A stretch of DNA of 64,000 bases from assembly GCA_001563335.1 (NCBI GenBank), contig LRSL01000109.1, positions 32,001 to 96,000 on the forward strand. Reading direction: 5' to 3'. This DNA comes from Candidatus Thorarchaeota archaeon SMTZ1-45 (GTDB taxonomy: Archaea > Asgardarchaeota > Thorarchaeia > Thorarchaeales > Thorarchaeaceae). Below the pieces are notes generated by a model that had not been told where the DNA came from, made no database searches, and saw only the letters and a program-made list of their open reading frames with translations. Below, piece by piece: positions 1-64,000 of the stretch (positions are counted from its first letter, which is position 1; every line of letters begins with the position of its first letter). The position numbers were made by a program, and so were the translations under genes.

Positions 1-183
1 AAGCTCTGTGACAATTGGAATCTATATAAGTATCGCATTCATTTTGATCCAGACACACCAAGCAAGTCAGAGATTGAACATGACAAGGGAACACTTGTAG
101 AGGCTATCTATGGTATTATTTACATTGAATATGAATACAAGCGTGTAGTGGGTCTGGTCAAGCATCTAGTCAATATTCAGTGA
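1..183 (+). CDS. 3' end of a putative RNase III-family domain protein (partial, starts before window)
   Basis: Frame 1 is open from base 1 to TGA at 181-183. The translation includes KGTLVEAIYGIIYIE, resembling the RNase III D/T-x-x-EA-x-x-G-A-x-Y helix. Confidence 0.5.
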   Translation, partial: KLCDNWNLYKYRIHFDPDTPSKSEIEHDKGTLVEAIYGIIYIEYEYKRVVGLVKHLVNIQ

Positions 184-1678
184 GATCGTACTCGTCTTCT
201 CGGTGTGTAGGAGCGTCAGTAACAGGGAAGGTATTGTCGAATCGCTTACGCACCTTTTCTGCGATTTTGGAATCAGCATATACACGAACTGATGGAATAG
301 TGCTTGCTTGTTGTTTCAAGATGTGCATTAGAGGTCGACCTTCCTTAGTTTCGTCAAGACTGACAATATCAAAACCCTTCTCACCACCTACTAACAATGG
401 GATTTTCCCAAGTGTCTTCTCACCTAGAGGCGGAGAAACTACGTCTATTACAACACTTCCCTCTTCGTCAGAGATTTCATTCTCTGCATCAACTAATTTT
501 TTGATGTCATGAAGCATATCATGGAACAATTTTTGCGCGGTATTCTCAAATGAGGTTAATGGTCGAGAGAGTACTACTTTGAAGAGTTTGCGATATCTTA
601 TACGTGCTGCATACTCTCTCACAAAATCAATCTCGGACTCTTCTAGCCATCGGAAAAGGTCCCCATCAGTCATCCGTGTGAAAAGAGCAATACATTCGTT
701 CTTCGAGAAATCATCTTCTCGCATTCTGAAGTAAGCTGCTTTAGATATCATTGCTTCAGCAAGTTTGACAGCATGATGAAGATAAAGGTCGGAAAACATC
801 CAGTTCCTACTTAGTATCAGTGCCTCCAGTGAGTGGATTGCTTTCAACATGAAAGCGCGGATGTATTTACCGTTTCGGGTCCTCACAACACGATTGGTTA
901 ACATAACTCTCTCAGCTGGAAATATTCCGAGTTGAACTCCACTAAAGTGGGCATCTCTGATGAGGTAGTCAGTCTTGTCTATGTCCAGGGGATGATCAAG
1001 AAAATCGGAGAGAAGACCCATGATAGGATTATTTGTGCGTCTCCGAAAAATACTCACAACATCATTTGGTTCGATGTCATTTTGTGTGAGGACATCAGTG
1101 AGACTACTGTTTAGTATAAGATACTCTCCAAGATCAAGGTGATCGAGACCCACCCATGAATTGAGCGCGTACTCGATAGTATGACTAGTAGGAGGGTGCC
1201 CAACGTCGTGTAATAATGCGGCTGCTCTGAATAATTTTTGATGATACTCATCAAGCAGACGTGAGAAGGGTACAAAACATGCGGTATCCAAGTCATCACA
1301 ATAATTTACTACGCGAATTGATTTCTGTGCAAGAAAATTTGTACCTATACAGTGCTCAAACCGAGTATGTGTAGCTCCTGGATAGACAAGGTGAGCAGGT
1401 CCAAGTTGGCGAACATATCTAAGACGAAGCATTTCCCAAGTCGATATGATGTCAAGTTCCCAAGGTTCTAGGAGGACAGCACCATACACGGGATCTTGAA
1501 CAGCTTTCTGTCGTGTGTGTTTCTCGCCCATTCTAATGAAACGGTTGTGCTCTGAAATAGCTTTCTGGATTATCTCCCAGGATTCTCCCTTTTGTCTACG
1601 AGCTGAATCTATCTCAGACTCCCTAATTCCAGTCAAGCGGATGAGCGTAATCATATCGATATTGAGATCATCGGACAT
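170..1678 (-). CDS. HD-domain dNTP triphosphohydrolase (SAMHD1-like family)
   Basis: Motifs RLRYVRQLG, YPGATHTRFEH, AALLHDVGH and DIDKTDYLIRD. Confidence 0.9.
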   Translation of the reverse strand: MSDDLNIDMITLIRLTGIRESEIDSARRQKGESWEIIQKAISEHNRFIRMGEKHTRQKAVQDPVYGAVLLEPWELDIISTWEMLRLRYVRQLGPAHLVYPGATHTRFEHCIGTNFLAQKSIRVVNYCDDLDTACFVPFSRLLDEYHQKLFRAAALLHDVGHPPTSHTIEYALNSWVGLDHLDLGEYLILNSSLTDVLTQNDIEPNDVVSIFRRRTNNPIMGLLSDFLDHPLDIDKTDYLIRDAHFSGVQLGIFPAERVMLTNRVVRTRNGKYIRAFMLKAIHSLEALILSRNWMFSDLYLHHAVKLAEAMISKAAYFRMREDDFSKNECIALFTRMTDGDLFRWLEESEIDFVREYAARIRYRKLFKVVLSRPLTSFENTAQKLFHDMLHDIKKLVDAENEISDEEGSVVIDVVSPPLGEKTLGKIPLLVGGEKGFDIVSLDETKEGRPLMHILKQQASTIPSVRVYADSKIAEKVRKRFDNTFPVTDAPTHREDEYDLTEY

Positions 1679-1738
1679 AAGCTAGAAGCCTCATTTGATT
1701 GATTCCGAGCCCGTATTTAAGCCATCACAATTTCGGAA

Positions 1739-2320
1739 CTAACTCAATTCTCTTGACCTCTTCACACGTTCTCGTGCCGCATTGTACTCTAGGGTATTCT
1801 CGGACTCCATTGCCCGGCAGTATTCATTTGGTTGGCAATATCCCCAGCGGCGCATCAAATTACAGGATGTGGATCCTCTCGCTCTGTAAAAGGGAGTATC
1901 AATGAGATTTGTTTTAGTCAGATAGTTTGCTACTGTCTTAATGCTTTTCTTGGCAAAGGCTAGCCGTATACATGGGGGTGCTCTCTCTACTGTCTTCCAT
2001 TTTATCATTTTGAACAGTCGGTACCAGAGAAGACACTTCTTTGCTTCATAAAGTAAATCACATTTTGAACAGGTCTTGCAATGAATTGAGAGTTCGCATA
2101 GTTCATCACGACTCTGTTTTGTGAAACCTGATCCTCTCAGAAGATGGAACTTGATTTGTGTGAACAGTTCAGGAGTAAAAGAACCAAACTCCTCAGCGAA
2201 TTGCCGAAGTTCCTGAGCAACAATTTCTGAACTTGCAGCCCAAAGCGCAACATCAAGCTTAGGATAGTCCATTTGCTCTTTCATAGCAATATTACATTTG
2301 GTAAAGGTGGTCTTAAGCAC
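1739..2320 (-). CDS. Primase large-subunit C-terminal (4Fe-4S) domain-like protein; true start may be downstream
   Basis: APPCI and SCNLMRRWGYCQPNEYC match the PriL-CTD cysteine pattern; extra CKTCSKC cluster. Confidence 0.55.
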   Translation of the reverse strand: MLKTTFTKCNIAMKEQMDYPKLDVALWAASSEIVAQELRQFAEEFGSFTPELFTQIKFHLLRGSGFTKQSRDELCELSIHCKTCSKCDLLYEAKKCLLWYRLFKMIKWKTVERAPPCIRLAFAKKSIKTVANYLTKTNLIDTPFYRARGSTSCNLMRRWGYCQPNEYCRAMESENTLEYNAARERVKRSRELS

Positions 2321-2425
2321 ATCAGTTCATAATCTCAGATTTCAATATCTGAGAGATTGACCTTGCTGGAACAAATTTTAATTGTCACGAATTCTCCAGC
2401 TTCTTTAACCTAGAGGACGCCCCAC

Positions 2426-3433
2426 ATGACCAAGCTTGAAGTTATTTCAAAGGTAACCTTCAAAGAGGTCATCACGTCTGTTGAACTTGTCGATTTTTTG
2501 TCTAATGGACGAGCAAACCCAGTTGTTTCTACACTAAACGGGGATGTGATAGTTTATGAAATTGAGAAGAGTGGTGGTGACCAAGTTAATGAAATTGGTC
2601 GTGTTAGTGGACTGCCTCCATTAGCCGCTATGGGGATTGGGGATGTCATTGGAAACGGCACACCAGATTTTGTCATCGGAGGACTAGATAATATACTGCG
2701 AGTCCTTGTGAATATGGATGGTAATCTGAGTGTCGAGGCAGCAACACCACTAGGAAGTCTACCGACTGCTGTGGTTGTACTGAATGTTCTAAGCGATGAT
2801 AGGTCTGAGGTTGTCGTTGCTACTACTGATGGACACCTACGATGCTATGGATGGTATGATGTAGCTTTGGACAAGCTTGCTGATAAGGTCTTAGAGAGAC
2901 CCATTTTCTCGATACAACCAATACATAGCAGAGGGCTTCCATACAGTCGTTTTGTCTTTGGTGATGATACTGGTCATCTATTTGTGTATCAATATGCGGA
3001 TGACAGACTCCATGAAAGAGCAAAAATCAGCGCTGGAGGAGAGATTAGTCTAGTAGCTACAGGAGATATGACTCAGGATGGCAACTCTGAGATTCTGACA
3101 GTGTCTGATGGACGCAATCTTAGTCTGTTTGGTGTAGTGAAAGGAGCCTTGGAGAAGTTTGATTCAGTAAAAGCTCCAAAACCTGTTACTTCAGTCAAGA
3201 TAGGAAAGTTCTGGGACAACGGAATTGGTCAGATAGTTTCAAGCCACTCAAACTCAACGATAACTGTTCTTGGATTTGTGGGAAATAGAATAGTTGAAGA
3301 TACATCACTTAAGACCTCCAAAAAGTCAACCGAGTCGCACATAGCTATTGGGGATATTGATGGCGACTCACGTCCAGAACTTGTTCAAGCTGTTAGCACT
3401 GATCTTTATTTGATAGATGTTCTGGATGAGTGA
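2426..3433 (+). CDS. FG-GAP/integrin-alpha-type beta-propeller protein (BBS2/ITFG2-like)
   Basis: Repeats GDVIGNGTPDFVIG, NVLSDDRSEVVVA, GDMTQDGNSEILTV and GDIDGDSRPELVQA; no signal peptide. Confidence 0.75.
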   Translation: MTKLEVISKVTFKEVITSVELVDFLSNGRANPVVSTLNGDVIVYEIEKSGGDQVNEIGRVSGLPPLAAMGIGDVIGNGTPDFVIGGLDNILRVLVNMDGNLSVEAATPLGSLPTAVVVLNVLSDDRSEVVVATTDGHLRCYGWYDVALDKLADKVLERPIFSIQPIHSRGLPYSRFVFGDDTGHLFVYQYADDRLHERAKISAGGEISLVATGDMTQDGNSEILTVSDGRNLSLFGVVKGALEKFDSVKAPKPVTSVKIGKFWDNGIGQIVSSHSNSTITVLGFVGNRIVEDTSLKTSKKSTESHIAIGDIDGDSRPELVQAVSTDLYLIDVLDE

Positions 3434-3439
3434 TTCGTT

Positions 3440-3859
3440 CTAATCAAGAGTAGGCTTAAAGACTTCGTCTGGTTGGAGAACTTTCACTGTCTTTAGATTT
3501 GTTTTTGCTTCAATCTTAGGAACTACATTTTCCTCAATCCATGCTTTCACAATCGAGCGAGCATCCTCTATTGTTTCCCCCTCCGCATTCATGTCGAATC
3601 TAATGAAGAGATGATAGGGCTCCCTTTCTGTGAGACCCTTCTTAATCATAGCCCAGAATGCTTTTGATCCTGCAGGAACGTCAATCCTACCCAAAATTTC
3701 AGTCCAAAACTTGCCCTCCATCCGTTTTGAAGTAATTGCTAGGTCTTTCAATTCAGGGAGTTCTTTCAAGGCGCCTAAGACTTTTTCACCTGTTTCTTTT
3801 GTATCAGTAACTTTTTCGAACTCTGCGATGAGGTAATGATCTGCTCTGAAATTGGCCAT
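3440..3859 (-). CDS. Hypothetical protein
   Basis: 139-aa ORF with GAGG upstream, fills the gap between neighbours. Confidence 0.7.
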   Translation of the reverse strand: MANFRADHYLIAEFEKVTDTKETGEKVLGALKELPELKDLAITSKRMEGKFWTEILGRIDVPAGSKAFWAMIKKGLTEREPYHLFIRFDMNAEGETIEDARSIVKAWIEENVVPKIEAKTNLKTVKVLQPDEVFKPTLD

Positions 3860-3929
3860 GATTGAAACCTCAATTCATTGACTCATGGGCGGCCTAATTG
3901 ACTTGACTCTTAAGTATAATGGTCCATAG

Positions 3930-4538
3930 TTAGTCCAACATTTTCTTGTGAGCGAGTTCATCTCGATATTTGTGGATTCTATACATGGCTGTGAGAATAC
4001 CCATCATGCTGACCACCACAAGACCCCAGAGAAGCTGATCGAGAACAGAAAATACTACTAGGGTGAACAATCTCTCGGAACGACCTCCTAGCCCAATGTC
4101 AAGATTAGAAACACCCAAACTTGATGCACGGGAACGTGTATAGCTCGTAAGTAACCAACCAGAGATTGATATGATTACCCAAAGTTCCACATGTAGGCTG
4201 AGAAACAGCGTACCAGAATACTCTACAGCAATGGATCCTAGAATCATAATTTCTGAAGCCTTATCTGTAACTGAGTCTGTAAAAGCACCAATATCAGATG
4301 CAAGATTCCTCTCACGAGCCACAGCACCGTCGACTCCGTCAAATAGGCCTGATAAGAATACAAGAATTCCAAAAACGATAGAGGACCCTGTTAGATTAAG
4401 AGCAATTGCAGCAAGCAGAGCTAGTAATAGACTAAAGTAGGTTACTGTAAGAGGTCGAGTTCCTGCTCTAGCTAGTGGTCGAGCAATCCATAGTACAACG
4501 CCCTTGAAGATACGTCTGACTCTAAAATTGCTGGGCAA
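3930..4538 (-). CDS. CDP-alcohol phosphatidyltransferase (archaetidylinositol-phosphate/DIPP synthase-like)
   Basis: DGVDGAVAR...GAFTDSVTDK motif and multiple TM helices. Confidence 0.9.
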   Translation of the reverse strand: MPSNFRVRRIFKGVVLWIARPLARAGTRPLTVTYFSLLLALLAAIALNLTGSSIVFGILVFLSGLFDGVDGAVARERNLASDIGAFTDSVTDKASEIMILGSIAVEYSGTLFLSLHVELWVIISISGWLLTSYTRSRASSLGVSNLDIGLGGRSERLFTLVVFSVLDQLLWGLVVVSMMGILTAMYRIHKYRDELAHKKMLD

Positions 4539-4541
4539 GTA

Positions 4542-5558
4542 TCATACCTCCACATTATACTCAATGGAGTCATAGATGACGCTCTTATGCACTCGGCTCC
4601 GAGGTGAAAGCTTCGACTCACCAAATAATATTGTATCAGTGAGTTCACAACCAATTGACATTGTAGAGTTTGAGCCAATTGTCACATTGGGTCCAATCTT
4701 GCAGTAATCGCCAATCTCACAGTTTGGAAATATCAAAACTGGACCTTGTAGATAGATTCCTTTACCAAGTGTAATTCTCGACTTTAACGATAAGGTATCT
4801 CCAATCTCAATACTATCATCATAAGGAATCAAAACGGATTCCGAGTTTCCGATGGCTCCGCGTCTGAGTATATGGTGATTCGTATCTAGGAGGTCAGACA
4901 ATGTGTCAATATCAAACCAGGGTTGAGTTACATCAAAGTACTGAACATGATCGCCATTCTTGAGTAATTCCTCCAACAGGTGAGTAACTCGTTCATTACC
5001 GCTGTCAATTATAGATTTACAAAGACCTCTAACACGAGTATGACCAATAAGCATCATTGCACTTCTCGCAACATTCTTGGGATTATCACCAGCTTCACCA
5101 ATTCCTAATACTAGTCCATCATCACCAAGCTCAACGAGAGTCCCAAATTTCGCATTGGAGCTTACTGCGAGCATTATACTTTCAGGAGTGCCAAACTTAG
5201 ATTTGTGCTCCAGTAATCCTATAACACTAGATGGTTCTATCATCGCATCTACGGGAGAAAGGAGAAAATCTCCATCAAAGGTTTCGATTGCTGAGAGCAA
5301 GGTCTGAAGAGGGCCTGTTTCGTAATTGTGTACATGAACGACATTAACATTGAGCTTCGAGTCTTTTACAAAATCCTCAATCATGGCTCCTTTCCATCCA
5401 ACAGATATCACAATATCATCAATTCCAGAACTAGTATATCGCTCAATCGCCCACTCTAAGAGCGTCTTTCCTGCAACTTCGACGAGCGCTTTGGGTATTT
5501 TTTTGGTCAAAGGTTTCATTCGTTCGCCTTTGCCAGCTGCAAGAATGACTCCGTGAAT
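4542..5558 (-). CDS. NDP-sugar nucleotidyltransferase with C-terminal hexapeptide (LbH) repeats; probable ATT start at 5558
   Basis: In-frame extension upstream of the ATG at 5519 gives (I)HGVILAAGKGERMKPLT. GAGGAGG lies 7 nt before the ATT, and an in-frame TGA lies further upstream. Confidence 0.85.
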   Translation of the reverse strand: MHGVILAAGKGERMKPLTKKIPKALVEVAGKTLLEWAIERYTSSGIDDIVISVGWKGAMIEDFVKDSKLNVNVVHVHNYETGPLQTLLSAIETFDGDFLLSPVDAMIEPSSVIGLLEHKSKFGTPESIMLAVSSNAKFGTLVELGDDGLVLGIGEAGDNPKNVARSAMMLIGHTRVRGLCKSIIDSGNERVTHLLEELLKNGDHVQYFDVTQPWFDIDTLSDLLDTNHHILRRGAIGNSESVLIPYDDSIEIGDTLSLKSRITLGKGIYLQGPVLIFPNCEIGDYCKIGPNVTIGSNSTMSIGCELTDTILFGESKLSPRSRVHKSVIYDSIEYNVEV

Positions 5559-5648
5559 TTGGATTCCTCCTCAAAAACACCTTCAAACGGAAGGGCCATA
5601 TGTATGTTTGCAGGGATGGATTTGGGAACATCATTGAGTGCCGAGATT

Positions 5649-6341
5649 ATGAGAGTTGAGGACATGGAGAAATGCGATAATGTTATCGATAGAGCTGCAG
5701 AGGTCATTACAGCTGGTGGAATTGTCGCATATCCAACTGATACAAGTTATGGACTCGGATGTGATCCTAGAAACCGTGATGCTTTGGAACGACTTATTGC
5801 AGTAAAAAGACGTGATCGAAGACTTGGGTTTCCTTTATTATTTGCAGATGAGGCTCAGTGTGAGTTATATCATGATTTTCAAAGTCTGGAGAGAATAATC
5901 GTGAGAATATTCTGGCCTGGTGCACTCACCATAATTGTTGAGGCACGACCAGATGTTCCAGCACATATCACTGCTGGAAGGAGCACTATAGCTATCAGAG
6001 TACCAAATCATATAATCCCAAGAGGAATAGCTAGGAAGATCAGCGGCCCAATTATAGGCACAAGTGCAAATCGAAGTGGTGGACCAAACCCTTTCGAATT
6101 ATCAGTAGCTTTAGAGCAACTTGGTGATGAAGTTGATCTGTATATTGATGGAGGAGCTTCATCTGCTCAGGACAATTCCACAATAATAGGAGTTGAAGCT
6201 GCTGAAGCAGAAGGAGAGCCTCGCAACATTAAAATCTACAGAGAGGGTGCATTACCAATTTCACAAATTGAGGCAAGCTTGAAAGTGGATACGGACGCGT
6301 TGAGATTATGGAGCACACGAATCATTGATGCTGATATGTGA
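5649..6341 (+). CDS. tsaC: Threonylcarbamoyl-AMP synthase (TsaC/Sua5/YrdC)
   Basis: YPTDTSYGLGC, KRR, FWPGALT and TSANRSG motifs; start set at ATG 5649. Confidence 0.92.
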   Translation: MRVEDMEKCDNVIDRAAEVITAGGIVAYPTDTSYGLGCDPRNRDALERLIAVKRRDRRLGFPLLFADEAQCELYHDFQSLERIIVRIFWPGALTIIVEARPDVPAHITAGRSTIAIRVPNHIIPRGIARKISGPIIGTSANRSGGPNPFELSVALEQLGDEVDLYIDGGASSAQDNSTIIGVEAAEAEGEPRNIKIYREGALPISQIEASLKVDTDALRLWSTRIIDADM

Positions 6342-6886
6342 GGCGAGCCATACTGCGAAACTACAATTTACTTGTATCATGTCCGAGAGAGCGTGAACGA
6401 GCTGCAACATCTGAGATAAGATACTTCATCGGAGATTTGTTAGGGGACACAGAATTAAAGATATCTCGAACTCCTGTTTCTGGACTCCTTGCCTGCAAGA
6501 CATCGCTCGATCCCTTTGAGGTCATTAATCGTCTTAAAGAGTATGCGACAGAAAATCCATACCAGTTTCGCTTTGCCATCCGCTTTACTCCTCTGGAGGA
6601 ATGTGTTGATTCAGAGATTACCAAAATTGTAGAAGCAACACAGAAACTACTACCAAAAATTGGCGAGGAAGAGAGTTTTCGTGTGACTGTCAGACGGAGG
6701 CATACTGAGCTTGAGAATATGGAGGTAGTAACAGCTGTCGCACATGTTATCCCTAGGAACGTCAATTTGGATGCACCAGATAAGACCGTATTAGTAGAAA
6801 TTGTTGGAAACTGGACTGGGATTTCGGTTCTTAATGAGAAAGCTGACATTTTGTCAATAATGACTATGCGTGATGATATGTACTAG
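6338..6886 (+). CDS. THUMP domain RNA-binding protein
   Basis: SFRVTVRRR...VNLDAPDKTVLVEIVG THUMP signature; 4-nt overlap with tsaC. Confidence 0.88.
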   Translation: MRRAILRNYNLLVSCPRERERAATSEIRYFIGDLLGDTELKISRTPVSGLLACKTSLDPFEVINRLKEYATENPYQFRFAIRFTPLEECVDSEITKIVEATQKLLPKIGEEESFRVTVRRRHTELENMEVVTAVAHVIPRNVNLDAPDKTVLVEIVGNWTGISVLNEKADILSIMTMRDDMY

Positions 6887-6897
6887 TGATGATCTTT

Positions 6898-7479
6898 TCA
6901 GCTATCAAATGCCACAAGAGAAACCCTACTCACTATACAACGAGAAAGAGCCAATAGCTTTGATTCTAACCCATCTGAGTCTGAAATTGTATTGATTTCC
7001 TTGTCACTGATGTCATAGTGGCTCTTTATTCGTGCTATTCGTTCTTTTGAACTTGGAAATGATGGGATGATCTCTGCCCCTATTCTTCTGGTTAACTCTC
7101 GAATGACCTTTTCTACAGAGTCTACATCAGGCCCAATTACAACAACTGCAATCTCGTCAAGGCCATCAAATACACCTAAGGCATCAATAGCCTTTCCTAT
7201 TTGTCGTTGTGCAGAAGCAAAAACAATGATTTCCACATCTAAACTCCGAGAGAGCATATATTCTCCTTGCTGCGCATTGAGCGCATTCTGTGCTGCTGAG
7301 AGTAAATGAATCTCATCTGCAATCAACAATCCATTGAGAAGTTGAACTGTGAGAACATCGCTTGATAGAGATGCAGCAATCTGTATCAATTCTTTCTGTT
7401 CCAGGTCATTTGAGTTATGAAGATCTGTAATTCCAATGATTTTCCCGGTGGTTTCATTCCCAAGTTGCTCAATTCGCAA
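6898..7479 (-). CDS. cgi121: KEOPS complex subunit Cgi121
   Basis: HLLSAAQNA...SRSLDVEIIVFASAQRQIGKAI. Confidence 0.88.
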   Translation of the reverse strand: MRIEQLGNETTGKIIGITDLHNSNDLEQKELIQIAASLSSDVLTVQLLNGLLIADEIHLLSAAQNALNAQQGEYMLSRSLDVEIIVFASAQRQIGKAIDALGVFDGLDEIAVVVIGPDVDSVEKVIRELTRRIGAEIIPSFPSSKERIARIKSHYDISDKEINTISDSDGLESKLLALSRCIVSRVSLVAFDS

Positions 7480-7494
7480 TGAGTTGACCTCACA

Positions 7495-8076
7495 TCAAAG
7501 ACGACTGATGAAATAATCAGCAACAGTTGGTTCAAATCCGACATCAAAAACAAGCTTGTCCCTAATCTCTTTCATTGTGAGTGACTCATCTTCAGATTTG
7601 AAAATCTTGACTAAAGCAATGATTGACTCACGGTTCTCCCAAGGATATACTGTCCAACTAGAAGTTTTGACCATGAAATAGTCAGGTTTTACTATAGATG
7701 TTGGCTTGTAGTGCAACACAGCTGAACGAACAGAAGCTGCACCAAGCTCCTTTACATGATTGATTGCATGCTGTAATGTGTCACCAGTATCTGCAACCTC
7801 ATCAACCAAGAGTACGTTCTTCTTCTCCATCGACCCTGTCAAAGGTTGAGTGATTTGAGGTGCCTTTCCTTTAATCCCAACATCGGTGTAGTATTCAATG
7901 CGGACATTCTGCAAAGCACTTGCATAAAGTACGTCAGAGAGAATTCGCGCTGGAATCCACCCACCTCTTGCAATCCCGACAATGACATCTGGTACAAATC
8001 CACTGTTTACAATTCGTTCAGATAATTGAAGAGTAAGATTATACACATCTTGCCAGCTAAGAATCAGATAATCCAT
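7495..8076 (-). CDS. Purine phosphoribosyltransferase (HPRT/XPRT-like)
   Basis: VGIARGG, VLLVDEVADTGDT PRPP motif and C-terminal YPWE. Confidence 0.9.
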   Translation of the reverse strand: MDYLILSWQDVYNLTLQLSERIVNSGFVPDVIVGIARGGWIPARILSDVLYASALQNVRIEYYTDVGIKGKAPQITQPLTGSMEKKNVLLVDEVADTGDTLQHAINHVKELGAASVRSAVLHYKPTSIVKPDYFMVKTSSWTVYPWENRESIIALVKIFKSEDESLTMKEIRDKLVFDVGFEPTVADYFISRL

Positions 8077-8186
8077 GATCAGGTACTCCAGTTCTGCCTT
8101 GAGGGTTTCGAACGCCCCTCCTTAATTAATCCGTCTGATTTATTGCTGGACAATCCAAATCAGAGAACCTGTATCTTTAAGGTAGA

Positions 8187-9461
8187 GTGGAAACAATGAA
8201 ACCAGACCTTCTCCTTACAAATATTGGACAGGTTGCTACACTAGCAGGACACAGTGACTCTCCAAAGACTGGAGTACAGATGAATGAGCTATCTATAATT
8301 GAGAACGGCGCTATAGCAATCAGAGATGGTAAAATCATCGCTGTTGGACCTACAAAAGAAGTTCTTTCACAATTGACTGAAGAGCCAAAACTTCCCGCAA
8401 TTGAATTCCCCGGAATGCTTGCTACACCAGGTTTCATAGATAGTCATACTCACCTTATTTTCGGAGGATCAAGAGAGCACGATTTTGCTATGAAACTTGC
8501 AGGGAAGTCGTATCTTGAGATCCTTGAAGCTGGTGGTGGGATTCTGAATACTCTTCGATCTACGAGAGCGGCAAGCCAAAGCGAGTTGGTTAGGAACTCA
8601 TTCTCTTATGCCGAGAGTATGTTGAGTATGGGATGTACTACAATTGAAGCAAAGAGTGGATACGGGCTTGATACAGAGAATGAGCTTAAGATGCTTAGAG
8701 CTGCGGAGAGTTTAAGGAAAAAGCTACCAATCAATCTAGTTTCAACCTTTATTGGAGCACATGCTGTTCCTCCGGAATATGAGGAGAGGACCGAAGAATA
8801 TGTGGACCTTGTCGTTGATGAAATGATTCCAGCTGTAGCTGAAAACAAGCTGGCAGAGTTTTGCGACGTTTTCTGTGAAGAAGGTGTTTTTGACATTGAC
8901 CAATCAAGGAGGATTCTTCTTGCGGCAAAAGGTAAGGGGATGAAGCTCAAAATTCATGCTGATGAAATCGTACAGCTCGGTGGAGCGTTTCTAGCTGCTG
9001 AAGTTGGAGCAGTCTCAGCAGACCACTTATTGATGGCATCGGATGATGGTCTTGAGGCGATGCTTAGAGCAGGTACAATTGCGACCCTCTTGCCTGCAAC
9101 AGCATTCAGCCTTGATACGAGTTATGCAGATGCGCGCAAGATGATAGAGATGGGATTACCTGTATCTCTTGCGACTGACTTTAATCCAAATTGCGCAAAT
9201 GAGTCTCTGTTCTTCACCATCGCGTTGTCGTGCTACAAGATGAAGATGACGCCCAGAGAGGCGCTCTCCGCAGTCACCATCAATGCGGCCCATGCCCTAG
9301 ACATAGGAGCAACCCACGGGAGCATTGAGGTGGGAAAAGCAGCTGATATCCTCGTACTTGACTGTCCCAATCCAGAGTACCTAACTTGGAGGTTCGGTGT
9401 CAATTTGGTTCACACTGTCATCTCAGATGGACAAGTAATTCATACAAAGCTGGGACCCTAG
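8187..9461 (+). CDS. hutI: Imidazolonepropionase
   Basis: PGFIDSHTH, GGGIL, EAKSGYGL, KIHADE and ATDFNP. Confidence 0.96.
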   Translation: METMKPDLLLTNIGQVATLAGHSDSPKTGVQMNELSIIENGAIAIRDGKIIAVGPTKEVLSQLTEEPKLPAIEFPGMLATPGFIDSHTHLIFGGSREHDFAMKLAGKSYLEILEAGGGILNTLRSTRAASQSELVRNSFSYAESMLSMGCTTIEAKSGYGLDTENELKMLRAAESLRKKLPINLVSTFIGAHAVPPEYEERTEEYVDLVVDEMIPAVAENKLAEFCDVFCEEGVFDIDQSRRILLAAKGKGMKLKIHADEIVQLGGAFLAAEVGAVSADHLLMASDDGLEAMLRAGTIATLLPATAFSLDTSYADARKMIEMGLPVSLATDFNPNCANESLFFTIALSCYKMKMTPREALSAVTINAAHALDIGATHGSIEVGKAADILVLDCPNPEYLTWRFGVNLVHTVISDGQVIHTKLGP

Positions 9462-11002
9462 CTCTCATAGAGAGGACCTGTGACTGACTCAACCGAAGCT
9501 ATAATATCACCAGACTTCATGAGTTCACGGATTTTCTTTATGTCTGGAGAAAGTGGTCGATCATTCTCCAGTTTGGAAACCCCGCTTCTTATGGTCTTGT
9601 GAGCCTCCTGCAGGGGATCTGACGGTTTCAGGGGAGCAAGATAATCAATGCCTTGAGCAGCACACATGTACTCAATCGCAACAACATTTTGTGAGTTCTC
9701 AAGAATATTTGCCGCCTTTCGTGCAGCTATTGTGCCCATACTAACATGATCTTCTTGGTCTGCACTTGTAGGAATTGAGTCGACACTCGCTGGATGCGCT
9801 AACACTTTATTCTCTGAAACGAGCCCTGCGGCAGTATACTGTGCAATCATCATCCCTGACTCAAGTCCCCCCTCAGTTGTTAGAAATGCTGGTAATTCGC
9901 TCAAATTTGGATTGACCAATCGATTGATTCGTCTCTCAGAGATATTTGCAATCTCAGATAATGCAATTCCAAGAAAATCCATTGCGAGCGCAACAGGTTG
10001 TCCGTGGAAATTACCTCCAGATATCACAATTCCGTCATCACCAAAAACCAGTGGATTATCAGTAGCGGAGTTGATTTCTGTTTCGAGAACACTATAGACA
10101 TATCGGATTGTATCCAATGATGCTCCCAATACCTGAGGAATACATCTTAGTGAGTAGGCATCTTGTACTTTCCCACAGTCAGCATGAGACTGGTTGATTT
10201 CACTATCTAGCAGGATCTTTCTTTGAGCTGAAGCTACATCTATTTGTCCTTCATGCGGGCGAAGAGAGTGAATCCTTTCGTCTGATGCCATCCTTGTTCC
10301 ACGTAATGCTTCAAGACTCATTGAGGAAGCAATGGTTGTATCGTAGATTAATCGAAGTGCATCATAGACTGTGATAACACCAACTGCAGTCATTGGTTGA
10401 GTTCCATTGATCAATGCGACTCCCTCCTTAGCTTGTAGCACAATTGGTTTGATTCCAGCCTTACGTAAGGCTTCTCCACCACTAACTAATTTGTCCGATT
10501 TGAAAGCTTCACCCTCACCAATGAGAACCAACGCTATATGAGCTAGAGGAGCCAAATCGCCACTAGATCCTACTGATCCCTGCTGTGGAACAACAGGAAG
10601 TACATCCTTGTTCAACATCTCAATCAGGGTTTCAATGACTTCTAGACGAACTCCAGAGTAGCCTTTCGCAAGTGCATTGACTCTGAGTAACATCATTCCC
10701 CGTACAATTTCTTTTGAGAATGGAGGACCCACTCCTGCACTATGGCTACGGATTAAGTTAACCTGAAGACGAGCTAAATCATCCTTGTTAATGGATACAT
10801 CTGCGAGATCTCCAAAACCAGTGTTTACTCCATATACAACAGCTCCCTCTTTGATTGCTTTTTCCACAACATCTCGACTACTTCTAATTCGCGGGATTGT
10901 TGATTCATGTAGGATTACTGGCTCTTTGTGCCGTGCCACTTGTACGACATCTTCTATAGTGAGACTCTCACCATCAACCATCACAGGCATTGTGTCCACC
11001 AA
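9458..11002 (-). CDS. hutH: Histidine ammonia-lyase
   Basis: VYGVNTGFG, LIRSH, GSVGSSGDLAPL (MIO), QDAYSLRC, GGNFHG and QEDHVSMG. Confidence 0.95.
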   Translation of the reverse strand: MVDTMPVMVDGESLTIEDVVQVARHKEPVILHESTIPRIRSSRDVVEKAIKEGAVVYGVNTGFGDLADVSINKDDLARLQVNLIRSHSAGVGPPFSKEIVRGMMLLRVNALAKGYSGVRLEVIETLIEMLNKDVLPVVPQQGSVGSSGDLAPLAHIALVLIGEGEAFKSDKLVSGGEALRKAGIKPIVLQAKEGVALINGTQPMTAVGVITVYDALRLIYDTTIASSMSLEALRGTRMASDERIHSLRPHEGQIDVASAQRKILLDSEINQSHADCGKVQDAYSLRCIPQVLGASLDTIRYVYSVLETEINSATDNPLVFGDDGIVISGGNFHGQPVALAMDFLGIALSEIANISERRINRLVNPNLSELPAFLTTEGGLESGMMIAQYTAAGLVSENKVLAHPASVDSIPTSADQEDHVSMGTIAARKAANILENSQNVVAIEYMCAAQGIDYLAPLKPSDPLQEAHKTIRSGVSKLENDRPLSPDIKKIRELMKSGDIIASVESVTGPLYES

Positions 11003-11103
11003 AGCCTTGGAAACACAGCAACAAGTGTGAACTAGTTACTGTCTGATGAGGTTCGTAGAAGCTCTCTTTAGTAGTTATCGTTAAATTTGAAAAATCCAAA
11101 AAG

Positions 11104-13153
11104 TCATGTCTCACCAAGAGTTTTTTGGACTAACTCTTCTATCAGCCCCTCCTTTGGAATAAATGGAAGAGAAATATGACCTTTGTTTCCTAATCTCTTA
11201 TTCCATTCAATCGTTGTTTCAATAGCATGATTATTTCTTGCCCAAGCACGACGTGCAACACCACCCATTACATCCCAATCGAGAGCTAAACGAATAATAG
11301 TATCAACACGTTCAGTGCCATCTAGAACCAGACCAAATCCACTATTGATTGCTTTTCCAGTACCCACACCACCACCGTTTGACAAAACACAGAGTGTCAT
11401 TCCACGAGCTACATTACCAGCCCAACATTGGTGCGCCATGTCACTCATAACATTGCTACCATCACGAATGTTTGCTGTTTCTCTGAATGGCGAGTCTGTC
11501 CCACCAGTATCATGGTGGTCACGTCCCAACATGATAGGGCCAACCCTTTTTTCACGAACCATCTTGTTGAAAGCTAGAGCAATGTCAACTCGACCAAGAG
11601 CATCTGCATACAAAATTCGTGCTTGAGATCCAACGACAAGTGCATTCTTCTCAGCATCTCGAATCCAAATGTAATTATCTCGGTCTTGCCCACGACGCTC
11701 AGGACTGATGCGTGACATTGCCATCTTGTCTGTTGCTGCAAGGTCTTCATGGCTTCCGCTTAGACAGACCCATCGGAACGGACCATAACCATAGTCAAAG
11801 CAGATTGGTCCCATGATGTCTTCAACATATGAAGGGAAGATGAAACCATCTGACTCGTTTTCACCATTCTTTGCAATTCTCCTGACACCAGCATCAAAAA
11901 CAGCCTTCATGAAGCTGTTACCATAGTCCCAGAAGTGGGACCCCCGTTTTGTCATAATCTCAATAAGTTCAAACTGTTTGCGGAGGGATTTGTCAACCAT
12001 CTCGTTGAACTTTTTTCGGTCTGACCGGAGGAGCTCACGTCCCTCTTCAAAGGTAACTCCCTGAGGTGTATATCCACCACCATATACGTCATGACATGAG
12101 GTCTGATCTGATGCAAGCTCAATCTTAATGTCATTTTGAACAACATAGTCCCAAAGATCAACAACATTCCCATAGTAACCTATTGAAACAGATTTACCAT
12201 TGGAACGATGATCTTCAACCCAATGGAAAATCTCATCAAGATTCGAAGAGTATCTGCTTAGCCAACCTTGTTCACTACGTGTTTCAATACGGCTTTTATC
12301 AACCTCAGCAATAATTCCAATTCCACCAGCAATCTCGATTGCCTTAGCCTGAGCGCCACTCATTCCGCCAAGTCCTGATGTCAAGAAGACTTTCCCACTT
12401 AGGTCACCATCATCAGGGATTCCTAGGTATAATCGTCCAGCATTCAAGAGTGTGATGTAGGTCCCATGGACAATCCCTTGAGGTCCTATATACATCCAAC
12501 CACCAGCTGTCATCTGACCATAGTTTGCAACACCCATGGCTGCAGCTTGATGAAATCCATCAAGCGTGTCAAACATTCCTACCATGAGACCATTGGTAGT
12601 GATTGCTCGAGGCGCATTCTTGTGGGAAGGGAACAGACCAATAGGATGTCCTGAATTGACGACAAGTGTTTGCTCATCTGTCATTACTTCAAGATACTTC
12701 TTGATTAATTGATACTGCATCCAGTTCTGGCACACCTGACCACTCTCTCCGGTAAGTTTAGGAAATCTAACAATTTACTCCGTAAGTGACCAGTTCATAT
12801 GGATACAAGGCTACATCAAAGTCCAGATTGTTGTCAATCATCAATTGTATTGCTCTTGCTTCAAGAATACCTTTGTACTCAGTGATTGGCTTGGCTTTTA
12901 TCTCACCAGGGGGTCTGTATCTGTATCCATAAATTCTTCCTCTGGATAACAGCTCAGCCAAAAATTCTGGAGCTAGGTGATTGTGCAGTTCTGAGGGCAC
13001 ATATCGAAGAGCGTTTTTGATTGAAATGATTGTGTCATGTTTATTGAGGTTATATCCTCTATCTGGAGCTCGTCTAATTCTAGGATCAAAAACTGGTTCT
13101 GGAGGAAGCTCTCCAGACAGTTTAATATGCATTGCTTTTGAAGGATCAGTCAT
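11104..13153 (-). CDS. hutU: Urocanate hydratase (long type), split into 13153-12778 and 12746-11104 by a 31-nt insertion; 672 aa if joined
   Basis: The N-part ends MIDNNLDFDVALYPYELVTYG. The C-part begins ESGQVCQNWMQY and has YGQMTAGGWMYIGPQGIVHGT, GLGGMSGAQ and GRDHHD. The exons total 376+1643 = 2019 nt in frame. Confidence 0.92.
12747..12777 (-). other. 31-nt insertion in hutU; putative BHB/BHL-type mRNA intron
   Basis: Contains in-frame TAG and TAA and is flanked by a CGGAG direct repeat. A 10-bp exon-exon helix, 3-nt bulge and central helix place the cuts so that the frame is restored. Confidence 0.6.
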
Positions 13154-13214
13154 ACAATAACCACATCCTATTAAGTTTCAATAACATCAGGTTAGTCACG
13201 TCTTATACAGGTTT

Positions 13215-16200
13215 TCATGAATTTGTTTTGTATTTCCTTGCAATCCTACCAATTGTCGCAATACTCCTTGAGATTTTGTGTTCTCTCCAGAGTTGTAGAC
13301 TAATTTCCCCGTATGTCAATCCTTTCTGTCTAAGCCTCGATATTTCTGAGATTTCAAAGGAGGTTACTCGTTTCCTCTTTGGTCTTGCGTCAATCATTTC
13401 ACATAGTTCAGATAGATTTTCAAGACGACTAGTAGCATTCTTGAAAAGAGGAAGATTATGTAAATTGCGAATAGATGCATGATGTACTATTTCAATCCCT
13501 TTTTTCTGTAACAGTGATTCGATATTGAAAGATTCCAGGATTTTTTTGATATGCCGCTTATTAGCTAAAGATCCAATTCCAACACGTTGACTAATTAATG
13601 AAGCATAACCATCACCATCTGCTATCCCTTGAAGAAATGGAATCTGAAAGTCCTGGGGGATTCTATGAATCCAATCAGCTTTTAGAGTGCTGTAGGTTTT
13701 TTTATCATTCGGACCTAGATTGAATATCACCTCTCTCATCCAAACAAAAAAAGGGCTGTCAATGCAAAGTTCACAAATTGAATCAAGTTCTCTTTCCAAA
13801 TACGAAATTCTTGAAGGACTCAGCATTGAGAATGAATTAGAAACATCTTCAAGGATTTTTTTCGACCATTCATATTTCTGACTGAGTAAAATCCTTAATG
13901 AATAAGAAGTCTTACTTGTAGGTTGGATGTACCCATCAGCAAGAATCATACCAAGAATATACATGAATTCTTGAAAAGGTAGTTTCAATTGCTTACAAAC
14001 TTCCAGTATTGATGAAAAATCAATATTCTTGATTGGAACTTCGATATAATCATAGTATACATTTTCTTCTACACGCAGTGGTAGCCATTTCCAGCCATTG
14101 CGAGGAGGATTTGTTGGAATCTCCTTAAGTATCTGCAAACCTCGGGGTAGGATTCCTTTAGTCCACGATAATATGGCGGTTTCGTGGACTTCAAGTAAAC
14201 TTGCTATGATATTTAATGGGTATCCTGTTTCAAACAAGTCTAAGAATCTGAAGTAGGCTTTTGTGTACTTGGTCATATCCTCAATGTTTTTCCATTGGTT
14301 CAGATATGGTTCAATATAGAGGTTCCTTCTTAAAGTGGAGAGATGATCAAATGAGTTTGCAAACAAAGAAGTTCTAAGCTTGTTTGCCTTGATTTTGTTT
14401 TTGATTGCTTGTTCAATATAGACTAGCAGTTGAGGTCTATTTGCTTCAAGTGTCCATCGCCTTGCCTTGGTTGGAGCTATTCCGATTCTGTCAGAGATTG
14501 TTAGAAGTTCGCTGTTCCTGATATTTTGTCTGCCCTTGAAATTTTCTTTCAATGTGAAGTATAGAATAGCATCAGATTTAAGCGACTTAAAATTGCTCAA
14601 AGTTGTTAAACCTGGATACTCTTTGAGCTTGACATTCAGTTGCTGCTGTGATATGACTCCGATATTTTCTAGAGATTCATAGAGTCTTATCGGTGAATGT
14701 TCTGTCTGGATTTTACTCCTTATTGAGTGAGGATTGACAACAATTCGAATGGGCCAAGGAGTAACACCGTCAATAATAGCTTTTGTTCTAGTAGAGCCTA
14801 ATTTCAACTTGCGATCGACATCACATTGTAACATCCCCTTTTCTAATAACTCTAGTATCTGATAGTATAATTCTAGATGTTTCCATTGTTTATCAGCTGT
14901 TGGCCAAGAATCGATTGACTCATCCATTTCTAAGTCTACTAGTTTTTGTTTGATAGTATCAGCATCTTGGAATTTGCCAAGCCGCTTGCGTATGGATTTC
15001 ACTCGAATTTGATTTTGGAGAACATTATTAATCATTCTAAATATAGTAGGATGAGAGTGTAGTTTTTGTGGATTCGATTTCTTAAAATATTTCTTAGCTT
15101 GAGTCATCCATTTAGTATAGGATTTATTCTCTTTTAGTCCTGGAAATTTCTGCTCAACAATTACTTCAAGTTTCCTCAAAGAATCAATTTGTTCATCCCC
15201 GATTTTGGGATAGTTACATGTTTGTACGGGTCCACCTTGAGAGTCAACGAGTTTACGCTTGGACTTCGTTTTTTTGGATTTAGCGTTCAATCTCTCCATG
15301 AGAAACCTTTCAAAAGAACGGCGTATGGATTCACCTACAACCTTTGTCCACTCTCGTTCCACCTCGAGTGCCCACAGTTCTCTAACAAGCTTTGGTGCTG
15401 GACCTTTCTTCATCCCCCTCACAAAAGAACGGGCATCCTTCAGTTTCTGCTTGTAGTCAGAGCTGAGCTTGACAGAGGGATGACGTGCAATGAGTTCCTC
15501 TAGGTCCTCCTCTGATTTTAATCTTGACCTGATAATCTCCTTGAGACGCTCACGCTCCTCCTCTGAGAGTTCACTGAAGAGCTCACGGAATCTTCTCCGG
15601 ATATCCTCCTCTTCAGAGGTCTCCTCATCCTCCCCAAAGAATGACCGGGGCTTGAGGGTCCTGTCGACCACACGTTCTCCTGTCAGAGCCTCAACAATGA
15701 CTCTCTCCTCAGACTCAGATTCCGACTCCTCAAGGCGTTCCACTAACTCTTCTACTCGACTGATGAACTCCTCTGGAATGTCGTCATCAAGTTCACTCTC
15801 AAAGGCCTCTTGTTCGTGAGAGGACTCTTCCTGTTCAATGAATTCAGAGAGCTCAAGCTCAGACATATCAGAATCAATCTCAGGTTCAATGACCTCGTTC
15901 GAGTCTTCAGAGGACTTCTCCACCTCTTGGGCGGCTTTAGCTCCAAGGTCCACGTCGAATTCTTCAACAGAGTCTACATCATCCTCAATTCTGGATTCCT
16001 TGGTGTCTTCATGCCTGAGTTCAGACTGGTCATCATGCTGAGGTTCTATCTTGGAGGACTCAGGCTCAGGTAACTCTGGAGTTTCGTTAGACTCGATTTG
16101 CTGGACTCCTTGGTTCTCTATCTCTTCTACCGGGTTAGAGGACGAGGTTTCCCCGTGCTCGATCTCTGGTGCTTCCTGTCTTGAGATCTTGTTCCTGAAG

Positions 16201-16811
16201 CCATCATCAAGTGATTCCACCTCATCATCAGCTGGCTCATGAGTTTCTGTGTTTTCAAGTTCTTCTTTCTCACACTCAACCTCGGACTGTGTTTCCCCCT
16301 CAGACTCGCTCCTAGTTTCCATTGCATAGACCATTCCAGTGCCTACATCCTCGTAAGACTCACTGGCTTCTGTTGCCTCCGAGGTTACTCCGTCATCACT
16401 TCCTTCTTCCACTTCACTGTCCTTTCTCGAAACCCCCTCCAGCTGATGGCTCAAATCATTGACATATTCGTCATGGAGTTCATCTCGTACTTCGTCAAGG
16501 TCATTCTCCAGATCATCCTCGAAGGACTCCTTAGCCTCCATATCTTTCTCCCGTTGAAGGTCATCGAATTCCTTCGCAGCTACCTCAGCAAGGTCTTCTA
16601 TCTCCTTGATCTTCGATCTGAGCTCATCAAACTCCTTAGCAGCCTCATTGGCTATCCACTCAATCTCCTCCTGACGATCAAAGTCCTCCGCTTCCTCCGT
16701 TGCATCCTTCTCTACCTCATCATGAACCTCTCTACTCTCTGGTTCGTCGGGAGTTTCCTCGCACTCTATCTCTGAATACCAGTCTGCACCGTCTGTTCGT
16801 TCATGCGGCAA
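13215..16811 (-). CDS. Large chimeric protein: acidic low-complexity N-terminus, repeated helical/HTH-like modules, double LAGLIDADG endonuclease domain, C-terminal HTH
   Basis: FMYILGMILADGY and FLQGIADGDGY motifs; C-terminal LRQKGLTYGEIS HTH; start placed at TTG 16811 overlapping the ATPase stop. Confidence 0.8.
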   Translation of the reverse strand: MPHERTDGADWYSEIECEETPDEPESREVHDEVEKDATEEAEDFDRQEEIEWIANEAAKEFDELRSKIKEIEDLAEVAAKEFDDLQREKDMEAKESFEDDLENDLDEVRDELHDEYVNDLSHQLEGVSRKDSEVEEGSDDGVTSEATEASESYEDVGTGMVYAMETRSESEGETQSEVECEKEELENTETHEPADDEVESLDDGFRNKISRQEAPEIEHGETSSSNPVEEIENQGVQQIESNETPELPEPESSKIEPQHDDQSELRHEDTKESRIEDDVDSVEEFDVDLGAKAAQEVEKSSEDSNEVIEPEIDSDMSELELSEFIEQEESSHEQEAFESELDDDIPEEFISRVEELVERLEESESESEERVIVEALTGERVVDRTLKPRSFFGEDEETSEEEDIRRRFRELFSELSEEERERLKEIIRSRLKSEEDLEELIARHPSVKLSSDYKQKLKDARSFVRGMKKGPAPKLVRELWALEVEREWTKVVGESIRRSFERFLMERLNAKSKKTKSKRKLVDSQGGPVQTCNYPKIGDEQIDSLRKLEVIVEQKFPGLKENKSYTKWMTQAKKYFKKSNPQKLHSHPTIFRMINNVLQNQIRVKSIRKRLGKFQDADTIKQKLVDLEMDESIDSWPTADKQWKHLELYYQILELLEKGMLQCDVDRKLKLGSTRTKAIIDGVTPWPIRIVVNPHSIRSKIQTEHSPIRLYESLENIGVISQQQLNVKLKEYPGLTTLSNFKSLKSDAILYFTLKENFKGRQNIRNSELLTISDRIGIAPTKARRWTLEANRPQLLVYIEQAIKNKIKANKLRTSLFANSFDHLSTLRRNLYIEPYLNQWKNIEDMTKYTKAYFRFLDLFETGYPLNIIASLLEVHETAILSWTKGILPRGLQILKEIPTNPPRNGWKWLPLRVEENVYYDYIEVPIKNIDFSSILEVCKQLKLPFQEFMYILGMILADGYIQPTSKTSYSLRILLSQKYEWSKKILEDVSNSFSMLSPSRISYLERELDSICELCIDSPFFVWMREVIFNLGPNDKKTYSTLKADWIHRIPQDFQIPFLQGIADGDGYASLISQRVGIGSLANKRHIKKILESFNIESLLQKKGIEIVHHASIRNLHNLPLFKNATSRLENLSELCEMIDARPKRKRVTSFEISEISRLRQKGLTYGEISLQLWREHKISRSIATIGRIARKYKTNS

Positions 16812-19800
16812 CTTCAGACCCCGAGTTGTTGATTTCCGATTGGACCATATCATGCACAGCGGCCCAAAGTGCATCATTGACTGGAGAGTCCAGAGTTGCC
16901 CTTGCCTCATTCAGTAACAAAATCACTACTTCGGTGATGTCGAAACCATCTCCAGCAATCATTCTGGAGAATGTCGTCAATAGAAGTACGAGTGGCTCAT
17001 AGTTGCCATCCGCAGCCATCTGAGCTAGTGGTTGGTATCTGCTGACAAACTGGTTAGTACACACAATGGATCTCACCTTCTCTTCGAGCTCTCCATCAGG
17101 CTCTACTCCATGATTGTCTGATTGATCTGTACTCTGTAGCTTCTTAATCTCGTCAAGTGCCATTCTCACCGCGGACATCACATCAGATGCTGTTACCTTA
17201 GCATCATGCTTGAATGAGCTGACCCTCCACTCAAGTTCCGAATTGAGCCGTGAGTGATAACGCTCAAGATGGTTGCTTGGCAATTCGCTGAGTGACAGGA
17301 GCAGTTTCAACTCCTCCACTATTTTTCCAAGAAATGACGGATTGAACTCTTTCATCTTTGAGATACACCAGATCAGATGATGAGCATCGAATGATACATG
17401 TGTATCATCTGGTCCTGCGAGCCTCGCAATATTACGAGTGATTAGAGCCCCAAGCCTTGATTTTTTGGTTTCAATGAGAGTCTTCAAGACCTTCTTGAAG
17501 AATGCACTATCCAACATTGTATAGAGTCTGAGTGCTCTAGGAATGTCTATCTTAATGGTTGCTAACCTAAGAGATAGTTCTCCTGATTTCAATGATTTAA
17601 GAGCGTGTGCAGACTTGGTCTGAAAATGAGGGTTCTGTGTGAAGAAAGGGCTCATGTGCTGAATAATCTCCTCATCAGTCACTGGTTTCCCAAGAGCAAG
17701 TTCTGGATGCAACACTACAATGTCATTGACCCGCACCCGCACTGGTCTGCTGATACTGGCAGTTCGAATCACAGCCTCACCGACTGGTAAGGATCCCATC
17801 ATCCGAATCTGGTCCTCGGTACAGTTCATCTGATCGCCGATGAGTTTTCGATCTGATCCCGTACCTCTACCGTGCATGATTATGTTCAGGGCTATTGTGT
17901 ATGCACTGCTTGTGAGTTCTGAGAACCCCGGTGCGATTAGAGTGAAGCCCACTCCTGCACTCCTCGACTCTTTCATAGTGGTGGTGATTGTTTCCACAGC
18001 TGCCTGTTTTGCACCATGCTCCTCATCCACCTTGACCCCAGTTTCAACTTTGAGAATCCTGTGAGACTCCTCAATGACCACGTTATACTTCAGCCCTTTC
18101 TTGTACACCTTCTCAGTCTTCTTCTTTGCCTCAAAGTAGCGAGCCACTCTGGATACGAACCAGAAGACAAAGAACGACTGCTCATCCTTGGATAGTGCAT
18201 ATAGTAGTATAAGACTAGGTTTCTTAGTCAGTTCTTTCATGGTGATACCAGAGGTCGTTCCAAAGACACTGTTGAGTGCACTACTACATAACTTGTTGAA
18301 CCTGATATAGAGTGCTCCCCACACATCCTCGTTTCCTCGTGTACTGTACTGGACCTCCTCCTTGATGAGCGGCAAGGTTTCAAGAAAGTCTGAGAGAACA
18401 ATAGCCAACCCAGGAGTGTTGGTTTCGCGGTCCCAGCCCAATCTCTCGAAGGTCAGTTCGATGACCAGCTCCATATACTCCTTGATGATTCCATGCGCAG
18501 GCATCGCAGCAATGATGATAGCCTTCATGTCATTGATAACTGAGTTGACATGCATGCCCTCACAAAACTCACTGAGAGAGAACCTTACAGGAGTGACAGT
18601 TTCATCACCTGGGGTGAGGACAAGAATGTCCTTCACCTTCCGGAGAAACCGAAGATGGTCCTCATTCTTTGAGAGTAACAGCTTGGTGAAGTTGATCCCC
18701 AGCCGATATAATTCTAGGGTGATGTTCGACTCAGTCACAGTTTTTCCGTTCCCAATGTCGCCGCCAATCACGCTGTGTGATGTCAGATCATTGGTTGGAA
18801 TCACGAAATCATCAGCGGGAGTTCCTGAGTCATCCAAGACCTTCCCAAGTCGGATACCATTAGTCTTGTTTCGTTCCTTCTGATCGCCCCTTCGGGTTGT
18901 GGGATTTGTACGAAATGAAGCATGGTCTGCAACTGAGATACCGAGATCGTTTCGTGCTAAGGAGAAGTAGACACTTGCCTCCTCAAGTGACAGAAGCGTT
19001 GTCCTACCAACTATCTCACCCTCAATCAGTCTGTTGGCTTCTTGAGGACTCTTCTGGGTTTCAATAGAGAGATGGTTCTGGGGATCAGCTGGGATGAGAG
19101 TGCCCCTTAATACTCCCGCTAGCTTCCTTGAGTATTTCTCAGCAATCGCTGCGTCTCGGTCCCAGCAGGTCGCGGAAACCTCAACCTCACACAGATGACT
19201 GTTGCTCAGTCTATCAATCTGTATCTGTAGAGACTCAGCCTTTTTGACAGCCTCCATGTCTGTCCTTGTCTTGGACTCCTGAACCTCACCAGAAAGCAGT
19301 ATTGACCTTGGCTTCGATATGGTCAGCTGTGCCCGTTCACTCTCAGTCTTGTACTGTTTCCCCAGTGACTGGACTGCCCGATTACTAGAGCGTTTTGGAA
19401 TGGCCCAGAACTGCACAATTCCGTTCTGTAGGCCAAGAAGAACCTCCATCATGACAGTGATTGCATCAATCCTCTGTCGTGGGTCGTCCACTGTAAGTGG
19501 TTCACCCAAGAGATATGTCGTCACAGACGTAGCAAATGGACTAATAGTTGGTGCATAAAACCTCGCGTGTACCTTTCGTTTGAAGCCCGAGAGGTTTCCT
19601 TTTACAGTGTCAGCGAGTGTTTCGAGACTCTCCGACAGTTCAGCATCTTTCCTTGCCCAGGTCAGATACAACACACGCATCTTGTTCCTCACACGTTCGT
19701 ACCGGAGCCCCACTGGAAAGTTAGATAGGACCATGACGCGTAGGATGTTGAAGAGAGGTTGATACTTGGACTGATCGGGGTCCTTGTTCAGCAGATGTTC

Positions 19801-20289
19801 TTCTGGGAACTCAGTCAGTTCGACAGCCCCAACCAGACAATCCTTTTTGATCACTCTCTGAGAGATTGCGATTCCAACACTTTGGGGAATGCTTGGGCTT
19901 TCTGGAGGTGATGATGGCACCCTTTGACCATACCACAGCAAGAGTAATGCGGTCACAATTCCAGCAATCATTATGGTTTCAAAGGGGTAGAGGAGTGCGA
20001 TCTGGATGAGAAGCAGGACTCCTCCGACAATGATCGCACCAATTGTGATGACGAATCCACTCAGCCAGAGAATAATTTTGTACTTTGATATCTGTGAAAA
20101 TGCAAGTGTACAAGATCCCAGAAAAAAAATGACACCTGAGAGGAGAAAAGCTTGGAGTTTTAGTTGGGCAGGTCCAAAGGGTACTATCGTTAATAACCAA
20201 AGGCTGATGTATGATGGCAGGAGAGTTGCCATTAAGACTAAACAGAGCTTTGTGATGACTGATCCAGCCCCAGACTTCTCTTCTGACAT
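16801..20289 (-). CDS. Membrane-anchored HerA/FtsK/VirB4-like P-loop ATPase
   Basis: About 4 N-terminal TM helices; Walker A GGDIGNGKT; Walker B YNVVIEESH; ESRSAGVGFTL; LPVGEAVI; GGAGG RBS. Confidence 0.85.
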   Translation of the reverse strand: MSEEKSGAGSVITKLCLVLMATLLPSYISLWLLTIVPFGPAQLKLQAFLLSGVIFFLGSCTLAFSQISKYKIILWLSGFVITIGAIIVGGVLLLIQIALLYPFETIMIAGIVTALLLLWYGQRVPSSPPESPSIPQSVGIAISQRVIKKDCLVGAVELTEFPEEHLLNKDPDQSKYQPLFNILRVMVLSNFPVGLRYERVRNKMRVLYLTWARKDAELSESLETLADTVKGNLSGFKRKVHARFYAPTISPFATSVTTYLLGEPLTVDDPRQRIDAITVMMEVLLGLQNGIVQFWAIPKRSSNRAVQSLGKQYKTESERAQLTISKPRSILLSGEVQESKTRTDMEAVKKAESLQIQIDRLSNSHLCEVEVSATCWDRDAAIAEKYSRKLAGVLRGTLIPADPQNHLSIETQKSPQEANRLIEGEIVGRTTLLSLEEASVYFSLARNDLGISVADHASFRTNPTTRRGDQKERNKTNGIRLGKVLDDSGTPADDFVIPTNDLTSHSVIGGDIGNGKTVTESNITLELYRLGINFTKLLLSKNEDHLRFLRKVKDILVLTPGDETVTPVRFSLSEFCEGMHVNSVINDMKAIIIAAMPAHGIIKEYMELVIELTFERLGWDRETNTPGLAIVLSDFLETLPLIKEEVQYSTRGNEDVWGALYIRFNKLCSSALNSVFGTTSGITMKELTKKPSLILLYALSKDEQSFFVFWFVSRVARYFEAKKKTEKVYKKGLKYNVVIEESHRILKVETGVKVDEEHGAKQAAVETITTTMKESRSAGVGFTLIAPGFSELTSSAYTIALNIIMHGRGTGSDRKLIGDQMNCTEDQIRMMGSLPVGEAVIRTASISRPVRVRVNDIVVLHPELALGKPVTDEEIIQHMSPFFTQNPHFQTKSAHALKSLKSGELSLRLATIKIDIPRALRLYTMLDSAFFKKVLKTLIETKKSRLGALITRNIARLAGPDDTHVSFDAHHLIWCISKMKEFNPSFLGKIVEELKLLLSLSELPSNHLERYHSRLNSELEWRVSSFKHDAKVTASDVMSAVRMALDEIKKLQSTDQSDNHGVEPDGELEEKVRSIVCTNQFVSRYQPLAQMAADGNYEPLVLLLTTFSRMIAGDGFDITEVVILLLNEARATLDSPVNDALWAAVHDMVQSEINNSGSEVAA

Positions 20290-20572
20290 GAATGACCTCC
20301 AACCTAGTTACTTGTACTCGTTTATCATCTCATATTTAGAAGATAGAAGACATTTCAGCGTTCGGTGGAATATAATTAAGGAATTATAGGGAAGAATTGC
20401 TGCTCTATGTGTTTTAGAATCATCCCGATTGCTAAATTTCGATTATGGGGTTTTATTTTATAAGAAAAAGGCTTATTCCGTGTATTTGATATATGCCAAG
20501 GTCCAAAAGTGCATATTAAAGGTCGGTTTTTCACAGTTTTTCATGTGGTTCGAGCATCTGTCATAAAAAAGG

Positions 20573-20815
20573 GTGAGTGAGAGAGCTAGATTGATTAGGT
20601 TTCATGCAGGTGAGTTCCTAGTTGAGGCATACCAGATGGTAGGAATACATGAAACAGGTGACGAACTCCTAGAGATCTTACAGAAGAATGGGCATCATAA
20701 GACAAAGAAACTTGTTAAGGAACTTCAGTGGGGGTTAGATCGTATCCCCTGTTGGGTGCTCGTCTATACTGTATATCAAAAGCTGGATCAGGAGGCAACT
20801 CAGAAGAAAGTTTGA
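20573..20815 (+). pseudogene. Probable truncated element gene whose frame runs into the antisense strand of the hutU remnant
   Basis: The first ~50 codons look protein-like; from ~20720 the frame overlaps the antisense hutU fragment. Confidence 0.35.
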
Positions 20816-20846
20816 TTGTCATTGCCTTGCTAATATCGAAACTCAT
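20715..20846 (-). pseudogene. hutU: Truncated second hutU 5' end (43 codons), probably the original host start
   Basis: MSFDISKAMTIKLSSELPPDPAFDIQYRRAPNRGYDL is 24/34 identical to the copy at 13153; both copies have GGATGTG upstream. Confidence 0.88.
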
Positions 20847-20923
20847 GGAAACACATCCATTGGTTGTATTTTCTATGAGTACTCCCTTCATAAAAGACTC
20901 GCTAGACAAAATGCTGAGGAGTA

Positions 20924-21268
20924 TTATGAGGGAGGTATGAGCACTTTGAATAAGCTATCTTGGGGTAAATCATCAATATCTAGAGAAGCAGTCCACAGAC
21001 CATCTTGTGACATGACTCCTATTGTTAATCCTTCATCATCAAGTCGAAGCAGATACTCAAGATGTTTGATGAGATTATTAATGGATTGTTTAACGTCTTT
21101 TCGAGTGTTAGGACATGGTTGCCTCGGAAGAGACACCTCAACTTCAATTCTCCAATTTTCTGAGGTTTCAGCATCACGAACAGTGAGAATTCGAACCCAA
21201 TCACTCTGATATAGCACTAATGCGGACTCTTCATTCTCGCTCAAAGACAGCTTGTTCAATGCAAGCAT
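20924..21268 (-). CDS. Hypothetical protein
   Basis: Downstream part of the 173-aa ORF; start moved to ATG 21268 to avoid overlap with the HTH gene. Confidence 0.65.
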   Translation of the reverse strand: MLALNKLSLSENEESALVLYQSDWVRILTVRDAETSENWRIEVEVSLPRQPCPNTRKDVKQSINNLIKHLEYLLRLDDEGLTIGVMSQDGLWTASLDIDDLPQDSLFKVLIPPS

Positions 21269-21326
21269 ACACTTTGATTTCAACTCAGAATAAGTCAGCA
21301 ATAGATAATCACTCCAAGTAAGGATT

Positions 21327-21587
21327 CTACCTAACAATCGAGCCATATTTGGCAAAGATTGCCCTTGCCTTTTCTTGGTTGACAACATAGAGTGTACTCC
21401 GCATGTCACCAAGATTGGGAATTTTTTCACAAAGGTCTGAACCAACCAAGCGGTCTAACGCAAAAGTTACTGTACGAAGTGGAACATTTGCTTCCTTGCT
21501 AATTACTCTTGGAGGTAGAGGACCTCTGGTTGTTAAATGCTGTAGAACACGAAGTGCACTTTTTGGTAATCTTATCAAGTGTCGCAA
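21327..21587 (-). CDS. Small winged-helix (MarR/ArsR-like) DNA-binding protein
   Basis: GPLPPRVISKEANVPLRTVTFALDRL...IPNLGDMR. Confidence 0.8.
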   Translation of the reverse strand: MRHLIRLPKSALRVLQHLTTRGPLPPRVISKEANVPLRTVTFALDRLVGSDLCEKIPNLGDMRSTLYVVNQEKARAIFAKYGSIVR

Positions 21588-21798
21588 AGATGATCACCAC
21601 CATAATGTACAATTGAAATTCTGGTTTTGTATTCATGTCACGTCCTTAGTTCAGAATTCGACATAATTGGCTCAGTTTGACTGTAGTTTTATGAAGCGAT
21701 AGCTTCCGAAATGGAACACATGGAAGATGGCCTAAGACATTGTGTTTTTTAGGTGAAATTGGAGGTTTCTACAATGGTTTGCTAGAGGTTTGTAACTA

Positions 21799-22929
21799 AT
21801 GAGTAGTGTCTGGACCAAGGCTAGGAAGAACACACCAGAGATTGATTGTGGTCTATGTGGTTTCACTACCTGTGGAGCTTTTGCACGATCAGTTGTCGTT
21901 GGAAGCGTGGAGATATCAGCTTGTCCTATTCTCGGTCTAGAGCGCTTTAGAGTAGAGAGAGAGGAGCTAAAAACCCTTTCAAGAGATGTGAAAAATACCG
22001 AAAAACCAGCTCCTGAGCAACCAGAAAGAGGTGTTCTTCTTTCAAAGCCTTGTACAGATTCTCCAGATCTACTCATGGCAGAGATGAGGATCTTCAATGG
22101 AGTATCTCCAGGAGATCCAATGAAATACGGAGTCCTTGATCCTTCAATACTCTGCTGGTTTTTAGACTGTGTTTCATCAAGATATGAAGACATGCGCTGT
22201 AGTAAAGAGCTTGCTTATGCATGGGGAAATATGGAGGAAATCAAAGTTCACATACTTAGAGATGGTCGAGTGAGAATGCGTAGAGCAAGAGGAGCGGATC
22301 ATGCGCTTGACTCGTTCAAAATTATCGAACGCACAGTTATGGGTGCGATAATTTGTAACTGTTGTGGGCAGGATCTTCTATCAGTTCTAGCTGGTCTTGT
22401 AAAGTCAACAGAAGAATATCATACCGTACTTAGAGCCGGGAGTACAGTGTTCCTGAACCGAGAGTTTGTTCAATGGATACCAAGCAATCAAATTCCAGAT
22501 ATAAAACCGGTTGCAGAGATGAGTAATCTGATTGATGAGCTCTACTCAGACATGACAAAGCGTGTTGATCAATTGATATCAGGAAACTATTCGAATGAAA
22601 GAACAAACGAAACACGCAGCAAGATATGCAAAATCATAAGTCTAATGGTCGATCCTCTAATGCGAGGAAACGAAACCATATTCCTAAGAGGGTTGGCACT
22701 TGCCTTCTTCATAGATAATGCGGTCATTGGTCTGAATTCTTTACATCAGCTATCAACTGAAGGACAGGTTGATCAAAAGTACGTTGTCAAACTCATGAGA
22801 ATAACAAAGAATTTGGATATGCAAGAGTATAAACCTGATACAATGAATGGCTCAGAGATTCTTGCATTTGCACACTGTAATAGAGTTGGTAGAGCATTCC
22901 AACTCTATGATAAATGGAAGAGAAATTGA
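21799..22929 (+). CDS. Fe-S cluster-binding protein with N-terminal putative Fe-S domain
   Basis: DCGLCGFTTCGAFA...CP motif, as in RnfB/AcsC N-terminal domains; also ICNCCG. Confidence 0.75.
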   Translation: MSSVWTKARKNTPEIDCGLCGFTTCGAFARSVVVGSVEISACPILGLERFRVEREELKTLSRDVKNTEKPAPEQPERGVLLSKPCTDSPDLLMAEMRIFNGVSPGDPMKYGVLDPSILCWFLDCVSSRYEDMRCSKELAYAWGNMEEIKVHILRDGRVRMRRARGADHALDSFKIIERTVMGAIICNCCGQDLLSVLAGLVKSTEEYHTVLRAGSTVFLNREFVQWIPSNQIPDIKPVAEMSNLIDELYSDMTKRVDQLISGNYSNERTNETRSKICKIISLMVDPLMRGNETIFLRGLALAFFIDNAVIGLNSLHQLSTEGQVDQKYVVKLMRITKNLDMQEYKPDTMNGSEILAFAHCNRVGRAFQLYDKWKRN

Positions 22930-22930
22930 A

Positions 22931-23233
22931 TTACATCATTTTGTGCCAAGCCATGGGTGGAATGCTTGACACATATGGGGTGTCTTTGTATCTCTCCAAC
23001 AGACTCCTTGCTTGATCCATATTCACATGGTATTTTGGTCGACGCATATCATGCAGGTTTGGAATTCGACGCAGAATCTTCTTGCTCAATAATTGCTTGA
23101 GTGCAAAACTAACAGTACGGGGAGCCATATCTAATTTGACACTGAGTTCCTTTGGACACATGGGCCCATCAATAATCAACGCACTCAAGATTGTGAAGGT
23201 GCTTCGGGGAGTTCTACCAGCTCTTATCGCCAC
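22931..23233 (-). CDS. Small winged-helix DNA-binding protein, paralog of 21327-21587
   Basis: GPMCPKELSVKLDMAPRTVSFALKQL...IPNLHDMR. Confidence 0.8.
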   Translation of the reverse strand: MAIRAGRTPRSTFTILSALIIDGPMCPKELSVKLDMAPRTVSFALKQLLSKKILRRIPNLHDMRRPKYHVNMDQARSLLERYKDTPYVSSIPPMAWHKMM

Positions 23234-23434
23234 CTTTCAGTTCCTCCAAGATTCTTTTCAACATTTTTGAGTTATAGAATTAGAATATCTATTTGTGTGA
23301 AATCAATGGGTTTGAAATATACAGGACAACCTATGAAAGGAGCTAAAAACCGAAACAACTGTTGCGGATTTGAGACGTAAAGTGTAGGATTGAGATTCTC
23401 CTAAAACATATCAGGAACGTTGTAGCAATTAGCA

Positions 23435-23803
23435 GTGGTGCATGGATTGGCAGGGATTGTGTTCTTCAAAACAACGATGCTCCAAGAAATAGTTGAATTC
23501 TATGTGAGCGATGTGGGAATGTATGTGTGGTTAGAGCAAGAGGATTGCATCATTCTTAGTCATGGAAATCTTCTCCTGGGATTCTGCCATCGTGAGTCTT
23601 CAGATGTGGAGGGATTAATTACATTCTTTTATCCCACAAGAGAGGATGTTGACGCAATGTATGAAATGCTAAGCTATATCGCCACCTCTCAACCCGTGGA
23701 GAATGAGAAGTATCAGATTTACCAGTTCTTCGCTCAAGATCCAGAAGGAAGAATATTAGAGTTTCAGACGTTCTTGCATCCAATTGAACCAATTGGTTTC
23801 TAA
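23435..23803 (+). CDS. VOC/glyoxalase family protein
   Basis: C-terminal FFAQDPEGRILEF. Confidence 0.85.
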   Translation: MVHGLAGIVFFKTTMLQEIVEFYVSDVGMYVWLEQEDCIILSHGNLLLGFCHRESSDVEGLITFFYPTREDVDAMYEMLSYIATSQPVENEKYQIYQFFAQDPEGRILEFQTFLHPIEPIGF

Positions 23804-23841
23804 GCTTCAATATTAAACTTCAAAAAAGGACTGAACCATTA

Positions 23842-23867
23842 GAGCATCCTAAGTAGATAGGATGTTC
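23842..23867. terminator. Hairpin between convergent genes
   Basis: GAGCATCCTA-N6-TAGGATGTTC inverted repeat. Confidence 0.4.
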
Positions 23868-23997
23868 GTATTCTCTCATTATGTCAATCCTCATCGAATC
23901 TACTAATTGTAGTTACTCTTTGTTTAGTGATCATCCAACTCCCTAAGAGGACGAACTCAAGTTGTTTATGCATTTTGTTAGAGTATGTGGCTGAAAA

Positions 23998-24570
23998 TCA
24001 AATGGCAACGAGGGTACTGCTCTCTGCCGACCACCCAAGTTCCTTTGCAGTTTTGAATGCTTCACTAGACTCAGAATATTTTCCTAAAATCCATAGTAAA
24101 AGTCGAAGTTTATTCCAGAGATCAGGATTCTTGCTGTCAGCCTTTATTTCAGCACGTACACTCTTCTCGAGTTTTTTATACCGCTTTTTCTCTTCACGCC
24201 TAGATTCGTCTGCTCTCTTGAGAACCTCCTGAATCTGTTCGCTTAGAATTCCAATAGGATGTGTTAGGAATTCCTCAGGTCTATCACGCATGAATGTGTT
24301 GATTGCAGATTTAGGCGTATCCTTTACTCGCCATAATTCTGCGGTGAGTAATTGATTTTCATAATCGTACTGCATGAATTCCATCAAAGCCATCAAATTC
24401 TTGGTTACAAGATGGTCATCCCCAAGAGTCTTCTTGCACCAATCTAGCTCTCGATATACAAGCTCAGACCCAACATCATAGAGAACGCTAGGAGTAGCAT
24501 CAAGCTTCTTCAAATCGTTCATTAGGTCTTTTATTGTGTATAATTTTCTATCAGGCAATTTAGGAGACAC
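23998..24570 (-). CDS. Hypothetical protein with C-terminal TPR-like helix pair
   Basis: NPDLWNKLRLLLWILGKYSESSEAFKTA. Confidence 0.7.
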   Translation of the reverse strand: MSPKLPDRKLYTIKDLMNDLKKLDATPSVLYDVGSELVYRELDWCKKTLGDDHLVTKNLMALMEFMQYDYENQLLTAELWRVKDTPKSAINTFMRDRPEEFLTHPIGILSEQIQEVLKRADESRREEKKRYKKLEKSVRAEIKADSKNPDLWNKLRLLLWILGKYSESSEAFKTAKELGWSAESSTLVAI

Positions 24571-24657
24571 TGCAGCGTCACCACCAATAATGTTTCGTAA
24601 ATGTAATTAATAGTTGATAAATTAACTCAGCGTGTAGCTCCAAAATGAACCAATGAG

Positions 24658-26010
24658 TTATTCAGAGATTCGTTTGACATACATTTCAATATCGAACTTC
24701 CTTCTGAGACCATTAGCATTCATATACCGTACTTTACCAAAGATTTCTCGCTCTTTCCAAGCTCGGTCATGTTTTCCAAAACACCAAGCTATACCTGCGT
24801 AACCATTTGAGTCTCGACCATCAAGTTCGTATTTGTCATTCAGAGTGATACAAGTATTGTAAGCCTCCTCAGGAGAGTCGCTCCACTCAATGATCTTCTT
24901 GCCCCAGTACATCCTCATGTATCCATGCATCTTTCCGTATACGGTCATTTCCTTCTGAGCAGCATTCCAGTAGGAGTCATGAGTTTTCGCTCTTTCCAAA
25001 TCATTAAGTTTGTAAGTATACTCTCGTAGGTCCATTGAATGCAGATCTAGAGTTTCCTTTGCCCAATTCGGGAGACATTCTATGTTATCATAATTCTCGT
25101 TGAAGAAGACGAAGTTCATACTCAGTTCCCTTCGGACTATTAGTTCCTCAAGATAGCTCTCTGAGCCAGGGCTATTTGAGTTCAAGATTTCAAGAGCTAT
25201 TTCCAATGGAGAGATTTGTCCAAAATGGAGAAAAGGACTCATATTTGAAAGACGGTCCTCGGCAGGGTCATTCCGCAACGTTTCAAAAACGACTAAGTCA
25301 TTGCATATGAAGTTTCTCAATAGTTGTCTTGCAGAGGTTAGCCCGCCTTGGAACCGAATCTTCTGAGGTTTCTGATTCTTAATTCGAAGTTTCATTAGCA
25401 CATCTTCAACATCTGTGAATTGAATACCATCAAGACCAATGTCCTCATAGACATTTTTGACTCGTCGTTTTTGTAAGGGCGTCAAGTATTTGTCAAGAAC
25501 CTTACTTATTTTTGGACGAATCGTTCCTGCTGAATATTCTTCTTTTTGGGATACTGTTTCAATTGGAACAATCACATTCGACTCAACCTGTATTAGAGGA
25601 CACTCAAGCGATTGAGCCACTTTCCGCCGCCAGTTTCTCTGATTCTGTTGATAGTCTCTATCAACTACAACCAATGATGCATCTGTACTAAGGGACGGGA
25701 TGATCTTCTTCGGGTCCCCATGATGAATTGCGAAACCAATTCCTCTTTTTTTCAACGATTCTTTTACCTCATATAGACCCTGAAGCATGAATCGATAATG
25801 TGAGATGTTGGCACGGGGATAGTTATCAACTAGGCAAAATACAGCTAAGAGCGGTTGATTGTATTTGTTTGACTGCTCAATGGCATATTCTAAAGCATGA
25901 TTGAATTCAGTCCTCTGAGATGACTGCATCCAATAAAGGACATAATTCCCGGTCTTTACCGCATTGGAGTTTAAGAAGCGAATCCGGTCTTTATTGATCA
26001 ATTCAGGCAC
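24658..26010 (-). CDS. phrB: Class II CPD DNA photolyase
   Basis: VLYWM, SNMSPFLHFGQIS, EELIVRRELS, MHGYMRMYWGKKI and DGRD. Confidence 0.95.
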   Translation of the reverse strand: MPELINKDRIRFLNSNAVKTGNYVLYWMQSSQRTEFNHALEYAIEQSNKYNQPLLAVFCLVDNYPRANISHYRFMLQGLYEVKESLKKRGIGFAIHHGDPKKIIPSLSTDASLVVVDRDYQQNQRNWRRKVAQSLECPLIQVESNVIVPIETVSQKEEYSAGTIRPKISKVLDKYLTPLQKRRVKNVYEDIGLDGIQFTDVEDVLMKLRIKNQKPQKIRFQGGLTSARQLLRNFICNDLVVFETLRNDPAEDRLSNMSPFLHFGQISPLEIALEILNSNSPGSESYLEELIVRRELSMNFVFFNENYDNIECLPNWAKETLDLHSMDLREYTYKLNDLERAKTHDSYWNAAQKEMTVYGKMHGYMRMYWGKKIIEWSDSPEEAYNTCITLNDKYELDGRDSNGYAGIAWCFGKHDRAWKEREIFGKVRYMNANGLRRKFDIEMYVKRISE

Positions 26011-26046
26011 TCTCTTTAAAATAGACCTTTTGAAGAATTAGTTCTT

Positions 26047-26862
26047 CTAGAAAGGTATTTCCCAAAGCATCCATGGTGGCAGTGGTATAAAGAATCTCAC
26101 ATAAACAACAAAAACTAGTACAAACAGTGAAATCATGACAACTGCCCACTCACGTCTTCTGAATTTAAGGACAGTCATGTAAGTTCTATTCTCACTAAAG
26201 CCAAATCCTCTGGATTCCATACTCTCTGCAATTGATAATGCTCTTCTGATTGACACAATTATCAATGGAACGATAATGGGCACAATGTTGCGAATTCGCT
26301 TGAGTAGATTTCCTTTGTCAAGCTCTACTCCTCTCGCTTTCTGAGCGTCCATTATTGCATAGGCTTCTTGTCCAAGCGTTGGAACATATCTCATCGCCAT
26401 ACTCATTGCGAAAGCGAACTCAAATCTAACACGCATCTGAATCAATGCTTGTGAAAGCTCATCAGGATGTACAGTCAGAAAGAAGACCGAAAATGAAGTC
26501 ATCAAAGCTACAAGTCGAAGAGTCAGTGCTATCGAGTGCGAGAAAGGATTAGGCTGAGTAGATAACAAAGTATTGAATATGATGATGAAAATAAGCAAAA
26601 TGGATAACCCTCTCATGCTACGAGTCCATCTGCCAATTGATTTTGCAGCAGCAATGATAGGAATTAGAAACGAGAATATGATTAGGAGCGGTATTATCGA
26701 TAGGAATAGAAGTGACACCACTGCAAGCACAATAGACAAGAACAGCTTTGCACGGGGGTCTAATCTGTGAATCACAGAGTCTTGACGAGTATATTGAAAG
26801 ATTTCAAGGAATGACAGTTTATATACCTCCCAAGATTTTGACCACGATCTCTTCGAGGTCAT
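26047..26862 (-). CDS. ecfT: ECF transporter transmembrane component T (possible CTG start at 26817)
   Basis: LDPRAKL, AQKARG and MESRGF motifs. Confidence 0.92.
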   Translation of the reverse strand: MTSKRSWSKSWEVYKLSFLEIFQYTRQDSVIHRLDPRAKLFLSIVLAVVSLLFLSIIPLLIIFSFLIPIIAAAKSIGRWTRSMRGLSILLIFIIIFNTLLSTQPNPFSHSIALTLRLVALMTSFSVFFLTVHPDELSQALIQMRVRFEFAFAMSMAMRYVPTLGQEAYAIMDAQKARGVELDKGNLLKRIRNIVPIIVPLIIVSIRRALSIAESMESRGFGFSENRTYMTVLKFRRREWAVVMISLFVLVFVVYVRFFIPLPPWMLWEIPF

Positions 26863-27643
26863 CCATTAGCGTTAATCTTTCTGGAACATCTGGAAACACA
26901 TTATGCAGACATCTGGCGGTTTCTGTTAGCTGCGGTCTCGTAAGAGAGCACATCTCAATTACTTCATTATTACTTAGAACTGAGTTTGTAGGACCATCAG
27001 CTATTATTCTCCCATTGGCCATCGCAACAGTGCGAGGAAAGTTTTCAATAACAAACTCGATATCATGAGTGACTACAATAACTGCTTTGCCTTTCTCATT
27101 AAGCTCATTCAACATCATAGCAAGGGTCTCTTTTTGTCTTGCATCTTGCCCAATCGTGGGTTCATCAAGTGATAGAACTCTTGGTTGTGTGGCAAGTACT
27201 GAAGCAAGAGCTACTCGCTTTCGTTCGCCCCCAGACAACGTGAATGGAGACCGATCTGAGAGAGCTTCGAGGCCCAGATGATTTAGTGTCTGTTTACATC
27301 GTATCTTAGATTCTTCTTTTGAATATCCGAGGTTCTCCAGACTAAATAAGACCTCACGTTCTACACTGTCTAGGAAGAGTTGGTGGTCAGGGTTTTGCAT
27401 CACAAGCCCAATCTCACGAGCAAGTTCTGCGACAGAGTAGTGTTTTGTATCTACACCATCTAAGATTACACGACCCTTATCAGGACGAAGCAGACCATTT
27501 AGATGCTTCACTAATGTGGTTTTTCCAGCACCATTACTTCCCATTATTGCAACACTTTCACCTTCATCAATTTGGAGAGAGACTCCACGAAGTGCTGTGT
27601 ATAAGCCATCATAAGCAAAATGCACATCTTCCAGGATTATCAT
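26819..27643 (-). CDS. ecfA2: ECF transporter ATPase
   Basis: GSNGAGKTT, QNPDHQ, LSGGE and LDEPT; start at ATG 27643. Confidence 0.92.
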   Translation of the reverse strand: MIILEDVHFAYDGLYTALRGVSLQIDEGESVAIMGSNGAGKTTLVKHLNGLLRPDKGRVILDGVDTKHYSVAELAREIGLVMQNPDHQLFLDSVEREVLFSLENLGYSKEESKIRCKQTLNHLGLEALSDRSPFTLSGGERKRVALASVLATQPRVLSLDEPTIGQDARQKETLAMMLNELNEKGKAVIVVTHDIEFVIENFPRTVAMANGRIIADGPTNSVLSNNEVIEMCSLTRPQLTETARCLHNVFPDVPERLTLMDDLEEIVVKILGGI

Positions 27644-28482
27644 CCGTTTTTGACCTCCTGGACAATTGTTGCCAGTTCTGCGCCTGTGAGCGGTACTTTG
27701 TTGAGAACAATCCCCCGGTCTTTCAATCGTTTGTATAGTTGTGTTGCCTTCGGAATTCCAACACCAATCTCTTGGCAAAGGTCCATTGTCAAAATTTCAC
27801 GAGGTTCACCATCAGCTACGATACTGCCTTTGTCCATCAATATTACTCGAGATGCATCTTTTGAAACCAAATCTAATCTATGTTCAACAAGTACTACAGT
27901 CATATCGCGGTGGTTTAGCTCTGCTATCAAATCAAGAATAGTTGCAGCACTCTGAGGATCTAGATTTGAAGTGGGTTCGTCAGCCACAAGTATCTTTGGT
28001 TTAAGCGCCAACGTTGCAGCCATTGCTACTCTCTGTTGTTCTCCTCCTGACATTTCGTGAGGGTGTTTCTCCCGTAGATGCTCAAGGTCCAACATCTCAA
28101 TAAGTTCCTCGACTCTTCGACGCACTTCATTTGGTTCAACGCCAAGATTCTCAGGACCGAAAGCAATCTCACGTTCTACGTTCAATGTGACAAGCTGATT
28201 CTCTGGTTGTTGAAATACTAACCCAGCGATTGTAGCAAGTTCAGCAACACTACAATCTCTCGTGCTTTTCCCATCAATTATTACATTACCAGCAATGTAG
28301 CCACGATGAAATTGTGGTACAAGACCATTGATAGCTCGACATAGAGTAGTCTTTCCGCAGCCACTGGGACCAGTAAGAACAACATATTCACCCTCCTCTA
28401 TGCGGAGGTTTATTTTCCGAAGTGCTAGAGTTTCTGCTCCTAGATACTTGAAACTGAAGTCTGCAAACTCTATCAGGGGCAC
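27640..28482 (-). CDS. ecfA1: ECF transporter ATPase
   Basis: GPSGCGKTT, QQPENQ, MSGGE and DEPT; start at GTG 28482. Confidence 0.92.
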   Translation of the reverse strand: MPLIEFADFSFKYLGAETLALRKINLRIEEGEYVVLTGPSGCGKTTLCRAINGLVPQFHRGYIAGNVIIDGKSTRDCSVAELATIAGLVFQQPENQLVTLNVEREIAFGPENLGVEPNEVRRRVEELIEMLDLEHLREKHPHEMSGGEQQRVAMAATLALKPKILVADEPTSNLDPQSAATILDLIAELNHRDMTVVLVEHRLDLVSKDASRVILMDKGSIVADGEPREILTMDLCQEIGVGIPKATQLYKRLKDRGIVLNKVPLTGAELATIVQEVKNG

Positions 28483-28495
28483 TCTAGGGTTCCTC

Positions 28496-29503
28496 CTATA
28501 CTGGACTATCTTCGTTCGAATCAGTTGTTTTTTCAACAATCCTCCTAATGAGCTCTACCGAAGTGACAAGCGCCTTATCGAGGTTTGACTTTCCATTGGC
28601 TCCGGCGGCATTTGCATGTCCACCACCCTCACCCTCTATAATTTGACCGACTGGTTCCATTACATCAGAACCAAGACTGACTCCTGTCTTTTCGTAGAAT
28701 TCTCTTCTACTACGTGAGCTGAGTCTCACAACATCTTTAGATGGACTACCACCAACAATGGCAACATCAGCGCCTAACTCAATGAGTCCTCGACATGCAC
28801 TTGCTTCGAATGCATTGACTTTTGAAATAGCTACAATCCAATCACCAATTGTATGTACTTTAACTCGTCCGGCTGCCTTTAAGCGAGCAATTCTTTCAGA
28901 TTTGTCAGGCTTGATTAATAGAGATTTCATGCATTCTTGATAATTAGCTCCTGCAACAATCAGTTCAATAGCTGTGGATAGTGTTTCATAGCCTGCGAAG
29001 AAAAACCGGCGTGTGTCAAAAATCATACCTGTGAGCAATAGGTCAGCAGTGTTAGCATCAATTTGAACTCCTAAGTCAGAATATAGTTTCACCATAATCT
29101 CACATGTAGATGACATCTCATCATGTAATATTTGGTGCTCAGCAATCAGATTGATCTCGGGGTTCCGTTCATGATGATCAATCACTATCGTCTTTTTGGG
29201 ATTTTCTAGAATGTTTTTCAGTGAAGGTCCAAGTTGGAATCTGCTGTTTGTATCAAGTAAAACAAATAAGTCGTGGTTCGAGCCGGCAGTATTTGAAACC
29301 TGTACCTTGGGTGCGAATGTCTGTAAAACCTGATTCGATAGTCGACTAATGTCGTCTGCTGCAAGGTGGAGGTTACCATTAGGATTTAGTGTTTTATAGA
29401 GCCTAGCAAATGCAATCATTGAACAGACTGCATCAGGATCAGCGTTTTGATGTCCAAGAATGAGGAGGTTCTTTGAGTCCTTTAGGAGACTCTCTAGACT
29501 CAC
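28496..29503 (-). CDS. DHH/DHHA1 phosphoesterase (NrnA-like)
   Basis: HQNADPDA, VIDHH and GGGHANAAG. Confidence 0.92.
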   Translation of the reverse strand: MSLESLLKDSKNLLILGHQNADPDAVCSMIAFARLYKTLNPNGNLHLAADDISRLSNQVLQTFAPKVQVSNTAGSNHDLFVLLDTNSRFQLGPSLKNILENPKKTIVIDHHERNPEINLIAEHQILHDEMSSTCEIMVKLYSDLGVQIDANTADLLLTGMIFDTRRFFFAGYETLSTAIELIVAGANYQECMKSLLIKPDKSERIARLKAAGRVKVHTIGDWIVAISKVNAFEASACRGLIELGADVAIVGGSPSKDVVRLSSRSRREFYEKTGVSLGSDVMEPVGQIIEGEGGGHANAAGANGKSNLDKALVTSVELIRRIVEKTTDSNEDSPV

Positions 29504-29811
29504 TTTTTCTTCATCTCCGTCAGCCGATTCTCAAGCCACTTCACTCCAAAATCAGTTGCATCTTGTAGCAGGTCATCAAGGGGTTGACTTGTACCGAACA
29601 GTTGATCTATCTCTATCTCAACATCGAGGTCAAGCTGACCATCAATTAGTTCCAAAGCACAGCTAACGAATAAAGTATCAATACTCTTCTCAGGAATCTT
29701 CTTCAGAATGAATTTGCTAATTTGTGATTCGCAATCTTCTGCAAGTTGCTCTAGAACATCCTCAGTCATATCTGGAAGTCCTAGTGTAATTATGGGACTC
29801 ATCTTTCTCAC
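29500..29811 (-). CDS. DUF3194-like protein
   Basis: Acidic 103-aa ORF in the usual position between prefoldin beta and DHH. Confidence 0.65.
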   Translation of the reverse strand: MRKMSPIITLGLPDMTEDVLEQLAEDCESQISKFILKKIPEKSIDTLFVSCALELIDGQLDLDVEIEIDQLFGTSQPLDDLLQDATDFGVKWLENRLTEMKKK

Positions 29812-30170
29812 TGAAGACGTAGGTTACGCTTGGAAAGCTCAAGCTGAATCTTATTATCAAGTTCTGTGAGCTCAGGGGTAAGTGTTGCGAGCTTGGTTTC
29901 AGCTTGCTTTATGCTCTTCTCAAGACCCTTTGCTTCAGTTTCAAGTTCGCTAACCATTGCAGGTTTTTCGACTCGGAACATGACCTGTCCCACAGCCTTG
30001 TAGGTAACCGTGTCATCAGGTTGTTTCCTTAAATTTTCAAGTGTTTCATTCAGCTGCTTAACCCGTTCCTTATAGGTTTCAACCATGTTAGTAAATGCGT
30101 CATGCTGACGTTTTAGATTATACAACTTCCGAATGTCAGAGTCCAATTCTGGAGGAATATTCTGAGCCAT
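29808..30170 (-). CDS. pfdB: Prefoldin beta subunit
   Basis: Coiled coil with TYKAVGQVMF hairpin; superoperon synteny. Confidence 0.88.
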   Translation of the reverse strand: MAQNIPPELDSDIRKLYNLKRQHDAFTNMVETYKERVKQLNETLENLRKQPDDTVTYKAVGQVMFRVEKPAMVSELETEAKGLEKSIKQAETKLATLTPELTELDNKIQLELSKRNLRLQ

Positions 30171-30254
30171 AGTTAGTGCACTCCTGTTTTCTCAAAAAGC
30201 TCCTTTCAAACTGCGCCTTATTAGTTGGGACTTAAGCATTTTGATTGGTCGATT

Positions 30255-30524
30255 TCAGCCTACTTGCTCAATTGATTTGATGCAGGCGGAAACCCATGCA
30301 ATATAGGAGTTCATTGCAGCACGCAATGAGGTTATGTCGCTAGCCTCGATTTCGATGATCAGAACTTTATCTCGAACAGATACTTGAGTTGTTGCTCTTT
30401 CAGATGGACTCGACCGAGTTTCAGGTTTGAGAGCAGCAAGGAGTATTTCTGCTGTTTGTTTTGAGTCGACTGGAATCTCAATCACTGATTTTCCTGAAAC
30501 AATACTTGAACCCATCCTACACAT
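30255..30524 (-). CDS. pcc1: KEOPS subunit Pcc1
   Basis: ALKPET...IEASDITSLRAAMNSY. Confidence 0.9.
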   Translation of the reverse strand: MCRMGSSIVSGKSVIEIPVDSKQTAEILLAALKPETRSSPSERATTQVSVRDKVLIIEIEASDITSLRAAMNSYIAWVSACIKSIEQVG

Positions 30525-31074
30525 TACTCCTGATTGATGTTACCTTGATTCTTGGACCTATTTCGATTCTTTCTGTAGAATGATAATGTGTCCAAAGAAT
30601 CTTTCCAGAAGGCTGGTCTTCTAACCAAATTAGTGACAAATTTTCCTCTATCAGAGCATCTTTGGGATGAGCTATCTCAACCATAGCAATACCAAGAAAT
30701 GATGATAATATCAATCCAAGTTCTCTAGTTTTGATATGGCTTCCTGATTTTATGAAGACTCCAGCAGTTCCGACGAGTCTTGTTTTCTTGTTCGCATTAA
30801 CCTCACGTCTGAGTTTTGCACTCTCAATCTTTATTGTAACAAGTTCTTCTCCTTTAGAAGATTTGAAACTAAGTATACTTGGATTTCCTTTCCACATCGA
30901 AATAACAAGCGCAGCCTTGGCACCAGACTGCGCTACACGAGCAGCTAGTTCAGTTAAACCCATTCCACCCCGGTTGAATCGTTCAGTTCCAGGAAGGACT
31001 GCCCATAGATCACGTGAAAAAGAGCGCACTCGGTTGCTTGTCTTCCGTGAGGTTGTAATAAGCAGATTGGGCAA
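30517..31074 (-). CDS. Brix/Imp4 ribosome biogenesis protein
   Basis: LITTSRKTSNRVRSF...NRG; synteny. Confidence 0.88.
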   Translation of the reverse strand: MPNLLITTSRKTSNRVRSFSRDLWAVLPGTERFNRGGMGLTELAARVAQSGAKAALVISMWKGNPSILSFKSSKGEELVTIKIESAKLRREVNANKKTRLVGTAGVFIKSGSHIKTRELGLILSSFLGIAMVEIAHPKDALIEENLSLIWLEDQPSGKILWTHYHSTERIEIGPRIKVTSIRSNV

Positions 31075-31091
31075 GATATTTCGGCCTGAAG

Positions 31092-31493
31092 TTACTCTAC
31101 ATCATTAAGAGTTTCTGTATCATCAGTGGTGACTGCTTCAGTGTCGATTTCGACCTTTTCCGTTTCAACATTAGGAAGGAAATCAACTACTTCTTCAATG
31201 TCTTCATCTTCTCGAAGTGAAAGAAAATCACCTGAAACCCTCTGAGCAATAGCTCTCTTTGCAGCTTTTCCAGCCTCAGTAAATGGTACATATGCACCAC
31301 CAGCAAAGAGCAGGTCGCATTTACTGCACTCCCAAAGGCCAACAGCTTTTCTCTTCAACGCTTTCGTAGCACATGAAGGACAACGTGTTGGTTCCTTCCT
31401 TCGGCTGTCGATATCAAGGGCTCTACGCCGCAGCTTGGCACCATACCTTGATCCATATCTTCCTGTGCTACCAACCTTCTTAGTTCGTGCCAT
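31092..31493 (-). CDS. rpl37ae: 50S ribosomal protein L37Ae (eL43) with acidic C-terminal extension
   Basis: TKKVGSTGRYGSRYG, CPSC...WECSKC and FAGGAY. Confidence 0.96.
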   Translation of the reverse strand: MARTKKVGSTGRYGSRYGAKLRRRALDIDSRRKEPTRCPSCATKALKRKAVGLWECSKCDLLFAGGAYVPFTEAGKAAKRAIAQRVSGDFLSLREDEDIEEVVDFLPNVETEKVEIDTEAVTTDDTETLNDVE

Positions 31494-31609
31494 TTCTTGG
31501 ACTCCTTTGCTGTTTACTTTACTCTCATGAAAAGAGTGGTTAGGCTGCTGGAACCTATCAGTCGCCCAGCAGTTCCTCTTATTATCTTATCTATCGGTAA
31601 ATAGAAGTT

Positions 31610-31638
31610 GGATGATTGGGAACTAGTCCAAATCATCT
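31610..31638 (-). terminator. Hairpin downstream of rrp42
   Basis: GGATGATTGGGA-N5-TCCAAATCATCT imperfect inverted repeat just after the rrp42 stop. Confidence 0.4.
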
Positions 31639-31647
31639 ACATTTAAA

Positions 31648-32484
31648 CTATTCAACTGATTTTACAGCCTCGTCAATGACTTTATGAAGGTCCTTGTTTG
31701 CCTCCTGAGCAATGTCCATAGCTTGATCAATAAGCTCAAGGGACATTGGTCCGGATCCGCCACCTTTTTGCATGGCTGTGAAGTTATTATTCCTATCAAC
31801 TGCCATGGTCAATCTACAATCTTGAACGAACTCTTCCTTTAGAATTGTATCAAGGATTAGAATGTCATCAATCTTCGCGACTGTTACCTCAACAGCGACA
31901 TTCTTTATCGGAAGAGACAGTAGTTCTCCGGTTTCTATGAGTTTACCATCTTCAACCTTCATTTCAGGATACTTTGTTGTGAGGAGCGCTGCATTGACAG
32001 CGATAGACGATGCATCAATGAGGTTGCCATCGTATTCTATAGGATATATATCTGCAAATACCATGTAGGCTTTCTTACCCTCCTCAATGCTGAGCTCCTT
32101 AGTGTCTACAGTTTCAGATTCTCTTACGCCTCTGTCCACAACTCGTGCAAGCTCAATGGCATCCTCCTTAGGAGGGCCAAGCTCGAAAAGAGGTGATGCA
32201 ATTGGTGACATCTCAGCGGTTACCATGGTAACGCCCTCATCAGGAGAATCAGGATAGGGGTCTCCAACGAGAACCTTCACACCAGCAACCACACTGGTAT
32301 CACCCAATCTTACAAAAGCTGAACCTTCAGCTTTTGCAGGTACTACATTGACTTCAACCTCAATATCACGATACTCATTGAATGCTCTACCATCAATTCG
32401 CTCACCCTTATGTAGAAGGTCCGAGATGAACTCACGATCAATATGACTAATTGTTTGAGAACTATAATCGCCCATTCTACTCAT
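31648..32484 (-). CDS. rrp42: Exosome complex component Rrp42
   Basis: RIDGRAFNEYR, AEGSAFVRLG and ELARVVDRG. Confidence 0.95.
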   Translation of the reverse strand: MSRMGDYSSQTISHIDREFISDLLHKGERIDGRAFNEYRDIEVEVNVVPAKAEGSAFVRLGDTSVVAGVKVLVGDPYPDSPDEGVTMVTAEMSPIASPLFELGPPKEDAIELARVVDRGVRESETVDTKELSIEEGKKAYMVFADIYPIEYDGNLIDASSIAVNAALLTTKYPEMKVEDGKLIETGELLSLPIKNVAVEVTVAKIDDILILDTILKEEFVQDCRLTMAVDRNNNFTAMQKGGGSGPMSLELIDQAMDIAQEANKDLHKVIDEAVKSVE

Positions 32485-33298
32485 CCTCCATCAATTCTGC
32501 TTCGCCAAGATCTGTTTCTAGATCATCATCAAAGTCATCATCCTCATCATCTTCATCATCCTCTTCATCAGGTGTCTTCTTGACGTACGCCCTTCGAAGA
32601 GCTTCTTTTTGTAGTTCATGAAGGTACTTGCAAGCGTTTATTCCCATTTGCATTGCTTCTTGGAGTTCTTCACGAGTAAAGGATCCATCTTGTTGTAGGA
32701 GAGTTAGCTCCTCTGTATTCGGAATGATGGCCATTGGCACATCACCCTGACCATACTTGTCCTCCTCGTCACCAAGATCCACGATTAGTTGACCATCAGC
32801 CTTTCCAACAGCTACAGAAGGAATTAGACTCTTCATTGGAATTCCAGCATCTGCAAGTGCTAATGAAGCTGCATTGATTGCGGCACAACGAGTACCTCCA
32901 TCAGCTTGAATCACTTGGATGAAAACATCTACAACAGCTTTTGGAAACTCCTCAAGGAATAATGCGGGTTTCAAAGCATTGGCTATGACCATGGAAATCT
33001 CTTTCTCTCTGCGAGAAGGAGCAGGCCGTTTTCTGTCTGGAACAGAAAATGTAGCCATCCGATATTCAACTCGTAAATATGCTCTATCATTTAGTGTCAA
33101 GTGTCTTGGATGAAGCTCCCTAGGACCATAAACACCAGCAATAATGTAGGTCTTTCCTTGACGGATTGATGCTGAGCCATCAGCTTGTTTTAGTACTCCT
33201 ACTTTTAGCTCAATCGGTCTCATTTCATCAGGTCTTCGACCGTCCACTCTCAAGCCCTCAGGACTAATCAAAAAGTCAGGCTTTATTTCAGGACTCAT
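32477..33298 (-). CDS. rrp41: Exosome complex component Rrp41
   Basis: RVDGRRPDEMR, YGPRE and QADGGTR; acidic tail. Confidence 0.96.
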   Translation of the reverse strand: MSPEIKPDFLISPEGLRVDGRRPDEMRPIELKVGVLKQADGSASIRQGKTYIIAGVYGPRELHPRHLTLNDRAYLRVEYRMATFSVPDRKRPAPSRREKEISMVIANALKPALFLEEFPKAVVDVFIQVIQADGGTRCAAINAASLALADAGIPMKSLIPSVAVGKADGQLIVDLGDEEDKYGQGDVPMAIIPNTEELTLLQQDGSFTREELQEAMQMGINACKYLHELQKEALRRAYVKKTPDEEDDEDDEDDDFDDDLETDLGEAELMEDE

Positions 33299-34194
33299 TC
33301 TTCACTCACTTCCTCATTCTTTTTCTCATCTTCTTCTTCAATTACTTGAGCCTCAGCCTCGACCTCAACTGATTCGTCCTCTACAGCTTCTGTCATGACC
33401 TCGTACTCAGATTCAGGTTCCAGTTCTACGTCTGATTCATCCTCATCAGAGATATCATCTGGAACATCGACTTCTTCCGAGTCAATTTCGTTTCCGGGCG
33501 AACTACTGGCCTTTATTTTAGCCATCTCTTCCGAAAGCATCTCACTTATCCGGTCTGTTAGTTTGGATGTATGTGCTTGAGCTTCAATTGTCCTAAAAGC
33601 CTTAATCGCAAGCCTCAAAACTTCCGTGCTTGGAGCACGAATCCAAATTCGCCCGTTTTGACCCACCATTGTTTGGATATTCAGGTGATCTTTGATCATG
33701 TTAATCATAGACCCTCTTCTACCAATTATTCGTGGGATTTTGGCAGGACTCACATTCAAAATCATCCCACCTTGGAGAACTCTAAGTCCACGTCCCTTCA
33801 TCCCGAGGAATGGACCACTGCCTCTGTCGAAGGCTATAATTTCTGCAGCAATTACATCTCCAATATCCATATACTCAGAGATGTCATCAGAGTAAGGTCT
33901 CCTTAACGCATTGTTTGCGTGCAGAGATGCTCCATATGGACCACCTATATCCACCTTCCAGTTATTGCCTGCCACTAGAGTTATTATACCAATTACTAAA
34001 TCTCCTTCTTTTGGGATGTAAGCACCTTCGAGAGCGACTACTTTAACCGTGTTGCCTCTAAGTTCTGCTAAACCAACGAGAGAGGAGAATATCTTGCCGT
34101 CCTCACCATATGTGCCAAAGGAGGCTCTATACCTACCCTCTGCAAGTAGTTGGCCGGGGACGACTACTTCTCGTTTCTGGAAATATACTGCCAA
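33295..34194 (-). CDS. rrp4: Exosome complex component Rrp4
   Basis: VVPGQ, S1 domain YIPKEGDLVIG and KH IPRIIGRRGSM; acidic tail. Confidence 0.95.
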   Translation of the reverse strand: MAVYFQKREVVVPGQLLAEGRYRASFGTYGEDGKIFSSLVGLAELRGNTVKVVALEGAYIPKEGDLVIGIITLVAGNNWKVDIGGPYGASLHANNALRRPYSDDISEYMDIGDVIAAEIIAFDRGSGPFLGMKGRGLRVLQGGMILNVSPAKIPRIIGRRGSMINMIKDHLNIQTMVGQNGRIWIRAPSTEVLRLAIKAFRTIEAQAHTSKLTDRISEMLSEEMAKIKASSSPGNEIDSEEVDVPDDISDEDESDVELEPESEYEVMTEAVEDESVEVEAEAQVIEEEDEKKNEEVSEE

Positions 34195-34254
34195 TGATTT
34201 ATTCCCTCATTCTGTAATGATTATGATTTTTGATTGTTCTCTCTTCATTCACGC

Positions 34255-34986
34255 TCATCTGACGACTTCAATTCTGATTTGTCCCTTCGTCAGTTTGTTG
34301 AGCTCATCATAGAGTTCTTGTCGCCTTTGTGCAGGAATCTCAACGAGTCCTGTCCATGACCCATCTTGACCCCATGATTCAGATTTGATTACACCTGCGG
34401 TTGCTACCATGTTGTATCCTTTCCCAGAGTATGAAGCAGGCAATGTGATCTGTAGTTTCACACTTTCAAAAGAGATGGGAATGATTACACGTAGTGCCTT
34501 CACAATGTTCGGAATCTGTTCATCCACATTAATGAAAGGGTCAACACGAACTTTTGCTTCTTGCATAGCTTGTCGGATTCTATCTGGGGGATGTGGGTGA
34601 CCTGTTTGGGGATTCATAGCACGCTTTGATATATGGTCGATTATTGTTTCAGTCTTCTCTGCAACCATTTGATCTCGTTGTTCATGTGTTAGTCGAAATT
34701 CACCTTGTTTGATGATTTCTGGAGCTATGTCAAAGATTTCATCAGATCCAAATGCGTCCTTCACAAGACTGTCTGTTGCATGCTCTCCTCGTTTTGCATC
34801 CTCATAAACTTCGTAGGATTTTAGAATATCTTCGAGAGGAATATCTTCACCACGTCGGTAATCAAATGCAAGATTTGGGTCTACTAATAACTCGAATCGA
34901 AGATGTCCTTTTTGTAATCCAACTACAACTGCATCAAGATCGACCCATTTCTCTCCTGTCTTCCTGCCTGATCCTCCACGCATCAT
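34255..34986 (-). CDS. Ribosome maturation factor SBDS/Sdo1
   Basis: RFELLV, NPQTGHPHPPDRI; synteny. Confidence 0.93.
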   Translation of the reverse strand: MMRGGSGRKTGEKWVDLDAVVVGLQKGHLRFELLVDPNLAFDYRRGEDIPLEDILKSYEVYEDAKRGEHATDSLVKDAFGSDEIFDIAPEIIKQGEFRLTHEQRDQMVAEKTETIIDHISKRAMNPQTGHPHPPDRIRQAMQEAKVRVDPFINVDEQIPNIVKALRVIIPISFESVKLQITLPASYSGKGYNMVATAGVIKSESWGQDGSWTGLVEIPAQRRQELYDELNKLTKGQIRIEVVR

Positions 34987-35000
34987 TTGTAGGTCAACTC

Positions 35001-35732
35001 TTATGCTTTCTTAGGCTTGGTAGGTTGAAGGTAGGATTTGATCTCAGAGCTTGATAGTTTCTTGAATTTCCGAGATTTCACTGGAATCTTGGCGATCTCA
35101 ACGTTGTCTTCATTTAGGCTCTTCTCACCAGATTCATGAAGTGAACCTATTGCAAGTTCAACTGCATCATTTAGACTAAGTTTCCGATTGTATCTCTTTT
35201 CAAGATACTCACCAGCAGTTGCAGCACCCCTTCCAATGATTGAAGCTAAGAAGCCCCAATATGTGCCTACAGGGTCTGTGACAAACAATCTTGGCGATCC
35301 ATCATGATCAACTGAACCAATTATCATGGCTACACCATAGGGTCTAGCACCACCACCTTGGGTAAACTGTGCTTTGATGTCACATATATGCTCAGCCAAA
35401 ACTTCTGCTGGTACTGATTCTTCAAATGTTAGCCAGTACGATTGTGCTTTTACTCTTGCTTCTGCTATAAGCTTTCGAGCATCAGCCATCAAACCAGATG
35501 TGGCGACGCCAACATGCTCATCTATCTTTGAGATTTTTTCCACGCTATCAGGCTCTTGTAAAGGTTGAATCTTTTTCTCAGCGAGTAGAACAATTCCTTC
35601 GTCTACAAGAATACCTATTGATGTAGCACCTTGTTCGACTGCTTTCTTCGCATATTCCGCAGCGAATATTCGTCCATCAGGACTAAAGATGCTGGTACTC
35701 ATATCATAACCAGCGCCAGAGATCCCAAACAT
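35001..35732 (-). CDS. psmA: Proteasome alpha subunit
   Basis: GYDMSTSIFSPDGR, SGLMADAR and RPYGV; start at ATG 35732. Confidence 0.95.
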   Translation of the reverse strand: MFGISGAGYDMSTSIFSPDGRIFAAEYAKKAVEQGATSIGILVDEGIVLLAEKKIQPLQEPDSVEKISKIDEHVGVATSGLMADARKLIAEARVKAQSYWLTFEESVPAEVLAEHICDIKAQFTQGGGARPYGVAMIIGSVDHDGSPRLFVTDPVGTYWGFLASIIGRGAATAGEYLEKRYNRKLSLNDAVELAIGSLHESGEKSLNEDNVEIAKIPVKSRKFKKLSSSEIKSYLQPTKPKKA

Positions 35733-35933
35733 AGTTTCATCCTCCAAGAAGCAACCAGAACACAACGGAAGTCAGAACTTTTCCAAAGATATTCAATCCA
35801 ACAATTCCGAAGAGTTGTGACAACTTCTTTGCTACCAGCCCTAGGCTTTCCTGCCACTAGGCTTTAAAACGGAAACCAAGACCTATCCACATAAAGCTTC
35901 TGGTGCATCTGTATAATTGACTGTACACTGAAT

Positions 35934-36332
35934 TTAGTCTTGAAGAAGGTAGAGATACACTACAAAACCTAGGGACAATACAACTGTTGCAGCACCAACG
36001 AAAAGACCAAACATTGCGGATGTCACAATTGCTATGATTATCAGAAGGACAATGACATCAGTCCAACCAGCTCTAATATTGGTCAGCGCTAGTCGTAGAT
36101 TGATCACAGTTACTGAAAGGAAGATGAATGCCATGAGCATTATTATAACTTCAATCAAAACTGTAAGAGCGGGGTTCAACTCATTAATTGCACCAACGGG
36201 GCTTGTAGCAATGACCTCTGGTGAAGACCAAGCCCAAAAAGTTAGTCCCAAGATGAAAAATACTATAGTGAAAACGACCGTAATTATCGTGGAACGTATC
36301 ATTTCGCTTCTTTCAGGGATTTCGTCGCTCAC
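35934..36332 (-). CDS. Small integral membrane protein
   Basis: About 4 hydrophobic segments. Confidence 0.75.
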   Translation of the reverse strand: MSDEIPERSEMIRSTIITVVFTIVFFILGLTFWAWSSPEVIATSPVGAINELNPALTVLIEVIIMLMAFIFLSVTVINLRLALTNIRAGWTDVIVLLIIIAIVTSAMFGLFVGAATVVLSLGFVVYLYLLQD

Positions 36333-36431
36333 TGTTCTTCACACGACCTTGGAACCCGAGGACTTACGTATCACTCTTAAACATACCGACCGATTGAACG
36401 TTGTTCAAGCTTTCAATTAGCACCATCGAAA

Positions 36432-37382
36432 TCAATGATCATGATGATGCTCATGTCCCTCATTGGTAGACAATGATTCTATGAATGTGTCAGTTGGGTC
36501 ATTCGATTCAGTTTTAGAATCAGGCAGATCGACATGAACTCTCTCTCTCATTCGTTTGATTTGGAGAGCTAGTAAATAGGATAGTGCAGCCAGAATACCT
36601 GCGATGGCACTTGGTGAAACATAGACCACAAATGATGTTGCTATACCAACAAGTTCAGCTACTAGAGCTATTAGAAACACAGAGAGAATTACACCGCTAA
36701 CCGATTTCACTAATTCATTAGAGGCTGCTGCAGGAGCAACCATTATTGCATAGACTAGAATAGCACCCACAGCCTTCGTAGCAAGAGCTATAGCAAGAGC
36801 TGAAACTATGAGCATCAGGTAATGATAGGCACGTGCGTTCATTCCGTGTGCAACTGAACCCTCCATATCAACACTGACGTATACAAATTCCTTATTGAAC
36901 ATCAAAGTGATGAAACCTAGTAGAACGGATGTGCTTGCTAGCATAATGACATCAATGTTATTGAGAAGAAGGATATCACCAATCAAGTAACCCCAAATCT
37001 GTGGAACTCTGTAAGGAGGGATATAGTACATCAAAAAGACTGCAAGGCTCATTGATAAAGCGAAGGAAACTCCCACTGCGACTTCCATTTTTTGTGTTAT
37101 TCCTGATTCTCCAGCGTACCCTGTAAAGACTGCCACTAGTACACTAAACAATAAAGCTCCAAGTATTGGGTCAAACCAAGGAATAAGCCCGGAGTCCTGT
37201 AAGAAAATACCGAGAGCTGTCCCACCAAGTGCGGCGTGTGCTACACCAGATGCCATGAAAGAGAGTCCACGAAAAACAAGAAATGTTCCACTTGCTGCTG
37301 CAACTATAGCAACCAAAACTGTTGCTATAATTGCTCTTTGGAGAAATGGACTATCGATGATTAACTGGAGTATATCAATCAT
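36432..37382 (-). CDS. Metal (Zn/Mn/Ni) ABC permease, ZnuB/TroCD family
   Basis: VAHAALGG, YLIGDIL and VGAILV; His-rich tail HEHHHDH. Confidence 0.9.
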   Translation of the reverse strand: MIDILQLIIDSPFLQRAIIATVLVAIVAAASGTFLVFRGLSFMASGVAHAALGGTALGIFLQDSGLIPWFDPILGALLFSVLVAVFTGYAGESGITQKMEVAVGVSFALSMSLAVFLMYYIPPYRVPQIWGYLIGDILLLNNIDVIMLASTSVLLGFITLMFNKEFVYVSVDMEGSVAHGMNARAYHYLMLIVSALAIALATKAVGAILVYAIMVAPAAASNELVKSVSGVILSVFLIALVAELVGIATSFVVYVSPSAIAGILAALSYLLALQIKRMRERVHVDLPDSKTESNDPTDTFIESLSTNEGHEHHHDH

Positions 37383-38181
37383 GACGATCAATTCCTGAGT
37401 CACGAGTCATGCAATACCGATGCCCCGCATACTCCACAATTCTTGCAGTAGGTCCATATACCCTTTTCATTAACTCTGGGTCCATCACACTGCAAGGCGC
37501 ACCAGTTCCGATGACCGTATTCTTCAGTAGCAAGACATCTTGAACTAGAGTATGAACAGGATTGAGGTCATGTGTGACCATTATTATGCTAACATCATTC
37601 TCTTTGTGATACCTACCAAGAGCTTCAACAATTTGATCTTGGCTCTCTGCATCTGTACCTGCTAGTGGTTCATCAAGCACAAGAATTGAGCCCTCACTAG
37701 CCAAAGCCCGAGCCACTAGGACTCTTTGCCTTTGACCCCCTGAGAGCTCTGGAAAAGGACGATCCCATAGATCAATCATATTAACCTGTTCCAGTGCATT
37801 TCTAGCAATTCTGATGTCATTTGATGAGGCAAATCGAGGAGGCATCTTTTTGAGAAGTCTACCCATTAGAACTATATCTTTCACCTTCATTGGTACTGTG
37901 AGTTCTATTTGATCTCTCTGAGGTACGTACCTCACCATTTTCCTAATTTTTCCAGATTCTTTTACGGAGTCGAGACCATTGACTTTGATACAGCCTCTGA
38001 ATGGATGTATGAGTCCTAAAAAGGTCTTGAGCAAAGTAGACTTTCCAGACCCATTTGGCCCTATAATCGCCATGAAACTTGGAGATTTTATCTGAAAGGT
38101 AACATTATGCAGGGCGAGTTCGCCATTGGGATAACGAACAGCTAAATTTTGTGCTAGTAATAATGGTTCAGTGGTCATCAA
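37375..38181 (-). CDS. Metal ABC transporter ATPase (ZnuC family)
   Basis: GPNGSGKST, YVPQ, LSGGQRQR and VTHD. Confidence 0.92.
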   Translation of the reverse strand: MMTTEPLLLAQNLAVRYPNGELALHNVTFQIKSPSFMAIIGPNGSGKSTLLKTFLGLIHPFRGCIKVNGLDSVKESGKIRKMVRYVPQRDQIELTVPMKVKDIVLMGRLLKKMPPRFASSNDIRIARNALEQVNMIDLWDRPFPELSGGQRQRVLVARALASEGSILVLDEPLAGTDAESQDQIVEALGRYHKENDVSIIMVTHDLNPVHTLVQDVLLLKNTVIGTGAPCSVMDPELMKRVYGPTARIVEYAGHRYCMTRDSGIDRHD

Positions 38182-38591
38182 GGTTTTCCTCCGATTAAAC
38201 TGACTTCGACTTTCAGGACTTTCTTCTGTGCACGAAGTTTCTTGAGAAAGTCACGTACAATATTGGCCTTAGCAGTCACAATCATTACTTCAATACAACT
38301 ACCATCACTCGTGTGGGAGTGGACGGTTGCTGAAATAGTGTCTTTAAACTCATGCTGAACTGCACTTATGTTGTGACCTTGCCCTTTCTTATAATAGAGT
38401 GCTGTGACTACAACAGTTATGACTCCCTTCGCTCTCTCAATTTTTTGATGCTCTGACATTAGGGCTCTAACAGCATGACGGACCACATCAGAACGGTTTG
38501 AGAATTCCCCCTCTTTAAGGAGAAACTCTAGTTCCTCAAGATCAGACTCCGTCATGGAAATAGCAACAGGTTTGAATGACATTTTCAACAC
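38178..38591 (-). CDS. nikR: NikR-family ribbon-helix-helix regulator
   Basis: FSNRSDVVRHA RHH; metal ligands QHE, VHSH and CIE. Confidence 0.85.
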   Translation of the reverse strand: MLKMSFKPVAISMTESDLEELEFLLKEGEFSNRSDVVRHAVRALMSEHQKIERAKGVITVVVTALYYKKGQGHNISAVQHEFKDTISATVHSHTSDGSCIEVMIVTAKANIVRDFLKKLRAQKKVLKVEVSLIGGKP

Positions 38592-38608
38592 TCGAAACAG
38601 GTCATTTG

Positions 38609-38636
38609 TTAGTAACTATTTCAAAATTATTATTAA
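38609..38636. promoter_or_regulatory. Candidate NikR-type operator in divergent promoter
   Basis: TTAGTAA-N14-TTATTAA imperfect palindrome between nikR and the binding-protein gene. Confidence 0.35.
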
Positions 38637-38670
38637 GGATTTGGCTAGATGATTTGCAGGAGAGAATGTT

Positions 38671-39741
38671 GTGATGCATAAGAAAATGTCCCTAATACCA
38701 CTGATTTTAATTCTGCTACCTCTTGTCATGAGTGGAGTTACATCAGATGTGCAGGCACAAGACTCTCCTATGACTAGCATAGCTGTTTCGGTATCGTCTC
38801 TTGCTGGGATTGTTCAAGAAATTGGAGGTTCACGGGTTACTACGGCAGTCTTGTTAGAACAAGGGACCGATCCACATGCGTTCGCAGTGACTCCGGGTAT
38901 CCTCGCTATCGCCAATGAAGCGGATTTATTGGTCTTCACTGGGCACTTCCATTGGGAGGAGGAATTGGCTAATCTGACCTCAACACCATTCATCACATTT
39001 CACGATGATGATGGGGCATGGGAGAATTACGAGGATTATGGTGCTGAATTACTACCAATGCCAGGAGGTGATGTAGAAGAGCTAGATGGTGAGCATGAAC
39101 ATGAGGGGAACCCCCACGGTTTTTGGTTATTACCTAGGAACGCTTTGGCCATTGCTAATGCGACTCGTTTCGCACTGACTACTCTTAACAGTACAATGTC
39201 CAATGAATGGGATTCTAACTTTGCGATGTTTTTAGATTCCATTCATGAACTAGAGGAAACAATTGAAGCTCTTGATGAGATTCATCATTTTTCAGATTTG
39301 CATGCTGTCTTGGTGGCCCCTGCAGAAGCCTATGTTGCAGAAACGTTTGGAATTAAGAGTGACGCAGTACTTCAAATTGAAGATATCACAATCTCTGGAG
39401 CAAAGCTATTGGAAGTTCAGGAGGCGATACAAAATGGGAGTATTAGCCTTATCATTGGTTCAGATGTGGCTCAGTTCCAGACTGGCGGAGAGTTTGCATA
39501 TCAGTTGCAGGCAGATTACGGGGGCACTCTAATTTGGTGGAAGACGATCTTCTTTGCAGGAGCAGATTACTTTTCGATGATGAGCTATAACCTTGGAGCC
39601 CTAGTATCTGGTCTAGAAGGAAGGTCAGGAAACAGCACAGATAACACAGTCAACATAGGCCTTATCGCACTATCAGGAGTTCTGGGGGTTCTTGTAGTAA
39701 TTGAGTCAGTGCTTTTGATAATGCGTGCTCGAGCCGAGTAA
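38671..39741 (+). CDS. Metal ABC substrate-binding protein (ZnuA/TroA family), C-terminally anchored
   Basis: Signal peptide, DPHAF, HEHEGNPHGFW and C-terminal TM helix. Confidence 0.9.
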   Translation: MMHKKMSLIPLILILLPLVMSGVTSDVQAQDSPMTSIAVSVSSLAGIVQEIGGSRVTTAVLLEQGTDPHAFAVTPGILAIANEADLLVFTGHFHWEEELANLTSTPFITFHDDDGAWENYEDYGAELLPMPGGDVEELDGEHEHEGNPHGFWLLPRNALAIANATRFALTTLNSTMSNEWDSNFAMFLDSIHELEETIEALDEIHHFSDLHAVLVAPAEAYVAETFGIKSDAVLQIEDITISGAKLLEVQEAIQNGSISLIIGSDVAQFQTGGEFAYQLQADYGGTLIWWKTIFFAGADYFSMMSYNLGALVSGLEGRSGNSTDNTVNIGLIALSGVLGVLVVIESVLLIMRARAE

Positions 39742-39751
39742 GAATAATGAA

Positions 39752-40081
39752 TTATTGAACTTTCGTTCCAAGTCTCATGTTATACACGACGAATTCCAGC
39801 TCAGTGAGCTCATCTTGGAGTTTCTGATACTTAGCATTAAACTCATCCACACCAATAATCCCAGCCTTTTTGTCAGTAACAAGTTGCTTCAAGGCTATCT
39901 GCCGATCGTGAATCTTTTTTTTCAGCTTCTCCCATTCCTCTTTGTTTGAGGTTACAGAACTCCCCCAGCTCCTACTTGCCTCTGCATCTTGGTCAAGCTT
40001 CTGGACAATTTCATCGAGCGATTTCTTGATGGTTTCGGGATTATCAGATTTTTCAGAATCACGCTTTCTCAAAGCTATCAC
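39752..40081 (-). CDS. Hypothetical coiled-coil protein
   Basis: 109-aa charged helical ORF. Confidence 0.7.
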   Translation of the reverse strand: MIALRKRDSEKSDNPETIKKSLDEIVQKLDQDAEASRSWGSSVTSNKEEWEKLKKKIHDRQIALKQLVTDKKAGIIGVDEFNAKYQKLQDELTELEFVVYNMRLGTKVQ

Positions 40082-40138
40082 TACTTGAGGTTAATAGAAG
40101 TATAAACGATATATGCCTTCAGATTGCACAATAAACCA

Positions 40139-41077
40139 TTATCCAATAATGAGTGGAAGAAGCGGTATAAGTGGTAATAAAAGAAGCGTACCAACTGTAA
40201 CGGTAGTTGAGGCAGTTTCAACATCTAGATTGAACCCTGAAGCGTAGACAACGGTCAATACAGCAGGAGGCATAAGAGATTCCAAAATAAGCACTTGAAT
40301 AGGTATTTGCGAAAGGGTTGAGATCAAGATAATTGGAAAGATGATTAAGGGTACTATTAACTGACGTACCACAACAGCATTTAGGGCTGTACGAATATCC
40401 CATAGAGAGAACCGAACACCCACTCCTAGACCAACTGACACCAGTGCAAGATATGTGGTGAGAGGAGAATTATAGGAGAGTATCAGAGCAAGATCATTTG
40501 GGAGCTCTATGTTAAGTCCCATGAGAACTAGGGTCACGATTATGGCCAAAAAGGGGGGAAAAGTAGCAGCATCTTTCGCGACCTTCTTCCAACCTGCTTC
40601 TTTTCCTCCGAAAGTCGCTCCCATAGCAGAACCAAGGGTGACAAAGAGGATCATCTGAGTGAGTGAGAACATAATCACAAAAGGTACAGCAGATGGGCCT
40701 ATGAAAATAAGTGCAAGAGGAAGAGGTATGAAAAGCGCGTTATTAAAAGTGGAACAGATGAAGAGGGCGCCTTTGGTCTGGTTATTAATGTCTAGCCTTC
40801 GAAGTCTAAGATAGAGTATCACAGGTCCGAGAAGGTGAATAGCAACTACGAGTACTAGAAAGATTGGTATTTCTAATAATGAAGGTGAAGCTGATGTAAG
40901 AAAGGTATAGAAAACAAGAATTGGTAGTAGAGCCTTGATGAGCAATGAATTAAGATGCTTATTGAGAATTTTTCCTTTTCTAGACATTCGTGAAATTAGA
41001 TAGCCAAACAGAATGAAACCATAGAAGAGTAAGATTTGAGTGAAAAGGACGCTGATTGATTGGATTGCGTTCACCAC
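40139..41077 (-). CDS. AEC family transporter
   Basis: About 10 TM helices; FNNALFIPLP and ESLMPPA. Confidence 0.85.
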   Translation of the reverse strand: MVNAIQSISVLFTQILLFYGFILFGYLISRMSRKGKILNKHLNSLLIKALLPILVFYTFLTSASPSLLEIPIFLVLVVAIHLLGPVILYLRLRRLDINNQTKGALFICSTFNNALFIPLPLALIFIGPSAVPFVIMFSLTQMILFVTLGSAMGATFGGKEAGWKKVAKDAATFPPFLAIIVTLVLMGLNIELPNDLALILSYNSPLTTYLALVSVGLGVGVRFSLWDIRTALNAVVVRQLIVPLIIFPIILISTLSQIPIQVLILESLMPPAVLTVVYASGFNLDVETASTTVTVGTLLLLPLIPLLPLIIG

Positions 41078-41124
41078 CAGCTTCTGTGCCTCAAGACCTA
41101 CGGAATAAGCTGCCGGATTGTGTA

Positions 41125-42906
41125 TTATAGATCAGATAATCCCAGTTCCTCAAGCGCTGTATCAGAGGGATTACCTGATTTTCTATCCCATTTTCTATAA
41201 TTATAATATTCCTCCAGTTGAGCATCAACATCAGGGACAAAATCATCTGTGACACTCTCAGCATGAGGTGTCAATAGTGGTTTGGGAAGTTTCTCATCGT
41301 CTGTTTTAAGACCAGATTTTAGATTGAAGAGTCGTTTCATCGTGACTGCTCGTGCGCCAATTTTCAGAATGTCATCAAGTTGGTATGAGGTTCCAATTGC
41401 GAGATTCAGTAGTTCGATTATTGTTTGAGGCGGAACAATCGCAAAATGGCACATGATGACGGAGTCAAAGAATGCTCTGAAGTCTTGAGCTCTGGCTGCT
41501 GTTATGCCTTTATTATCGTTTTCTAGCCTATCGCCAGAATTAATACCCAGTTGTCGAAATTCTTGACCCATATCAACAGAATACATGTCTCCTTCCATGT
41601 GTGATGCTCCTCTGGAGGCAACTGTGTAGATAGTTGCCATTCCTGAGAATGCTCGAGGGTCATGGTTTGGTATCTCCATTCCTCTTACATGAAGTACAAT
41701 ATCCTCTGCCGAGTGTTTTTTGGCAACTGAAACCGATCCCTCAGCCAAAATATCACCAATGCCCTTCCTTGTTCCGATAGAATGGATTGTATTAATGACG
41801 CCATCGGCGTCATCCCATGTGAAACCATAGTTCGCTTTTCCAACATCACATAGATGAGTTGTGAATGCAATAGTACTTCCACAACTGATTGTGTCCATTC
41901 CATATTGATTACAGAGATTGTTCATTAGTGCGATCTTCTTCAGGTCTGATATCAATAGGTTTGAACCAAATGAAGCAACTGTCTGAAACTCAGGACCACC
42001 TATATTTTCCAATCCATACTCTGGCACAGTTACCCTTCTTCCGCATCCTATCGGACAAGAGTAACAAGCAATTCGACCGGTGAGAATTTCCTCCATCGAT
42101 TTAGCATTGATAAGATCTGCATCATCAAATTCAATCTCTTGGAAGTACTTGATTGGCATGTCATTGAACATCATCCCAATATCCACGTACATGACTGTTC
42201 CTTGATCACTGAGCATTGACATGGCTTCACCAAGTGTCTTTCTGGATGACTGCGCAAGTTCTTGAAACTCATCGGGAGTGTGAAGGGGGACCTTGGACTT
42301 TCCGCCAACTGCTATGGCCTTTAGTTTCTTTGATCCCATAACTGCACCAAGACCGCATCGTGCAGATACTCGCTCGTTAGTCACAATACTCGCAAACTTG
42401 ACAAGGTTTTCACCTGCAGGTCCAATGCAGCAGACTTGAACCCGTCCAAGATCGTCCTTCAGGGATTTCTGTGTTGGCCCCGTCATCTCGCCCCACAAAT
42501 CTACTGCAGATAGTAACGAAACCTTTCCCTCATCGATGTGCAATGTCACTGGATTCTCCGCTCGGCCTTTGATTAGAACACCATCGAACCCAGAGAACTT
42601 TAGAAATGCACCAAAATGTCCCCCAACATGTGATTCCCCCCAGAGGTTTGTTAGTGGTGATTTTCCACACACTACATGACGACCTGTAGATGGAGCAAGT
42701 GTTCCAGTCAATGGGCCAGTCATGAAAAGGAGTATGTTGTCTGGACTGAGAGGGTCGACACTTAGCTCAAGCTGGCTGTAAAGAAGTCGCGCTGCATATC
42801 CACTCCCACCAAGGAACTGCGTCGATATAGAGGAGTCAATCTCGAGGGTACTTGTTTCCTCTTTTGACAAGTCGGCAACTAGGATTTGACCCATGTACCC
42901 ATTCAT
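41125..42906 (-). CDS. aor: Tungsten-dependent aldehyde:ferredoxin oxidoreductase family protein
   Basis: KSPLT, IGPAGE, GAVMGSKKLKA, CYSCPIGC, GMDTIS and HDPR. Confidence 0.92.
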   Translation of the reverse strand: MNGYMGQILVADLSKEETSTLEIDSSISTQFLGGSGYAARLLYSQLELSVDPLSPDNILLFMTGPLTGTLAPSTGRHVVCGKSPLTNLWGESHVGGHFGAFLKFSGFDGVLIKGRAENPVTLHIDEGKVSLLSAVDLWGEMTGPTQKSLKDDLGRVQVCCIGPAGENLVKFASIVTNERVSARCGLGAVMGSKKLKAIAVGGKSKVPLHTPDEFQELAQSSRKTLGEAMSMLSDQGTVMYVDIGMMFNDMPIKYFQEIEFDDADLINAKSMEEILTGRIACYSCPIGCGRRVTVPEYGLENIGGPEFQTVASFGSNLLISDLKKIALMNNLCNQYGMDTISCGSTIAFTTHLCDVGKANYGFTWDDADGVINTIHSIGTRKGIGDILAEGSVSVAKKHSAEDIVLHVRGMEIPNHDPRAFSGMATIYTVASRGASHMEGDMYSVDMGQEFRQLGINSGDRLENDNKGITAARAQDFRAFFDSVIMCHFAIVPPQTIIELLNLAIGTSYQLDDILKIGARAVTMKRLFNLKSGLKTDDEKLPKPLLTPHAESVTDDFVPDVDAQLEEYYNYRKWDRKSGNPSDTALEELGLSDL

Positions 42907-42916
42907 CTTAATACCC

Positions 42917-43561
42917 TCAGAATTCTCGCATCATCTCCCAGATGTCTTGTTCATCCTCGACAACATCTTCAGGAAGTTCTATTGGTTTACCCACTTGTTT
43001 TGCAGTCATGTAAATCTTGCAGGTACGCTCCAATAGAATGGAGAGAAAGAGAGCATCCTTCAGGGTCTTTGCACAGCATACTGCGCCATGATTTGCTATC
43101 AGTGCTGCACTTCTTTCATCCATGACTTCGACGACATTTATCCCCAGTTGTTTTGTGCCAGGCATTGCATACTTGCTGACTCGTATCCCTGCACCCAATT
43201 TAGGAACTAACTCATCAAGTATTGGTGGTAGAGGTTCATGTAGAATAGCCATAGCTGATGCGTAGAGACTATGTGTATGGACTATAGCGAGAACGTCACG
43301 TCGATTCTTGTAGATTTCAAGATGCATTGGTTTTTCGATACTAGGATTTCTTGTTCCTTCTACCTCGTTCCCATCCATGTCAATGACTACAACATCATCG
43401 ATGGTCATTTCTGTATAATGGACAGAACTTGGGGAGATGACAACGTGGTCTCCAACTCTGAGGCTTGCATTTCCAGATGAGCCGATGACCAAGTCGTGCT
43501 TGATCATCTCCAGACATATATTAAGTAATTCCTTCTTCTCCTTCTCATACACATCATTCAC
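42917..43561 (-). CDS. Class II aldolase (FucA-like)
   Basis: SSGNAS, PSIEKPMH, VHTHS and NHG. Confidence 0.92.
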   Translation of the reverse strand: MNDVYEKEKKELLNICLEMIKHDLVIGSSGNASLRVGDHVVISPSSVHYTEMTIDDVVVIDMDGNEVEGTRNPSIEKPMHLEIYKNRRDVLAIVHTHSLYASAMAILHEPLPPILDELVPKLGAGIRVSKYAMPGTKQLGINVVEVMDERSAALIANHGAVCCAKTLKDALFLSILLERTCKIYMTAKQVGKPIELPEDVVEDEQDIWEMMREF

Positions 43562-45053
43562 CTTCGCATCTTACTTCATTCCATCTTGAATAATATCGAT
43601 TATACAGCTCTGCACGGTTATCAGGTTGATAAGTGGATTTCCACCGAATCATATTCTTTGTAGCTTCATCAATTGACTGATAATAACCTGCTCCTATGGT
43701 TGCGCATATTGCTGCACCCAAGAGGCTTCCCTCAGATTGAAGGGGTGTATCAACTGGTCTATTCAACACATTAGCTAAGAGTTGTGTCCATGTTGCAGAC
43801 TGAGTCATTCCTCCAATTGTCTTCACGCCAGTTGATATACTGTATTGCTCAAGCTGCTCAATATTCCCTCTGATAGCAAACGCCACGTTCTCAAGAACAG
43901 CATGAATCATTCTAGCAGAGTTCAGGGGGGTAACCTGAGGGAGAGCAGGTTGAGGAAAGACCATACGTGCTTGCTTCACATCTGTTATTTGCTGACAGTC
44001 CATTATGCTTGGACCAAGAGTGACAAAGGTTTCCTCACTTCCAGGGGGAATTCCGCTTGCCAACTCATCAAGACTTTCAAAAGTTCTCTGTCTACATTTC
44101 ACTGGGTCCTCAGATCGCTCACAAAGAAGCCTCACAGCCCACTCTAGGACCGCCCCAGTCAAAGTAGCATTACTTTCGAGAACCCATTGACCTTCTTTCA
44201 TATGAGTCCCTGTCCAGATTTTCTGGTCTGGAACACAGAGATGATTATCGAGTATCATCATCACAGGAGTTGTACTTCCTGCTATGACAGCAATTTCACC
44301 AACCTTAGAATCACTTGCCAGAAGAGCACAATGTGTATCAGCACCAGCTTGAACAACTGGAAGACCCTTTGGTAGACCACATTCTTTCTCAGCAGCAGAA
44401 GTCACCTCTCCGACCACTTCACCAGATTTTCGAATATCCGGCAAAATGTCTAAATCTATGTTAAGAGCTGAAGCAACTTCTTCACTCCATTCGTTGGTCC
44501 GGACATCAAGAAAACCAGTCGCGCTTGCTGATGATGTGTCTGTGGAGTATACTCCTGAGAGTCTAAATGTTATCCAATCACAGATTGGAAGAAGATGCTT
44601 TACTTTTTCATAAAGCTCAGGTTTTTCTTCCTCGAACCAACTGAGTCGAGATGGCGCAAACATCATCGGGGGCCAGCAACCAGTGATCTCATGATAAGTT
44701 TCTCCAAGTGATTCATCGATGAGATATTGAGTCATTGCCCCACGAGCATCAATGTTCGGACCACCATGCAACTCGATCCCATTTGAGGCAAGTAGGACAA
44801 GACCATGTCGTTGACTGGTTGTTGCGACTGCTTTCAAATCCGAGGGCTTAATCCCAGAGTGTTTAATCGCGCCTTTGATAACTGAACAGACAAGTTTCCA
44901 GAACTCTGAAGGGTTGAACTCCTTTGCGATTTCTAGGTCAGGAGGTGTGACATAATCCCAGGATGTTCTTGATATGCCTGGACTTTCACCTTTAGGGTCA
45001 ACAATCATGCATCTTACGCCTGTAGTACCTGCGTCAATCGCGGCTACAACCAT
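43554..45053 (-). CDS. FGGY-family carbohydrate kinase (LsrK/xylulokinase-like)
   Basis: AIDAGTTGVRC, TSQRHG, GADT, GGMTQS and LGAA. Confidence 0.9.
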   Translation of the reverse strand: MVVAAIDAGTTGVRCMIVDPKGESPGISRTSWDYVTPPDLEIAKEFNPSEFWKLVCSVIKGAIKHSGIKPSDLKAVATTSQRHGLVLLASNGIELHGGPNIDARGAMTQYLIDESLGETYHEITGCWPPMMFAPSRLSWFEEEKPELYEKVKHLLPICDWITFRLSGVYSTDTSSASATGFLDVRTNEWSEEVASALNIDLDILPDIRKSGEVVGEVTSAAEKECGLPKGLPVVQAGADTHCALLASDSKVGEIAVIAGSTTPVMMILDNHLCVPDQKIWTGTHMKEGQWVLESNATLTGAVLEWAVRLLCERSEDPVKCRQRTFESLDELASGIPPGSEETFVTLGPSIMDCQQITDVKQARMVFPQPALPQVTPLNSARMIHAVLENVAFAIRGNIEQLEQYSISTGVKTIGGMTQSATWTQLLANVLNRPVDTPLQSEGSLLGAAICATIGAGYYQSIDEATKNMIRWKSTYQPDNRAELYNRYYSRWNEVRCEGE

Positions 45054-45064
45054 TATTCATTCCC

Positions 45065-46063
45065 CTAACTGAAGACTTCTGGATTCAAGATGTTCGGGGG
45101 TTTCTCACCTTTAAGGAAAGCTAGGATGCCAGATACAATACTTTCTGATTGGCGTTGAACTGTTTCAACTGTATTTCCTCCCATATGAGGCATTACAGTG
45201 ACATTGTCAAGCTCAAGAAACTCATTATCACAATCAACAGGTTCCATGGAGAAGACATCTAGACCTGCACCTGCAATCACCCCTTTTTTCAAAGCCTCAA
45301 GAAGGGCAAATTCATCAGTTATTGATGCTCTTGCAGTGTTAATCAGAACTGCAGACCTCTTCATCTTCTCAAACTCTTTGGCTCCTAACATTCCTTGAGT
45401 TTCGTCAGTGGGTGGACAATGTATAGTGATAATATCTGACTGAGTCAATAGTTCGTCAAGCTCAACAATTCTTCCGCATACTTCTTCGACCTTTTGGGGT
45501 TCAACATATGGGTCCATCACAAGAATCTTCACACCAAACCCCTGCAAGCGTTTTGCCACCTCAAAACCAATCTGACCAAGTCCAATTATACCAACCGTTC
45601 TCCCATAGAGCTCGATGCCCATGAGACTAGTGTACATATTTGCAAAATCTTTGAAGTCATCCACAAAGAAATCATTTTTGAGAAATCGTTCAGCAGCCAC
45701 TATGTTTCTCGCTTGAGCCAGCATCAGTGCGATTGTGTGCTCTGCCACTGCAATTGTATTTCGACCTGGTACTGCTAGTACTGGTATTTTGTTATCAGTT
45801 GCTGCTTGGAGTGATATATTGTTGGGAGAACCTCTAACCGATCCAATCAGTTTCAGCTCAGTCTGTTCAATAATTTCCTCTTTTATCTCATCACCCTCCA
45901 CAATTACTATCTCGAAGTTATCATCCTTAATTTTCTGAAGCAATGAATCGCTCATATGTAGTTTGCCAGTTTCTAGCCAGCTTTGATAGCTAACCTCGAG
46001 ACCTGCATCTTGTAGTTTCTTTATACCAGAATCGGTCAAGGGAGCTGTGATAAGAACACGCAA
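45065..46063 (-). CDS. D-isomer-specific 2-hydroxyacid dehydrogenase
   Basis: GIIGLGQIG, INTAR, GLDVF and PHMGG. Confidence 0.92.
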   Translation of the reverse strand: MRVLITAPLTDSGIKKLQDAGLEVSYQSWLETGKLHMSDSLLQKIKDDNFEIVIVEGDEIKEEIIEQTELKLIGSVRGSPNNISLQAATDNKIPVLAVPGRNTIAVAEHTIALMLAQARNIVAAERFLKNDFFVDDFKDFANMYTSLMGIELYGRTVGIIGLGQIGFEVAKRLQGFGVKILVMDPYVEPQKVEEVCGRIVELDELLTQSDIITIHCPPTDETQGMLGAKEFEKMKRSAVLINTARASITDEFALLEALKKGVIAGAGLDVFSMEPVDCDNEFLELDNVTVMPHMGGNTVETVQRQSESIVSGILAFLKGEKPPNILNPEVFS

Positions 46064-46227
46064 TCAATAGAACCTCCAATTTCAGGGTTGCCATGTATTG
46101 CTTCATCCCTTTAAAGATTCAGCGAATTATTGAGATTCTAACCAGTTTGTGGTACAAACCACGATGTAGTTCAAAGATTGTCCACTCCTTATATTCATTC
46201 TATACATGTTCATACTCGTGATTTACA

Positions 46228-46974
46228 ATGTCTGAATCTGCAATAACGATAACAAATCTGACAAAACGATTTGGTGACATCACAGCTGTTGACAACCTCA
46301 GTCTTGAAATTGGATGGGGTGAGCTGTTTGGTATCCTCGGACCCAATGGTGCTGGGAAGAGTACAACAGTCAATATTCTGAACACGCTTCTGGAGCCTAC
46401 TGATGGCTCAGCGACGGTTGACGGGCATGATGTTGTCTTTGATCCAGAAGGTGTGCGAGAGGTGATTGGAGTTTGTCCTCAAGAGCCTGCGTTTTATCGT
46501 TTCCTTACTGGTGAAGAGAACATCTCCCTAATGGGAGAGATGCATCTCGTGCCAAAGGACATCCTCAAGGAGCGAATCAAGACCATGGTTGAGAAGATTG
46601 GTATGGAGGACCACATCAAGAGGCGTGCTAAAGACTACAGCGGCGGAATGATTCGTCGGATTAGTATGCTCATGGCATTGATCAACGATCCAAAGGTTGC
46701 ATTGTTAGACGAACCTACAGTTGCCATGGACCCAAAATCTCGTCGAGCTGTCTGGGACTTCATTCGTGAGCTGAAAGAGCAAGGGAAAGTAATCATCCTC
46801 ACAACACACTATATGGAAGAGGCTCAAGAGCTCTGCGACAGAGTTGCCATCATTGATGAGGGTGCCCTCATTGCTCTTGGTTCCCCTGCGGAATTAATGG
46901 AAGAACATAGGGCAAAGAACTTGGAAGAAGTCTTCTTGAAGCTCACTGGGAAGAAGCTGAGGGAGGCAGTGTAG
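46228..46974 (+). CDS. ABC-2 (DrrA-like) exporter ATPase
   Basis: GPNGAGKST, YSGGM, LDEPT and TTHYMEEA. Confidence 0.93.
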   Translation: MSESAITITNLTKRFGDITAVDNLSLEIGWGELFGILGPNGAGKSTTVNILNTLLEPTDGSATVDGHDVVFDPEGVREVIGVCPQEPAFYRFLTGEENISLMGEMHLVPKDILKERIKTMVEKIGMEDHIKRRAKDYSGGMIRRISMLMALINDPKVALLDEPTVAMDPKSRRAVWDFIRELKEQGKVIILTTHYMEEAQELCDRVAIIDEGALIALGSPAELMEEHRAKNLEEVFLKLTGKKLREAV

Positions 46975-46976
46975 AT

Positions 46977-48137
46977 ATGAACCTACGACGTATACTCGCG
47001 TTAACAAAGAAAGAGTTAAGGAAGACTACAAGAGAAACTGCTGTTCTTTTCCTTCTCATAATATTTCCAATCATGATTACCTTCGTATTTGGTTTTGCAT
47101 TTGGTGCAATTGGAGGTGGAAACACTACAAGTTTCGATGTTGGCCTTCTGAATCTGGATAGTACAGGAACAGAAGCAGATTGGAGTTATGCATTTACTGG
47201 CAATCTGACTACTTCTGAGATTTTCACTGTCTATAACTTCAACGATAATGCCACTGGACAAGATGCACTGCTCCAGGGTAATCTCGATGCGTTCATAATC
47301 ATACCAGAGGGATTTGGTAATAGTGTTGAGTCATACTATGGAGCCCCATTTGACCCTAGTGCATGGGCAAACACAACAATTGGTCTCTATGTTGATAGTG
47401 GATCTATGATAGCAGTTTCAGCAGTTCCTCCTCTCGTTCAGGAAGCTCTGATGAAAACTATCTTTGGTAGCGATGCAATAGCTATCGGTCTTCCAGTTGA
47501 AATTGGAAGTCCAGCACTCGTTGAGTCAAGTACCTTTACTCAATGGGATTACATGGCTCCAGGAATCTTCGCTTTTGCAGCCATATTCATGACAATGATT
47601 GTCGCTCAGACAATGACTGTCGAGAGAGACGAAGGACTTCTTAAAAGACTCAGAACCACACCAGCCTCATCAGCAGACTATTTGGTAAGTCAAACAGTGT
47701 CCTACATGATCATTGCAGTAGTACAGGTTGCCCTTGTTCTTGCATCGTCTTTCGCGATTGGTTATAGACCAGCGAGTGGGATAGCAGGAGTCGCGTTCAC
47801 CTTTGTCATAGCTTTAGCATTCTCTCTGGTTGCAGTCGGATTCGGTCTGATTTCTGCGACAATCTCAAAGTCTGCCGAAGCAGCCACTGGAATGAGCTTC
47901 ATCTTCATAATGCCTCAGATGTTCTTTGGAACATTCATGCCCGTTGGTGGCGTAACTGAGGCGATTTCGATGTTCATTCCAAGTAAATATGTCACTGATG
48001 CATTAACGACTCTCTTCCTGAGAGGCGCTCCAATAACAACTCCAGTCATCTGGACTAACTTGGCAATAGTGTCAGTGGTCGGGGTTCTGCTAGTTATTGT
48101 GGGAATCTTTCTGTTTGAGAGATTCAGTTCACGCTAG
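46977..48137 (+). CDS. ABC-2 exporter permease
   Basis: ERDEGLLKRLRTTP and 6 TM helices. Confidence 0.92.
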   Translation: MNLRRILALTKKELRKTTRETAVLFLLIIFPIMITFVFGFAFGAIGGGNTTSFDVGLLNLDSTGTEADWSYAFTGNLTTSEIFTVYNFNDNATGQDALLQGNLDAFIIIPEGFGNSVESYYGAPFDPSAWANTTIGLYVDSGSMIAVSAVPPLVQEALMKTIFGSDAIAIGLPVEIGSPALVESSTFTQWDYMAPGIFAFAAIFMTMIVAQTMTVERDEGLLKRLRTTPASSADYLVSQTVSYMIIAVVQVALVLASSFAIGYRPASGIAGVAFTFVIALAFSLVAVGFGLISATISKSAEAATGMSFIFIMPQMFFGTFMPVGGVTEAISMFIPSKYVTDALTTLFLRGAPITTPVIWTNLAIVSVVGVLLVIVGIFLFERFSSR

Positions 48138-48165
48138 GAGTCCCAAATGGGACTCCTCATTTTTT
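48136..48165 (+). terminator. Intrinsic-type terminator
   Basis: Perfect inverted repeat AGGAGTCCCA-AA-TGGGACTCCT followed by CATTTTTT. Confidence 0.75.
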
Positions 48166-48219
48166 CTGTTAGCCTTATTAGGGAGATTAATTGAAAGTGA
48201 ATTCGTTTGATGTTGAGGT

Positions 48220-48903
48220 GTGCAAATGAGTTCTGATGAAATTGAAACAGATGAGGATATGATTAAACAAGCGAAGCAACTTCTTCTGCTCACAGATTTG
48301 GTTGACAAATATCCACAAGTGGTTTCACGTAGAGTTGCAGGACTGGTCTATATCCTAATTGGTGGTGGAATCTCATTTGCCACACTTATTCTAATGTCAC
48401 TACAGAATCTTATAGGACCTGGAGATCCATTCCTGGTGAATATTGGATTTGTTATAATCAGCCTTGTCTTTTCTTGGGTCATTGGCTTTAGACTGATTGT
48501 TCCACTTACGCAATCATACCCAGCAGAACCAAGTAGATCTGAAGGTGGAGGACTGATTCTTGTATTGTGGGGGGTTATTGGAGTAGCTATTGTGGTATCA
48601 TCTCTTGTACTATTCCAAATGGGATTGCATCTACTATTCCCATCAATACTCCAATTCATAATGGGTTTTGGCTTCACAATTAACTATCTAGCTGGAAGAA
48701 GGTCTAGCACTTATGACTTCTACTCTAGAGAACATCTCTACTTTTCAATAGCAATTTTTCTCAGCATAATTCCAATGCTGATTTTTCTTGAAGCGGCATA
48801 CCTGATTCTTATTGTAGTGGATATGGGTGGAATCTATATTATTGGGATATTCATGTTAATCACTGCTGAACGACTTCTTCTGGAGAGTAAAAGGCAGGGA
48901 TAG
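48220..48903 (+). CDS. Integral membrane protein
   Basis: About 6 TM segments; coupled to the downstream HTH gene. Confidence 0.75.
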   Translation: MQMSSDEIETDEDMIKQAKQLLLLTDLVDKYPQVVSRRVAGLVYILIGGGISFATLILMSLQNLIGPGDPFLVNIGFVIISLVFSWVIGFRLIVPLTQSYPAEPSRSEGGGLILVLWGVIGVAIVVSSLVLFQMGLHLLFPSILQFIMGFGFTINYLAGRRSSTYDFYSREHLYFSIAIFLSIIPMLIFLEAAYLILIVVDMGGIYIIGIFMLITAERLLLESKRQG

Positions 48904-48905
48904 AG

Positions 48906-49256
48906 TTGAGTCTCGATGGGGACCTCCTATCTGCATTGGTAGGACTCATGGAAGAGGACCGTGAGACCATGGTCCCCACACGACTCTCTGTTTTGGTCTA
49001 CCTGTATTTCACGCAACATGCGACATTCCCTGTCCTTCAGAAGAAACTTGGGCTCACATCAGGGAATCTGTCAAGCCATCTAAGAAAGTTGGAAGAATTA
49101 GGTCTGATTCGAATCTCAAAGAGATTTGTCGATCTCAAACCTACAACCTTCGCAGTTCTGACCAAGGAGGGAGCTGAGCGTGTAAGGACACAGATGGTTC
49201 GTATGCGTGAGCTTGTTTCGATGGTTGTGGATAAGGAACCACAATCAAATGAGTAG
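48906..49256 (+). CDS. Winged-helix transcriptional regulator
   Basis: LGLTSGNLSSHLRKLEELG. Confidence 0.88.
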   Translation: MSLDGDLLSALVGLMEEDRETMVPTRLSVLVYLYFTQHATFPVLQKKLGLTSGNLSSHLRKLEELGLIRISKRFVDLKPTTFAVLTKEGAERVRTQMVRMRELVSMVVDKEPQSNE

Positions 49257-49577
49257 TTTTTGCAGCTTCAATAGATCCGGTACTTCGCCCTTTGTCTTGA
49301 GTTTCCCAGCGGAATATGCAGCCATAGGGCTCTCTGTTTTCTCTATGATTGCAAAGAACACATGGGAGTCCATCGTTACTTGGAGCTCTGCATCAGTTTC
49401 TCCCTCTGCTACCTCAAGGAGTTCCGCATCACCAATCTTCATGAACATCTTGGTATCAATATCAGGAAAGATGAACTGAAGCGTCTTGTTGTACTCCTTG
49501 AACCTACGCTGGATTTTTGGGTCTTCAAAACGTTCTCCAAGAGTATGAAGCATCGCTATTATCTTCTCTTTGGTCAT
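49245..49577 (-). CDS. SCP2 sterol/lipid-binding domain protein
   Basis: SPMAAYSAGKLKTKG. Confidence 0.88.
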   Translation of the reverse strand: MTKEKIIAMLHTLGERFEDPKIQRRFKEYNKTLQFIFPDIDTKMFMKIGDAELLEVAEGETDAELQVTMDSHVFFAIIEKTESPMAAYSAGKLKTKGEVPDLLKLQKLLI

Positions 49578-49681
49578 ATAGACACCAAATTAAAGAATCG
49601 TAATTACCGAGTTATAACTTTCCCGACCGTGAAATTAATACAGGGGTTCCCAAAAAAAGCGATGATGAGGAGTGATACCTA

Positions 49682-50776
49682 ATGAGTGATGAAGATAACA
49701 CGGAATCGCATGATGCATCTAGACAATCGAAAAAGGCATTTTATGCATGGGCAGGAGCTCTGGTCTTTGCAATTTGCTTTACATACTTAATTTGGGCATT
49801 GGGTCCTCTGCTTCAACCATTCATTTCAACATTCATAGAGCAAGACCCAGGAGCAGACTATTACTACTGGCAGCTCACGACTCGAGATTTCATGACAATG
49901 TTCATTGTTTGGAGTTTTTATCTTGCACATCAGTTTTCAATCTGGGGTGCAATCTTCTGGGCACAAAGAAATCTAACTGAACTTAAGACAAAACCAACGA
50001 CTAGTTTGACAAGGTACAATTGGTTTACATTGCTCATCAATGGAGCGTTCATTATCCTTCATTTAGTTCAAACCCACATATGGTTTGATGGGTTGGCACA
50101 AGATGTTCCGATTTGGACAAGTCAGGGTTCTGTCATAATAATGCTCGTTCTCATCTTGATCATCGAGAATCCGCGGCGCGGACTATTCATGGGTCGAAAA
50201 CTAGGCAAACCAATGACAGCACAAGTTTCAGGCTTCTTCCGAAGAAATCATCAATATGTCATTGCGTGGGCTCTTGTCTACACCTTCTGGTTCCATCCGA
50301 TGACTTATGATCCCCAATTATTGACTGGCTTCTTCTACATGTTCCTGCTATTCACCCAAGTTTCCTTAGCATATACAGTGGTCCATGTCAACCGTGGATG
50401 GGTGGTCTTGCTAGAGAGCTTTGTTGGAGTGCATGCGTTCTTTGTGGCGGTCTACAACACACTCATGACCCCGATTAGTTCCAGTGATATGTGGCCAATG
50501 TTTGCGTCCGGTTTTGCATTCATGTTTGTCTTCACATACATGTATGCCTTCAAAGTAAGACGAGAAGTGCGGCTTGCTGTGATATTAGCATACTTTGGAG
50601 CGCTAACATGGATTTACCTTCCAAGTTCAATCGGTGGATATGGAAGAGAGATTAGTAGATTAATGATGCTTGAGTTTCTCTGGATACCAATCATACTTTA
50701 CCTACTCGCAATCGTTTTCTCTGCAATTGTTTATCCCTATGTTAAACGAAAAAGAAGTGTTCAAGTACAGGAATGA
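49682..50776 (+). CDS. Integral membrane protein of unknown function
   Basis: About 9-10 TM segments; HLVQTHIWFDGLAQDV and YTFWFHPM. Confidence 0.8.
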   Translation: MSDEDNTESHDASRQSKKAFYAWAGALVFAICFTYLIWALGPLLQPFISTFIEQDPGADYYYWQLTTRDFMTMFIVWSFYLAHQFSIWGAIFWAQRNLTELKTKPTTSLTRYNWFTLLINGAFIILHLVQTHIWFDGLAQDVPIWTSQGSVIIMLVLILIIENPRRGLFMGRKLGKPMTAQVSGFFRRNHQYVIAWALVYTFWFHPMTYDPQLLTGFFYMFLLFTQVSLAYTVVHVNRGWVVLLESFVGVHAFFVAVYNTLMTPISSSDMWPMFASGFAFMFVFTYMYAFKVRREVRLAVILAYFGALTWIYLPSSIGGYGREISRLMMLEFLWIPIILYLLAIVFSAIVYPYVKRKRSVQVQE

Positions 50777-50804
50777 GGGAAAGAGATTCCCTCATTCTAC
50801 CTTT
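50771..50804 (+). terminator. Intrinsic-type terminator
   Basis: GAATGAGGGAA-N5-TTCCCTCATTC 11-bp stem, then a pyrimidine run. Confidence 0.7.
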
Positions 50805-51026
50805 TACTTGTGGCTCCCAGAAGTCTGTTCACAGTAAAGTCCAACACAATTTGTTTATTCAGACTGAGGGTTGATTCAAATTCATGTAGTTATATGAAGC
50901 AATGATGAGAGTAACTAGAACACGTGTTCTGAAAATTGAAATTAACGCTGTGAAGCCCCTGTCAGAAAGATTATATCGCCCATCACGATGGAGCCGATGT
51001 CACTACGGATCCTTGGAGAATGTTTC

Positions 51027-54000
51027 ATGGTCAGCGATTCAGCCGAAAAAACAAAACAGAAGACCAAGCCCACGGATGTACTTGTAATTGGAGGTGGTAT
51101 GGCTGGTATCAATGCAGCCCTTGGGCTGGCAAATGGTGGTCATGTAGCACACATGATTGAAAAGACAGTTGCCATCGGTGGTAACTATGTTGCAATCTAC
51201 AAGATTTTCCCAGCACTAGAGTGCTCAGCATGTGTAATGACTCCTCTGACATCTTTTGTTGGAAAACATCCGAACATCAAAATTCATCCTCTCGCAACAG
51301 TGGAAAAAGTGACAGGTGGAGAGGGTGACTTCACAGCCACGATTCGACAAAAGGCTCGGTACGTAAACCCAGATACATGTACAGGTTGTCAATTGTGTAT
51401 CAGGTCTTGTCCTGTTGAGGTGCCAAATGAATATGACTTTGGACTCTCACTCCGAAAGGCAATCTACATGAACTTTCCACAACAGATTCCGTTGTTGGCT
51501 ACAATCGATCGAGAGTCTTGTATAGGCTGTGGAACTTGTGCATCAGTTTGTCCAAATGATTGCATTATATATGATGATGAAGACAAAGTTTACGACCTCA
51601 ACGTTGGTTCAATCATTGTAGCCACTGGTTTTGAAGAGTACAAACCATTAGATTATGGGGAATATGGATATGGTGTATTTCCAAATGTTGTAACAGCATT
51701 AGAATATGATAGACAGACTCACCCAACTGGTCCAACAGATGCACACATGGTGCGACCTTCAGATGGAAAGGAACCTGAGCGAATACTGTTTGTGAACTGT
51801 GTTGGTAGCAGAGATGTCAGGGAGAATATCAGTGGTTATAGCAAACACTGCAACAGGGTATGTTGCTCATTTGGAATAAAACTAGCTCAGGTAACAAGAA
51901 TGCATTATCCAAAGGACCATTGCGAGATTATCTATACGTATATGGACATGCGGACAGCCGGGAAGGCTTTGGAAGAATTCCTCTGGGACTCGCAGAAAAA
52001 CCAAGGTATTAATTTCATTCGAGGACGTATTGCTGAAATACAGGAAGATCCAGATACACGTGATCTTTTCGTAAAGATGGAAGATACCGAATCTGGGAAA
52101 ATCATCGAGCTCGATAAAATATCGATGGTGGTCCTTAATTGTAGTTTCAGACCCAGTAAGGGTTCTGAGGAACTGGCAAAAATTCTCAAAATAGATCTTG
52201 ATGAAGCCGGATGGTTCAAAGAGAAACATCCCAATGCCGCCGCATTAGAAACTAATCGACCAGGCATATACATTGCAGGATGTGCGCATGGTCCAAAGGA
52301 TGGTACTGACTCTGTGAACGAAGGGAAAGGCGCTGCCATGGCGGCGCACTCGATTTTGCCAGTACCCACTCCAGAATCCCTACCGGAGATTCCTCCTGCA
52401 GAGGTTACTGATGAGCCACGTGTTGGTGTCTTCATTTGTCATTGTGGTGGGATTATAGGGAATGAGATAGACTCTCCAGGATTAGCAGAGTGGGCTAAGA
52501 ATTTACCAAATGTAGCATATAGTACAGATTATATCTTCATGTGCAGTGACCCAGGGCAGGAACTTGTTACTCAAGCCATAAAGGAACATAAGCTTAACCG
52601 TGTTGTTGTTGGATCCTGTTCACCCCTGCAACATGAACAGACATTCAGAAGTGCCTTAGAAGCAGCAGGATTGTCAGGATATTATTTAGTAGGACCAGTT
52701 GGTCTTCGGGAACAACTAGCACTTGTGCATACAAAAGCCCCACGTGACATGCGCCAAGAGAAAGCACAGGACATGATTCGGAGTGCAGTTGCGAAGGCAA
52801 TCAACAATGAGACTGTACCATTGAAAAAGGTCGAAGTCACGCGTGTTTCTATGGTGGTTGGAGGCGGTGTGTCTGGGATGACTGCCGCTTTGGATATTGC
52901 ACGAAAAGGGTTTGAGGTAATCCTAGTTGAAAAACAAGACCAACTTGGTGGAAGATTGAATGAACTGCATCGCTTGTTTCCAGCCATGGAATCAGCACAG
53001 GACATTGTTGATGACTTGAAAGCTAAGGTTGAAGCGAACAAACGAATTAAGTTGTTTCTAAATACAAAAGTTGTTGCCCGTGATGGTTCTTATGGTAATT
53101 ATGATATCACTGTACAAAATCTCAAAACAGGCGAGAGAAATGTGCATCGGATAGGTTCTATGGTTATTGCTGTTGGTACGGATGTTTATGAACCCAAGAA
53201 AGGGGAATATGGCTGGGAAGAGGTGCCAGCTGTGATCTCAACGCTTGAACTTGAAAGAAGATTGAGAAATGGCGACATAAAGAAAGCTCCAAAGAATCCC
53301 GTTTTCATCCATTGTGTTGGATCAAGACAAAACCCAGGTGAAGGAAACAGATATTGTTCTAGAGTCTGTTGTTCAGCAGTGATAACCATGCAGCATGAAC
53401 TCAAGGAGTTATTCCCTGATATCAAGATATTCTCAGCTTACAAGGAGCATATCCGTCCATTTGCAACAGGTATGGAGGAATTGTGGAGAGAGAATAGACA
53501 GAATGGTGTGGCATATTTACAGTGGGAGCGTGATAGACCTGTAACAGTTGAGAAAGACCCTGAAAATGAAGGAGCAATTGTCACAATATATGATATACTC
53601 TCCCAAGAAACATTCCAGATTAAATCAGAGCTTGTGGTATTAGCGTTGGGATTGGAAGCTCCTCATGACGTGAATGAGCTTGTCAAAGCAATGGGAATCA
53701 ACAGGGGTCAAGATGGATTCCTTTTGGAAATGCACATGAAATTCAGACCGGTTGAAACAACAGTCCCAGGTGTCTTTCTTGGTGTGACCTATGCGAAAAA
53801 TGTGAGTGATTCCGTGAACCAAGCACGAGGAGCAGCGAGCGAAGCCACTATTCCATTGAACTTGGGAACTGTGGAGATTGAACTTCTCACTGCAGAGGTT
53901 GATCAGGACTTATGTGTTGGATGTGACCTGTGTCATTATTCAGAAATTTGTCCATATGATGCTGTTTCAATGATTGAGATTGAACCAGGTGTCAAGAAGA

Positions 54001-54131
54001 GTGTCACTGACGAGATGCGTTGTGAGGGGTGTGGAGCATGTTGTGCTATCTGCCCTACTGGAGCACGAGACCTCCGTTGGTGGCGTGAAAAGAGTTTTCT
54101 TGAGCAGACCTCGGAGATGCTGAGGGAGTAA
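51027..54131 (+). CDS. hdrA: Large heterodisulfide reductase subunit A-like protein (two FAD modules, multiple 4Fe-4S)
   Basis: VIGGGMAG and VVGGGVSG; CSAC; CVGSR...CNRVCC; RVGVFICHCG; ferredoxin motifs. Confidence 0.92.
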   Translation: MVSDSAEKTKQKTKPTDVLVIGGGMAGINAALGLANGGHVAHMIEKTVAIGGNYVAIYKIFPALECSACVMTPLTSFVGKHPNIKIHPLATVEKVTGGEGDFTATIRQKARYVNPDTCTGCQLCIRSCPVEVPNEYDFGLSLRKAIYMNFPQQIPLLATIDRESCIGCGTCASVCPNDCIIYDDEDKVYDLNVGSIIVATGFEEYKPLDYGEYGYGVFPNVVTALEYDRQTHPTGPTDAHMVRPSDGKEPERILFVNCVGSRDVRENISGYSKHCNRVCCSFGIKLAQVTRMHYPKDHCEIIYTYMDMRTAGKALEEFLWDSQKNQGINFIRGRIAEIQEDPDTRDLFVKMEDTESGKIIELDKISMVVLNCSFRPSKGSEELAKILKIDLDEAGWFKEKHPNAAALETNRPGIYIAGCAHGPKDGTDSVNEGKGAAMAAHSILPVPTPESLPEIPPAEVTDEPRVGVFICHCGGIIGNEIDSPGLAEWAKNLPNVAYSTDYIFMCSDPGQELVTQAIKEHKLNRVVVGSCSPLQHEQTFRSALEAAGLSGYYLVGPVGLREQLALVHTKAPRDMRQEKAQDMIRSAVAKAINNETVPLKKVEVTRVSMVVGGGVSGMTAALDIARKGFEVILVEKQDQLGGRLNELHRLFPAMESAQDIVDDLKAKVEANKRIKLFLNTKVVARDGSYGNYDITVQNLKTGERNVHRIGSMVIAVGTDVYEPKKGEYGWEEVPAVISTLELERRLRNGDIKKAPKNPVFIHCVGSRQNPGEGNRYCSRVCCSAVITMQHELKELFPDIKIFSAYKEHIRPFATGMEELWRENRQNGVAYLQWERDRPVTVEKDPENEGAIVTIYDILSQETFQIKSELVVLALGLEAPHDVNELVKAMGINRGQDGFLLEMHMKFRPVETTVPGVFLGVTYAKNVSDSVNQARGAASEATIPLNLGTVEIELLTAEVDQDLCVGCDLCHYSEICPYDAVSMIEIEPGVKKSVTDEMRCEGCGACCAICPTGARDLRWWREKSFLEQTSEMLRE

Positions 54132-54135
54132 GTGC

Positions 54136-54708
54136 ATGGTTTCACTAGATGGTCTCCTGGCTGGATGGATTGTTCTAAATGAGTTATTGGGGGCCTTGAA
54201 AGAAAGAGATGTTTTCATCCCAGATTTGACCTACGCAGACTTAAGAAACTCAAAGATGAGTATCGAGTACCTACGTTCCTTTGAGAGTGAAATAAAATCT
54301 GGAGATCAGTGTGATGCTGACACTCAAATACAAATAGAGATGGAGCTCAAAATACAGCGTCTTCGAGATACGCTCATGATCTGGGCAGAGAAAACGGAAG
54401 GAGTAGAATACAGAAATTCATGGGAAACTCGCTTTGATGCAGCAATTAGAGGTGAGATTGAACAGTATGAGCCTGAACACCAAGTACACATCTCAGATAT
54501 TCCCAGAGAGCGGGATGTGGGATTTTTCAGAATCAAACTGCCAGAAGATATTCCAGTAGAGATTGTGTCGGAAATCGCAGAAGACTGCATGGTAAATATT
54601 TCACTTGATGGTAAACGACATCTGCAAGTCAGTGGAAAGAGAGAATGCGTCAGAAATGCCATGAAAAAGCTAGGTCAACTTTTCTATGGTGAAAGTAAGC
54701 TGCAATAA
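54136..54708 (+). CDS. DUF2096-like archaeal protein
   Basis: WIVLNELL...DLRNSK...IPR pattern. Confidence 0.6.
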   Translation: MVSLDGLLAGWIVLNELLGALKERDVFIPDLTYADLRNSKMSIEYLRSFESEIKSGDQCDADTQIQIEMELKIQRLRDTLMIWAEKTEGVEYRNSWETRFDAAIRGEIEQYEPEHQVHISDIPRERDVGFFRIKLPEDIPVEIVSEIAEDCMVNISLDGKRHLQVSGKRECVRNAMKKLGQLFYGESKLQ

Positions 54709-54723
54709 TGACCTGATGATTCT

Positions 54724-55599
54724 CTAGATGCCAAGAATTTCTTTGATGGGGTCCAAGGACACTCTGTTCAGTTCATATCCCAACGGTTCGGGATCGATTC
54801 CCATAGCAATACCTAACACTTGTGTAACAAACAATGCTGGCAGCTCCAGAGAAGTTCCATCATCATCCTTTAGACCTATTTGTTGTATATCGAATTGAGT
54901 GTGGCACGCTGGGCAGTTTGTAACAACACAGTTTGCTCCTGCGCCATTTGCTGAAATCATTTTTTCTTGAAGTATCTTTGTGGCAACCTCCTCGCTTGCA
55001 ATGAGGAGAGGTGAACCACAACAACGAAGTTTCATGTCCCAATGTACGCTTTTTGCACCTGTCAGCTCGATTAGCTCATCAACCTTTCGAGGTAGTTCAG
55101 GATCATCAAACTCAGCTACATTGGATGGACGAATAAGATGACAACCTGGGTGGAAGGCAACTTTTAGACCATCTAGGCGTTTGACAATCTTCTTCTCAAT
55201 ATCATCTTTCATGTCATAAAGGACTTCAACAAAATGACGAATCTTTACCTTTCCAGAGTACTGGAGACCTAGTGGTTTGAGAGTTTCGTTGACCTTCTTT
55301 CTATAGGACTCATCATCATGAAGCACATGATCGGTGTCCTTTAATGAGCCAAAACAACCGTTACAGGGAGTGACAATATCATGTCCTCTCTGCTCAGCCA
55401 GTGCAATGTTCCTGCCTGACATTGAAAGCCAGCTATTTTCATCTATTGACTTAAGGACTACAGTACCACAACATGATGCTCCATCAAAGTCTATCAGCTC
55501 AATCCCTAGATCCTTTGCGACTGCACGCATGGATGACTCATAATTATTGAATCTGCTTGGGATAGCACACCCGAGAAAGACTTCGTATGTCTGAGTCAT
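54724..55599 (-). CDS. hdrB: Heterodisulfide reductase subunit B
   Basis: FLGC, SCCG, TPCNGC, HPGCH, RCCG and CPAC (CCG domains). Confidence 0.93.
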   Translation of the reverse strand: MTQTYEVFLGCAIPSRFNNYESSMRAVAKDLGIELIDFDGASCCGTVVLKSIDENSWLSMSGRNIALAEQRGHDIVTPCNGCFGSLKDTDHVLHDDESYRKKVNETLKPLGLQYSGKVKIRHFVEVLYDMKDDIEKKIVKRLDGLKVAFHPGCHLIRPSNVAEFDDPELPRKVDELIELTGAKSVHWDMKLRCCGSPLLIASEEVATKILQEKMISANGAGANCVVTNCPACHTQFDIQQIGLKDDDGTSLELPALFVTQVLGIAMGIDPEPLGYELNRVSLDPIKEILGI

Positions 55600-56121
55600 T
55601 TACTCTTCCTCCTCCTCCAGATTCATGAGCTTCATCCTATCCAACATCTTCTTTGTGTCTGCAATGTTGAGTTCAGGGACCGGATCTAGCTCGAGGTCGT
55701 CGCGTTCCCAATCTGTTGGCTCGTAGAGCCTTCCTGTTTCATAGAGCGATTCCCTAGCACTGATATAGCCAGTAGGTCTAATCCCCTTCCTGAATGCCAT
55801 GTTCTTCAGACCAAAAAGAATGTCTGTGATGTCAATACCTTGTGGACATCGTTCTTGACATGTATAACATGTGGAGCATAACCAGACCATGTCGGTTTCA
55901 AGGACCGCCTCTAGTCCGAAGAGAAGCATTCTCATGACTTCATGAATCTGAATGTTCACTTTGTCGGAAACTGGGCAACCAGCGCTACATTTGGCGCATT
56001 GAAAACAAGCAGTGAGGTCTTTGCCTCCAATCAGGCTTGAAACCTTATTGGTGAATTCAGCATCAAGTGCTTTGAACTTCTTTCCCTCAAACGATTTGAA
56101 CTGACCCCAAGACTCTGTCAC
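55600..56121 (-). CDS. hdrC: Heterodisulfide reductase subunit C
   Basis: CFQCAKCSAGCP and CSTCYTCQERCP. Confidence 0.93.
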   Translation of the reverse strand: MTESWGQFKSFEGKKFKALDAEFTNKVSSLIGGKDLTACFQCAKCSAGCPVSDKVNIQIHEVMRMLLFGLEAVLETDMVWLCSTCYTCQERCPQGIDITDILFGLKNMAFRKGIRPTGYISARESLYETGRLYEPTDWERDDLELDPVPELNIADTKKMLDRMKLMNLEEEEE

Positions 56122-56122
56122 T

Positions 56123-59100
56123 TTATCGCCTCCTAGTTCTCAAAGGACTTGGTCCTAACTTATCTGCAAGTGCAGCATATTTCCTCACAGTTTCCGCCCA
56201 GATAGACCCCTCACTTGCACTTATGTGAGTGAATTGAAGGCGGTCAGGTTCAAGTCCAGCCTTCTCGATTATTTTCTTCGCGATGACAAATCTACGCTCA
56301 AATGAGATGTTACCATCAACATAGTGACAGTCTCCAATGTGACATCCAGATATCCATACCATGTCAGCACCAAGTCTGAAAGCCTCTAACATGTGCTGCA
56401 CGCTTACTCTTCCTGTACACATAACACGGATGTCTCTCACATTTGGAGGTTGTTGAAAGCGGGATACACCAGCACTATCTGCTCCTGCATATGAGCACCA
56501 ATTGCAGAGTATTGTCAGAATCCTTGAATCATTTGCAGGCATGTTCTCCAAAGCAGTTCGTATTTGAGTGAGTATCTGGTCGTCGGTGAAGTGTTTCATT
56601 GTGATGGCACCAGCAGGACATCCTGCACCACATTTGCCGCAGCCTTGGCATAGTACTGGATTTGTGACTGCATAATCATGGCTACCATCACCGGGAACTA
56701 CCTCAATTGCATTGTATGCACAGTTTATCTCGCAGGTTCCACAGCCCACACAGATCTCCGGATCCACAACTGAAACAATTGCCTCAGCTTTTCGAATTCC
56801 CTTGATGAGGGGTATCAATGCTCTTGAGGCAGCAGCCTGGCCCTCAGCAATAGACTCACTGATGCTCTTCGGAGCTGTGGCTGTGCCAGCTACAAAAACA
56901 CCATCAGTCTGAAAGTCTACGGGGCGTAGCTTAGGATGCGCTTCCATGAAGAATCCCGACAGGTTCAAGGGCACCTTAAACAGCTCAGAGATTTCTTTGT
57001 TCGGGCGGGGCACCATAGCAGTAGCGAGTACTGTATGATCAACATCAATCGTCAGCTCAGCACCCAATACTTGGTCCATTACTGTGACACTCAGTGCTTT
57101 CTCTTTTCCTTTCTTGACCTCGGGTGGTGAGTCCTTGTCAAATCTTACAAATACAACGCCTTTCTTCCGAGCTTCACGGTACTTGTCCTCAGCATCATAG
57201 AAGACTCGTAGGTCTCTGTAGAAATGAAACACTCTTGAGTTTGGATACTTCTCAAGTAGCTCCAATGAATGCTCTAGAGCAATCATACAACAGATACCTG
57301 AACACCATGTACGGGAGCCTTCGAGTGATGCATCCTCACGAGACCCAGCACAGTGAATTACTGCAAATGTTTCTCCATCTTCAATACCTTCACCACTAGC
57401 TATTCGAGTATTGAACTCAACCTCAGTCATTACCTCAGGAAGTTTGTTAAGACCATAGAGACCTTTCTCTTCAAGTGCGACTGCCCCAGTGGCAACAATA
57501 ACAATGCCAACTGTGAGAGTTTCTTTCTTTGCTCCAGTCTTAATAACAACCTCAAACTCACCAATTGAGCCTTTTGCATCGACGACCTCAGAGTTCAGAA
57601 GGAGATGGATGTTCTCTTTCCCACTTATTCTATGTTCATAATAAGCCACGATCTCTGAGGCTGGTCTGTTATTGAAATTCACAGTAGCAAGTTCATTCAG
57701 GAACCCACCTACCTTGTCCTGTTTCTCCACCAGGTAAACATTGAACCCCTTTTGAGAGATTACTTCAGCAGTAGCCATCCCCGAAACGCCAGCCCCTATG
57801 ATAAGAACAGAGGGTTCAATCTGTGTGACAGCTTCCTCCTGCGCCTCCAACAGTTTGGCTCGAGCAACTGACATCCGCACCAAGTCCATCGCTTTTGAGG
57901 TTGCTTCATCTTTGTCAGCTTGATGCACCCAAGAGCAATGCTCACGAATGTTAGCAAGTTCGAACAAGTACTTATTCAAGCCAGCTTCTTCGATTGTTGC
58001 TCTAAATAATGGTTCATGAGTACGTGGTGTGCATGATGCCACCACTAGACGGTTGAGTTTATGTTCCTTTATGGCCTCTTTGATGACAACCTGAGCATCT
58101 GAAGAGCATGAATAGAGAAGATTCTCTGCATAGACAACATTGGGAAGGGAACTTGCATACTCAGTGACCTCAGCAACATCTACAGTTCCAGCAATGTTAA
58201 TCCCGCAAGAACATATAACGACACCAATTCGGGGTTCAGCTGCAATGAGCTCTAAGTCTTCCTCTGTGAGCGCTTCTGTTTCTTCCCCCTGGGGAATAGT
58301 GATGTCCAGTGCGGCAAGAGCAGCTGCAGCACTGCCCTGAGCAACAGAGTCAGGTATGTCCTTGGGCATTTGAACTGCGCCACACATGTGGATTCCAGGT
58401 ACACCTGTTTCGGAAATCATCAACGAACTCAAATCAGGTTGTATGAAACCAGACTCATCTGTAGTGATACCAAGCTGCTCATTCAGTTTTGTATTCAGGG
58501 AGGGGATCATAGCAGGACACAGAACTACGAGGTCATACTTGTCAACGAGGACATTGTGGCCTTTTGCATCACTGTGACGAACTATGAGATCCTTGGTCCC
58601 ATAATCTTCTTGAATCTCACTCGGAATCCCCTTCACAAAGTGAATATCGTATTCGGTTTCAGCTCTAACAAGAAACTCCTCAAAGCCTTTACCAAAAGCG
58701 CGCATGTCATTGTACAGAATATCAATATGAACCTCAGGGGTATGTTCCTTAGTAATAATGGCTTCCTTAGTGGCGTATGTACAGCAAATCTTTGAACAGT
58801 AGGAACAGTGGTTGACGTCTCTGGAGCCCACACATTGTATGAAGGCAATCCTGTGCGGCTCACGACCATCGGAGGGCCTCATGACAATTCCACCAGTTGG
58901 ACCACTGGCTGACACCATTCGTTCATACTCCAAAGCACTAACAACATTGGGGAAACGACCATAGCCATACTCTGGTATAGTGGCTGGGTCTAGAAGTTCG
59001 TATCCAGTTGCTATGATGATGGAGCCAGCATTGATCACGACATGTTCATCAACAATATCAAAGACAATAGCTTCGGCCTTGCATGTCTTAACACATACCA

Positions 59101-59578
59101 TACATTCAATGCAGTTCTCATGGTCAATTGTTGCGATATTTGGAACAGCTTGAGGAAATGGAATGTAAGCTGCTTTTCTCATTTTGAGCCCAATATCATA
59201 TTCATTGGGCACTTCTATTGGACAGACTCTCTGGCAATCACCACAACCAGTGCACTTGTCAGCATCCACACGGCGGGTTCGTTTGAGTACTTCTACTCTG
59301 AAATCGCCTTGCTTACCACTAACCTTTGTAACTTCGGAGTAAGCCAAAATCTCAATATTCGGGTGACGTGAACAATCTACCATCCATGGTCCTTGAATGC
59401 ACATACTACAGTCCAATGTTGGGAAGGTCTTGTCCAATTGAGACATATGACCACCAATCGAGGGTTGTTTCTCAACAAGGAACACCTTGACTCCCATTTC
59501 AGCGAGGTCAAGTGCAGCGCGCATTCCTGAGATACCAGCTCCAATTATGACAACTGGTTTCGATATGGACTCAGCCAT
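56123..59578 (-). CDS. hdrA: HdrA-MvhD fusion protein
   Basis: LDKTFPTLDCSMC, two FAD motifs, and C-terminal MvhD CNWCSYAGAD...RVMCTGR...GCHIGDCHY. Confidence 0.94.
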   Translation of the reverse strand: MAESISKPVVIIGAGISGMRAALDLAEMGVKVFLVEKQPSIGGHMSQLDKTFPTLDCSMCIQGPWMVDCSRHPNIEILAYSEVTKVSGKQGDFRVEVLKRTRRVDADKCTGCGDCQRVCPIEVPNEYDIGLKMRKAAYIPFPQAVPNIATIDHENCIECMVCVKTCKAEAIVFDIVDEHVVINAGSIIIATGYELLDPATIPEYGYGRFPNVVSALEYERMVSASGPTGGIVMRPSDGREPHRIAFIQCVGSRDVNHCSYCSKICCTYATKEAIITKEHTPEVHIDILYNDMRAFGKGFEEFLVRAETEYDIHFVKGIPSEIQEDYGTKDLIVRHSDAKGHNVLVDKYDLVVLCPAMIPSLNTKLNEQLGITTDESGFIQPDLSSLMISETGVPGIHMCGAVQMPKDIPDSVAQGSAAAALAALDITIPQGEETEALTEEDLELIAAEPRIGVVICSCGINIAGTVDVAEVTEYASSLPNVVYAENLLYSCSSDAQVVIKEAIKEHKLNRLVVASCTPRTHEPLFRATIEEAGLNKYLFELANIREHCSWVHQADKDEATSKAMDLVRMSVARAKLLEAQEEAVTQIEPSVLIIGAGVSGMATAEVISQKGFNVYLVEKQDKVGGFLNELATVNFNNRPASEIVAYYEHRISGKENIHLLLNSEVVDAKGSIGEFEVVIKTGAKKETLTVGIVIVATGAVALEEKGLYGLNKLPEVMTEVEFNTRIASGEGIEDGETFAVIHCAGSREDASLEGSRTWCSGICCMIALEHSLELLEKYPNSRVFHFYRDLRVFYDAEDKYREARKKGVVFVRFDKDSPPEVKKGKEKALSVTVMDQVLGAELTIDVDHTVLATAMVPRPNKEISELFKVPLNLSGFFMEAHPKLRPVDFQTDGVFVAGTATAPKSISESIAEGQAAASRALIPLIKGIRKAEAIVSVVDPEICVGCGTCEINCAYNAIEVVPGDGSHDYAVTNPVLCQGCGKCGAGCPAGAITMKHFTDDQILTQIRTALENMPANDSRILTILCNWCSYAGADSAGVSRFQQPPNVRDIRVMCTGRVSVQHMLEAFRLGADMVWISGCHIGDCHYVDGNISFERRFVIAKKIIEKAGLEPDRLQFTHISASEGSIWAETVRKYAALADKLGPSPLRTRRR

Positions 59579-59882
59579 TGTTCTGTCACTCCGAAGAGGT
59601 ACCAGGTCGATTCAAGAATGCCCGATAAAATACTTCCCATCGGACAACAGATACAAAGAGCGATTTGACTCAAAATAATTGGCGCCAAACTTTGAGGGTT
59701 AACGATTTCTAACCCATGCACTTAATATTACACAGATAACGTCCAAGAATTATGAAGGCAACTAGGCTCTATACTCGAGCTTACCTAACACGAATAAAAT
59801 ACCGAGGGGAGGAAAATCGCCTTTATGACTTAGCTGAGATTGAGGTTACTAAGTTCTCAGCACCACCAAAGTATCATGAAAG

Positions 59883-60230
59883 ATGATTGTGGAAATCCAG
59901 GTAAGTCCCATACAACTAATCCCAATTGGTCTTCTATTCATTCTAGTTGGAGAACTCACAGTTCTCTTTGTCGAGCTTATTCCTACTATCATCAAGCGTT
60001 TCAAGACAAGAACTTTCATTTCACCTATAAGACTCTCAAAACAAGAGGAGGACATTCTAACATTTCGTACAAAGAAAGGTGGATCTTGTTCTAAGCGGGA
60101 AATCTATGAGGAACTTGATAAGTCACAGTCACTCGCTAGTACGATTCGTACTTCACTAGAAGAGAGAAAACTGATTCAGCATTTCAGAGAAGGTCGAGTG
60201 AACATGGTTCATATCATGGAAGAAATGTGA
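59883..60230 (+). CDS. Membrane-anchored winged-helix protein (possibly a truncated remnant)
   Basis: One TM segment, then KREIYEELDKSQSLASTIRTSLEERKLI...REGRVN. Confidence 0.55.
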   Translation: MIVEIQVSPIQLIPIGLLFILVGELTVLFVELIPTIIKRFKTRTFISPIRLSKQEEDILTFRTKKGGSCSKREIYEELDKSQSLASTIRTSLEERKLIQHFREGRVNMVHIMEEM

Positions 60231-60238
60231 TGTAACTT

Positions 60239-61159
60239 TCATGTCTTTGCTTCTAGACCAAGTCGCTCCCAATTGGGGTGGGTCTTTCTTTGCATATACT
60301 GCAGATGTGTTTTCAACCCAAATTCCTCAGGCTCATGACCGAACGCAAGCGCAAGGAGTTCAACAACATGGAGTATATCAAAAGTATATTGCTGTTCGAA
60401 GTAGTTCTGTATCTCCACTTGTCCCATGTCAAGCTGCAATTCACAGAATGGACACGGTGTAACGATCATGTCTGCTCCACCAGCCTTTAGCAGACTGTCG
60501 AACTTCTGTTTTGTAAATTCGAGAGCAATTTTCACATCAGCAGTTCTTACAGCTCCACCAGCACCACAACAGATTAGTTCATCCTTATATGGTACATATT
60601 CAGCTCCTGAAGTTTCACAAAGTTCTCTAAAAATGTGCGGGCGCTCTGAGTCATCTTTCTGTTTGATGATTTTTGGTCGCATCCAATGACATCCAGGGTG
60701 TAGAGCCATTCGTACACCCTTGAATGGACGTGTTACTCTCTCACGTATCTTCTCAAGACCAACAAGATTGTATAACGCATCAACGTAATGCCAAACCTCA
60801 ATTGTACCCTTAAACTCTCTGTCGATTTCAGCTAAGTTTTCATTCACTGCTTCCCGGAGTTCATCATCATGCTTTAACTCGTAGTTTGCATCCCATAAGC
60901 TAGCAAAACATCCATTGCATCCAGTAGTAATTGGATGGCCACCAGCTTCCGCAATAGTCAGATTACGTGCTGCAATAGTAGCCCAAGTGACTCTGTCAAA
61001 GGACCCGAAAACACCCGGAGCTGGACAACAGGTAGCCCCCTCCATATCAAGGAGTTTCAAACCCAAGTCGTTGAATACTAGTTTAACCGCCCTCTCAACA
61101 CTTGGATATCGATGTGGTATGATGCATCCAAGGAAGTGGTAGAAAGATTTCTTCGCCAA
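60239..61159 (-). CDS. hdrB: Heterodisulfide reductase subunit B
   Basis: TCCPAPG, CNGC, HPGCH, ICCGAGG and CPFC. Confidence 0.94.
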   Translation of the reverse strand: MAKKSFYHFLGCIIPHRYPSVERAVKLVFNDLGLKLLDMEGATCCPAPGVFGSFDRVTWATIAARNLTIAEAGGHPITTGCNGCFASLWDANYELKHDDELREAVNENLAEIDREFKGTIEVWHYVDALYNLVGLEKIRERVTRPFKGVRMALHPGCHWMRPKIIKQKDDSERPHIFRELCETSGAEYVPYKDELICCGAGGAVRTADVKIALEFTKQKFDSLLKAGGADMIVTPCPFCELQLDMGQVEIQNYFEQQYTFDILHVVELLALAFGHEPEEFGLKTHLQYMQRKTHPNWERLGLEAKT

Positions 61160-61161
61160 CC

Positions 61162-61713
61162 TTAATGCTCCTCCTTTTCTTTCTCTTCGACTAACTTATC
61201 AAATCCAGTTTTTTTGGCAATCTTTCGAATTTCTTCGATTGCCTCTGGGTGACTACTTGCGTTTGGAGGGACTCTCTCAATACCAACACTTTCTCTCAAA
61301 TTTTCCCATGATTCCTTATCCAGTGGAACTGCATGTCCTGTTTCAAGAACTTTCAGAGCTACTTTTTGGTGAGGAACCAGCATGTAGCCCTCTGCAACGG
61401 CTATATTTCTAATCGCTTTGATGACGTCGGTTGGTTTCACATCCTGTGGACATCGATCTGTACAAGTATAACAAGTAGTGCAGTACCATAGCTCAGGAGC
61501 TGAAATGCATTGTTCTTTCAAGCCAAGGAGTGCTTTTCGAATTATTCCTCGGACAAGATAGTTGGTCCTTGCACCAGCAGGGCAACTACCACTACATGTA
61601 CCACATTGATAGCAGCTCTGAATATTAGGACCACCTGTCTTCTTAATTATCTGCACGAATGAATCGTCCGGGGTATCAAAAACGATTGCAGTTTTTTCCT
61701 CGGCACTGGTCAA
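61162..61713 (-). CDS. hdrC: Heterodisulfide reductase subunit C
   Basis: CYQCGTCSGSCP, CTTCYTCTDRCP and TGHAVP. Confidence 0.94.
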   Translation of the reverse strand: MTSAEEKTAIVFDTPDDSFVQIIKKTGGPNIQSCYQCGTCSGSCPAGARTNYLVRGIIRKALLGLKEQCISAPELWYCTTCYTCTDRCPQDVKPTDVIKAIRNIAVAEGYMLVPHQKVALKVLETGHAVPLDKESWENLRESVGIERVPPNASSHPEAIEEIRKIAKKTGFDKLVEEKEKEEH

Positions 61714-61808
61714 AATAACACACCGGCTGTGGAGGGTTTGAAGTTCAGCCTTAAATCCGTGTTGTTCAGGTCGTTAAATTCATCACTCAAAAATCATGAT
61801 TATTATCG

Positions 61809-62885
61809 ATGTTATGTCCAAATCATGAGTCTGAAGAGAGAATAATTTCTCAGTCAGTTGGCATCTGCTCTGCTTGCATTAGGGAAGGAGTACAGTCTAC
61901 GGCGCAACAAATCCATGAATTGCTTCGTAGGCGTGAACAGCTAGTGCCAACTATACCTAATAATGGCACCTTCACTTGTGGTGACTGTGGAAATCACTGT
62001 AAAATGAATGAGGGAGATTTAGGATTTTGTGGCAACCGTATTGTAACAGATTCAAAAGTTGTTGAAAGATATCTTGGAAAGGCTGTAGTTTCATGGTACT
62101 TTGATCCTCTTCCAACGAATTGTGTGGCTGATTGGGTCTGTTCAGCCACAAAGGAATTAGAGTTTGGATTTGGACAAAAACGATTGAAGAACCTAGCTGT
62201 CTTCTATGGTTCATGCAATTCGGATTGTCTTTTCTGTCAGAATGGAAGTTATAGAGTAATGATGGCGGCTGGAAGACCATTAATGACACCCAGAGAACTT
62301 GCTAATGCAGCAGACAATTATACTGCATGTGTCTGTTATTTCGGTGGCGACCCCTCAGTCAATTCTGAACACTCTTTGGAAACATCGAAACTATTGAATA
62401 TCGAGAAACATGTTAGAGTTTGCTATGAAACTAATGGAAATATATCAAAGAAGTGGCTCACAAGAATAGCAAATATGGTTGAAGAAACACGTGGAACATT
62501 CAAGTTCGACATTAAGGCAATCTCGCCGGATCTCTACAAAGTATTGACAGGAGTTTCAAACTCAGTCGTTCTTAGAAACTTCAAGGAGCTGGCAGCTCAG
62601 AAGAGAAACCGTGAGAATGAGTTTCTTGTAGCAAGTGTCCTTCTTGTTCCCGGATACATTGATCTACCTGAGGTCAGGAAGATTTGCAGATTTATTTCAG
62701 AGAATGATCCAACAATACCAACAGCACTACTTGGATTCTATCCACATCATGCAATGAGGGACCTCCCACGTACCAGTCGAGTTCACGCTCATGCTGCGCT
62801 GGAAGTTGCACACGATGAGGGATTGACGAATGTTAGGATTGGAAATCTAGGCTTGCTTGGAGCTGATACATACAGATTCGATTGA
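61809..62885 (+). CDS. Radical SAM protein (PFL-activating-enzyme-like family)
   Basis: CNSDCLFCQN, YFGGDP, ETNG and FDIKA. Confidence 0.88.
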   Translation: MLCPNHESEERIISQSVGICSACIREGVQSTAQQIHELLRRREQLVPTIPNNGTFTCGDCGNHCKMNEGDLGFCGNRIVTDSKVVERYLGKAVVSWYFDPLPTNCVADWVCSATKELEFGFGQKRLKNLAVFYGSCNSDCLFCQNGSYRVMMAAGRPLMTPRELANAADNYTACVCYFGGDPSVNSEHSLETSKLLNIEKHVRVCYETNGNISKKWLTRIANMVEETRGTFKFDIKAISPDLYKVLTGVSNSVVLRNFKELAAQKRNRENEFLVASVLLVPGYIDLPEVRKICRFISENDPTIPTALLGFYPHHAMRDLPRTSRVHAHAALEVAHDEGLTNVRIGNLGLLGADTYRFD

Positions 62886-62995
62886 GGGATTTTAATGCAC
62901 AATGGAGCAGATTTATCCATAATATAACGCTCAATATCTCAATCCTTATATCTCGTAAAATGCGGGACCCGGATAGGGAACGCTGAGGTCTGAGT

Positions 62996-63550
62996 ATGAC
63001 TGATACTATCTCTCGCGAAACCATAGACAACAATGAAATTGATACCGAGTTCGTTGACAAGATAGTGCAAGCCGGAGCTGATAGAATACGTACTTGTATT
63101 CAATGTGGAACTTGTTCTAGTGCATGTCCAAGTGGAAGACGGACTGCCTTCAGAACTCGTGAGCTCATGCGAAAAGCATTACTTGGACTCAAAGAAGATG
63201 TGCTGTCAAGTACTGATCTTTGGCTGTGTTCTACATGTTACAATTGCTTAGAGAGATGTCCTAGACAAATCAAGGTCACAGATGCTATAATCATCATGAG
63301 GAACATGGCAGTAGATGACGGACTTATGCTACCTGAGCACAAGAAAGCCTCTCAGAAACTTCTCTCCACTGGTCATGCTGTCCCAATTGATGATGCTAAT
63401 AGAGAGATACGAAAAGACCTAGGACTTGATGAACTTCCACCCACTACTCACTCGAATAAGAAAGCCCTCAGCCAGGTACAAGAGATAATGAAGAGAACTG
63501 GTTTCAAAGACCTCATTAAAAGCCAAAAAGCGGGGGGACAGATGAGGTGA
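62996..63550 (+). CDS. hdrC: Heterodisulfide reductase subunit C
   Basis: CIQCGTCSSACPSG, CSTCYNCLERCP and TGHAVP. Confidence 0.94.
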   Translation: MTDTISRETIDNNEIDTEFVDKIVQAGADRIRTCIQCGTCSSACPSGRRTAFRTRELMRKALLGLKEDVLSSTDLWLCSTCYNCLERCPRQIKVTDAIIIMRNMAVDDGLMLPEHKKASQKLLSTGHAVPIDDANREIRKDLGLDELPPTTHSNKKALSQVQEIMKRTGFKDLIKSQKAGGQMR

Positions 63551-64000
63551 CTGAATCACAGACATACTCTTTCTTCCTGGGTTGTGTGATGCCAAATCGT
63601 TTTCCGAATCTGGAGGCAAGCATTCGAGTTGTACTTCCCAGGTTGGGAATTAATCTTGAAGATCTTGAAGGGGCAAGTTGTTGTCCAGCTCCGGGTGTTG
63701 TTAGATCCTTTGACGAACCAACTTGGTTGGCTCTTGCATCAAGAAACCTGGCTCTTGCAGAGATGTCAGGCAATGATATCATTACTGGTTGCAATGGATG
63801 CTATGGTACTTTCAAGGAAGCTCTCGCGGAAATCCACGAACATCCTATTAGGTTAAAAGAAGTCCAAAAAATCTTCAAAGGAATGGGACTCAAGTTCTCT
63901 GGTAAGGTTGAAGCAAGACATGTCATTGAGGTCATCAGCGAACTGGGTCCGGATCATATTCGAAACAAAGTCGCTCGGCCAATGAATGGAGTCAAGGTCG
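63547..64000 (+). CDS. hdrB: Heterodisulfide reductase subunit B (partial, runs off window)
   Basis: GTG start overlapping the hdrC stop; YSFFLGCVMPNR, SCCPAPG and CNGCY. Confidence 0.92.
   Translation, partial: MTESQTYSFFLGCVMPNRFPNLEASIRVVLPRLGINLEDLEGASCCPAPGVVRSFDEPTWLALASRNLALAEMSGNDIITGCNGCYGTFKEALAEIHEHPIRLKEVQKIFKGMGLKFSGKVEARHVIEVISELGPDHIRNKVARPMNGVKV

What the first reader, a model, noticed from the sequence alone, without database searches (positions are those of the whole stretch)
12747..20846. Element inserted in hutU that brings its own foreign replacement 5' end
Seen: there are two hutU N-termini. A 43-codon remnant at 20846-20715 lies next to host genes, and a 125-codon copy starts at 13153, only ~60 bp after the element's LAGLIDADG gene. 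They are only 24/34 identical, so this is not a recent local duplication. Between them lie just an ATPase and a LAGLIDADG protein, with no integrase or transposase. Established analogies: fungal mitochondrial endonuclease elements carrying replacement gene ends (Allomyces atp6), and collaborative homing of a free-standing endonuclease with an ORF-less intron (cyanophage S-PM2 psbA). Inference: the nuclease cuts the pseudo-palindromic intron-less site (CTGGTCACTT-ACGGAGA-GAGTGGTCAG). The mini-intron would protect the element's allele, and the replacement 5' end plus splicing would keep histidine catabolism working.
Basis: partly seen in the sequence, partly recalled or inferred. Interest (0 to 1): 0.88.

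Follow-up and report, generated by a model that had tools for sequence, protein, structure and literature searches.

The report
Homing-type cassette and mini-intron in hutU
In this Thorarchaeota (Asgard archaeon) genome, a piece of foreign chromosome carrying a LAGLIDADG nuclease gene and an ATPase gene has replaced the start of the urocanase gene hutU, and the gene is also interrupted by a 31-base intron of the tRNA-splicing type, a pairing that recurs in other lineages and resembles the "collaborative homing" known from phages.

Summary
hutU (minus strand) has a working-looking 5' part (13153-12778). A 41-codon native remnant lies 7.5 kb upstream (20846-20724). A 31-nt insert sits after codon 125.

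The remnant and the 3' part group with close relatives. The current 5' part does not: it groups with the hutU of another genus that carries the same cassette.

The insert is an archaeal bulge-helix-bulge (BHB) intron, not a scar. Introns of 29-32 nt sit at this site in 5 of 80 hutU-bearing family genomes and at a second site in 8. They show covariation, and the intron-bearing genes are under strong purifying selection.

A double-motif LAGLIDADG gene of one subfamily lies directly upstream of site-A-intron hutU in 4 of 4 records. A more distant relative lies upstream of a site-B-intron hutU. None lies beside the other 67 hutU genes.

The inserted DNA has no integrase and no end repeats. It ends inside a truncated donor gene, so it is a copied stretch of donor chromosome, not a bounded element.

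The nuclease protein is a mosaic: a genus-type ATPase and N-half joined to a hutU-type targeting half.

Splicing, nuclease activity and the cleavage site are inferred, not shown. No RNA data were available.

The parts
11104..12746 (-). hutU exon 2 (codons about 126-672, including the stop); native to this lineage
   Evidence: Pfam Urocanase_N 48-127, Urocanase and Urocanase_C. 90% aa identity to L004. Sits inside a 7-row genus subclade with support 99/98.
12747..12777 (-). 31-nt bulge-helix-bulge mini-intron (site A). The boundaries can slide by a few bases within the repeated GGAG. The coordinates follow the rule of a cut after the second base of each bulge.
   Evidence: Outer helix of 10 bp, central helix ACGG/CCGG (3 bp plus A.G), bulges AG|U and AG|A. 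Removal restores the frame. Homologous introns at the same site in G015, G075, G099, G101 and L081. Single copy in the genome.
12778..13153 (-). hutU exon 1 (125 codons plus one base); foreign at least for nt 1 to about 300
   Evidence: 58-67% nt identity to the nearest relatives over nt 0-300, against 82-86% in the next two windows (nt 300-480) and 72-89% further on. In the tree it lies outside its own subclade, sister to G075 (94/78).
13215..16910 (-). Giant LAGLIDADG protein gene. It has an acidic N-half, an HTH array, a double-motif LAGLIDADG domain and a C-terminal HTH. The likely real start is near 16877.
   Evidence: Pfam LAGLIDADG_3. AF2 pLDDT 92. Foldseek I-SceI, I-DmoI and WhiA. Both motif Asp invariant in 25 homologs. 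Mosaic break near aa 540, coinciding with a GC step near 15250.
16801..20289 (-). Membrane-anchored HerA/DUF87-like ATPase gene; overlaps the start of the LAGLIDADG gene
   Evidence: Weak HerA, mad8 and CedD hits. Atlas neighbours are DUF87/HerA_C. 73% identical to G014:C67. Paired with a LAGLIDADG gene at 8 other places and in G075.
20290..20572 (.). Donor intergenic region between the divergent ATPase gene and the HD/radical-SAM fragment
   Evidence: No ORF with homologs. No match to relatives' hutU loci.
20573..20722 (+). First 50 codons of an HD/B12-binding/radical-SAM gene, cut off at the junction; the right end of the imported DNA
   Evidence: 52% identical to the N-terminus of the 1038-aa G015:C244 protein. 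Pfam HD, B12-binding and Radical_SAM in that protein.
20724..20846 (-). Native hutU remnant, codons 1-41, next to the native upstream genes
   Evidence: 88% aa identity to L006 and G016. Relatives have hutU directly next to homologs of 20930-21927.

Best explanation
A stretch of chromosome from another Thorarchaeota lineage was copied into this genome's hutU. In the donor, a free-standing double-motif LAGLIDADG nuclease gene, with a HerA-like membrane ATPase gene, sat just upstream of an intron-bearing hutU.

The likely sequence of events (inferred) is:
1. The nuclease cut the intron-less hutU at or near the site where the intron sits (codon 125/126).
2. The downstream end was repaired by homology within hutU.
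3. Synthesis ran through the intron, donor exon 1, the nuclease gene, the ATPase gene and 50 codons of the next donor gene.
4. It was then joined illegitimately to the recipient's resected upstream end at hutU codon 41.

The result is a native 41-codon remnant, 7.5 kb of donor DNA, and a hybrid hutU. Its foreign exon 1 and native exon 2 are separated by a 31-nt bulge-helix-bulge intron. The host tRNA-splicing endonuclease and ligase would remove this intron from the mRNA, so urocanase is still made.

The intron splits the presumed nuclease target, so the carrier is immune. This is the logic of collaborative homing.

Shown: the anatomy, the foreignness of exon 1, the BHB character and recurrence of the intron, purifying selection on intron-bearing hutU, the nuclease fold with intact motifs, and the recurrent linkage.

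Inferred: splicing in vivo, nuclease activity, the cut site, and the order of events.
For: Empty sites. Genus relatives have hutU directly beside homologs of window 20930-21927. All 19 junctions that were read are uninterrupted.

Incongruence. Exon 2 is 86-90% identical to L004-L008 and L010 and nests with them (99/98). Exon 1 is only 72-77% identical to them and lies outside, sister to the G075 exon 1 (94/78). Remnant identity tracks exon 2 (Spearman 0.49, n=18), while exon 1 anticorrelates (-0.53).

Intron class. 20 loci were picked for their short open frames and examined. Four had 31-32-nt inserts at site A and 8 had 29-30-nt inserts at site B. The window and metagenome contig L081 also carry site A.

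BHB structure at site B. 96% of cells pair, against 31-50% when partners are slid. Seven pairs change on both sides, including the exon-intron pair UA/CG in the 4-bp central helix. 0 of 500 shuffles reach this.

BHB structure at site A. 82% of cells pair, against 25-46% slid; only 4 sequences.

Exon flank. All 5 distinct site-A alleles share the same 16-nt 5' flank, and 0 of 32 intron-less alleles have it. Outer-helix pairs number 8-10 of 10 against 5-8.

Selection. dN/dS is 0.04-0.12 between genomes sharing an identical intron. In-silico removal of the site-B intron in five genomes gives open frames of 674-678 codons.

Splicing machinery. The genome has two EndA paralogs. Asgard (alpha-beta)2 EndA carries the broad-specificity loop (PMC5829648, passages read).

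Linkage. The hutU-type LAGLIDADG subfamily (44-46% identical to the window's; G075 and G101 60% to each other) sits directly upstream of site-A-intron hutU in the window, G075, G101 and L081, that is 4 of 4. A 36% relative sits upstream of site-B-intron hutU in G093. Cross-reading, none of the other hutU-bearing genomes has a LAGLIDADG match next to hutU.

Nuclease. The AF2 model has pLDDT 92 and its best folds are I-SceI and I-DmoI. The catalytic-position Asp of both motifs is invariant in 25 homologs.

Illegitimate right junction. It lies inside a truncated donor gene, with no end repeats.

Independent assemblies. Contigs from runs of two other studies bridge the intron and the left junction.
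Against: - No RNA run holds this sequence, so splicing is unobserved.
- The window's own intron is the weakest example. Its central helix has 3 bp plus A.G, and its inner hairpin has only 4-5 pairs.
- Its folding energy is no better than shuffles, z -0.05 and -0.36.
- The site-A intron occurs without an adjacent LAGLIDADG gene in G015 and G099.
- 7 of 8 site-B carriers lack an adjacent LAGLIDADG gene.
- Other LAGLIDADG subfamilies sit upstream of sec61beta or pccB genes that have no intron in the coding sequence. The intron is therefore not a general partner.
- The foreign tract is resolvable only to about nt 300, not to the intron at nt 375.
- Site-A introns of different genera share little beyond architecture, so no recent inter-lineage homing is seen.
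- G100 keeps a remnant but has neither the nuclease gene nor the intron. Remnants could therefore predate cassettes or outlive them.
- The fold also matches WhiA, a non-cutting regulator with the same LAGLIDADG-plus-HTH layout.
Confidence: 0.6

Rival explanations
1. The intron and the cassette are independent. The LAGLIDADG cassette (a homing or otherwise mobile gene pair) targets the 5' end or upstream region of hutU. The BHB intron is an older, vertically inherited feature of the donor's hutU allele that came along as a passenger.
For: The site-A intron exists without the nuclease gene in G015 and G099. Intron sequences are deeply diverged between genera. Other LAGLIDADG subfamilies have no intron partner. 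Remnants end at codons 41, 94 and 104, which would also fit a cut nearer the 5' end.
Against: 4 of 4 hutU-type LAGLIDADG genes, plus the G093 relative, lie next to intron-bearing hutU, and none lies next to the other hutU genes of the 80 hutU-bearing genomes. The G093 paralog is paired with the other intron site. Every remnant examined (window, G101, G100) ends before codon 125, as expected from resection away from a break at site A.
Confidence: 0.2
2. The LAGLIDADG protein is a domesticated, non-cutting DNA-binding regulator (WhiA-like). Alternatively, the HerA-like ATPase plus nuclease is a defence-type gene pair. In either case its position next to hutU reflects horizontal transfer of an island and has nothing to do with homing.
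For: Foldseek matches WhiA over 277 columns, and the protein has a C-terminal HTH and an HTH array. There are weak HerA and mad8 hits in PADLOC. One subfamily holds a conserved position upstream of the sec61beta-rpl44e-rps27e-eIF2alpha cluster in many genomes.
Against: Both motif Asp are invariant in 25 homologs. This differs from WhiA, which lacks them by my recollection; that was not tested here. Distribution is patchy, 34 of 86 genomes. Neighbour genes are replaced and leave remnants. The link to introns would be unexplained. No PADLOC model matches the LAGLIDADG protein.
Confidence: 0.12
3. hutU here is simply a pseudogene. The 31-nt insert would be a repair scar or footprint and would not be removed.
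For: An in-frame stop lies 3 codons into the insert. The window's inner hairpin is weak and its folding energy is unremarkable. There are no RNA data.
Against: Same-site inserts of the same length and architecture occur in 4 other genomes and one metagenome contig. There is covariation. dN/dS is 0.04-0.12 in intron-bearing genes. Both exons are intact over 672 codons. The 16-nt exon flank and strengthened outer helix are conserved only in intron carriers.
Confidence: 0.06
4. Ribosomes hop over the 31 nt by programmed translational bypass, from a GGA take-off codon to a matching GGA landing codon.
For: In the window, GGA (12781-12779) and GGA (12750-12748) are matched, and landing restores the frame.
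Against: G015, G075, G101 and all site-B inserts lack matched take-off and landing codons, while all of them fit the BHB layout.
Confidence: 0.02

Closest known systems
Collaborative homing in cyanophage S-PM2 (free-standing F-CphI next to intron-bearing psbA; Zeng et al. 2009, as described in PMC6083498, passages read)
   Same: A free-standing endonuclease gene lies adjacent to a target gene. That gene carries an ORF-less intron at a conserved site, so the carrier would be immune and the intron would gain mobility.
   Different: Here the intron is a 31-nt protein-spliced BHB intron, not a group I ribozyme. The nuclease is LAGLIDADG, not Endo VII-like. The host is a cellular Asgard archaeal chromosome, not a phage. 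The nuclease is an 800-1280-aa multi-HTH protein, often coupled to a HerA-like ATPase. Cleavage has not been tested.
Intronless homing of free-standing phage endonucleases (T4 SegF/SegG; cited in PMC6083498)
   Same: An optional nuclease gene sits between conserved genes. It spreads by break repair, with co-conversion of flanking gene sequence.
   Different: One side here was resolved illegitimately, leaving a gene remnant and a truncated donor gene. It is a chromosomal archaeal setting.
cbf5 pre-mRNA BHB intron of Crenarchaeota (PMC2738675, passages read; PMC7714728, passages read)
   Same: A short (16-44 bp) BHB intron inside a protein-coding gene, too short to encode a nuclease, patchily gained and lost.
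   Different: Different gene (hutU) and different phylum (Thorarchaeota, Asgard). There are two separate sites in one gene, and a link to a neighbouring LAGLIDADG gene.
Archaeal rRNA BHB introns encoding LAGLIDADG endonucleases (I-DmoI type)
   Same: BHB intron plus a double-motif LAGLIDADG nuclease. I-DmoI is among the best structural matches.
   Different: There the nuclease gene lies inside the intron. Here it is outside, upstream of the host gene.
Phage or island integration into a gene with a replacement gene end
   Same: Inserted DNA carries a substitute end of the target gene, so the gene stays intact and a duplicate fragment remains.
   Different: There is no integrase and no att core repeat, and one boundary lies inside a truncated unrelated gene.

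Membership tests
Archaeal bulge-helix-bulge (BHB) intron | Two 3-nt bulges separated by a 4-bp helix at the exon-intron boundaries (definition from PMC5829648) | tested here: met
   Site B is canonical in 6 of 8 sequences (AUGG/CCAU or ACGG/CCGU), with compensatory change. At site A, G015 is canonical (ACGG/CCGU). The window and G075 have 3 bp plus A.G. G101 has 2 bp, a relaxed form.
Archaeal bulge-helix-bulge (BHB) intron | Excision at the symmetric bulge positions restores a functional product | tested here: met
   A cut after the second base of each bulge removes 31 nt and joins TYG to ESGQ in frame. For five site-B genomes the spliced frames are open for 674-678 codons. The cut-position rule itself is recalled, not read in a paper.
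Archaeal bulge-helix-bulge (BHB) intron | Host encodes the splicing endonuclease able to handle relaxed motifs | tested here: met
   Two PF01974 genes lie above the cut-off in the window's genome. Reading them as alpha and beta subunits is an inference from PMC5829648.
Archaeal bulge-helix-bulge (BHB) intron | Spliced RNA or excised intron observed | not testable with these tools
   No RNA holder was listed.
LAGLIDADG homing endonuclease | Two LAGLIDADG motifs with the acidic residue before the final Gly, and the alpha-beta-beta-alpha-beta-beta-alpha double-domain fold | tested here: met
   The motifs are ILGMILADG and LQGIADGDG. D63 and D171 are invariant in 25 sequences. AF2 pLDDT 92. Foldseek I-SceI E 1.3e-7 and I-DmoI. 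Pfam LAGLIDADG_3 27.8 bits against a cut-off of 22.5.
LAGLIDADG homing endonuclease | Site-specific cleavage of the allele that lacks the element | not testable with these tools
   Needs a biochemical assay.
LAGLIDADG homing endonuclease | Optional presence at a fixed genomic site among related genomes | tested here: met
   It is adjacent to hutU in 4 of 80 hutU-bearing family genomes. The wider family is present in 34 of 86 genomes, with subfamilies tied to hutU, sec61beta and pccB.
Collaborative homing | Free-standing nuclease gene next to a target gene whose intron interrupts the nuclease's recognition site | tested here: inconclusive
   Adjacency and co-occurrence are met: 4 of 4 for site A plus 1 for site B. 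The recognition site is unknown.
Integrase-mediated island with replacement gene end | Site-specific recombinase gene and att core repeats at both ends | tested here: not met
   No recombinase domain was found in the insert. No end repeats were found. The right end lies inside a truncated gene.
Programmed translational bypass (T4 gene 60 type) | Matched take-off and landing codons flanking the gap | tested here: not met
   Matched GGA codons occur only in the window. They are absent in G015, G075, G101 and at all site-B inserts.
WhiA-like LAGLIDADG-derived regulator | LAGLIDADG fold with lost catalytic residues plus a C-terminal HTH | tested here: not met
   The fold and the HTH are present, but both acidic residues are retained in all 25 homologs. 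That WhiA lacks them is recalled.
HerA-plus-effector defence systems | HerA ATPase matching a curated system model together with its effector | tested here: inconclusive
   There are only weak partial HerA and mad8 hits (E 1e-7 to 4e-3) for the ATPase and none for the LAGLIDADG protein.

The most novel reading that the evidence does not exclude
Thorarchaeota carry a family of modular, possibly self-transmissible homing cassettes. Each has a membrane-anchored HerA/FtsK-like ATPase, which may move DNA between cells, coupled to a giant protein. The C-terminal half of that protein (HTH array plus LAGLIDADG nuclease) is exchanged between cassettes to retarget them to different conserved genes (hutU, pccB, the sec61beta operon). 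At hutU these cassettes cooperate with, and help spread, BHB mini-introns inside a protein-coding gene. That would be an intron-gain route operating in the archaeal group closest to eukaryotes.
Probability: 0.15. Interest if true: 0.95.

Novelty: new variant of a known kind. Interest (0 to 1): 0.8.

Why it matters
BHB introns inside archaeal protein-coding sequences have been reported for one gene only, cbf5 in Crenarchaeota, plus one 5'-UTR case in Haloferax. That is the statement in PMC7714728 (2020; passage read). My four literature searches found nothing on hutU or on Asgard coding genes.

This work finds two intron sites in a metabolic gene across 13 Thorarchaeota genomes, with covariation and purifying selection. 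That widens the known reach of protein-enzyme splicing of mRNA in the closest archaeal relatives of eukaryotes.

The recurrent link to a neighbouring free-standing LAGLIDADG gene suggests how such ORF-less mini-introns could move. It would extend collaborative homing from phage group I introns to cellular BHB introns.

The mosaic nuclease protein and its ATPase partner point to an undescribed class of retargetable selfish cassettes. These reshape gene ends in Asgard chromosomes.

The claims can be tested directly with RT-PCR, an EndA assay and a nuclease assay.

Tried and rejected
Rejected readings:
- Assembly chimera. Contigs from runs of two other studies cover the intron and the left junction with 0 differences.
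- Integrase, transposon or MITE. No recombinase domain, no terminal or target-site repeats, and the intron is single-copy in the genome.
- Known RNA family. No Rfam match at E<=1 in 10500-22000.
- Translational bypass. It fits the window only.
- G088:C103 as a sixth site-A case. Its short frame is a contig end and the junction is intron-less.

Steps that led nowhere:
- Single-sequence folding gave no energy signal, z -0.05 and -0.36. The structural argument therefore rests on comparison between sequences.
- The profile search of PDB sequences with the LAGLIDADG alignment found nothing below E 0.05. The fold search was needed.
- Pfam found nothing for the ATPase.
- I looked for a clean two-sided insertion in G075 by comparing its far flank with other genomes of its genus. 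There was no homology in the flanks held.
- No RNA holder was listed for the stretch, so expression and splicing could not be examined.
- No listed contig piece was shown to span the right junction at 20723/20724 (51 records were not displayed).
- A genome-wide scan for further BHB introns in coding genes was considered and dropped. Without a protein database in the script box the expected false positives could not be validated.
- In one search, stops flagged in projected coding sequences were alignment artefacts. Direct splicing gave open frames.

Limits of coverage:
- Supplementary files of papers were not consulted. They might list further mRNA introns.
- Of the family hutU hits, only the 20 with short open frames were fetched and examined (G083 was not). 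Hits with frames of 659 aa or more were taken as uninterrupted without further reading.

Full report
**Anatomy**

On the minus strand the window holds the following:
- hutH (9458-11002).
- A hutU C-terminal ORF (11104-12735 as listed).
- A 128-aa hutU N-terminal ORF (12767-13153).
- A 1231-aa ORF with a Pfam LAGLIDADG_3 match (13215-16910).
- An overlapping 1162-aa ORF with no Pfam match (16801-20289).
- After 430 nt, a short frame that again starts like hutU (20846 downward).

Pfam splits Urocanase_N between the two hutU ORFs at profile positions 43 and 48. Reading the DNA, the N frame ends TYG-V-N-C-stop and the C frame carries ESGQVCQNW. Removing 31 nt joins them as TYGESGQ.

The genome is a 3.5-Mb, 119-contig MAG, 88% complete. 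It has one hutU and one extra N-terminal match, the remnant: 63% identical over 38 residues, E 1.8e-9. Record titles of two relatives name the group as Candidatus Thorarchaeota.

**Empty sites and the remnant**

In 41 related genomes, 30 have hutU. The 20 genus loci returned have open frames of 609-704 aa. All 19 whose junction I read show uninterrupted ELVTYGESGQ.

Several relatives (L004, L007, L009, L010, L011, L012) have the hutU start directly beside homologs of window 20930-21927. The 7.5 kb between 13153 and 20724 is therefore an insertion relative to them.

Remnant homology, including about 60 nt of upstream leader, ends exactly at 20724, after codon 41.

**Which 5' end is foreign**

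Sliding-window DNA identity of the window's hutU to its nearest relatives is 58-67% over nt 0-300. It is 82-86% in the next two windows (nt 300-480) and 72-89% further on.

| Part | Protein identity to L004, L005, L006 | Notes |
|---|---|---|
| Exon 2 | 90, 89, 88% | |
| Exon 1 | 72, 76, 72% | flat 68-80% to everything in the family |
| Remnant | 88% to L006 | also 88% to G016 and 83% to G002 and G021 |

Within the genus (n=18), remnant identity correlates with exon-2 identity (Spearman 0.49, p 0.04). Exon-1 identity anticorrelates (-0.53).

In ML trees, exon 2 nests in a 7-row genus subclade (99/98). Exon 1 falls outside that group and is sister to the exon 1 of G075, a different genus that carries the same gene pair (94/78, moderate).

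The foreign tract cannot be followed past about nt 300, because nt 300-375 is conserved in all alleles.

**The 31-nt insert is a BHB intron**

A family-wide search (86 genomes, 80 with hutU) showed many N-terminal frames ending early. I fetched 20 such loci and aligned them to an intact hutU.

| Result | Genomes |
|---|---|
| 31-32 nt insert at the window's site (site A) | G015, G075, G099, G101 |
| 29-30 nt insert at codon about 204 (site B) | G047, G059, G060, G070, G071, G090, G091, G093 |
| 1-nt frameshift | G063 |
| No insert (G100, G046) or hutU cut off by a contig end | the remaining seven |

Metagenome contig L081 adds another site-A case, with the same intron as G099 and G101.

All inserts fit one layout: outer exon-exon helix, 4-nt central helix between exon 1 and the intron's 3' end, two 3-nt bulges, and an inner hairpin. 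This is the BHB motif as defined in PMC5829648.

- *Site B:* 96% of 151 cells pair, against 31-50% with slid partners. Seven pairs show changes on both sides, and 0 of 500 shuffles reach this. A synonymous Tyr codon change in the exon (UAU/UAC) is matched by A/G in the intron.
- *Site A (4 distinct sequences):* 82% pair, against 25-46% slid. Three pairs are compensatory. G015 has a perfect 4-bp central helix. The window has 3 bp plus A.G and a weak inner hairpin.

Cutting after the second base of each bulge removes exactly the 31 nt needed. That rule is recalled, not read in a paper.

All 5 distinct site-A alleles share an identical 16-nt 5' exon flank, and none of 32 intron-less alleles has it. 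Their outer helices have 8-10 of 10 pairs against 5-8.

Genomes sharing an identical intron have diverged under dN/dS of 0.04 (G090/G091) and 0.10-0.12 (G099/G101/L081). Spliced frames are open for 674-678 codons. The interrupted genes are therefore functional, and the insert must be removed.

The genome has two EndA genes. Asgard EndA is reported as (alpha-beta)2 with the loop that allows relaxed motifs.

A GGA...GGA match in the window would allow ribosome hopping. No other case has one, so I reject that reading.

**The neighbouring genes**

The C-terminal 302 aa of the 1231-aa protein, folded with 25 homologs, gives pLDDT 92. It matches I-SceI, I-DmoI, I-WcaI, I-AniI and WhiA. Both LAGLIDADG motifs keep the Asp before the last Gly in all 25 sequences. 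Upstream lies an array of HTH units.

The 1162-aa protein has N-terminal membrane helices and weak HerA/DUF87 signals. The pair recurs at other loci in the genus.

The hutU-adjacent nucleases form a subfamily:
- The G101 and G075 proteins are 44-46% identical to the window's and 60% to each other.
- In the window, G075, G101 and L081 the gene ends 50-140 nt before the start of a site-A-intron hutU, that is 4 of 4.
- G075 also has the ATPase.
- A 36% relative lies upstream of the site-B-intron hutU of G093.

Cross-reading the coordinates, no other hutU in the 80 genomes has a LAGLIDADG match nearby.

Against a strict partnership, G015 and G099 have the site-A intron without the gene. Seven site-B carriers also lack it.

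**How the DNA got in**

The right end of the insert (20573-20722, plus strand) encodes the first 50 residues of a homolog of a 1038-aa HD/B12/radical-SAM protein of G015. It is truncated exactly where the remnant begins. There are no end repeats.

The inserted DNA is therefore a run of donor chromosome: the start of the next gene, an intergenic region, the ATPase gene, the nuclease gene, and hutU exon 1 with its leader.

The simplest path is:
1. A break in the recipient's hutU.
2. Homologous repair on the 3' side.
3. Long copying of the donor.
4. An illegitimate join to the recipient's resected 5' side.

The remnants in the window, G101 and G100 end at codons 41, 94 and 104, all before codon 125. 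That fits resection away from a break at site A.

G100 has the remnant but neither the nuclease gene nor the intron. Relative to G101 it differs by a clean 2.4-kb segment. This fits loss of the cassette, or a remnant that predates it.

**Mosaic cassette**

| Region of the window's nuclease protein | G014:C67 (cassette upstream of pccB) | hutU-type proteins (G075, G101) |
|---|---|---|
| aa 1-540 | 62-65% | 8-27% |
| aa 541-1231 | 22-32% | 34-56% |

The window's ATPase is 73% identical to the G014:C67 ATPase.

The switch coincides with a GC step, 0.34-0.38 below about 15250 and 0.47-0.50 above it. The targeting half, together with hutU exon 1, has a different origin from the ATPase and the N-half.

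**Literature**

I read passages only; no supplements were consulted.
- PMC7714728 states that apart from its own 5'-UTR case, only the cbf5 mRNA intron had been reported.
- PMC2738675 gives cbf5 introns as 16-44 bp, too short to encode a nuclease.
- PMC6083498 describes collaborative and intronless homing.
- Four searches found nothing on hutU introns, on BHB introns in Asgard coding genes, or on free-standing archaeal LAGLIDADG genes of this type.

**Verdict**

The three mechanistic steps remain inference: splicing, cleavage, and immunity through the intron. The window's own intron is the least canonical example.

My odds:
- The insert is a spliced BHB intron: about 0.85.
- Exon 1 was imported with the cassette: about 0.9.
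- The nuclease targets the intron site: about 0.5.

Noticed in passing
L066-L074 (G060, G059, G071, G093, G070, G090, G091, G047), hutU codon about 204: There is a second, canonical BHB intron site (29-30 nt) in hutU, between NYGQ and MTAGG. It occurs in 8 genomes of 6 genera and shows exon-intron covariation in the central helix.
   Followed up: yes
window 13215-16910 versus L049:4794-8666: The nuclease protein is a mosaic. Its N-half and the ATPase are 62-73% identical to a cassette that sits upstream of pccB in G014. The HTH and LAGLIDADG half is of the hutU type. The break matches a GC step near window 15250.
   Followed up: partly
L099 (G000:C24) 371-2122; also L050, L038-L042, L082, L083, L085, L088: Another LAGLIDADG subfamily, including a 583-aa copy in the window's own genome, lies directly upstream of the sec61beta, rpl44e, rps27e, eIF2alpha gene cluster in at least 10 records. 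No intron was seen in those coding sequences.
   Followed up: partly
L049 10075-10304 versus 10905-10995 and 11922-12151; L052 1-547 versus 5682-6229: The ATPase-plus-LAGLIDADG cassettes upstream of a carboxyltransferase (pccB-like) gene are accompanied by partial duplicates of that gene (78-84% identical). These may be remnants of the same kind as at hutU.
   Followed up: no
L064 (G100:C96) 64-643 versus L063 (G101) 3757-4396: G100 keeps a two-piece hutU remnant that is 90% identical to the one in G101, but it has no nuclease gene and an intron-less hutU. The remnant itself is interrupted by about 270-310 nt of unknown sequence in both genomes.
   Followed up: partly
window 12735, run X4 (table 7): A contig from another sediment sample matches exon 2 and then continues with an intron-less ELVTYG-type junction. 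An intron-less hutU of a relative therefore co-occurs in the habitat.
   Followed up: no
L069 (G063:C15), hutU codon 166: hutU has a single-base frameshift and no intron. It is either a sequencing error or a pseudogene.
   Followed up: no
L050 3913-4012 versus 5725-5824: A 100-nt direct duplication (82%) flanks a methyltransferase gene just upstream of the G014:C8 cassette.
   Followed up: no
L059 (G015:C242) 1403-4201 versus window 20847-23436: The genes immediately upstream of hutU differ between genus members: a NosD-like beta-helix protein and a flavodoxin in G015, against a 173-aa ORF and an Fe-S protein here. Synteny resumes further out, so this is a variable spot.
   Followed up: no

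Follow-up and report, generated by a model that had tools for sequence, protein, structure and literature searches.

Organization of the locus

The 64,000-nt stretch of a marine-sediment Thorarchaeota genome analyzed here (the window) carries a two-gene block inserted at hutU, the urocanase gene (Table 1). The genome is a metagenome-assembled genome (MAG) of 119 contigs with 5.8% contamination. The distance from hutU to the gene encoding an FeS protein is 8.6 kb in the window versus approximately 0.9 to 2 kb in most relatives. Compared with other genomes of the genus, the entire 8-kb block has been inserted. The block encodes an ATPase (P0002) and, downstream of it, an open frame of 1,231 aa (13215..16910, minus strand). 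A TTG start at 16811, 33 codons inside this frame and identical to the boundary given in the initial annotation, is used by the database copy P0003 (1,198 aa); the reading frame starting there overlaps the stop codon of the ATPase gene (16801-16803), which suggests translational coupling of the two genes. The encoded protein is mosaic: its two units, an acidic N-terminal half (N-half) and a C-terminal cassette, here called type A, have separate histories.

Table 1. Features of the hutU locus, in order of their positions in the window
Feature	Position	Strand	Basis or remark
hutU exon 2, resident type	11104..12746	-	Identity 0.77-0.88, Pfam Urocanase domains
BHB-like mini-insert splitting hutU, 31 nt	12747..12777	-	Register ambiguous by up to 4 nt
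hutU exon 1, ~125 codons, foreign-looking, GC3 0.305	12778..13153	-	Identity to relatives
Type A cassette: HTH-like helical array, two-motif LAGLIDADG nuclease domain, C-terminal HTH	13215..15232	-
LAGLIDADG motif 2, residues 1091-1103, Asp kept	13602..13640	-
LAGLIDADG motif 1, residues 981-995, Asp kept	13926..13970	-
Recombination joint and Lys/Arg-rich linker	15233..15299	-	GC3 change point 15257 and identity break
Acidic N-half, residues 34-537	15300..16811	-	D+E 34-37%, conserved islands, coinherited with ATPase
VirB4/HerA-type P-loop ATPase P0002, membrane anchored (predicted), 1,162 aa	16801..20289	-	Profile, fold, alignment
Spacer upstream of ATPase gene, within inserted block	20290..20723	-	Lacks homology to the intergenic region between hutU and the FeS gene in relatives
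Native hutU upstream region and first ~38 codons, left edge of insertion	20724..20850	-	Aligns with G008, G002, and G010

A recombination joint within one reading frame

The initial annotation had described a Glu/Asp-rich N-terminal part and a GC switch inside the frame, and both were confirmed. Asp and Glu make up 36.5% of residues 34 to 480, which carry a net charge of -119; the net charge of residues 560 to 1231 is +31. The five 60-nt GC counts that it gave (33, 33, 26, 17, and 17 of 60) are all exact, and in sliding 300-nt windows, GC is 0.44 to 0.52 above position ~15300 versus 0.33 to 0.38 below it. GC3 is 0.513 for residues 1 to 520 and 0.315 for residues 560 to 1231, and the best change point falls after codon 551 (position 15257), with a z of 7.0 against a top value of 4.08 in 300 codon permutations. 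Amino acid composition, which the initial annotation had named as a possible trivial cause, is excluded as the sole source of the step because GC3 shifts within single amino acids: of the 14 residue types with at least 12 occurrences in both halves, 12 have the higher value in the N-half (for example, 0.62 versus 0.18 for Glu and 0.69 versus 0.30 for Lys), the exceptions being Ile and Arg. The GC-rich half and the ATPase gene (GC3, 0.50) are the atypical part, since the genome background, computed from 1,288 ORFs of at least 300 aa, has a mean GC3 of 0.365 (standard deviation, 0.051); a value of 0.52 is reached by only 0.8% of these ORFs, and 10.9% lie at or below 0.31. The AT-rich half is near the low range of the host, and the step could mean that the ATPase block, not the cassette, is the newcomer.

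The nearest relative, at locus G014:C67, has an ATPase with 73% and an N-half with 65% amino acid identity. The nucleotide match to it (BLASTN, 76.0% over 4,533 nt) covers positions 19835 to 15330, with no match past these positions on either flank. Protein identity to this relative in 40-residue windows is 48% to 88% over residues 1 to 536 and 15% to 20% from residue ~537 onward. The GC3 step at ~15257 to 15330 is a recombination joint between the two units. That there is no biological mosaic at all, and that an assembly chimera or a codon usage gradient in one ordinary gene produced the step, is highly improbable. The fragmentation and contamination of the MAG would be compatible with that reading, as would a milder fall of GC3 toward the 3' end, located further downstream, in four related genes (G014:C67, G014:C8, G001:C4, and the genome's own C24 paralog). 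It is contradicted by the identity break to G014 at the same coordinate as the GC step, by the recurrence of the architecture in homologs, and by contigs of two other sequencing runs that bridge the joint, X2 (14999-15431) and X3 (15002-15430), with zero differing letters. The studies to which these two runs belong differ from that of X1, the likely source run. X2 and X1 share the year and the habitat and therefore may belong to one campaign.

Predicted fold of the cassette

The two LAGLIDADG motifs with acidic residues that had been proposed for the AT-rich half were located, with one Asp in each, and both Asp residues are invariant in all 15 aligned sequences. Pfam LAGLIDADG_3 matches residues 1088 to 1150 (E value, 3e-6), and the structural model of residues 831 to 1231 (pLDDT, 86.4) has a LAGLIDADG endonuclease fold. 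In Foldseek, the model was matched best by I-Tsp061I, an archaeal intron-encoded enzyme, and by PI-PfuI, I-SceI, and I-DmoI. In predicted fold and acidic residues, the cassette is a single-chain, two-motif LAGLIDADG homing endonuclease. Like I-Tsp061I, I-DmoI, and PI-PfuI, it has one chain and two motifs with both Asp residues kept, and I-DmoI and I-Tsp061I are the best fold matches (TM-score to target, 0.63 to 0.66), at sequence identities to the three enzymes of 15% to 18%. The coding sequences of these enzymes, which have approximately 180 to 200 aa, lie within rRNA introns or inteins, whereas the cassette lies outside the intron and its protein adds an HTH-like array of ~400 aa, a C-terminal HTH, and the 500-aa acidic N-half.

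Structures of WhiA rank third and eighth in the same fold search, and the gene shares the strand of hutU and immediately precedes it, as would suit a domesticated, WhiA-like DNA-binding protein (a LAGLIDADG scaffold with a C-terminal HTH) that regulates hutU and does not cut DNA. WhiA is not known to retain the Asp residues of its LAGLIDADG motifs, whereas both are invariant here. Such a regulator also leaves the insertion, the foreign exon 1, and the remnant 5' end of hutU unexplained, and members of the same family adjoin unrelated genes, which makes this reading improbable.

Cassette exchange and neighboring genes

Homologs of the N-half were collected (23 proteins at an E value of ≤1e-5, plus the loci of the genus). 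The N-half anchor motif is present in 25 proteins, whose C-terminal halves form eight clusters in three superfamilies, two of LAGLIDADG kinds and one of an HTH+HNH kind, with no BLAST similarity between the superfamilies. In a maximum likelihood tree of the N-half (24 rows), these clusters are intermixed, and nine label changes are needed. P0160 and P0161 have near-identical N-halves and unrelated C-terminal halves (support, 100/100), and sister relationships between different cassettes were also found for P0175 and P0176 (100/96) and for P0165 (HNH) with a c3 pair (99/93). At locus G013:C49, the same ATPase and N-half occur with five HTH and two HNH-like motifs in place of the LAGLIDADG domain, and at G001:C10, a related ATPase is followed by seven NUMOD3 domains and an HNH domain. 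Cassettes have been swapped on a common N-half. The initial proposal of an exchangeable cassette fused to a constant, ATPase-linked module is supported by this intermixing, and the full-length colinearity that would have spoken against it was not found.

The type of cassette tracks the adjacent gene for types A, B, and D, a link that the initial annotation had asked about. Type A or A-like cassettes lie directly upstream of hutU at all four loci for which the flanks were read (the window, G075, G101, and G093). In G075, the cassette (41% identity) is fused to a different N-half next to an ATPase that is 27% identical, and in G101 (44%) and G093 (35%), it is free-standing. Type B adjoins L44e/eIF2α at five of six loci (G000:C24, G014:C8, L070, L071, and L082, with L083 as the exception), and type D adjoins a carboxyltransferase gene at two of two; the neighboring genes of types B and D have no visible intron. 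Because the cassettes look locus resident and are also found free-standing, without the ATPase, at the same loci (G101, G093, and G000:C24), the ATPase and N-half block, rather than the cassette, may be the moving part. The comparison to polymorphic effectors made in the initial annotation is a loose one. The constant N-half with its variable C termini fits it, but neither a secretion signal nor an immunity gene was found; the eight loci compared share no third gene, and the downstream neighbors are housekeeping genes. Protection appears to come from a mini-intron that the target gene carries.

The ATPase and its possible partners

P0002 is predicted to have four N-terminal membrane helices (residues 8 to 121), its core contains an invariant Walker A G..GK (G510, G515, and K516), and an extra helical domain occupies the C terminus (residues 900 to 1162). 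Pfam gave no match to P0002, NCBIfam gave a weak match to CedD, a "DNA-translocating ATPase," and DUF87 matches the G075 relative. Model quality is moderate (pLDDT, 68.7). The first Foldseek match of the model is TrwK/VirB4 of the R388 type IV system (E value, 2e-15 over ~890 columns, with TM-scores of only 0.23 to 0.32), HerA follows closely, and TrwB is also among the matches. P0002 may resemble VirB4 (TrwK) and HerA in the folds of its ATPase core and one N-terminal domain. The structural matches, the membrane helices, and the overlapping genes are consistent with a DNA transfer machine in which a VirB4-like membrane ATPase moves DNA through the membrane and the fused site-specific nuclease serves as a relaxase that initiates transfer by cutting at a chosen chromosomal site, a cassette swap being a changed origin of transfer. 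We consider such a machine unlikely. The ATPase gene and the acidic nuclease gene alone are common to the eight loci compared, with no third conserved gene, and type IV secretion parts (VirB6/8-like proteins, a pilin, and a coupling protein) were not seen among these loci. Unlike VirB4 systems, the block thus lacks other type IV secretion genes and has the extra helical domain, and the TrwK match combines low TM-scores and a model of limited quality with a HerA match that is nearly as good.

Like NurA-HerA, SIR2-HerA, and DUF4297-HerA, the block pairs a ring-ATPase family with an adjacent nuclease gene, but the partner nuclease here is modular and predicted to be site specific. A defense or conflict system, in which, as in SIR2-HerA and DUF4297-HerA, a HerA-type hexameric ATPase would be the scaffold for nuclease effectors that can replace one another, an arms race would diversify the C-terminal cassettes, and the acidic half would hold the nuclease inactive until triggered, is similarly doubtful. 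The Foldseek matches include the SIR2/HerA and DUF4297-HerA complexes and DndH, and PADLOC gave weak matches to mad8 (E value, 1.1e-7) and HerA (7e-6) that cover part of the protein. The ATPase was detected in 16 of 41 searched genomes, all from a single genus, and the module is patchy, multicopy, and fast evolving, with diverged content at conserved positions. However, no PADLOC model passes strongly, and nothing was returned for P0001; the cassettes are homing-type nucleases for long sites with HTH/NUMOD arrays, some of them free-standing; and a defense effector would have no reason to track its chromosomal neighbor.

Foreign-looking tract and putative mini-intron in hutU

The AT-rich tract continues through the foreign-looking exon 1 of hutU and ends at the 31-nt insert. 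Exon 1 has 57% to 68% nucleotide identity to six relatives of the genus, which are themselves ~80% alike over the same stretch. Past the insert, the identity of the window to its relatives equals that among the relatives (0.77 to 0.88), and a contig of run X4 matches the window up to position 12735 and continues into an uninterrupted hutU. A divergent exon 1 with normal identity just past the insert fits the gene conversion tract, from the intron site across the flanking exon to the nuclease gene, that collaborative homing would leave. No donor of the tract was found: across the class, nearly all full-length matches have 65% to 79% identity to the exon 1 protein, and none is close. Because exon 1 has no close match, fast local divergence is an alternative to import.

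The insert, also present in the contigs of X2 and X3, contains the stop codon that terminates ORF 12767..13153; its removal gives a 2,019-nt hutU frame with a terminal stop only and a conserved ..TYGESGQ.. junction. Inserts of 31 to 32 nt at the same codon (site 1) occur in 5 of 22 hutU loci, in three genera, and inserts of 29 to 30 nt with an in-frame stop at another codon (site 2) occur in 6 of the 22; no locus has both. In the available text of PMC7714728, the bulge-helix-bulge (BHB) motif is defined as a 4-bp helix with a 3-nt bulge at either end, the two bulges being on opposite strands, plus flanking helices. Site 2 has the layout of a helix, a 3-nt bulge, a 4-bp helix, a 3-nt bulge, and a helix, with pairing in 94.7% of cells (34% to 42% when slid), seven compensatory pairs, and a covariation of 0.487 versus 0.248 for shuffled alignments, none of the 500 shuffles reaching the observed value. 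Site 1, that of the window, has the same layout and is 82.9% paired versus 22% to 43% when slid; its central helix has a mismatch in three of the four distinct sequences, and its covariation is weak (reached by 57 of 500 shuffles). Domain PF01974 (EndA) of the splicing endonuclease scores above cutoff twice in the genome of the window. The site 1 insert may instead be a ribosomal bypass, with a GGA take-off codon and a GGA or GGC landing codon in three of the four distinct sequences, or hutU may be split or dead rather than spliced. BHB introns are described for archaeal mRNAs in cbf5 of Crenarchaeota and the 5' untranslated region of HVO_1309 (PMC7714728; PMC2738675). As in these cases, so far as the sources describe them, a 4-bp helix and two 3-nt bulges lie in a protein-coding transcript and excision would restore the frame; unlike them, the hutU inserts lie in a different gene and phylum (Asgard), occupy two alternative sites with a patchy distribution, and have a homing-type nuclease gene nearby in some loci. 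A nuclease gene lies beside hutU at 4 of 11 intron-bearing loci versus none of 11 intron-less loci, a contrast that is only indicative because the kin are not independent; the other seven intron-bearing loci have no nuclease nearby.

Probable collaborative homing at hutU

On balance, the locus is probably best explained by a homing endonuclease cassette that works together with a mini-intron ("collaborative homing") and is fused to an ATPase-linked module. The acidic N-half and the VirB4/HerA-type membrane ATPase upstream of it are inherited together as a single block, and the type A cassette would be a hutU-specific homing endonuclease gene that belongs with the downstream exon 1 and the 31-nt BHB mini-intron. 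Its nuclease is predicted to cut intron-less hutU alleles at the position of the intron or close to it. During repair from an element-bearing genome, the cut allele would receive the intron together with exon 1 and the nuclease gene, as well as the ATPase block wherever the nuclease is fused, and the intron would then protect the new host allele. The tRNA-splicing endonuclease would splice the intron from the mRNA, and hutU is proposed to still work because the intron is spliced out.

Collaborative homing of F-CphI with the psbA intron was reportedly described by Zeng, Bonocora, and Shub in 2009. According to the available text of PMC6083498, F-CphI of cyanophage S-PM2 is a free-standing endonuclease that acts with an ORF-less group I intron in psbA. 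As in that account, the nuclease gene of hutU lies beside, not inside, the intron-bearing gene, intron-less alleles lack the nuclease gene, and the intron would split the site of the nuclease and protect its host, allowing joint spread. Unlike the phage system as outlined there, the hutU intron is an archaeal BHB element of ~31 nt rather than a group I ribozyme, and its partner nuclease belongs to the LAGLIDADG family, with predicted cleavage, and is not Endo VII-like. The host is a cellular Asgard archaeon and not a phage, and here the nuclease can also be joined to a half that is linked to the ATPase. A mobile cassette of T4 MobA and gene 60 is said to have been described by Bonocora et al. 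in 2011. The portion available of a later report (bioRxiv 10.1101/2022.08.31.505936) describes an HNH homing endonuclease with a 50-nt bypass insert that protects against MobA, the nuclease being often lost. Like that cassette, so far as it is described, the hutU element splits its host gene and gives the downstream part a new N-terminal piece, followed by a short hairpin insert that would protect against the nuclease and that is kept in some relatives (G015 and G099) after nuclease loss. The nuclease family and the host domain differ, and unlike the ribosome bypass of gene 60, the layout of the hutU insert fits an RNA-splicing motif, although site 1 may be a bypass.

The ATPase and N-half block, which is joined in frame to different resident nuclease cassettes depending on the locus, would then be a promiscuous partner; it may handle or transfer DNA or control the nuclease.

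Gene order and base composition

The ATPase gene (P0002), the P0001 ORF, and the urocanase gene hutU follow one another on the minus strand, with the TTG start of P0001 overlapping the ATPase stop codon. The source assembly comprises 3.5 Mb in 119 contigs, and no tRNA genes were found within the 64-kb window.

Locations of the features discussed. Positions without a locus or genome prefix are those of the window
Feature	Location	Strand	Remark
ATPase gene P0002	20289..16801	-	ORF, 1162 aa
P0001 ORF	16910/16811..13215	-	1231 aa; database copy from TTG at 16811, 1198 aa
hutU, ORF listing	13153..12767 and 12735..11104	-	two ORF pieces
hutU exon 1	13153..12778	-	
hutU insert (site 1)	12747..12777	-	31 nt
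hutU exon 2	11104..12746	-	
Leftover native hutU upstream region	20724-20850		includes ~38 codons
Stranded native hutU promoter	20724-20850 to 20289	-	faces ATPase gene
Alignment with G014:C67	19835 to 15330		4533 nt
Best GC3 change point	15257		after codon 551
N-half/cassette junction	15233-15299		Lys/Arg-rich linker
Stretch spanned by X2 and X3 contigs	15000-15430		zero letter differences
Break point in cassette	14286		
Break point in ATPase gene	18749		
Break point in hutU	11810/11850		X4 at 11810
hutU site 2 inserts	L057:4487-4560, L058:3204-3277, L059:3389-3462, L062:5270-5342, L063:2775-2848, L064:5460-5533		six Thorarchaeota genomes
Replacement in G099:C64	L055:363-1629		1.27 kb
Split ATPase in G014:C8	L019:3210-6715		460-aa and 658-aa ORFs
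ATPase remnant in G001:C4	L038:7580-8368		last 262 aa

The initial annotation described a chimeric protein with a sharp internal GC switch, and all of its numbers were correct on recount. GC falls from ~0.49 to ~0.35 near 15300, and the drop sits in synonymous sites, with a GC3 of 0.513 for residues 1 to 520 and 0.315 for residues 560 to 1231. The best GC3 change point has a z value of 7.0, and 300 permutations gave no value above 4.08. Amino acid composition, which had been raised as a possible cause of the step, is ruled out because GC3 calculated for single amino acids is higher in the N-half in 12 of 14 residue types. The background GC3 of the genome, taken from 1,288 long ORFs, is 0.365 ± 0.051; on this scale the ATPase gene (GC3 of 0.50) and the GC-rich half both fall in the top 1%, and the AT-rich half lies at about the 11th percentile. 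A loss of GC3 toward the 3' end also occurs in four related genes, less abruptly and at other positions. Contigs from two further sequencing runs (X2 and X3) span the joint without a letter difference, so the fusion is not an artefact of the window's assembly.

Contigs of runs X2 and X3, joined by X4 at 11810, follow the window as far as break points within hutU, the cassette, and the ATPase gene and then diverge; each such point marks either a strain variant or another recombination breakpoint. Elsewhere in the genome, the long ORFs at ~51 to 122 kb of contig C69 have GC3 values of 0.21 to 0.26, the genome's lowest 11, and this run may reflect a foreign island or mis-binning of the contig. 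C69 also carries one of the genome's two EndA-domain genes, the other being on C29.

The recombination joint

The closest relative of the gene pair lies on G014:C67, where the ATPase is 73% identical and is followed by a protein of 1290 aa whose N-half is 65% identical to that of P0001. In 40-residue windows, the identity of the two proteins is 48 to 88% to residue 536 and 15 to 20% from about residue 537. At the DNA level, they share a single alignment of 76.0% identity that ends at 15330 with dissimilar sequence on both flanks, indicating that the common unit is exactly the ATPase gene plus the N-half. At the GC step, where this unit stops, lies a Lys/Arg-rich linker, and the step is a recombination joint. 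The cassette and exon 1 of hutU have a foreign-looking sequence and a host-like composition; in the ATPase block it is the composition that looks foreign, and the block shares 76% nucleotide identity with a copy at a different locus of a sister species. A Lys/Arg-rich linker is present at the N-half/cassette junction in most fused proteins, and its purine-rich coding sequence could provide microhomology for in-frame cassette swaps.

Constant N-terminal half and exchanged C-terminal half

The proposal that a constant N-terminal module is fused to an exchangeable nuclease cassette is borne out by the homologues. A search with residues 34 to 545 (E ≤ 1e-5) retrieved 23 proteins, and with loci of the genus included, 25 proteins have an anchor motif close to where the N-half ends. 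The C-halves of these 25 form 8 clusters (at least 35% identity) in three superfamilies, between which no BLAST similarity was found: an HTH array plus LAGLIDADG (c2, c3, c6, and c7, with the window in c6), a second LAGLIDADG-like kind (c1, c5, and c8), and five HTH plus HNH-like motifs (c4). In a maximum likelihood tree of 24 N-halves, from which P0172 was omitted for its short N part, the C-half clusters are intermixed and nine label changes are required. Strongly supported sister N-halves carry unrelated cassettes (P0160/P0161, 100/100; P0175/P0176, 100/96), the HNH protein P0165 groups with the c3 pair (99/93), and the sister of the window's protein is P0157 of c2 (94/90). On G013:C49, the same ATPase and N-half occur but with an HTH plus HNH C-half, and on G001:C10 a related ATPase precedes a protein with seven NUMOD3 motifs and HNH. 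From the cassette side, a search at E ≤ 1e-3 recovered a family of 239 clusters; among the 150 matches listed, protein length ranges from 121 to 1543 aa, with alignments that almost always reach the C-terminal end. Free-standing cassettes are common, one being a 583-aa paralogue on contig C24 of the window's own genome.

Insertion of the block into hutU

In relatives, hutU is a single frame of ~680 aa, and the distance from hutU to the FeS-protein gene is 0.9 to 2 kb in most of them versus 8.6 kb in the window, where part of the native hutU upstream region is left over. The ATPase and cassette block is an insertion into hutU. The 8-kb insertion has no terminal direct or inverted repeats of note. 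Exon 1 is only 57 to 68% identical to six relatives of the genus, which are themselves ~80% alike there; beyond the interruption, the identity of the window to these relatives equals that among them. The AT-rich tract thus begins at the joint (~15300), takes in the cassette and exon 1, and ends where hutU is interrupted. An X4 contig matches the window to 12735 and then carries an uninterrupted hutU. No donor of the foreign exon 1 and no close match to it were found among 87 genomes of the class, in which nearly all full-length matches to the exon 1 protein are 65 to 79% identical, the best being 79%.

The stranded native hutU promoter faces the ATPase gene on the same strand, so the module may be transcribed from it and hutU by read-through. 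The gap between hutU and the FeS gene is also enlarged, to 2.9 to 5.4 kb, in three other genomes of the genus, at G022:C8 (L042), G021:C39 (L043), and G043:C61 (L045). The extra DNA there matches neither the ATPase nor the nuclease queries, and this position may be a hot spot for insertions in general.

Probable mini-introns in hutU

The window's hutU is broken by 31 nt containing a stop codon, and their excision restores the frame and a conserved junction. Inserts of 31 to 32 nt occur at this position (site 1) in 5 of 22 hutU loci from three genera; their sequences have diverged, and a hairpin is kept through compensatory changes. An origin as a repair scar or as a mini-transposon with target duplication, suggested by an ACTTAC(C)GGAG repeat, was dropped in view of these changes at the same site in three genera. 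Six other Thorarchaeota genomes carry an insert of 29 to 30 nt with an in-frame TAG, TGA, or TAA after hutU codon ~202 (site 2). No locus has both inserts (0/22), 11 of the 22 have neither, and a TAYGG sequence precedes both sites.

The bulge-helix-bulge (BHB) motif, as given in the accessible text of PMC7714728, is a 4-nt helix between two 3-nt bulges. Site 2 fits it, with 94.7% of cells paired versus 34 to 42% for slid partners and with seven compensatory pairs, one of them in the 4-bp central helix; covariation is 0.487 versus 0.248 in shuffled alignments, and 0 of 500 shuffles reach it. Site 1 has the same layout less cleanly (82.9% paired versus 22 to 43% when slid), with a central-helix mismatch in three of four distinct sequences. 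The register that fits both sites takes the central helix from the last 4 nt of exon 1; a helix placed after the 5' bulge was rejected for its poor fit. The window's insert alone has no stable minimum free energy fold (z of +0.98), and the layout is visible only through comparison of sequences. We infer from this comparison that the hutU interruption is probably a mini-intron removed by splicing. At site 1, ribosomes may instead hop from GGA to a GGA or GGC triplet further downstream, which would yield the same protein in three of the four distinct sequences.

A nuclease of the cassette family adjoins hutU in 4 of 11 intron-bearing versus 0 of 11 intron-less loci, counts that include non-independent kin and are indicative only. 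The more distant nuclease of G093 pairs with a site 2 intron, and in G015 and G099 the intron persists although the nuclease is absent. In G099:C64, a 1.27-kb replacement holding a TnpB/IS605-like zinc-finger/RuvC fragment takes the place of the hutU remnant and type A nuclease gene found in its congener G101, and the hutU intron is retained. The pattern matches collaborative homing as outlined for the cyanophage F-CphI/psbA intron pair (PMC6083498, accessible text). It also matches the T4 MobA/gene 60 cassette, in which, according to the available portion of bioRxiv 10.1101/2022.08.31.505936, a short insert shields its host gene against the nuclease encoded beside it, the downstream gene part gains a new N-terminal piece, and some relatives retain the insert with the nuclease lost.

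Cassette type and neighboring gene

Whether C-termini vary with the neighboring gene had been posed as a check, and cassette type does track the neighbor. Type A, the window's HTH array with two-motif LAGLIDADG and C-terminal HTH, lies directly upstream of hutU in all four loci with readable flanks, from four genera (the contexts of P0006, P0160, P0012, and P0013 were left out of this count). It is fused to the acidic N-half in the window, joined in G075 (P0005, 41% identical) to another N-half that follows an ATPase of 27% identity, and free-standing in G101 (44% identical, and 90% identical to P0004) and G093 (35% identical). Type B adjoins L44e/eIF2α genes in G000:C24, G014:C8, and the metagenome loci L070, L071, and L082, with L083 as the exception; the more distant relatives at L023, L072, and L073 share this neighborhood in reversed orientation. 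Type D precedes a carboxyltransferase gene in G014:C67 and G001:C4. In a metagenome scan for further type A cassettes, none of 18 loci was of that type, type B being top-scoring in most and type D in few. The only genes common to eight loci compared are the two module genes. The presence of hutU-side type A behind two ATPase/N-half families and alone suggests that an ATPase block has fused with a resident endonuclease gene on more than one occasion.

L019 (G014:C8) and L023 (G001:C3) have the same genes on either side of the two-gene module, which points in opposite directions in the two loci; the flanking genes are 65 to 74% identical and the module proteins far more diverged (~43%). The ATPase gene of L019 is decaying, being split into two ORFs.

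The nuclease and ATPase proteins

The predicted structure of residues 831 to 1231 (pLDDT 86.4) best matches I-Tsp061I, PI-PfuI, I-SceI, and I-DmoI, with WhiA also scoring high, and the aspartate of each LAGLIDADG motif is invariant across 15 of 15 relatives. By sequence, the cassette gave nothing below E 0.2 against the PDB, and P0001 gave no meaningful NCBIfam match and a weak endonuclease match in PHROGs (E 0.012). The ATPase model is moderate (pLDDT 68.7), with four N-terminal helices predicted to span the membrane and an extra helical C-terminal domain. Its structural matches are TrwK/VirB4 first, followed by HerA, SIR2-HerA, DndH, and TrwB, and by sequence only weak HerA, CedD, and mad8 matches were obtained. 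It may be the C-terminal domain that touches the N-half: other N-halves accompany those ATPase subfamilies whose alignment is confined to residues ~1 to 890, and in G001:C4 the ATPase is reduced to its end, which immediately precedes an acidic nuclease gene that is still intact. A complex prediction for ATPase residues 900 to 1162 with N-half residues 34 to 545 scored 0.16 (mark 0.32) and speaks neither for nor against this contact.

Implications

We take P0001 to be a hutU-specific homing-endonuclease cassette, a putative nuclease, joined to an ATPase-linked adaptor. A bolder and rather unlikely scheme is transfer-coupled homing, in which Thorarchaeota would carry a self-promoting gene-drive kit of a VirB4-like membrane DNA motor and a homing endonuclease tethered through the acidic adaptor half. 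DNA that the motor delivers or takes up would then be forced into the recipient chromosome by the nuclease cut. [quoted passage not shown] If this were true, the combination of membrane DNA motor and tethered homing endonuclease would be one not known before.

No description of cassettes recurrently fused in frame to an ATPase-linked acidic module was found in full-text literature, including PMC8813620, to which supplementary lists may add Asgard elements. Such fusions may bear on how DNA is cut and moved in archaea without relaxases. Because cassette type is linked to the neighboring host gene, the cassettes form a natural series of long-site nucleases whose targets can be read off, and they exemplify "retargeting" through domain swap. 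We found no literature on BHB introns in hutU or Asgard mRNAs, although supplementary lists may hold further mRNA introns; in the accessible text of PMC7714728 (2020), the only BHB intron reported in archaeal mRNA besides that paper's own 5' UTR case is in cbf5. Set beside that one coding-region report, hutU of Thorarchaeota has covariation-supported candidate BHB mini-introns at two coding-region sites. Mobile introns in Asgard protein-coding genes that are tied to a nuclease would inform debates on the spread of introns before eukaryotes.
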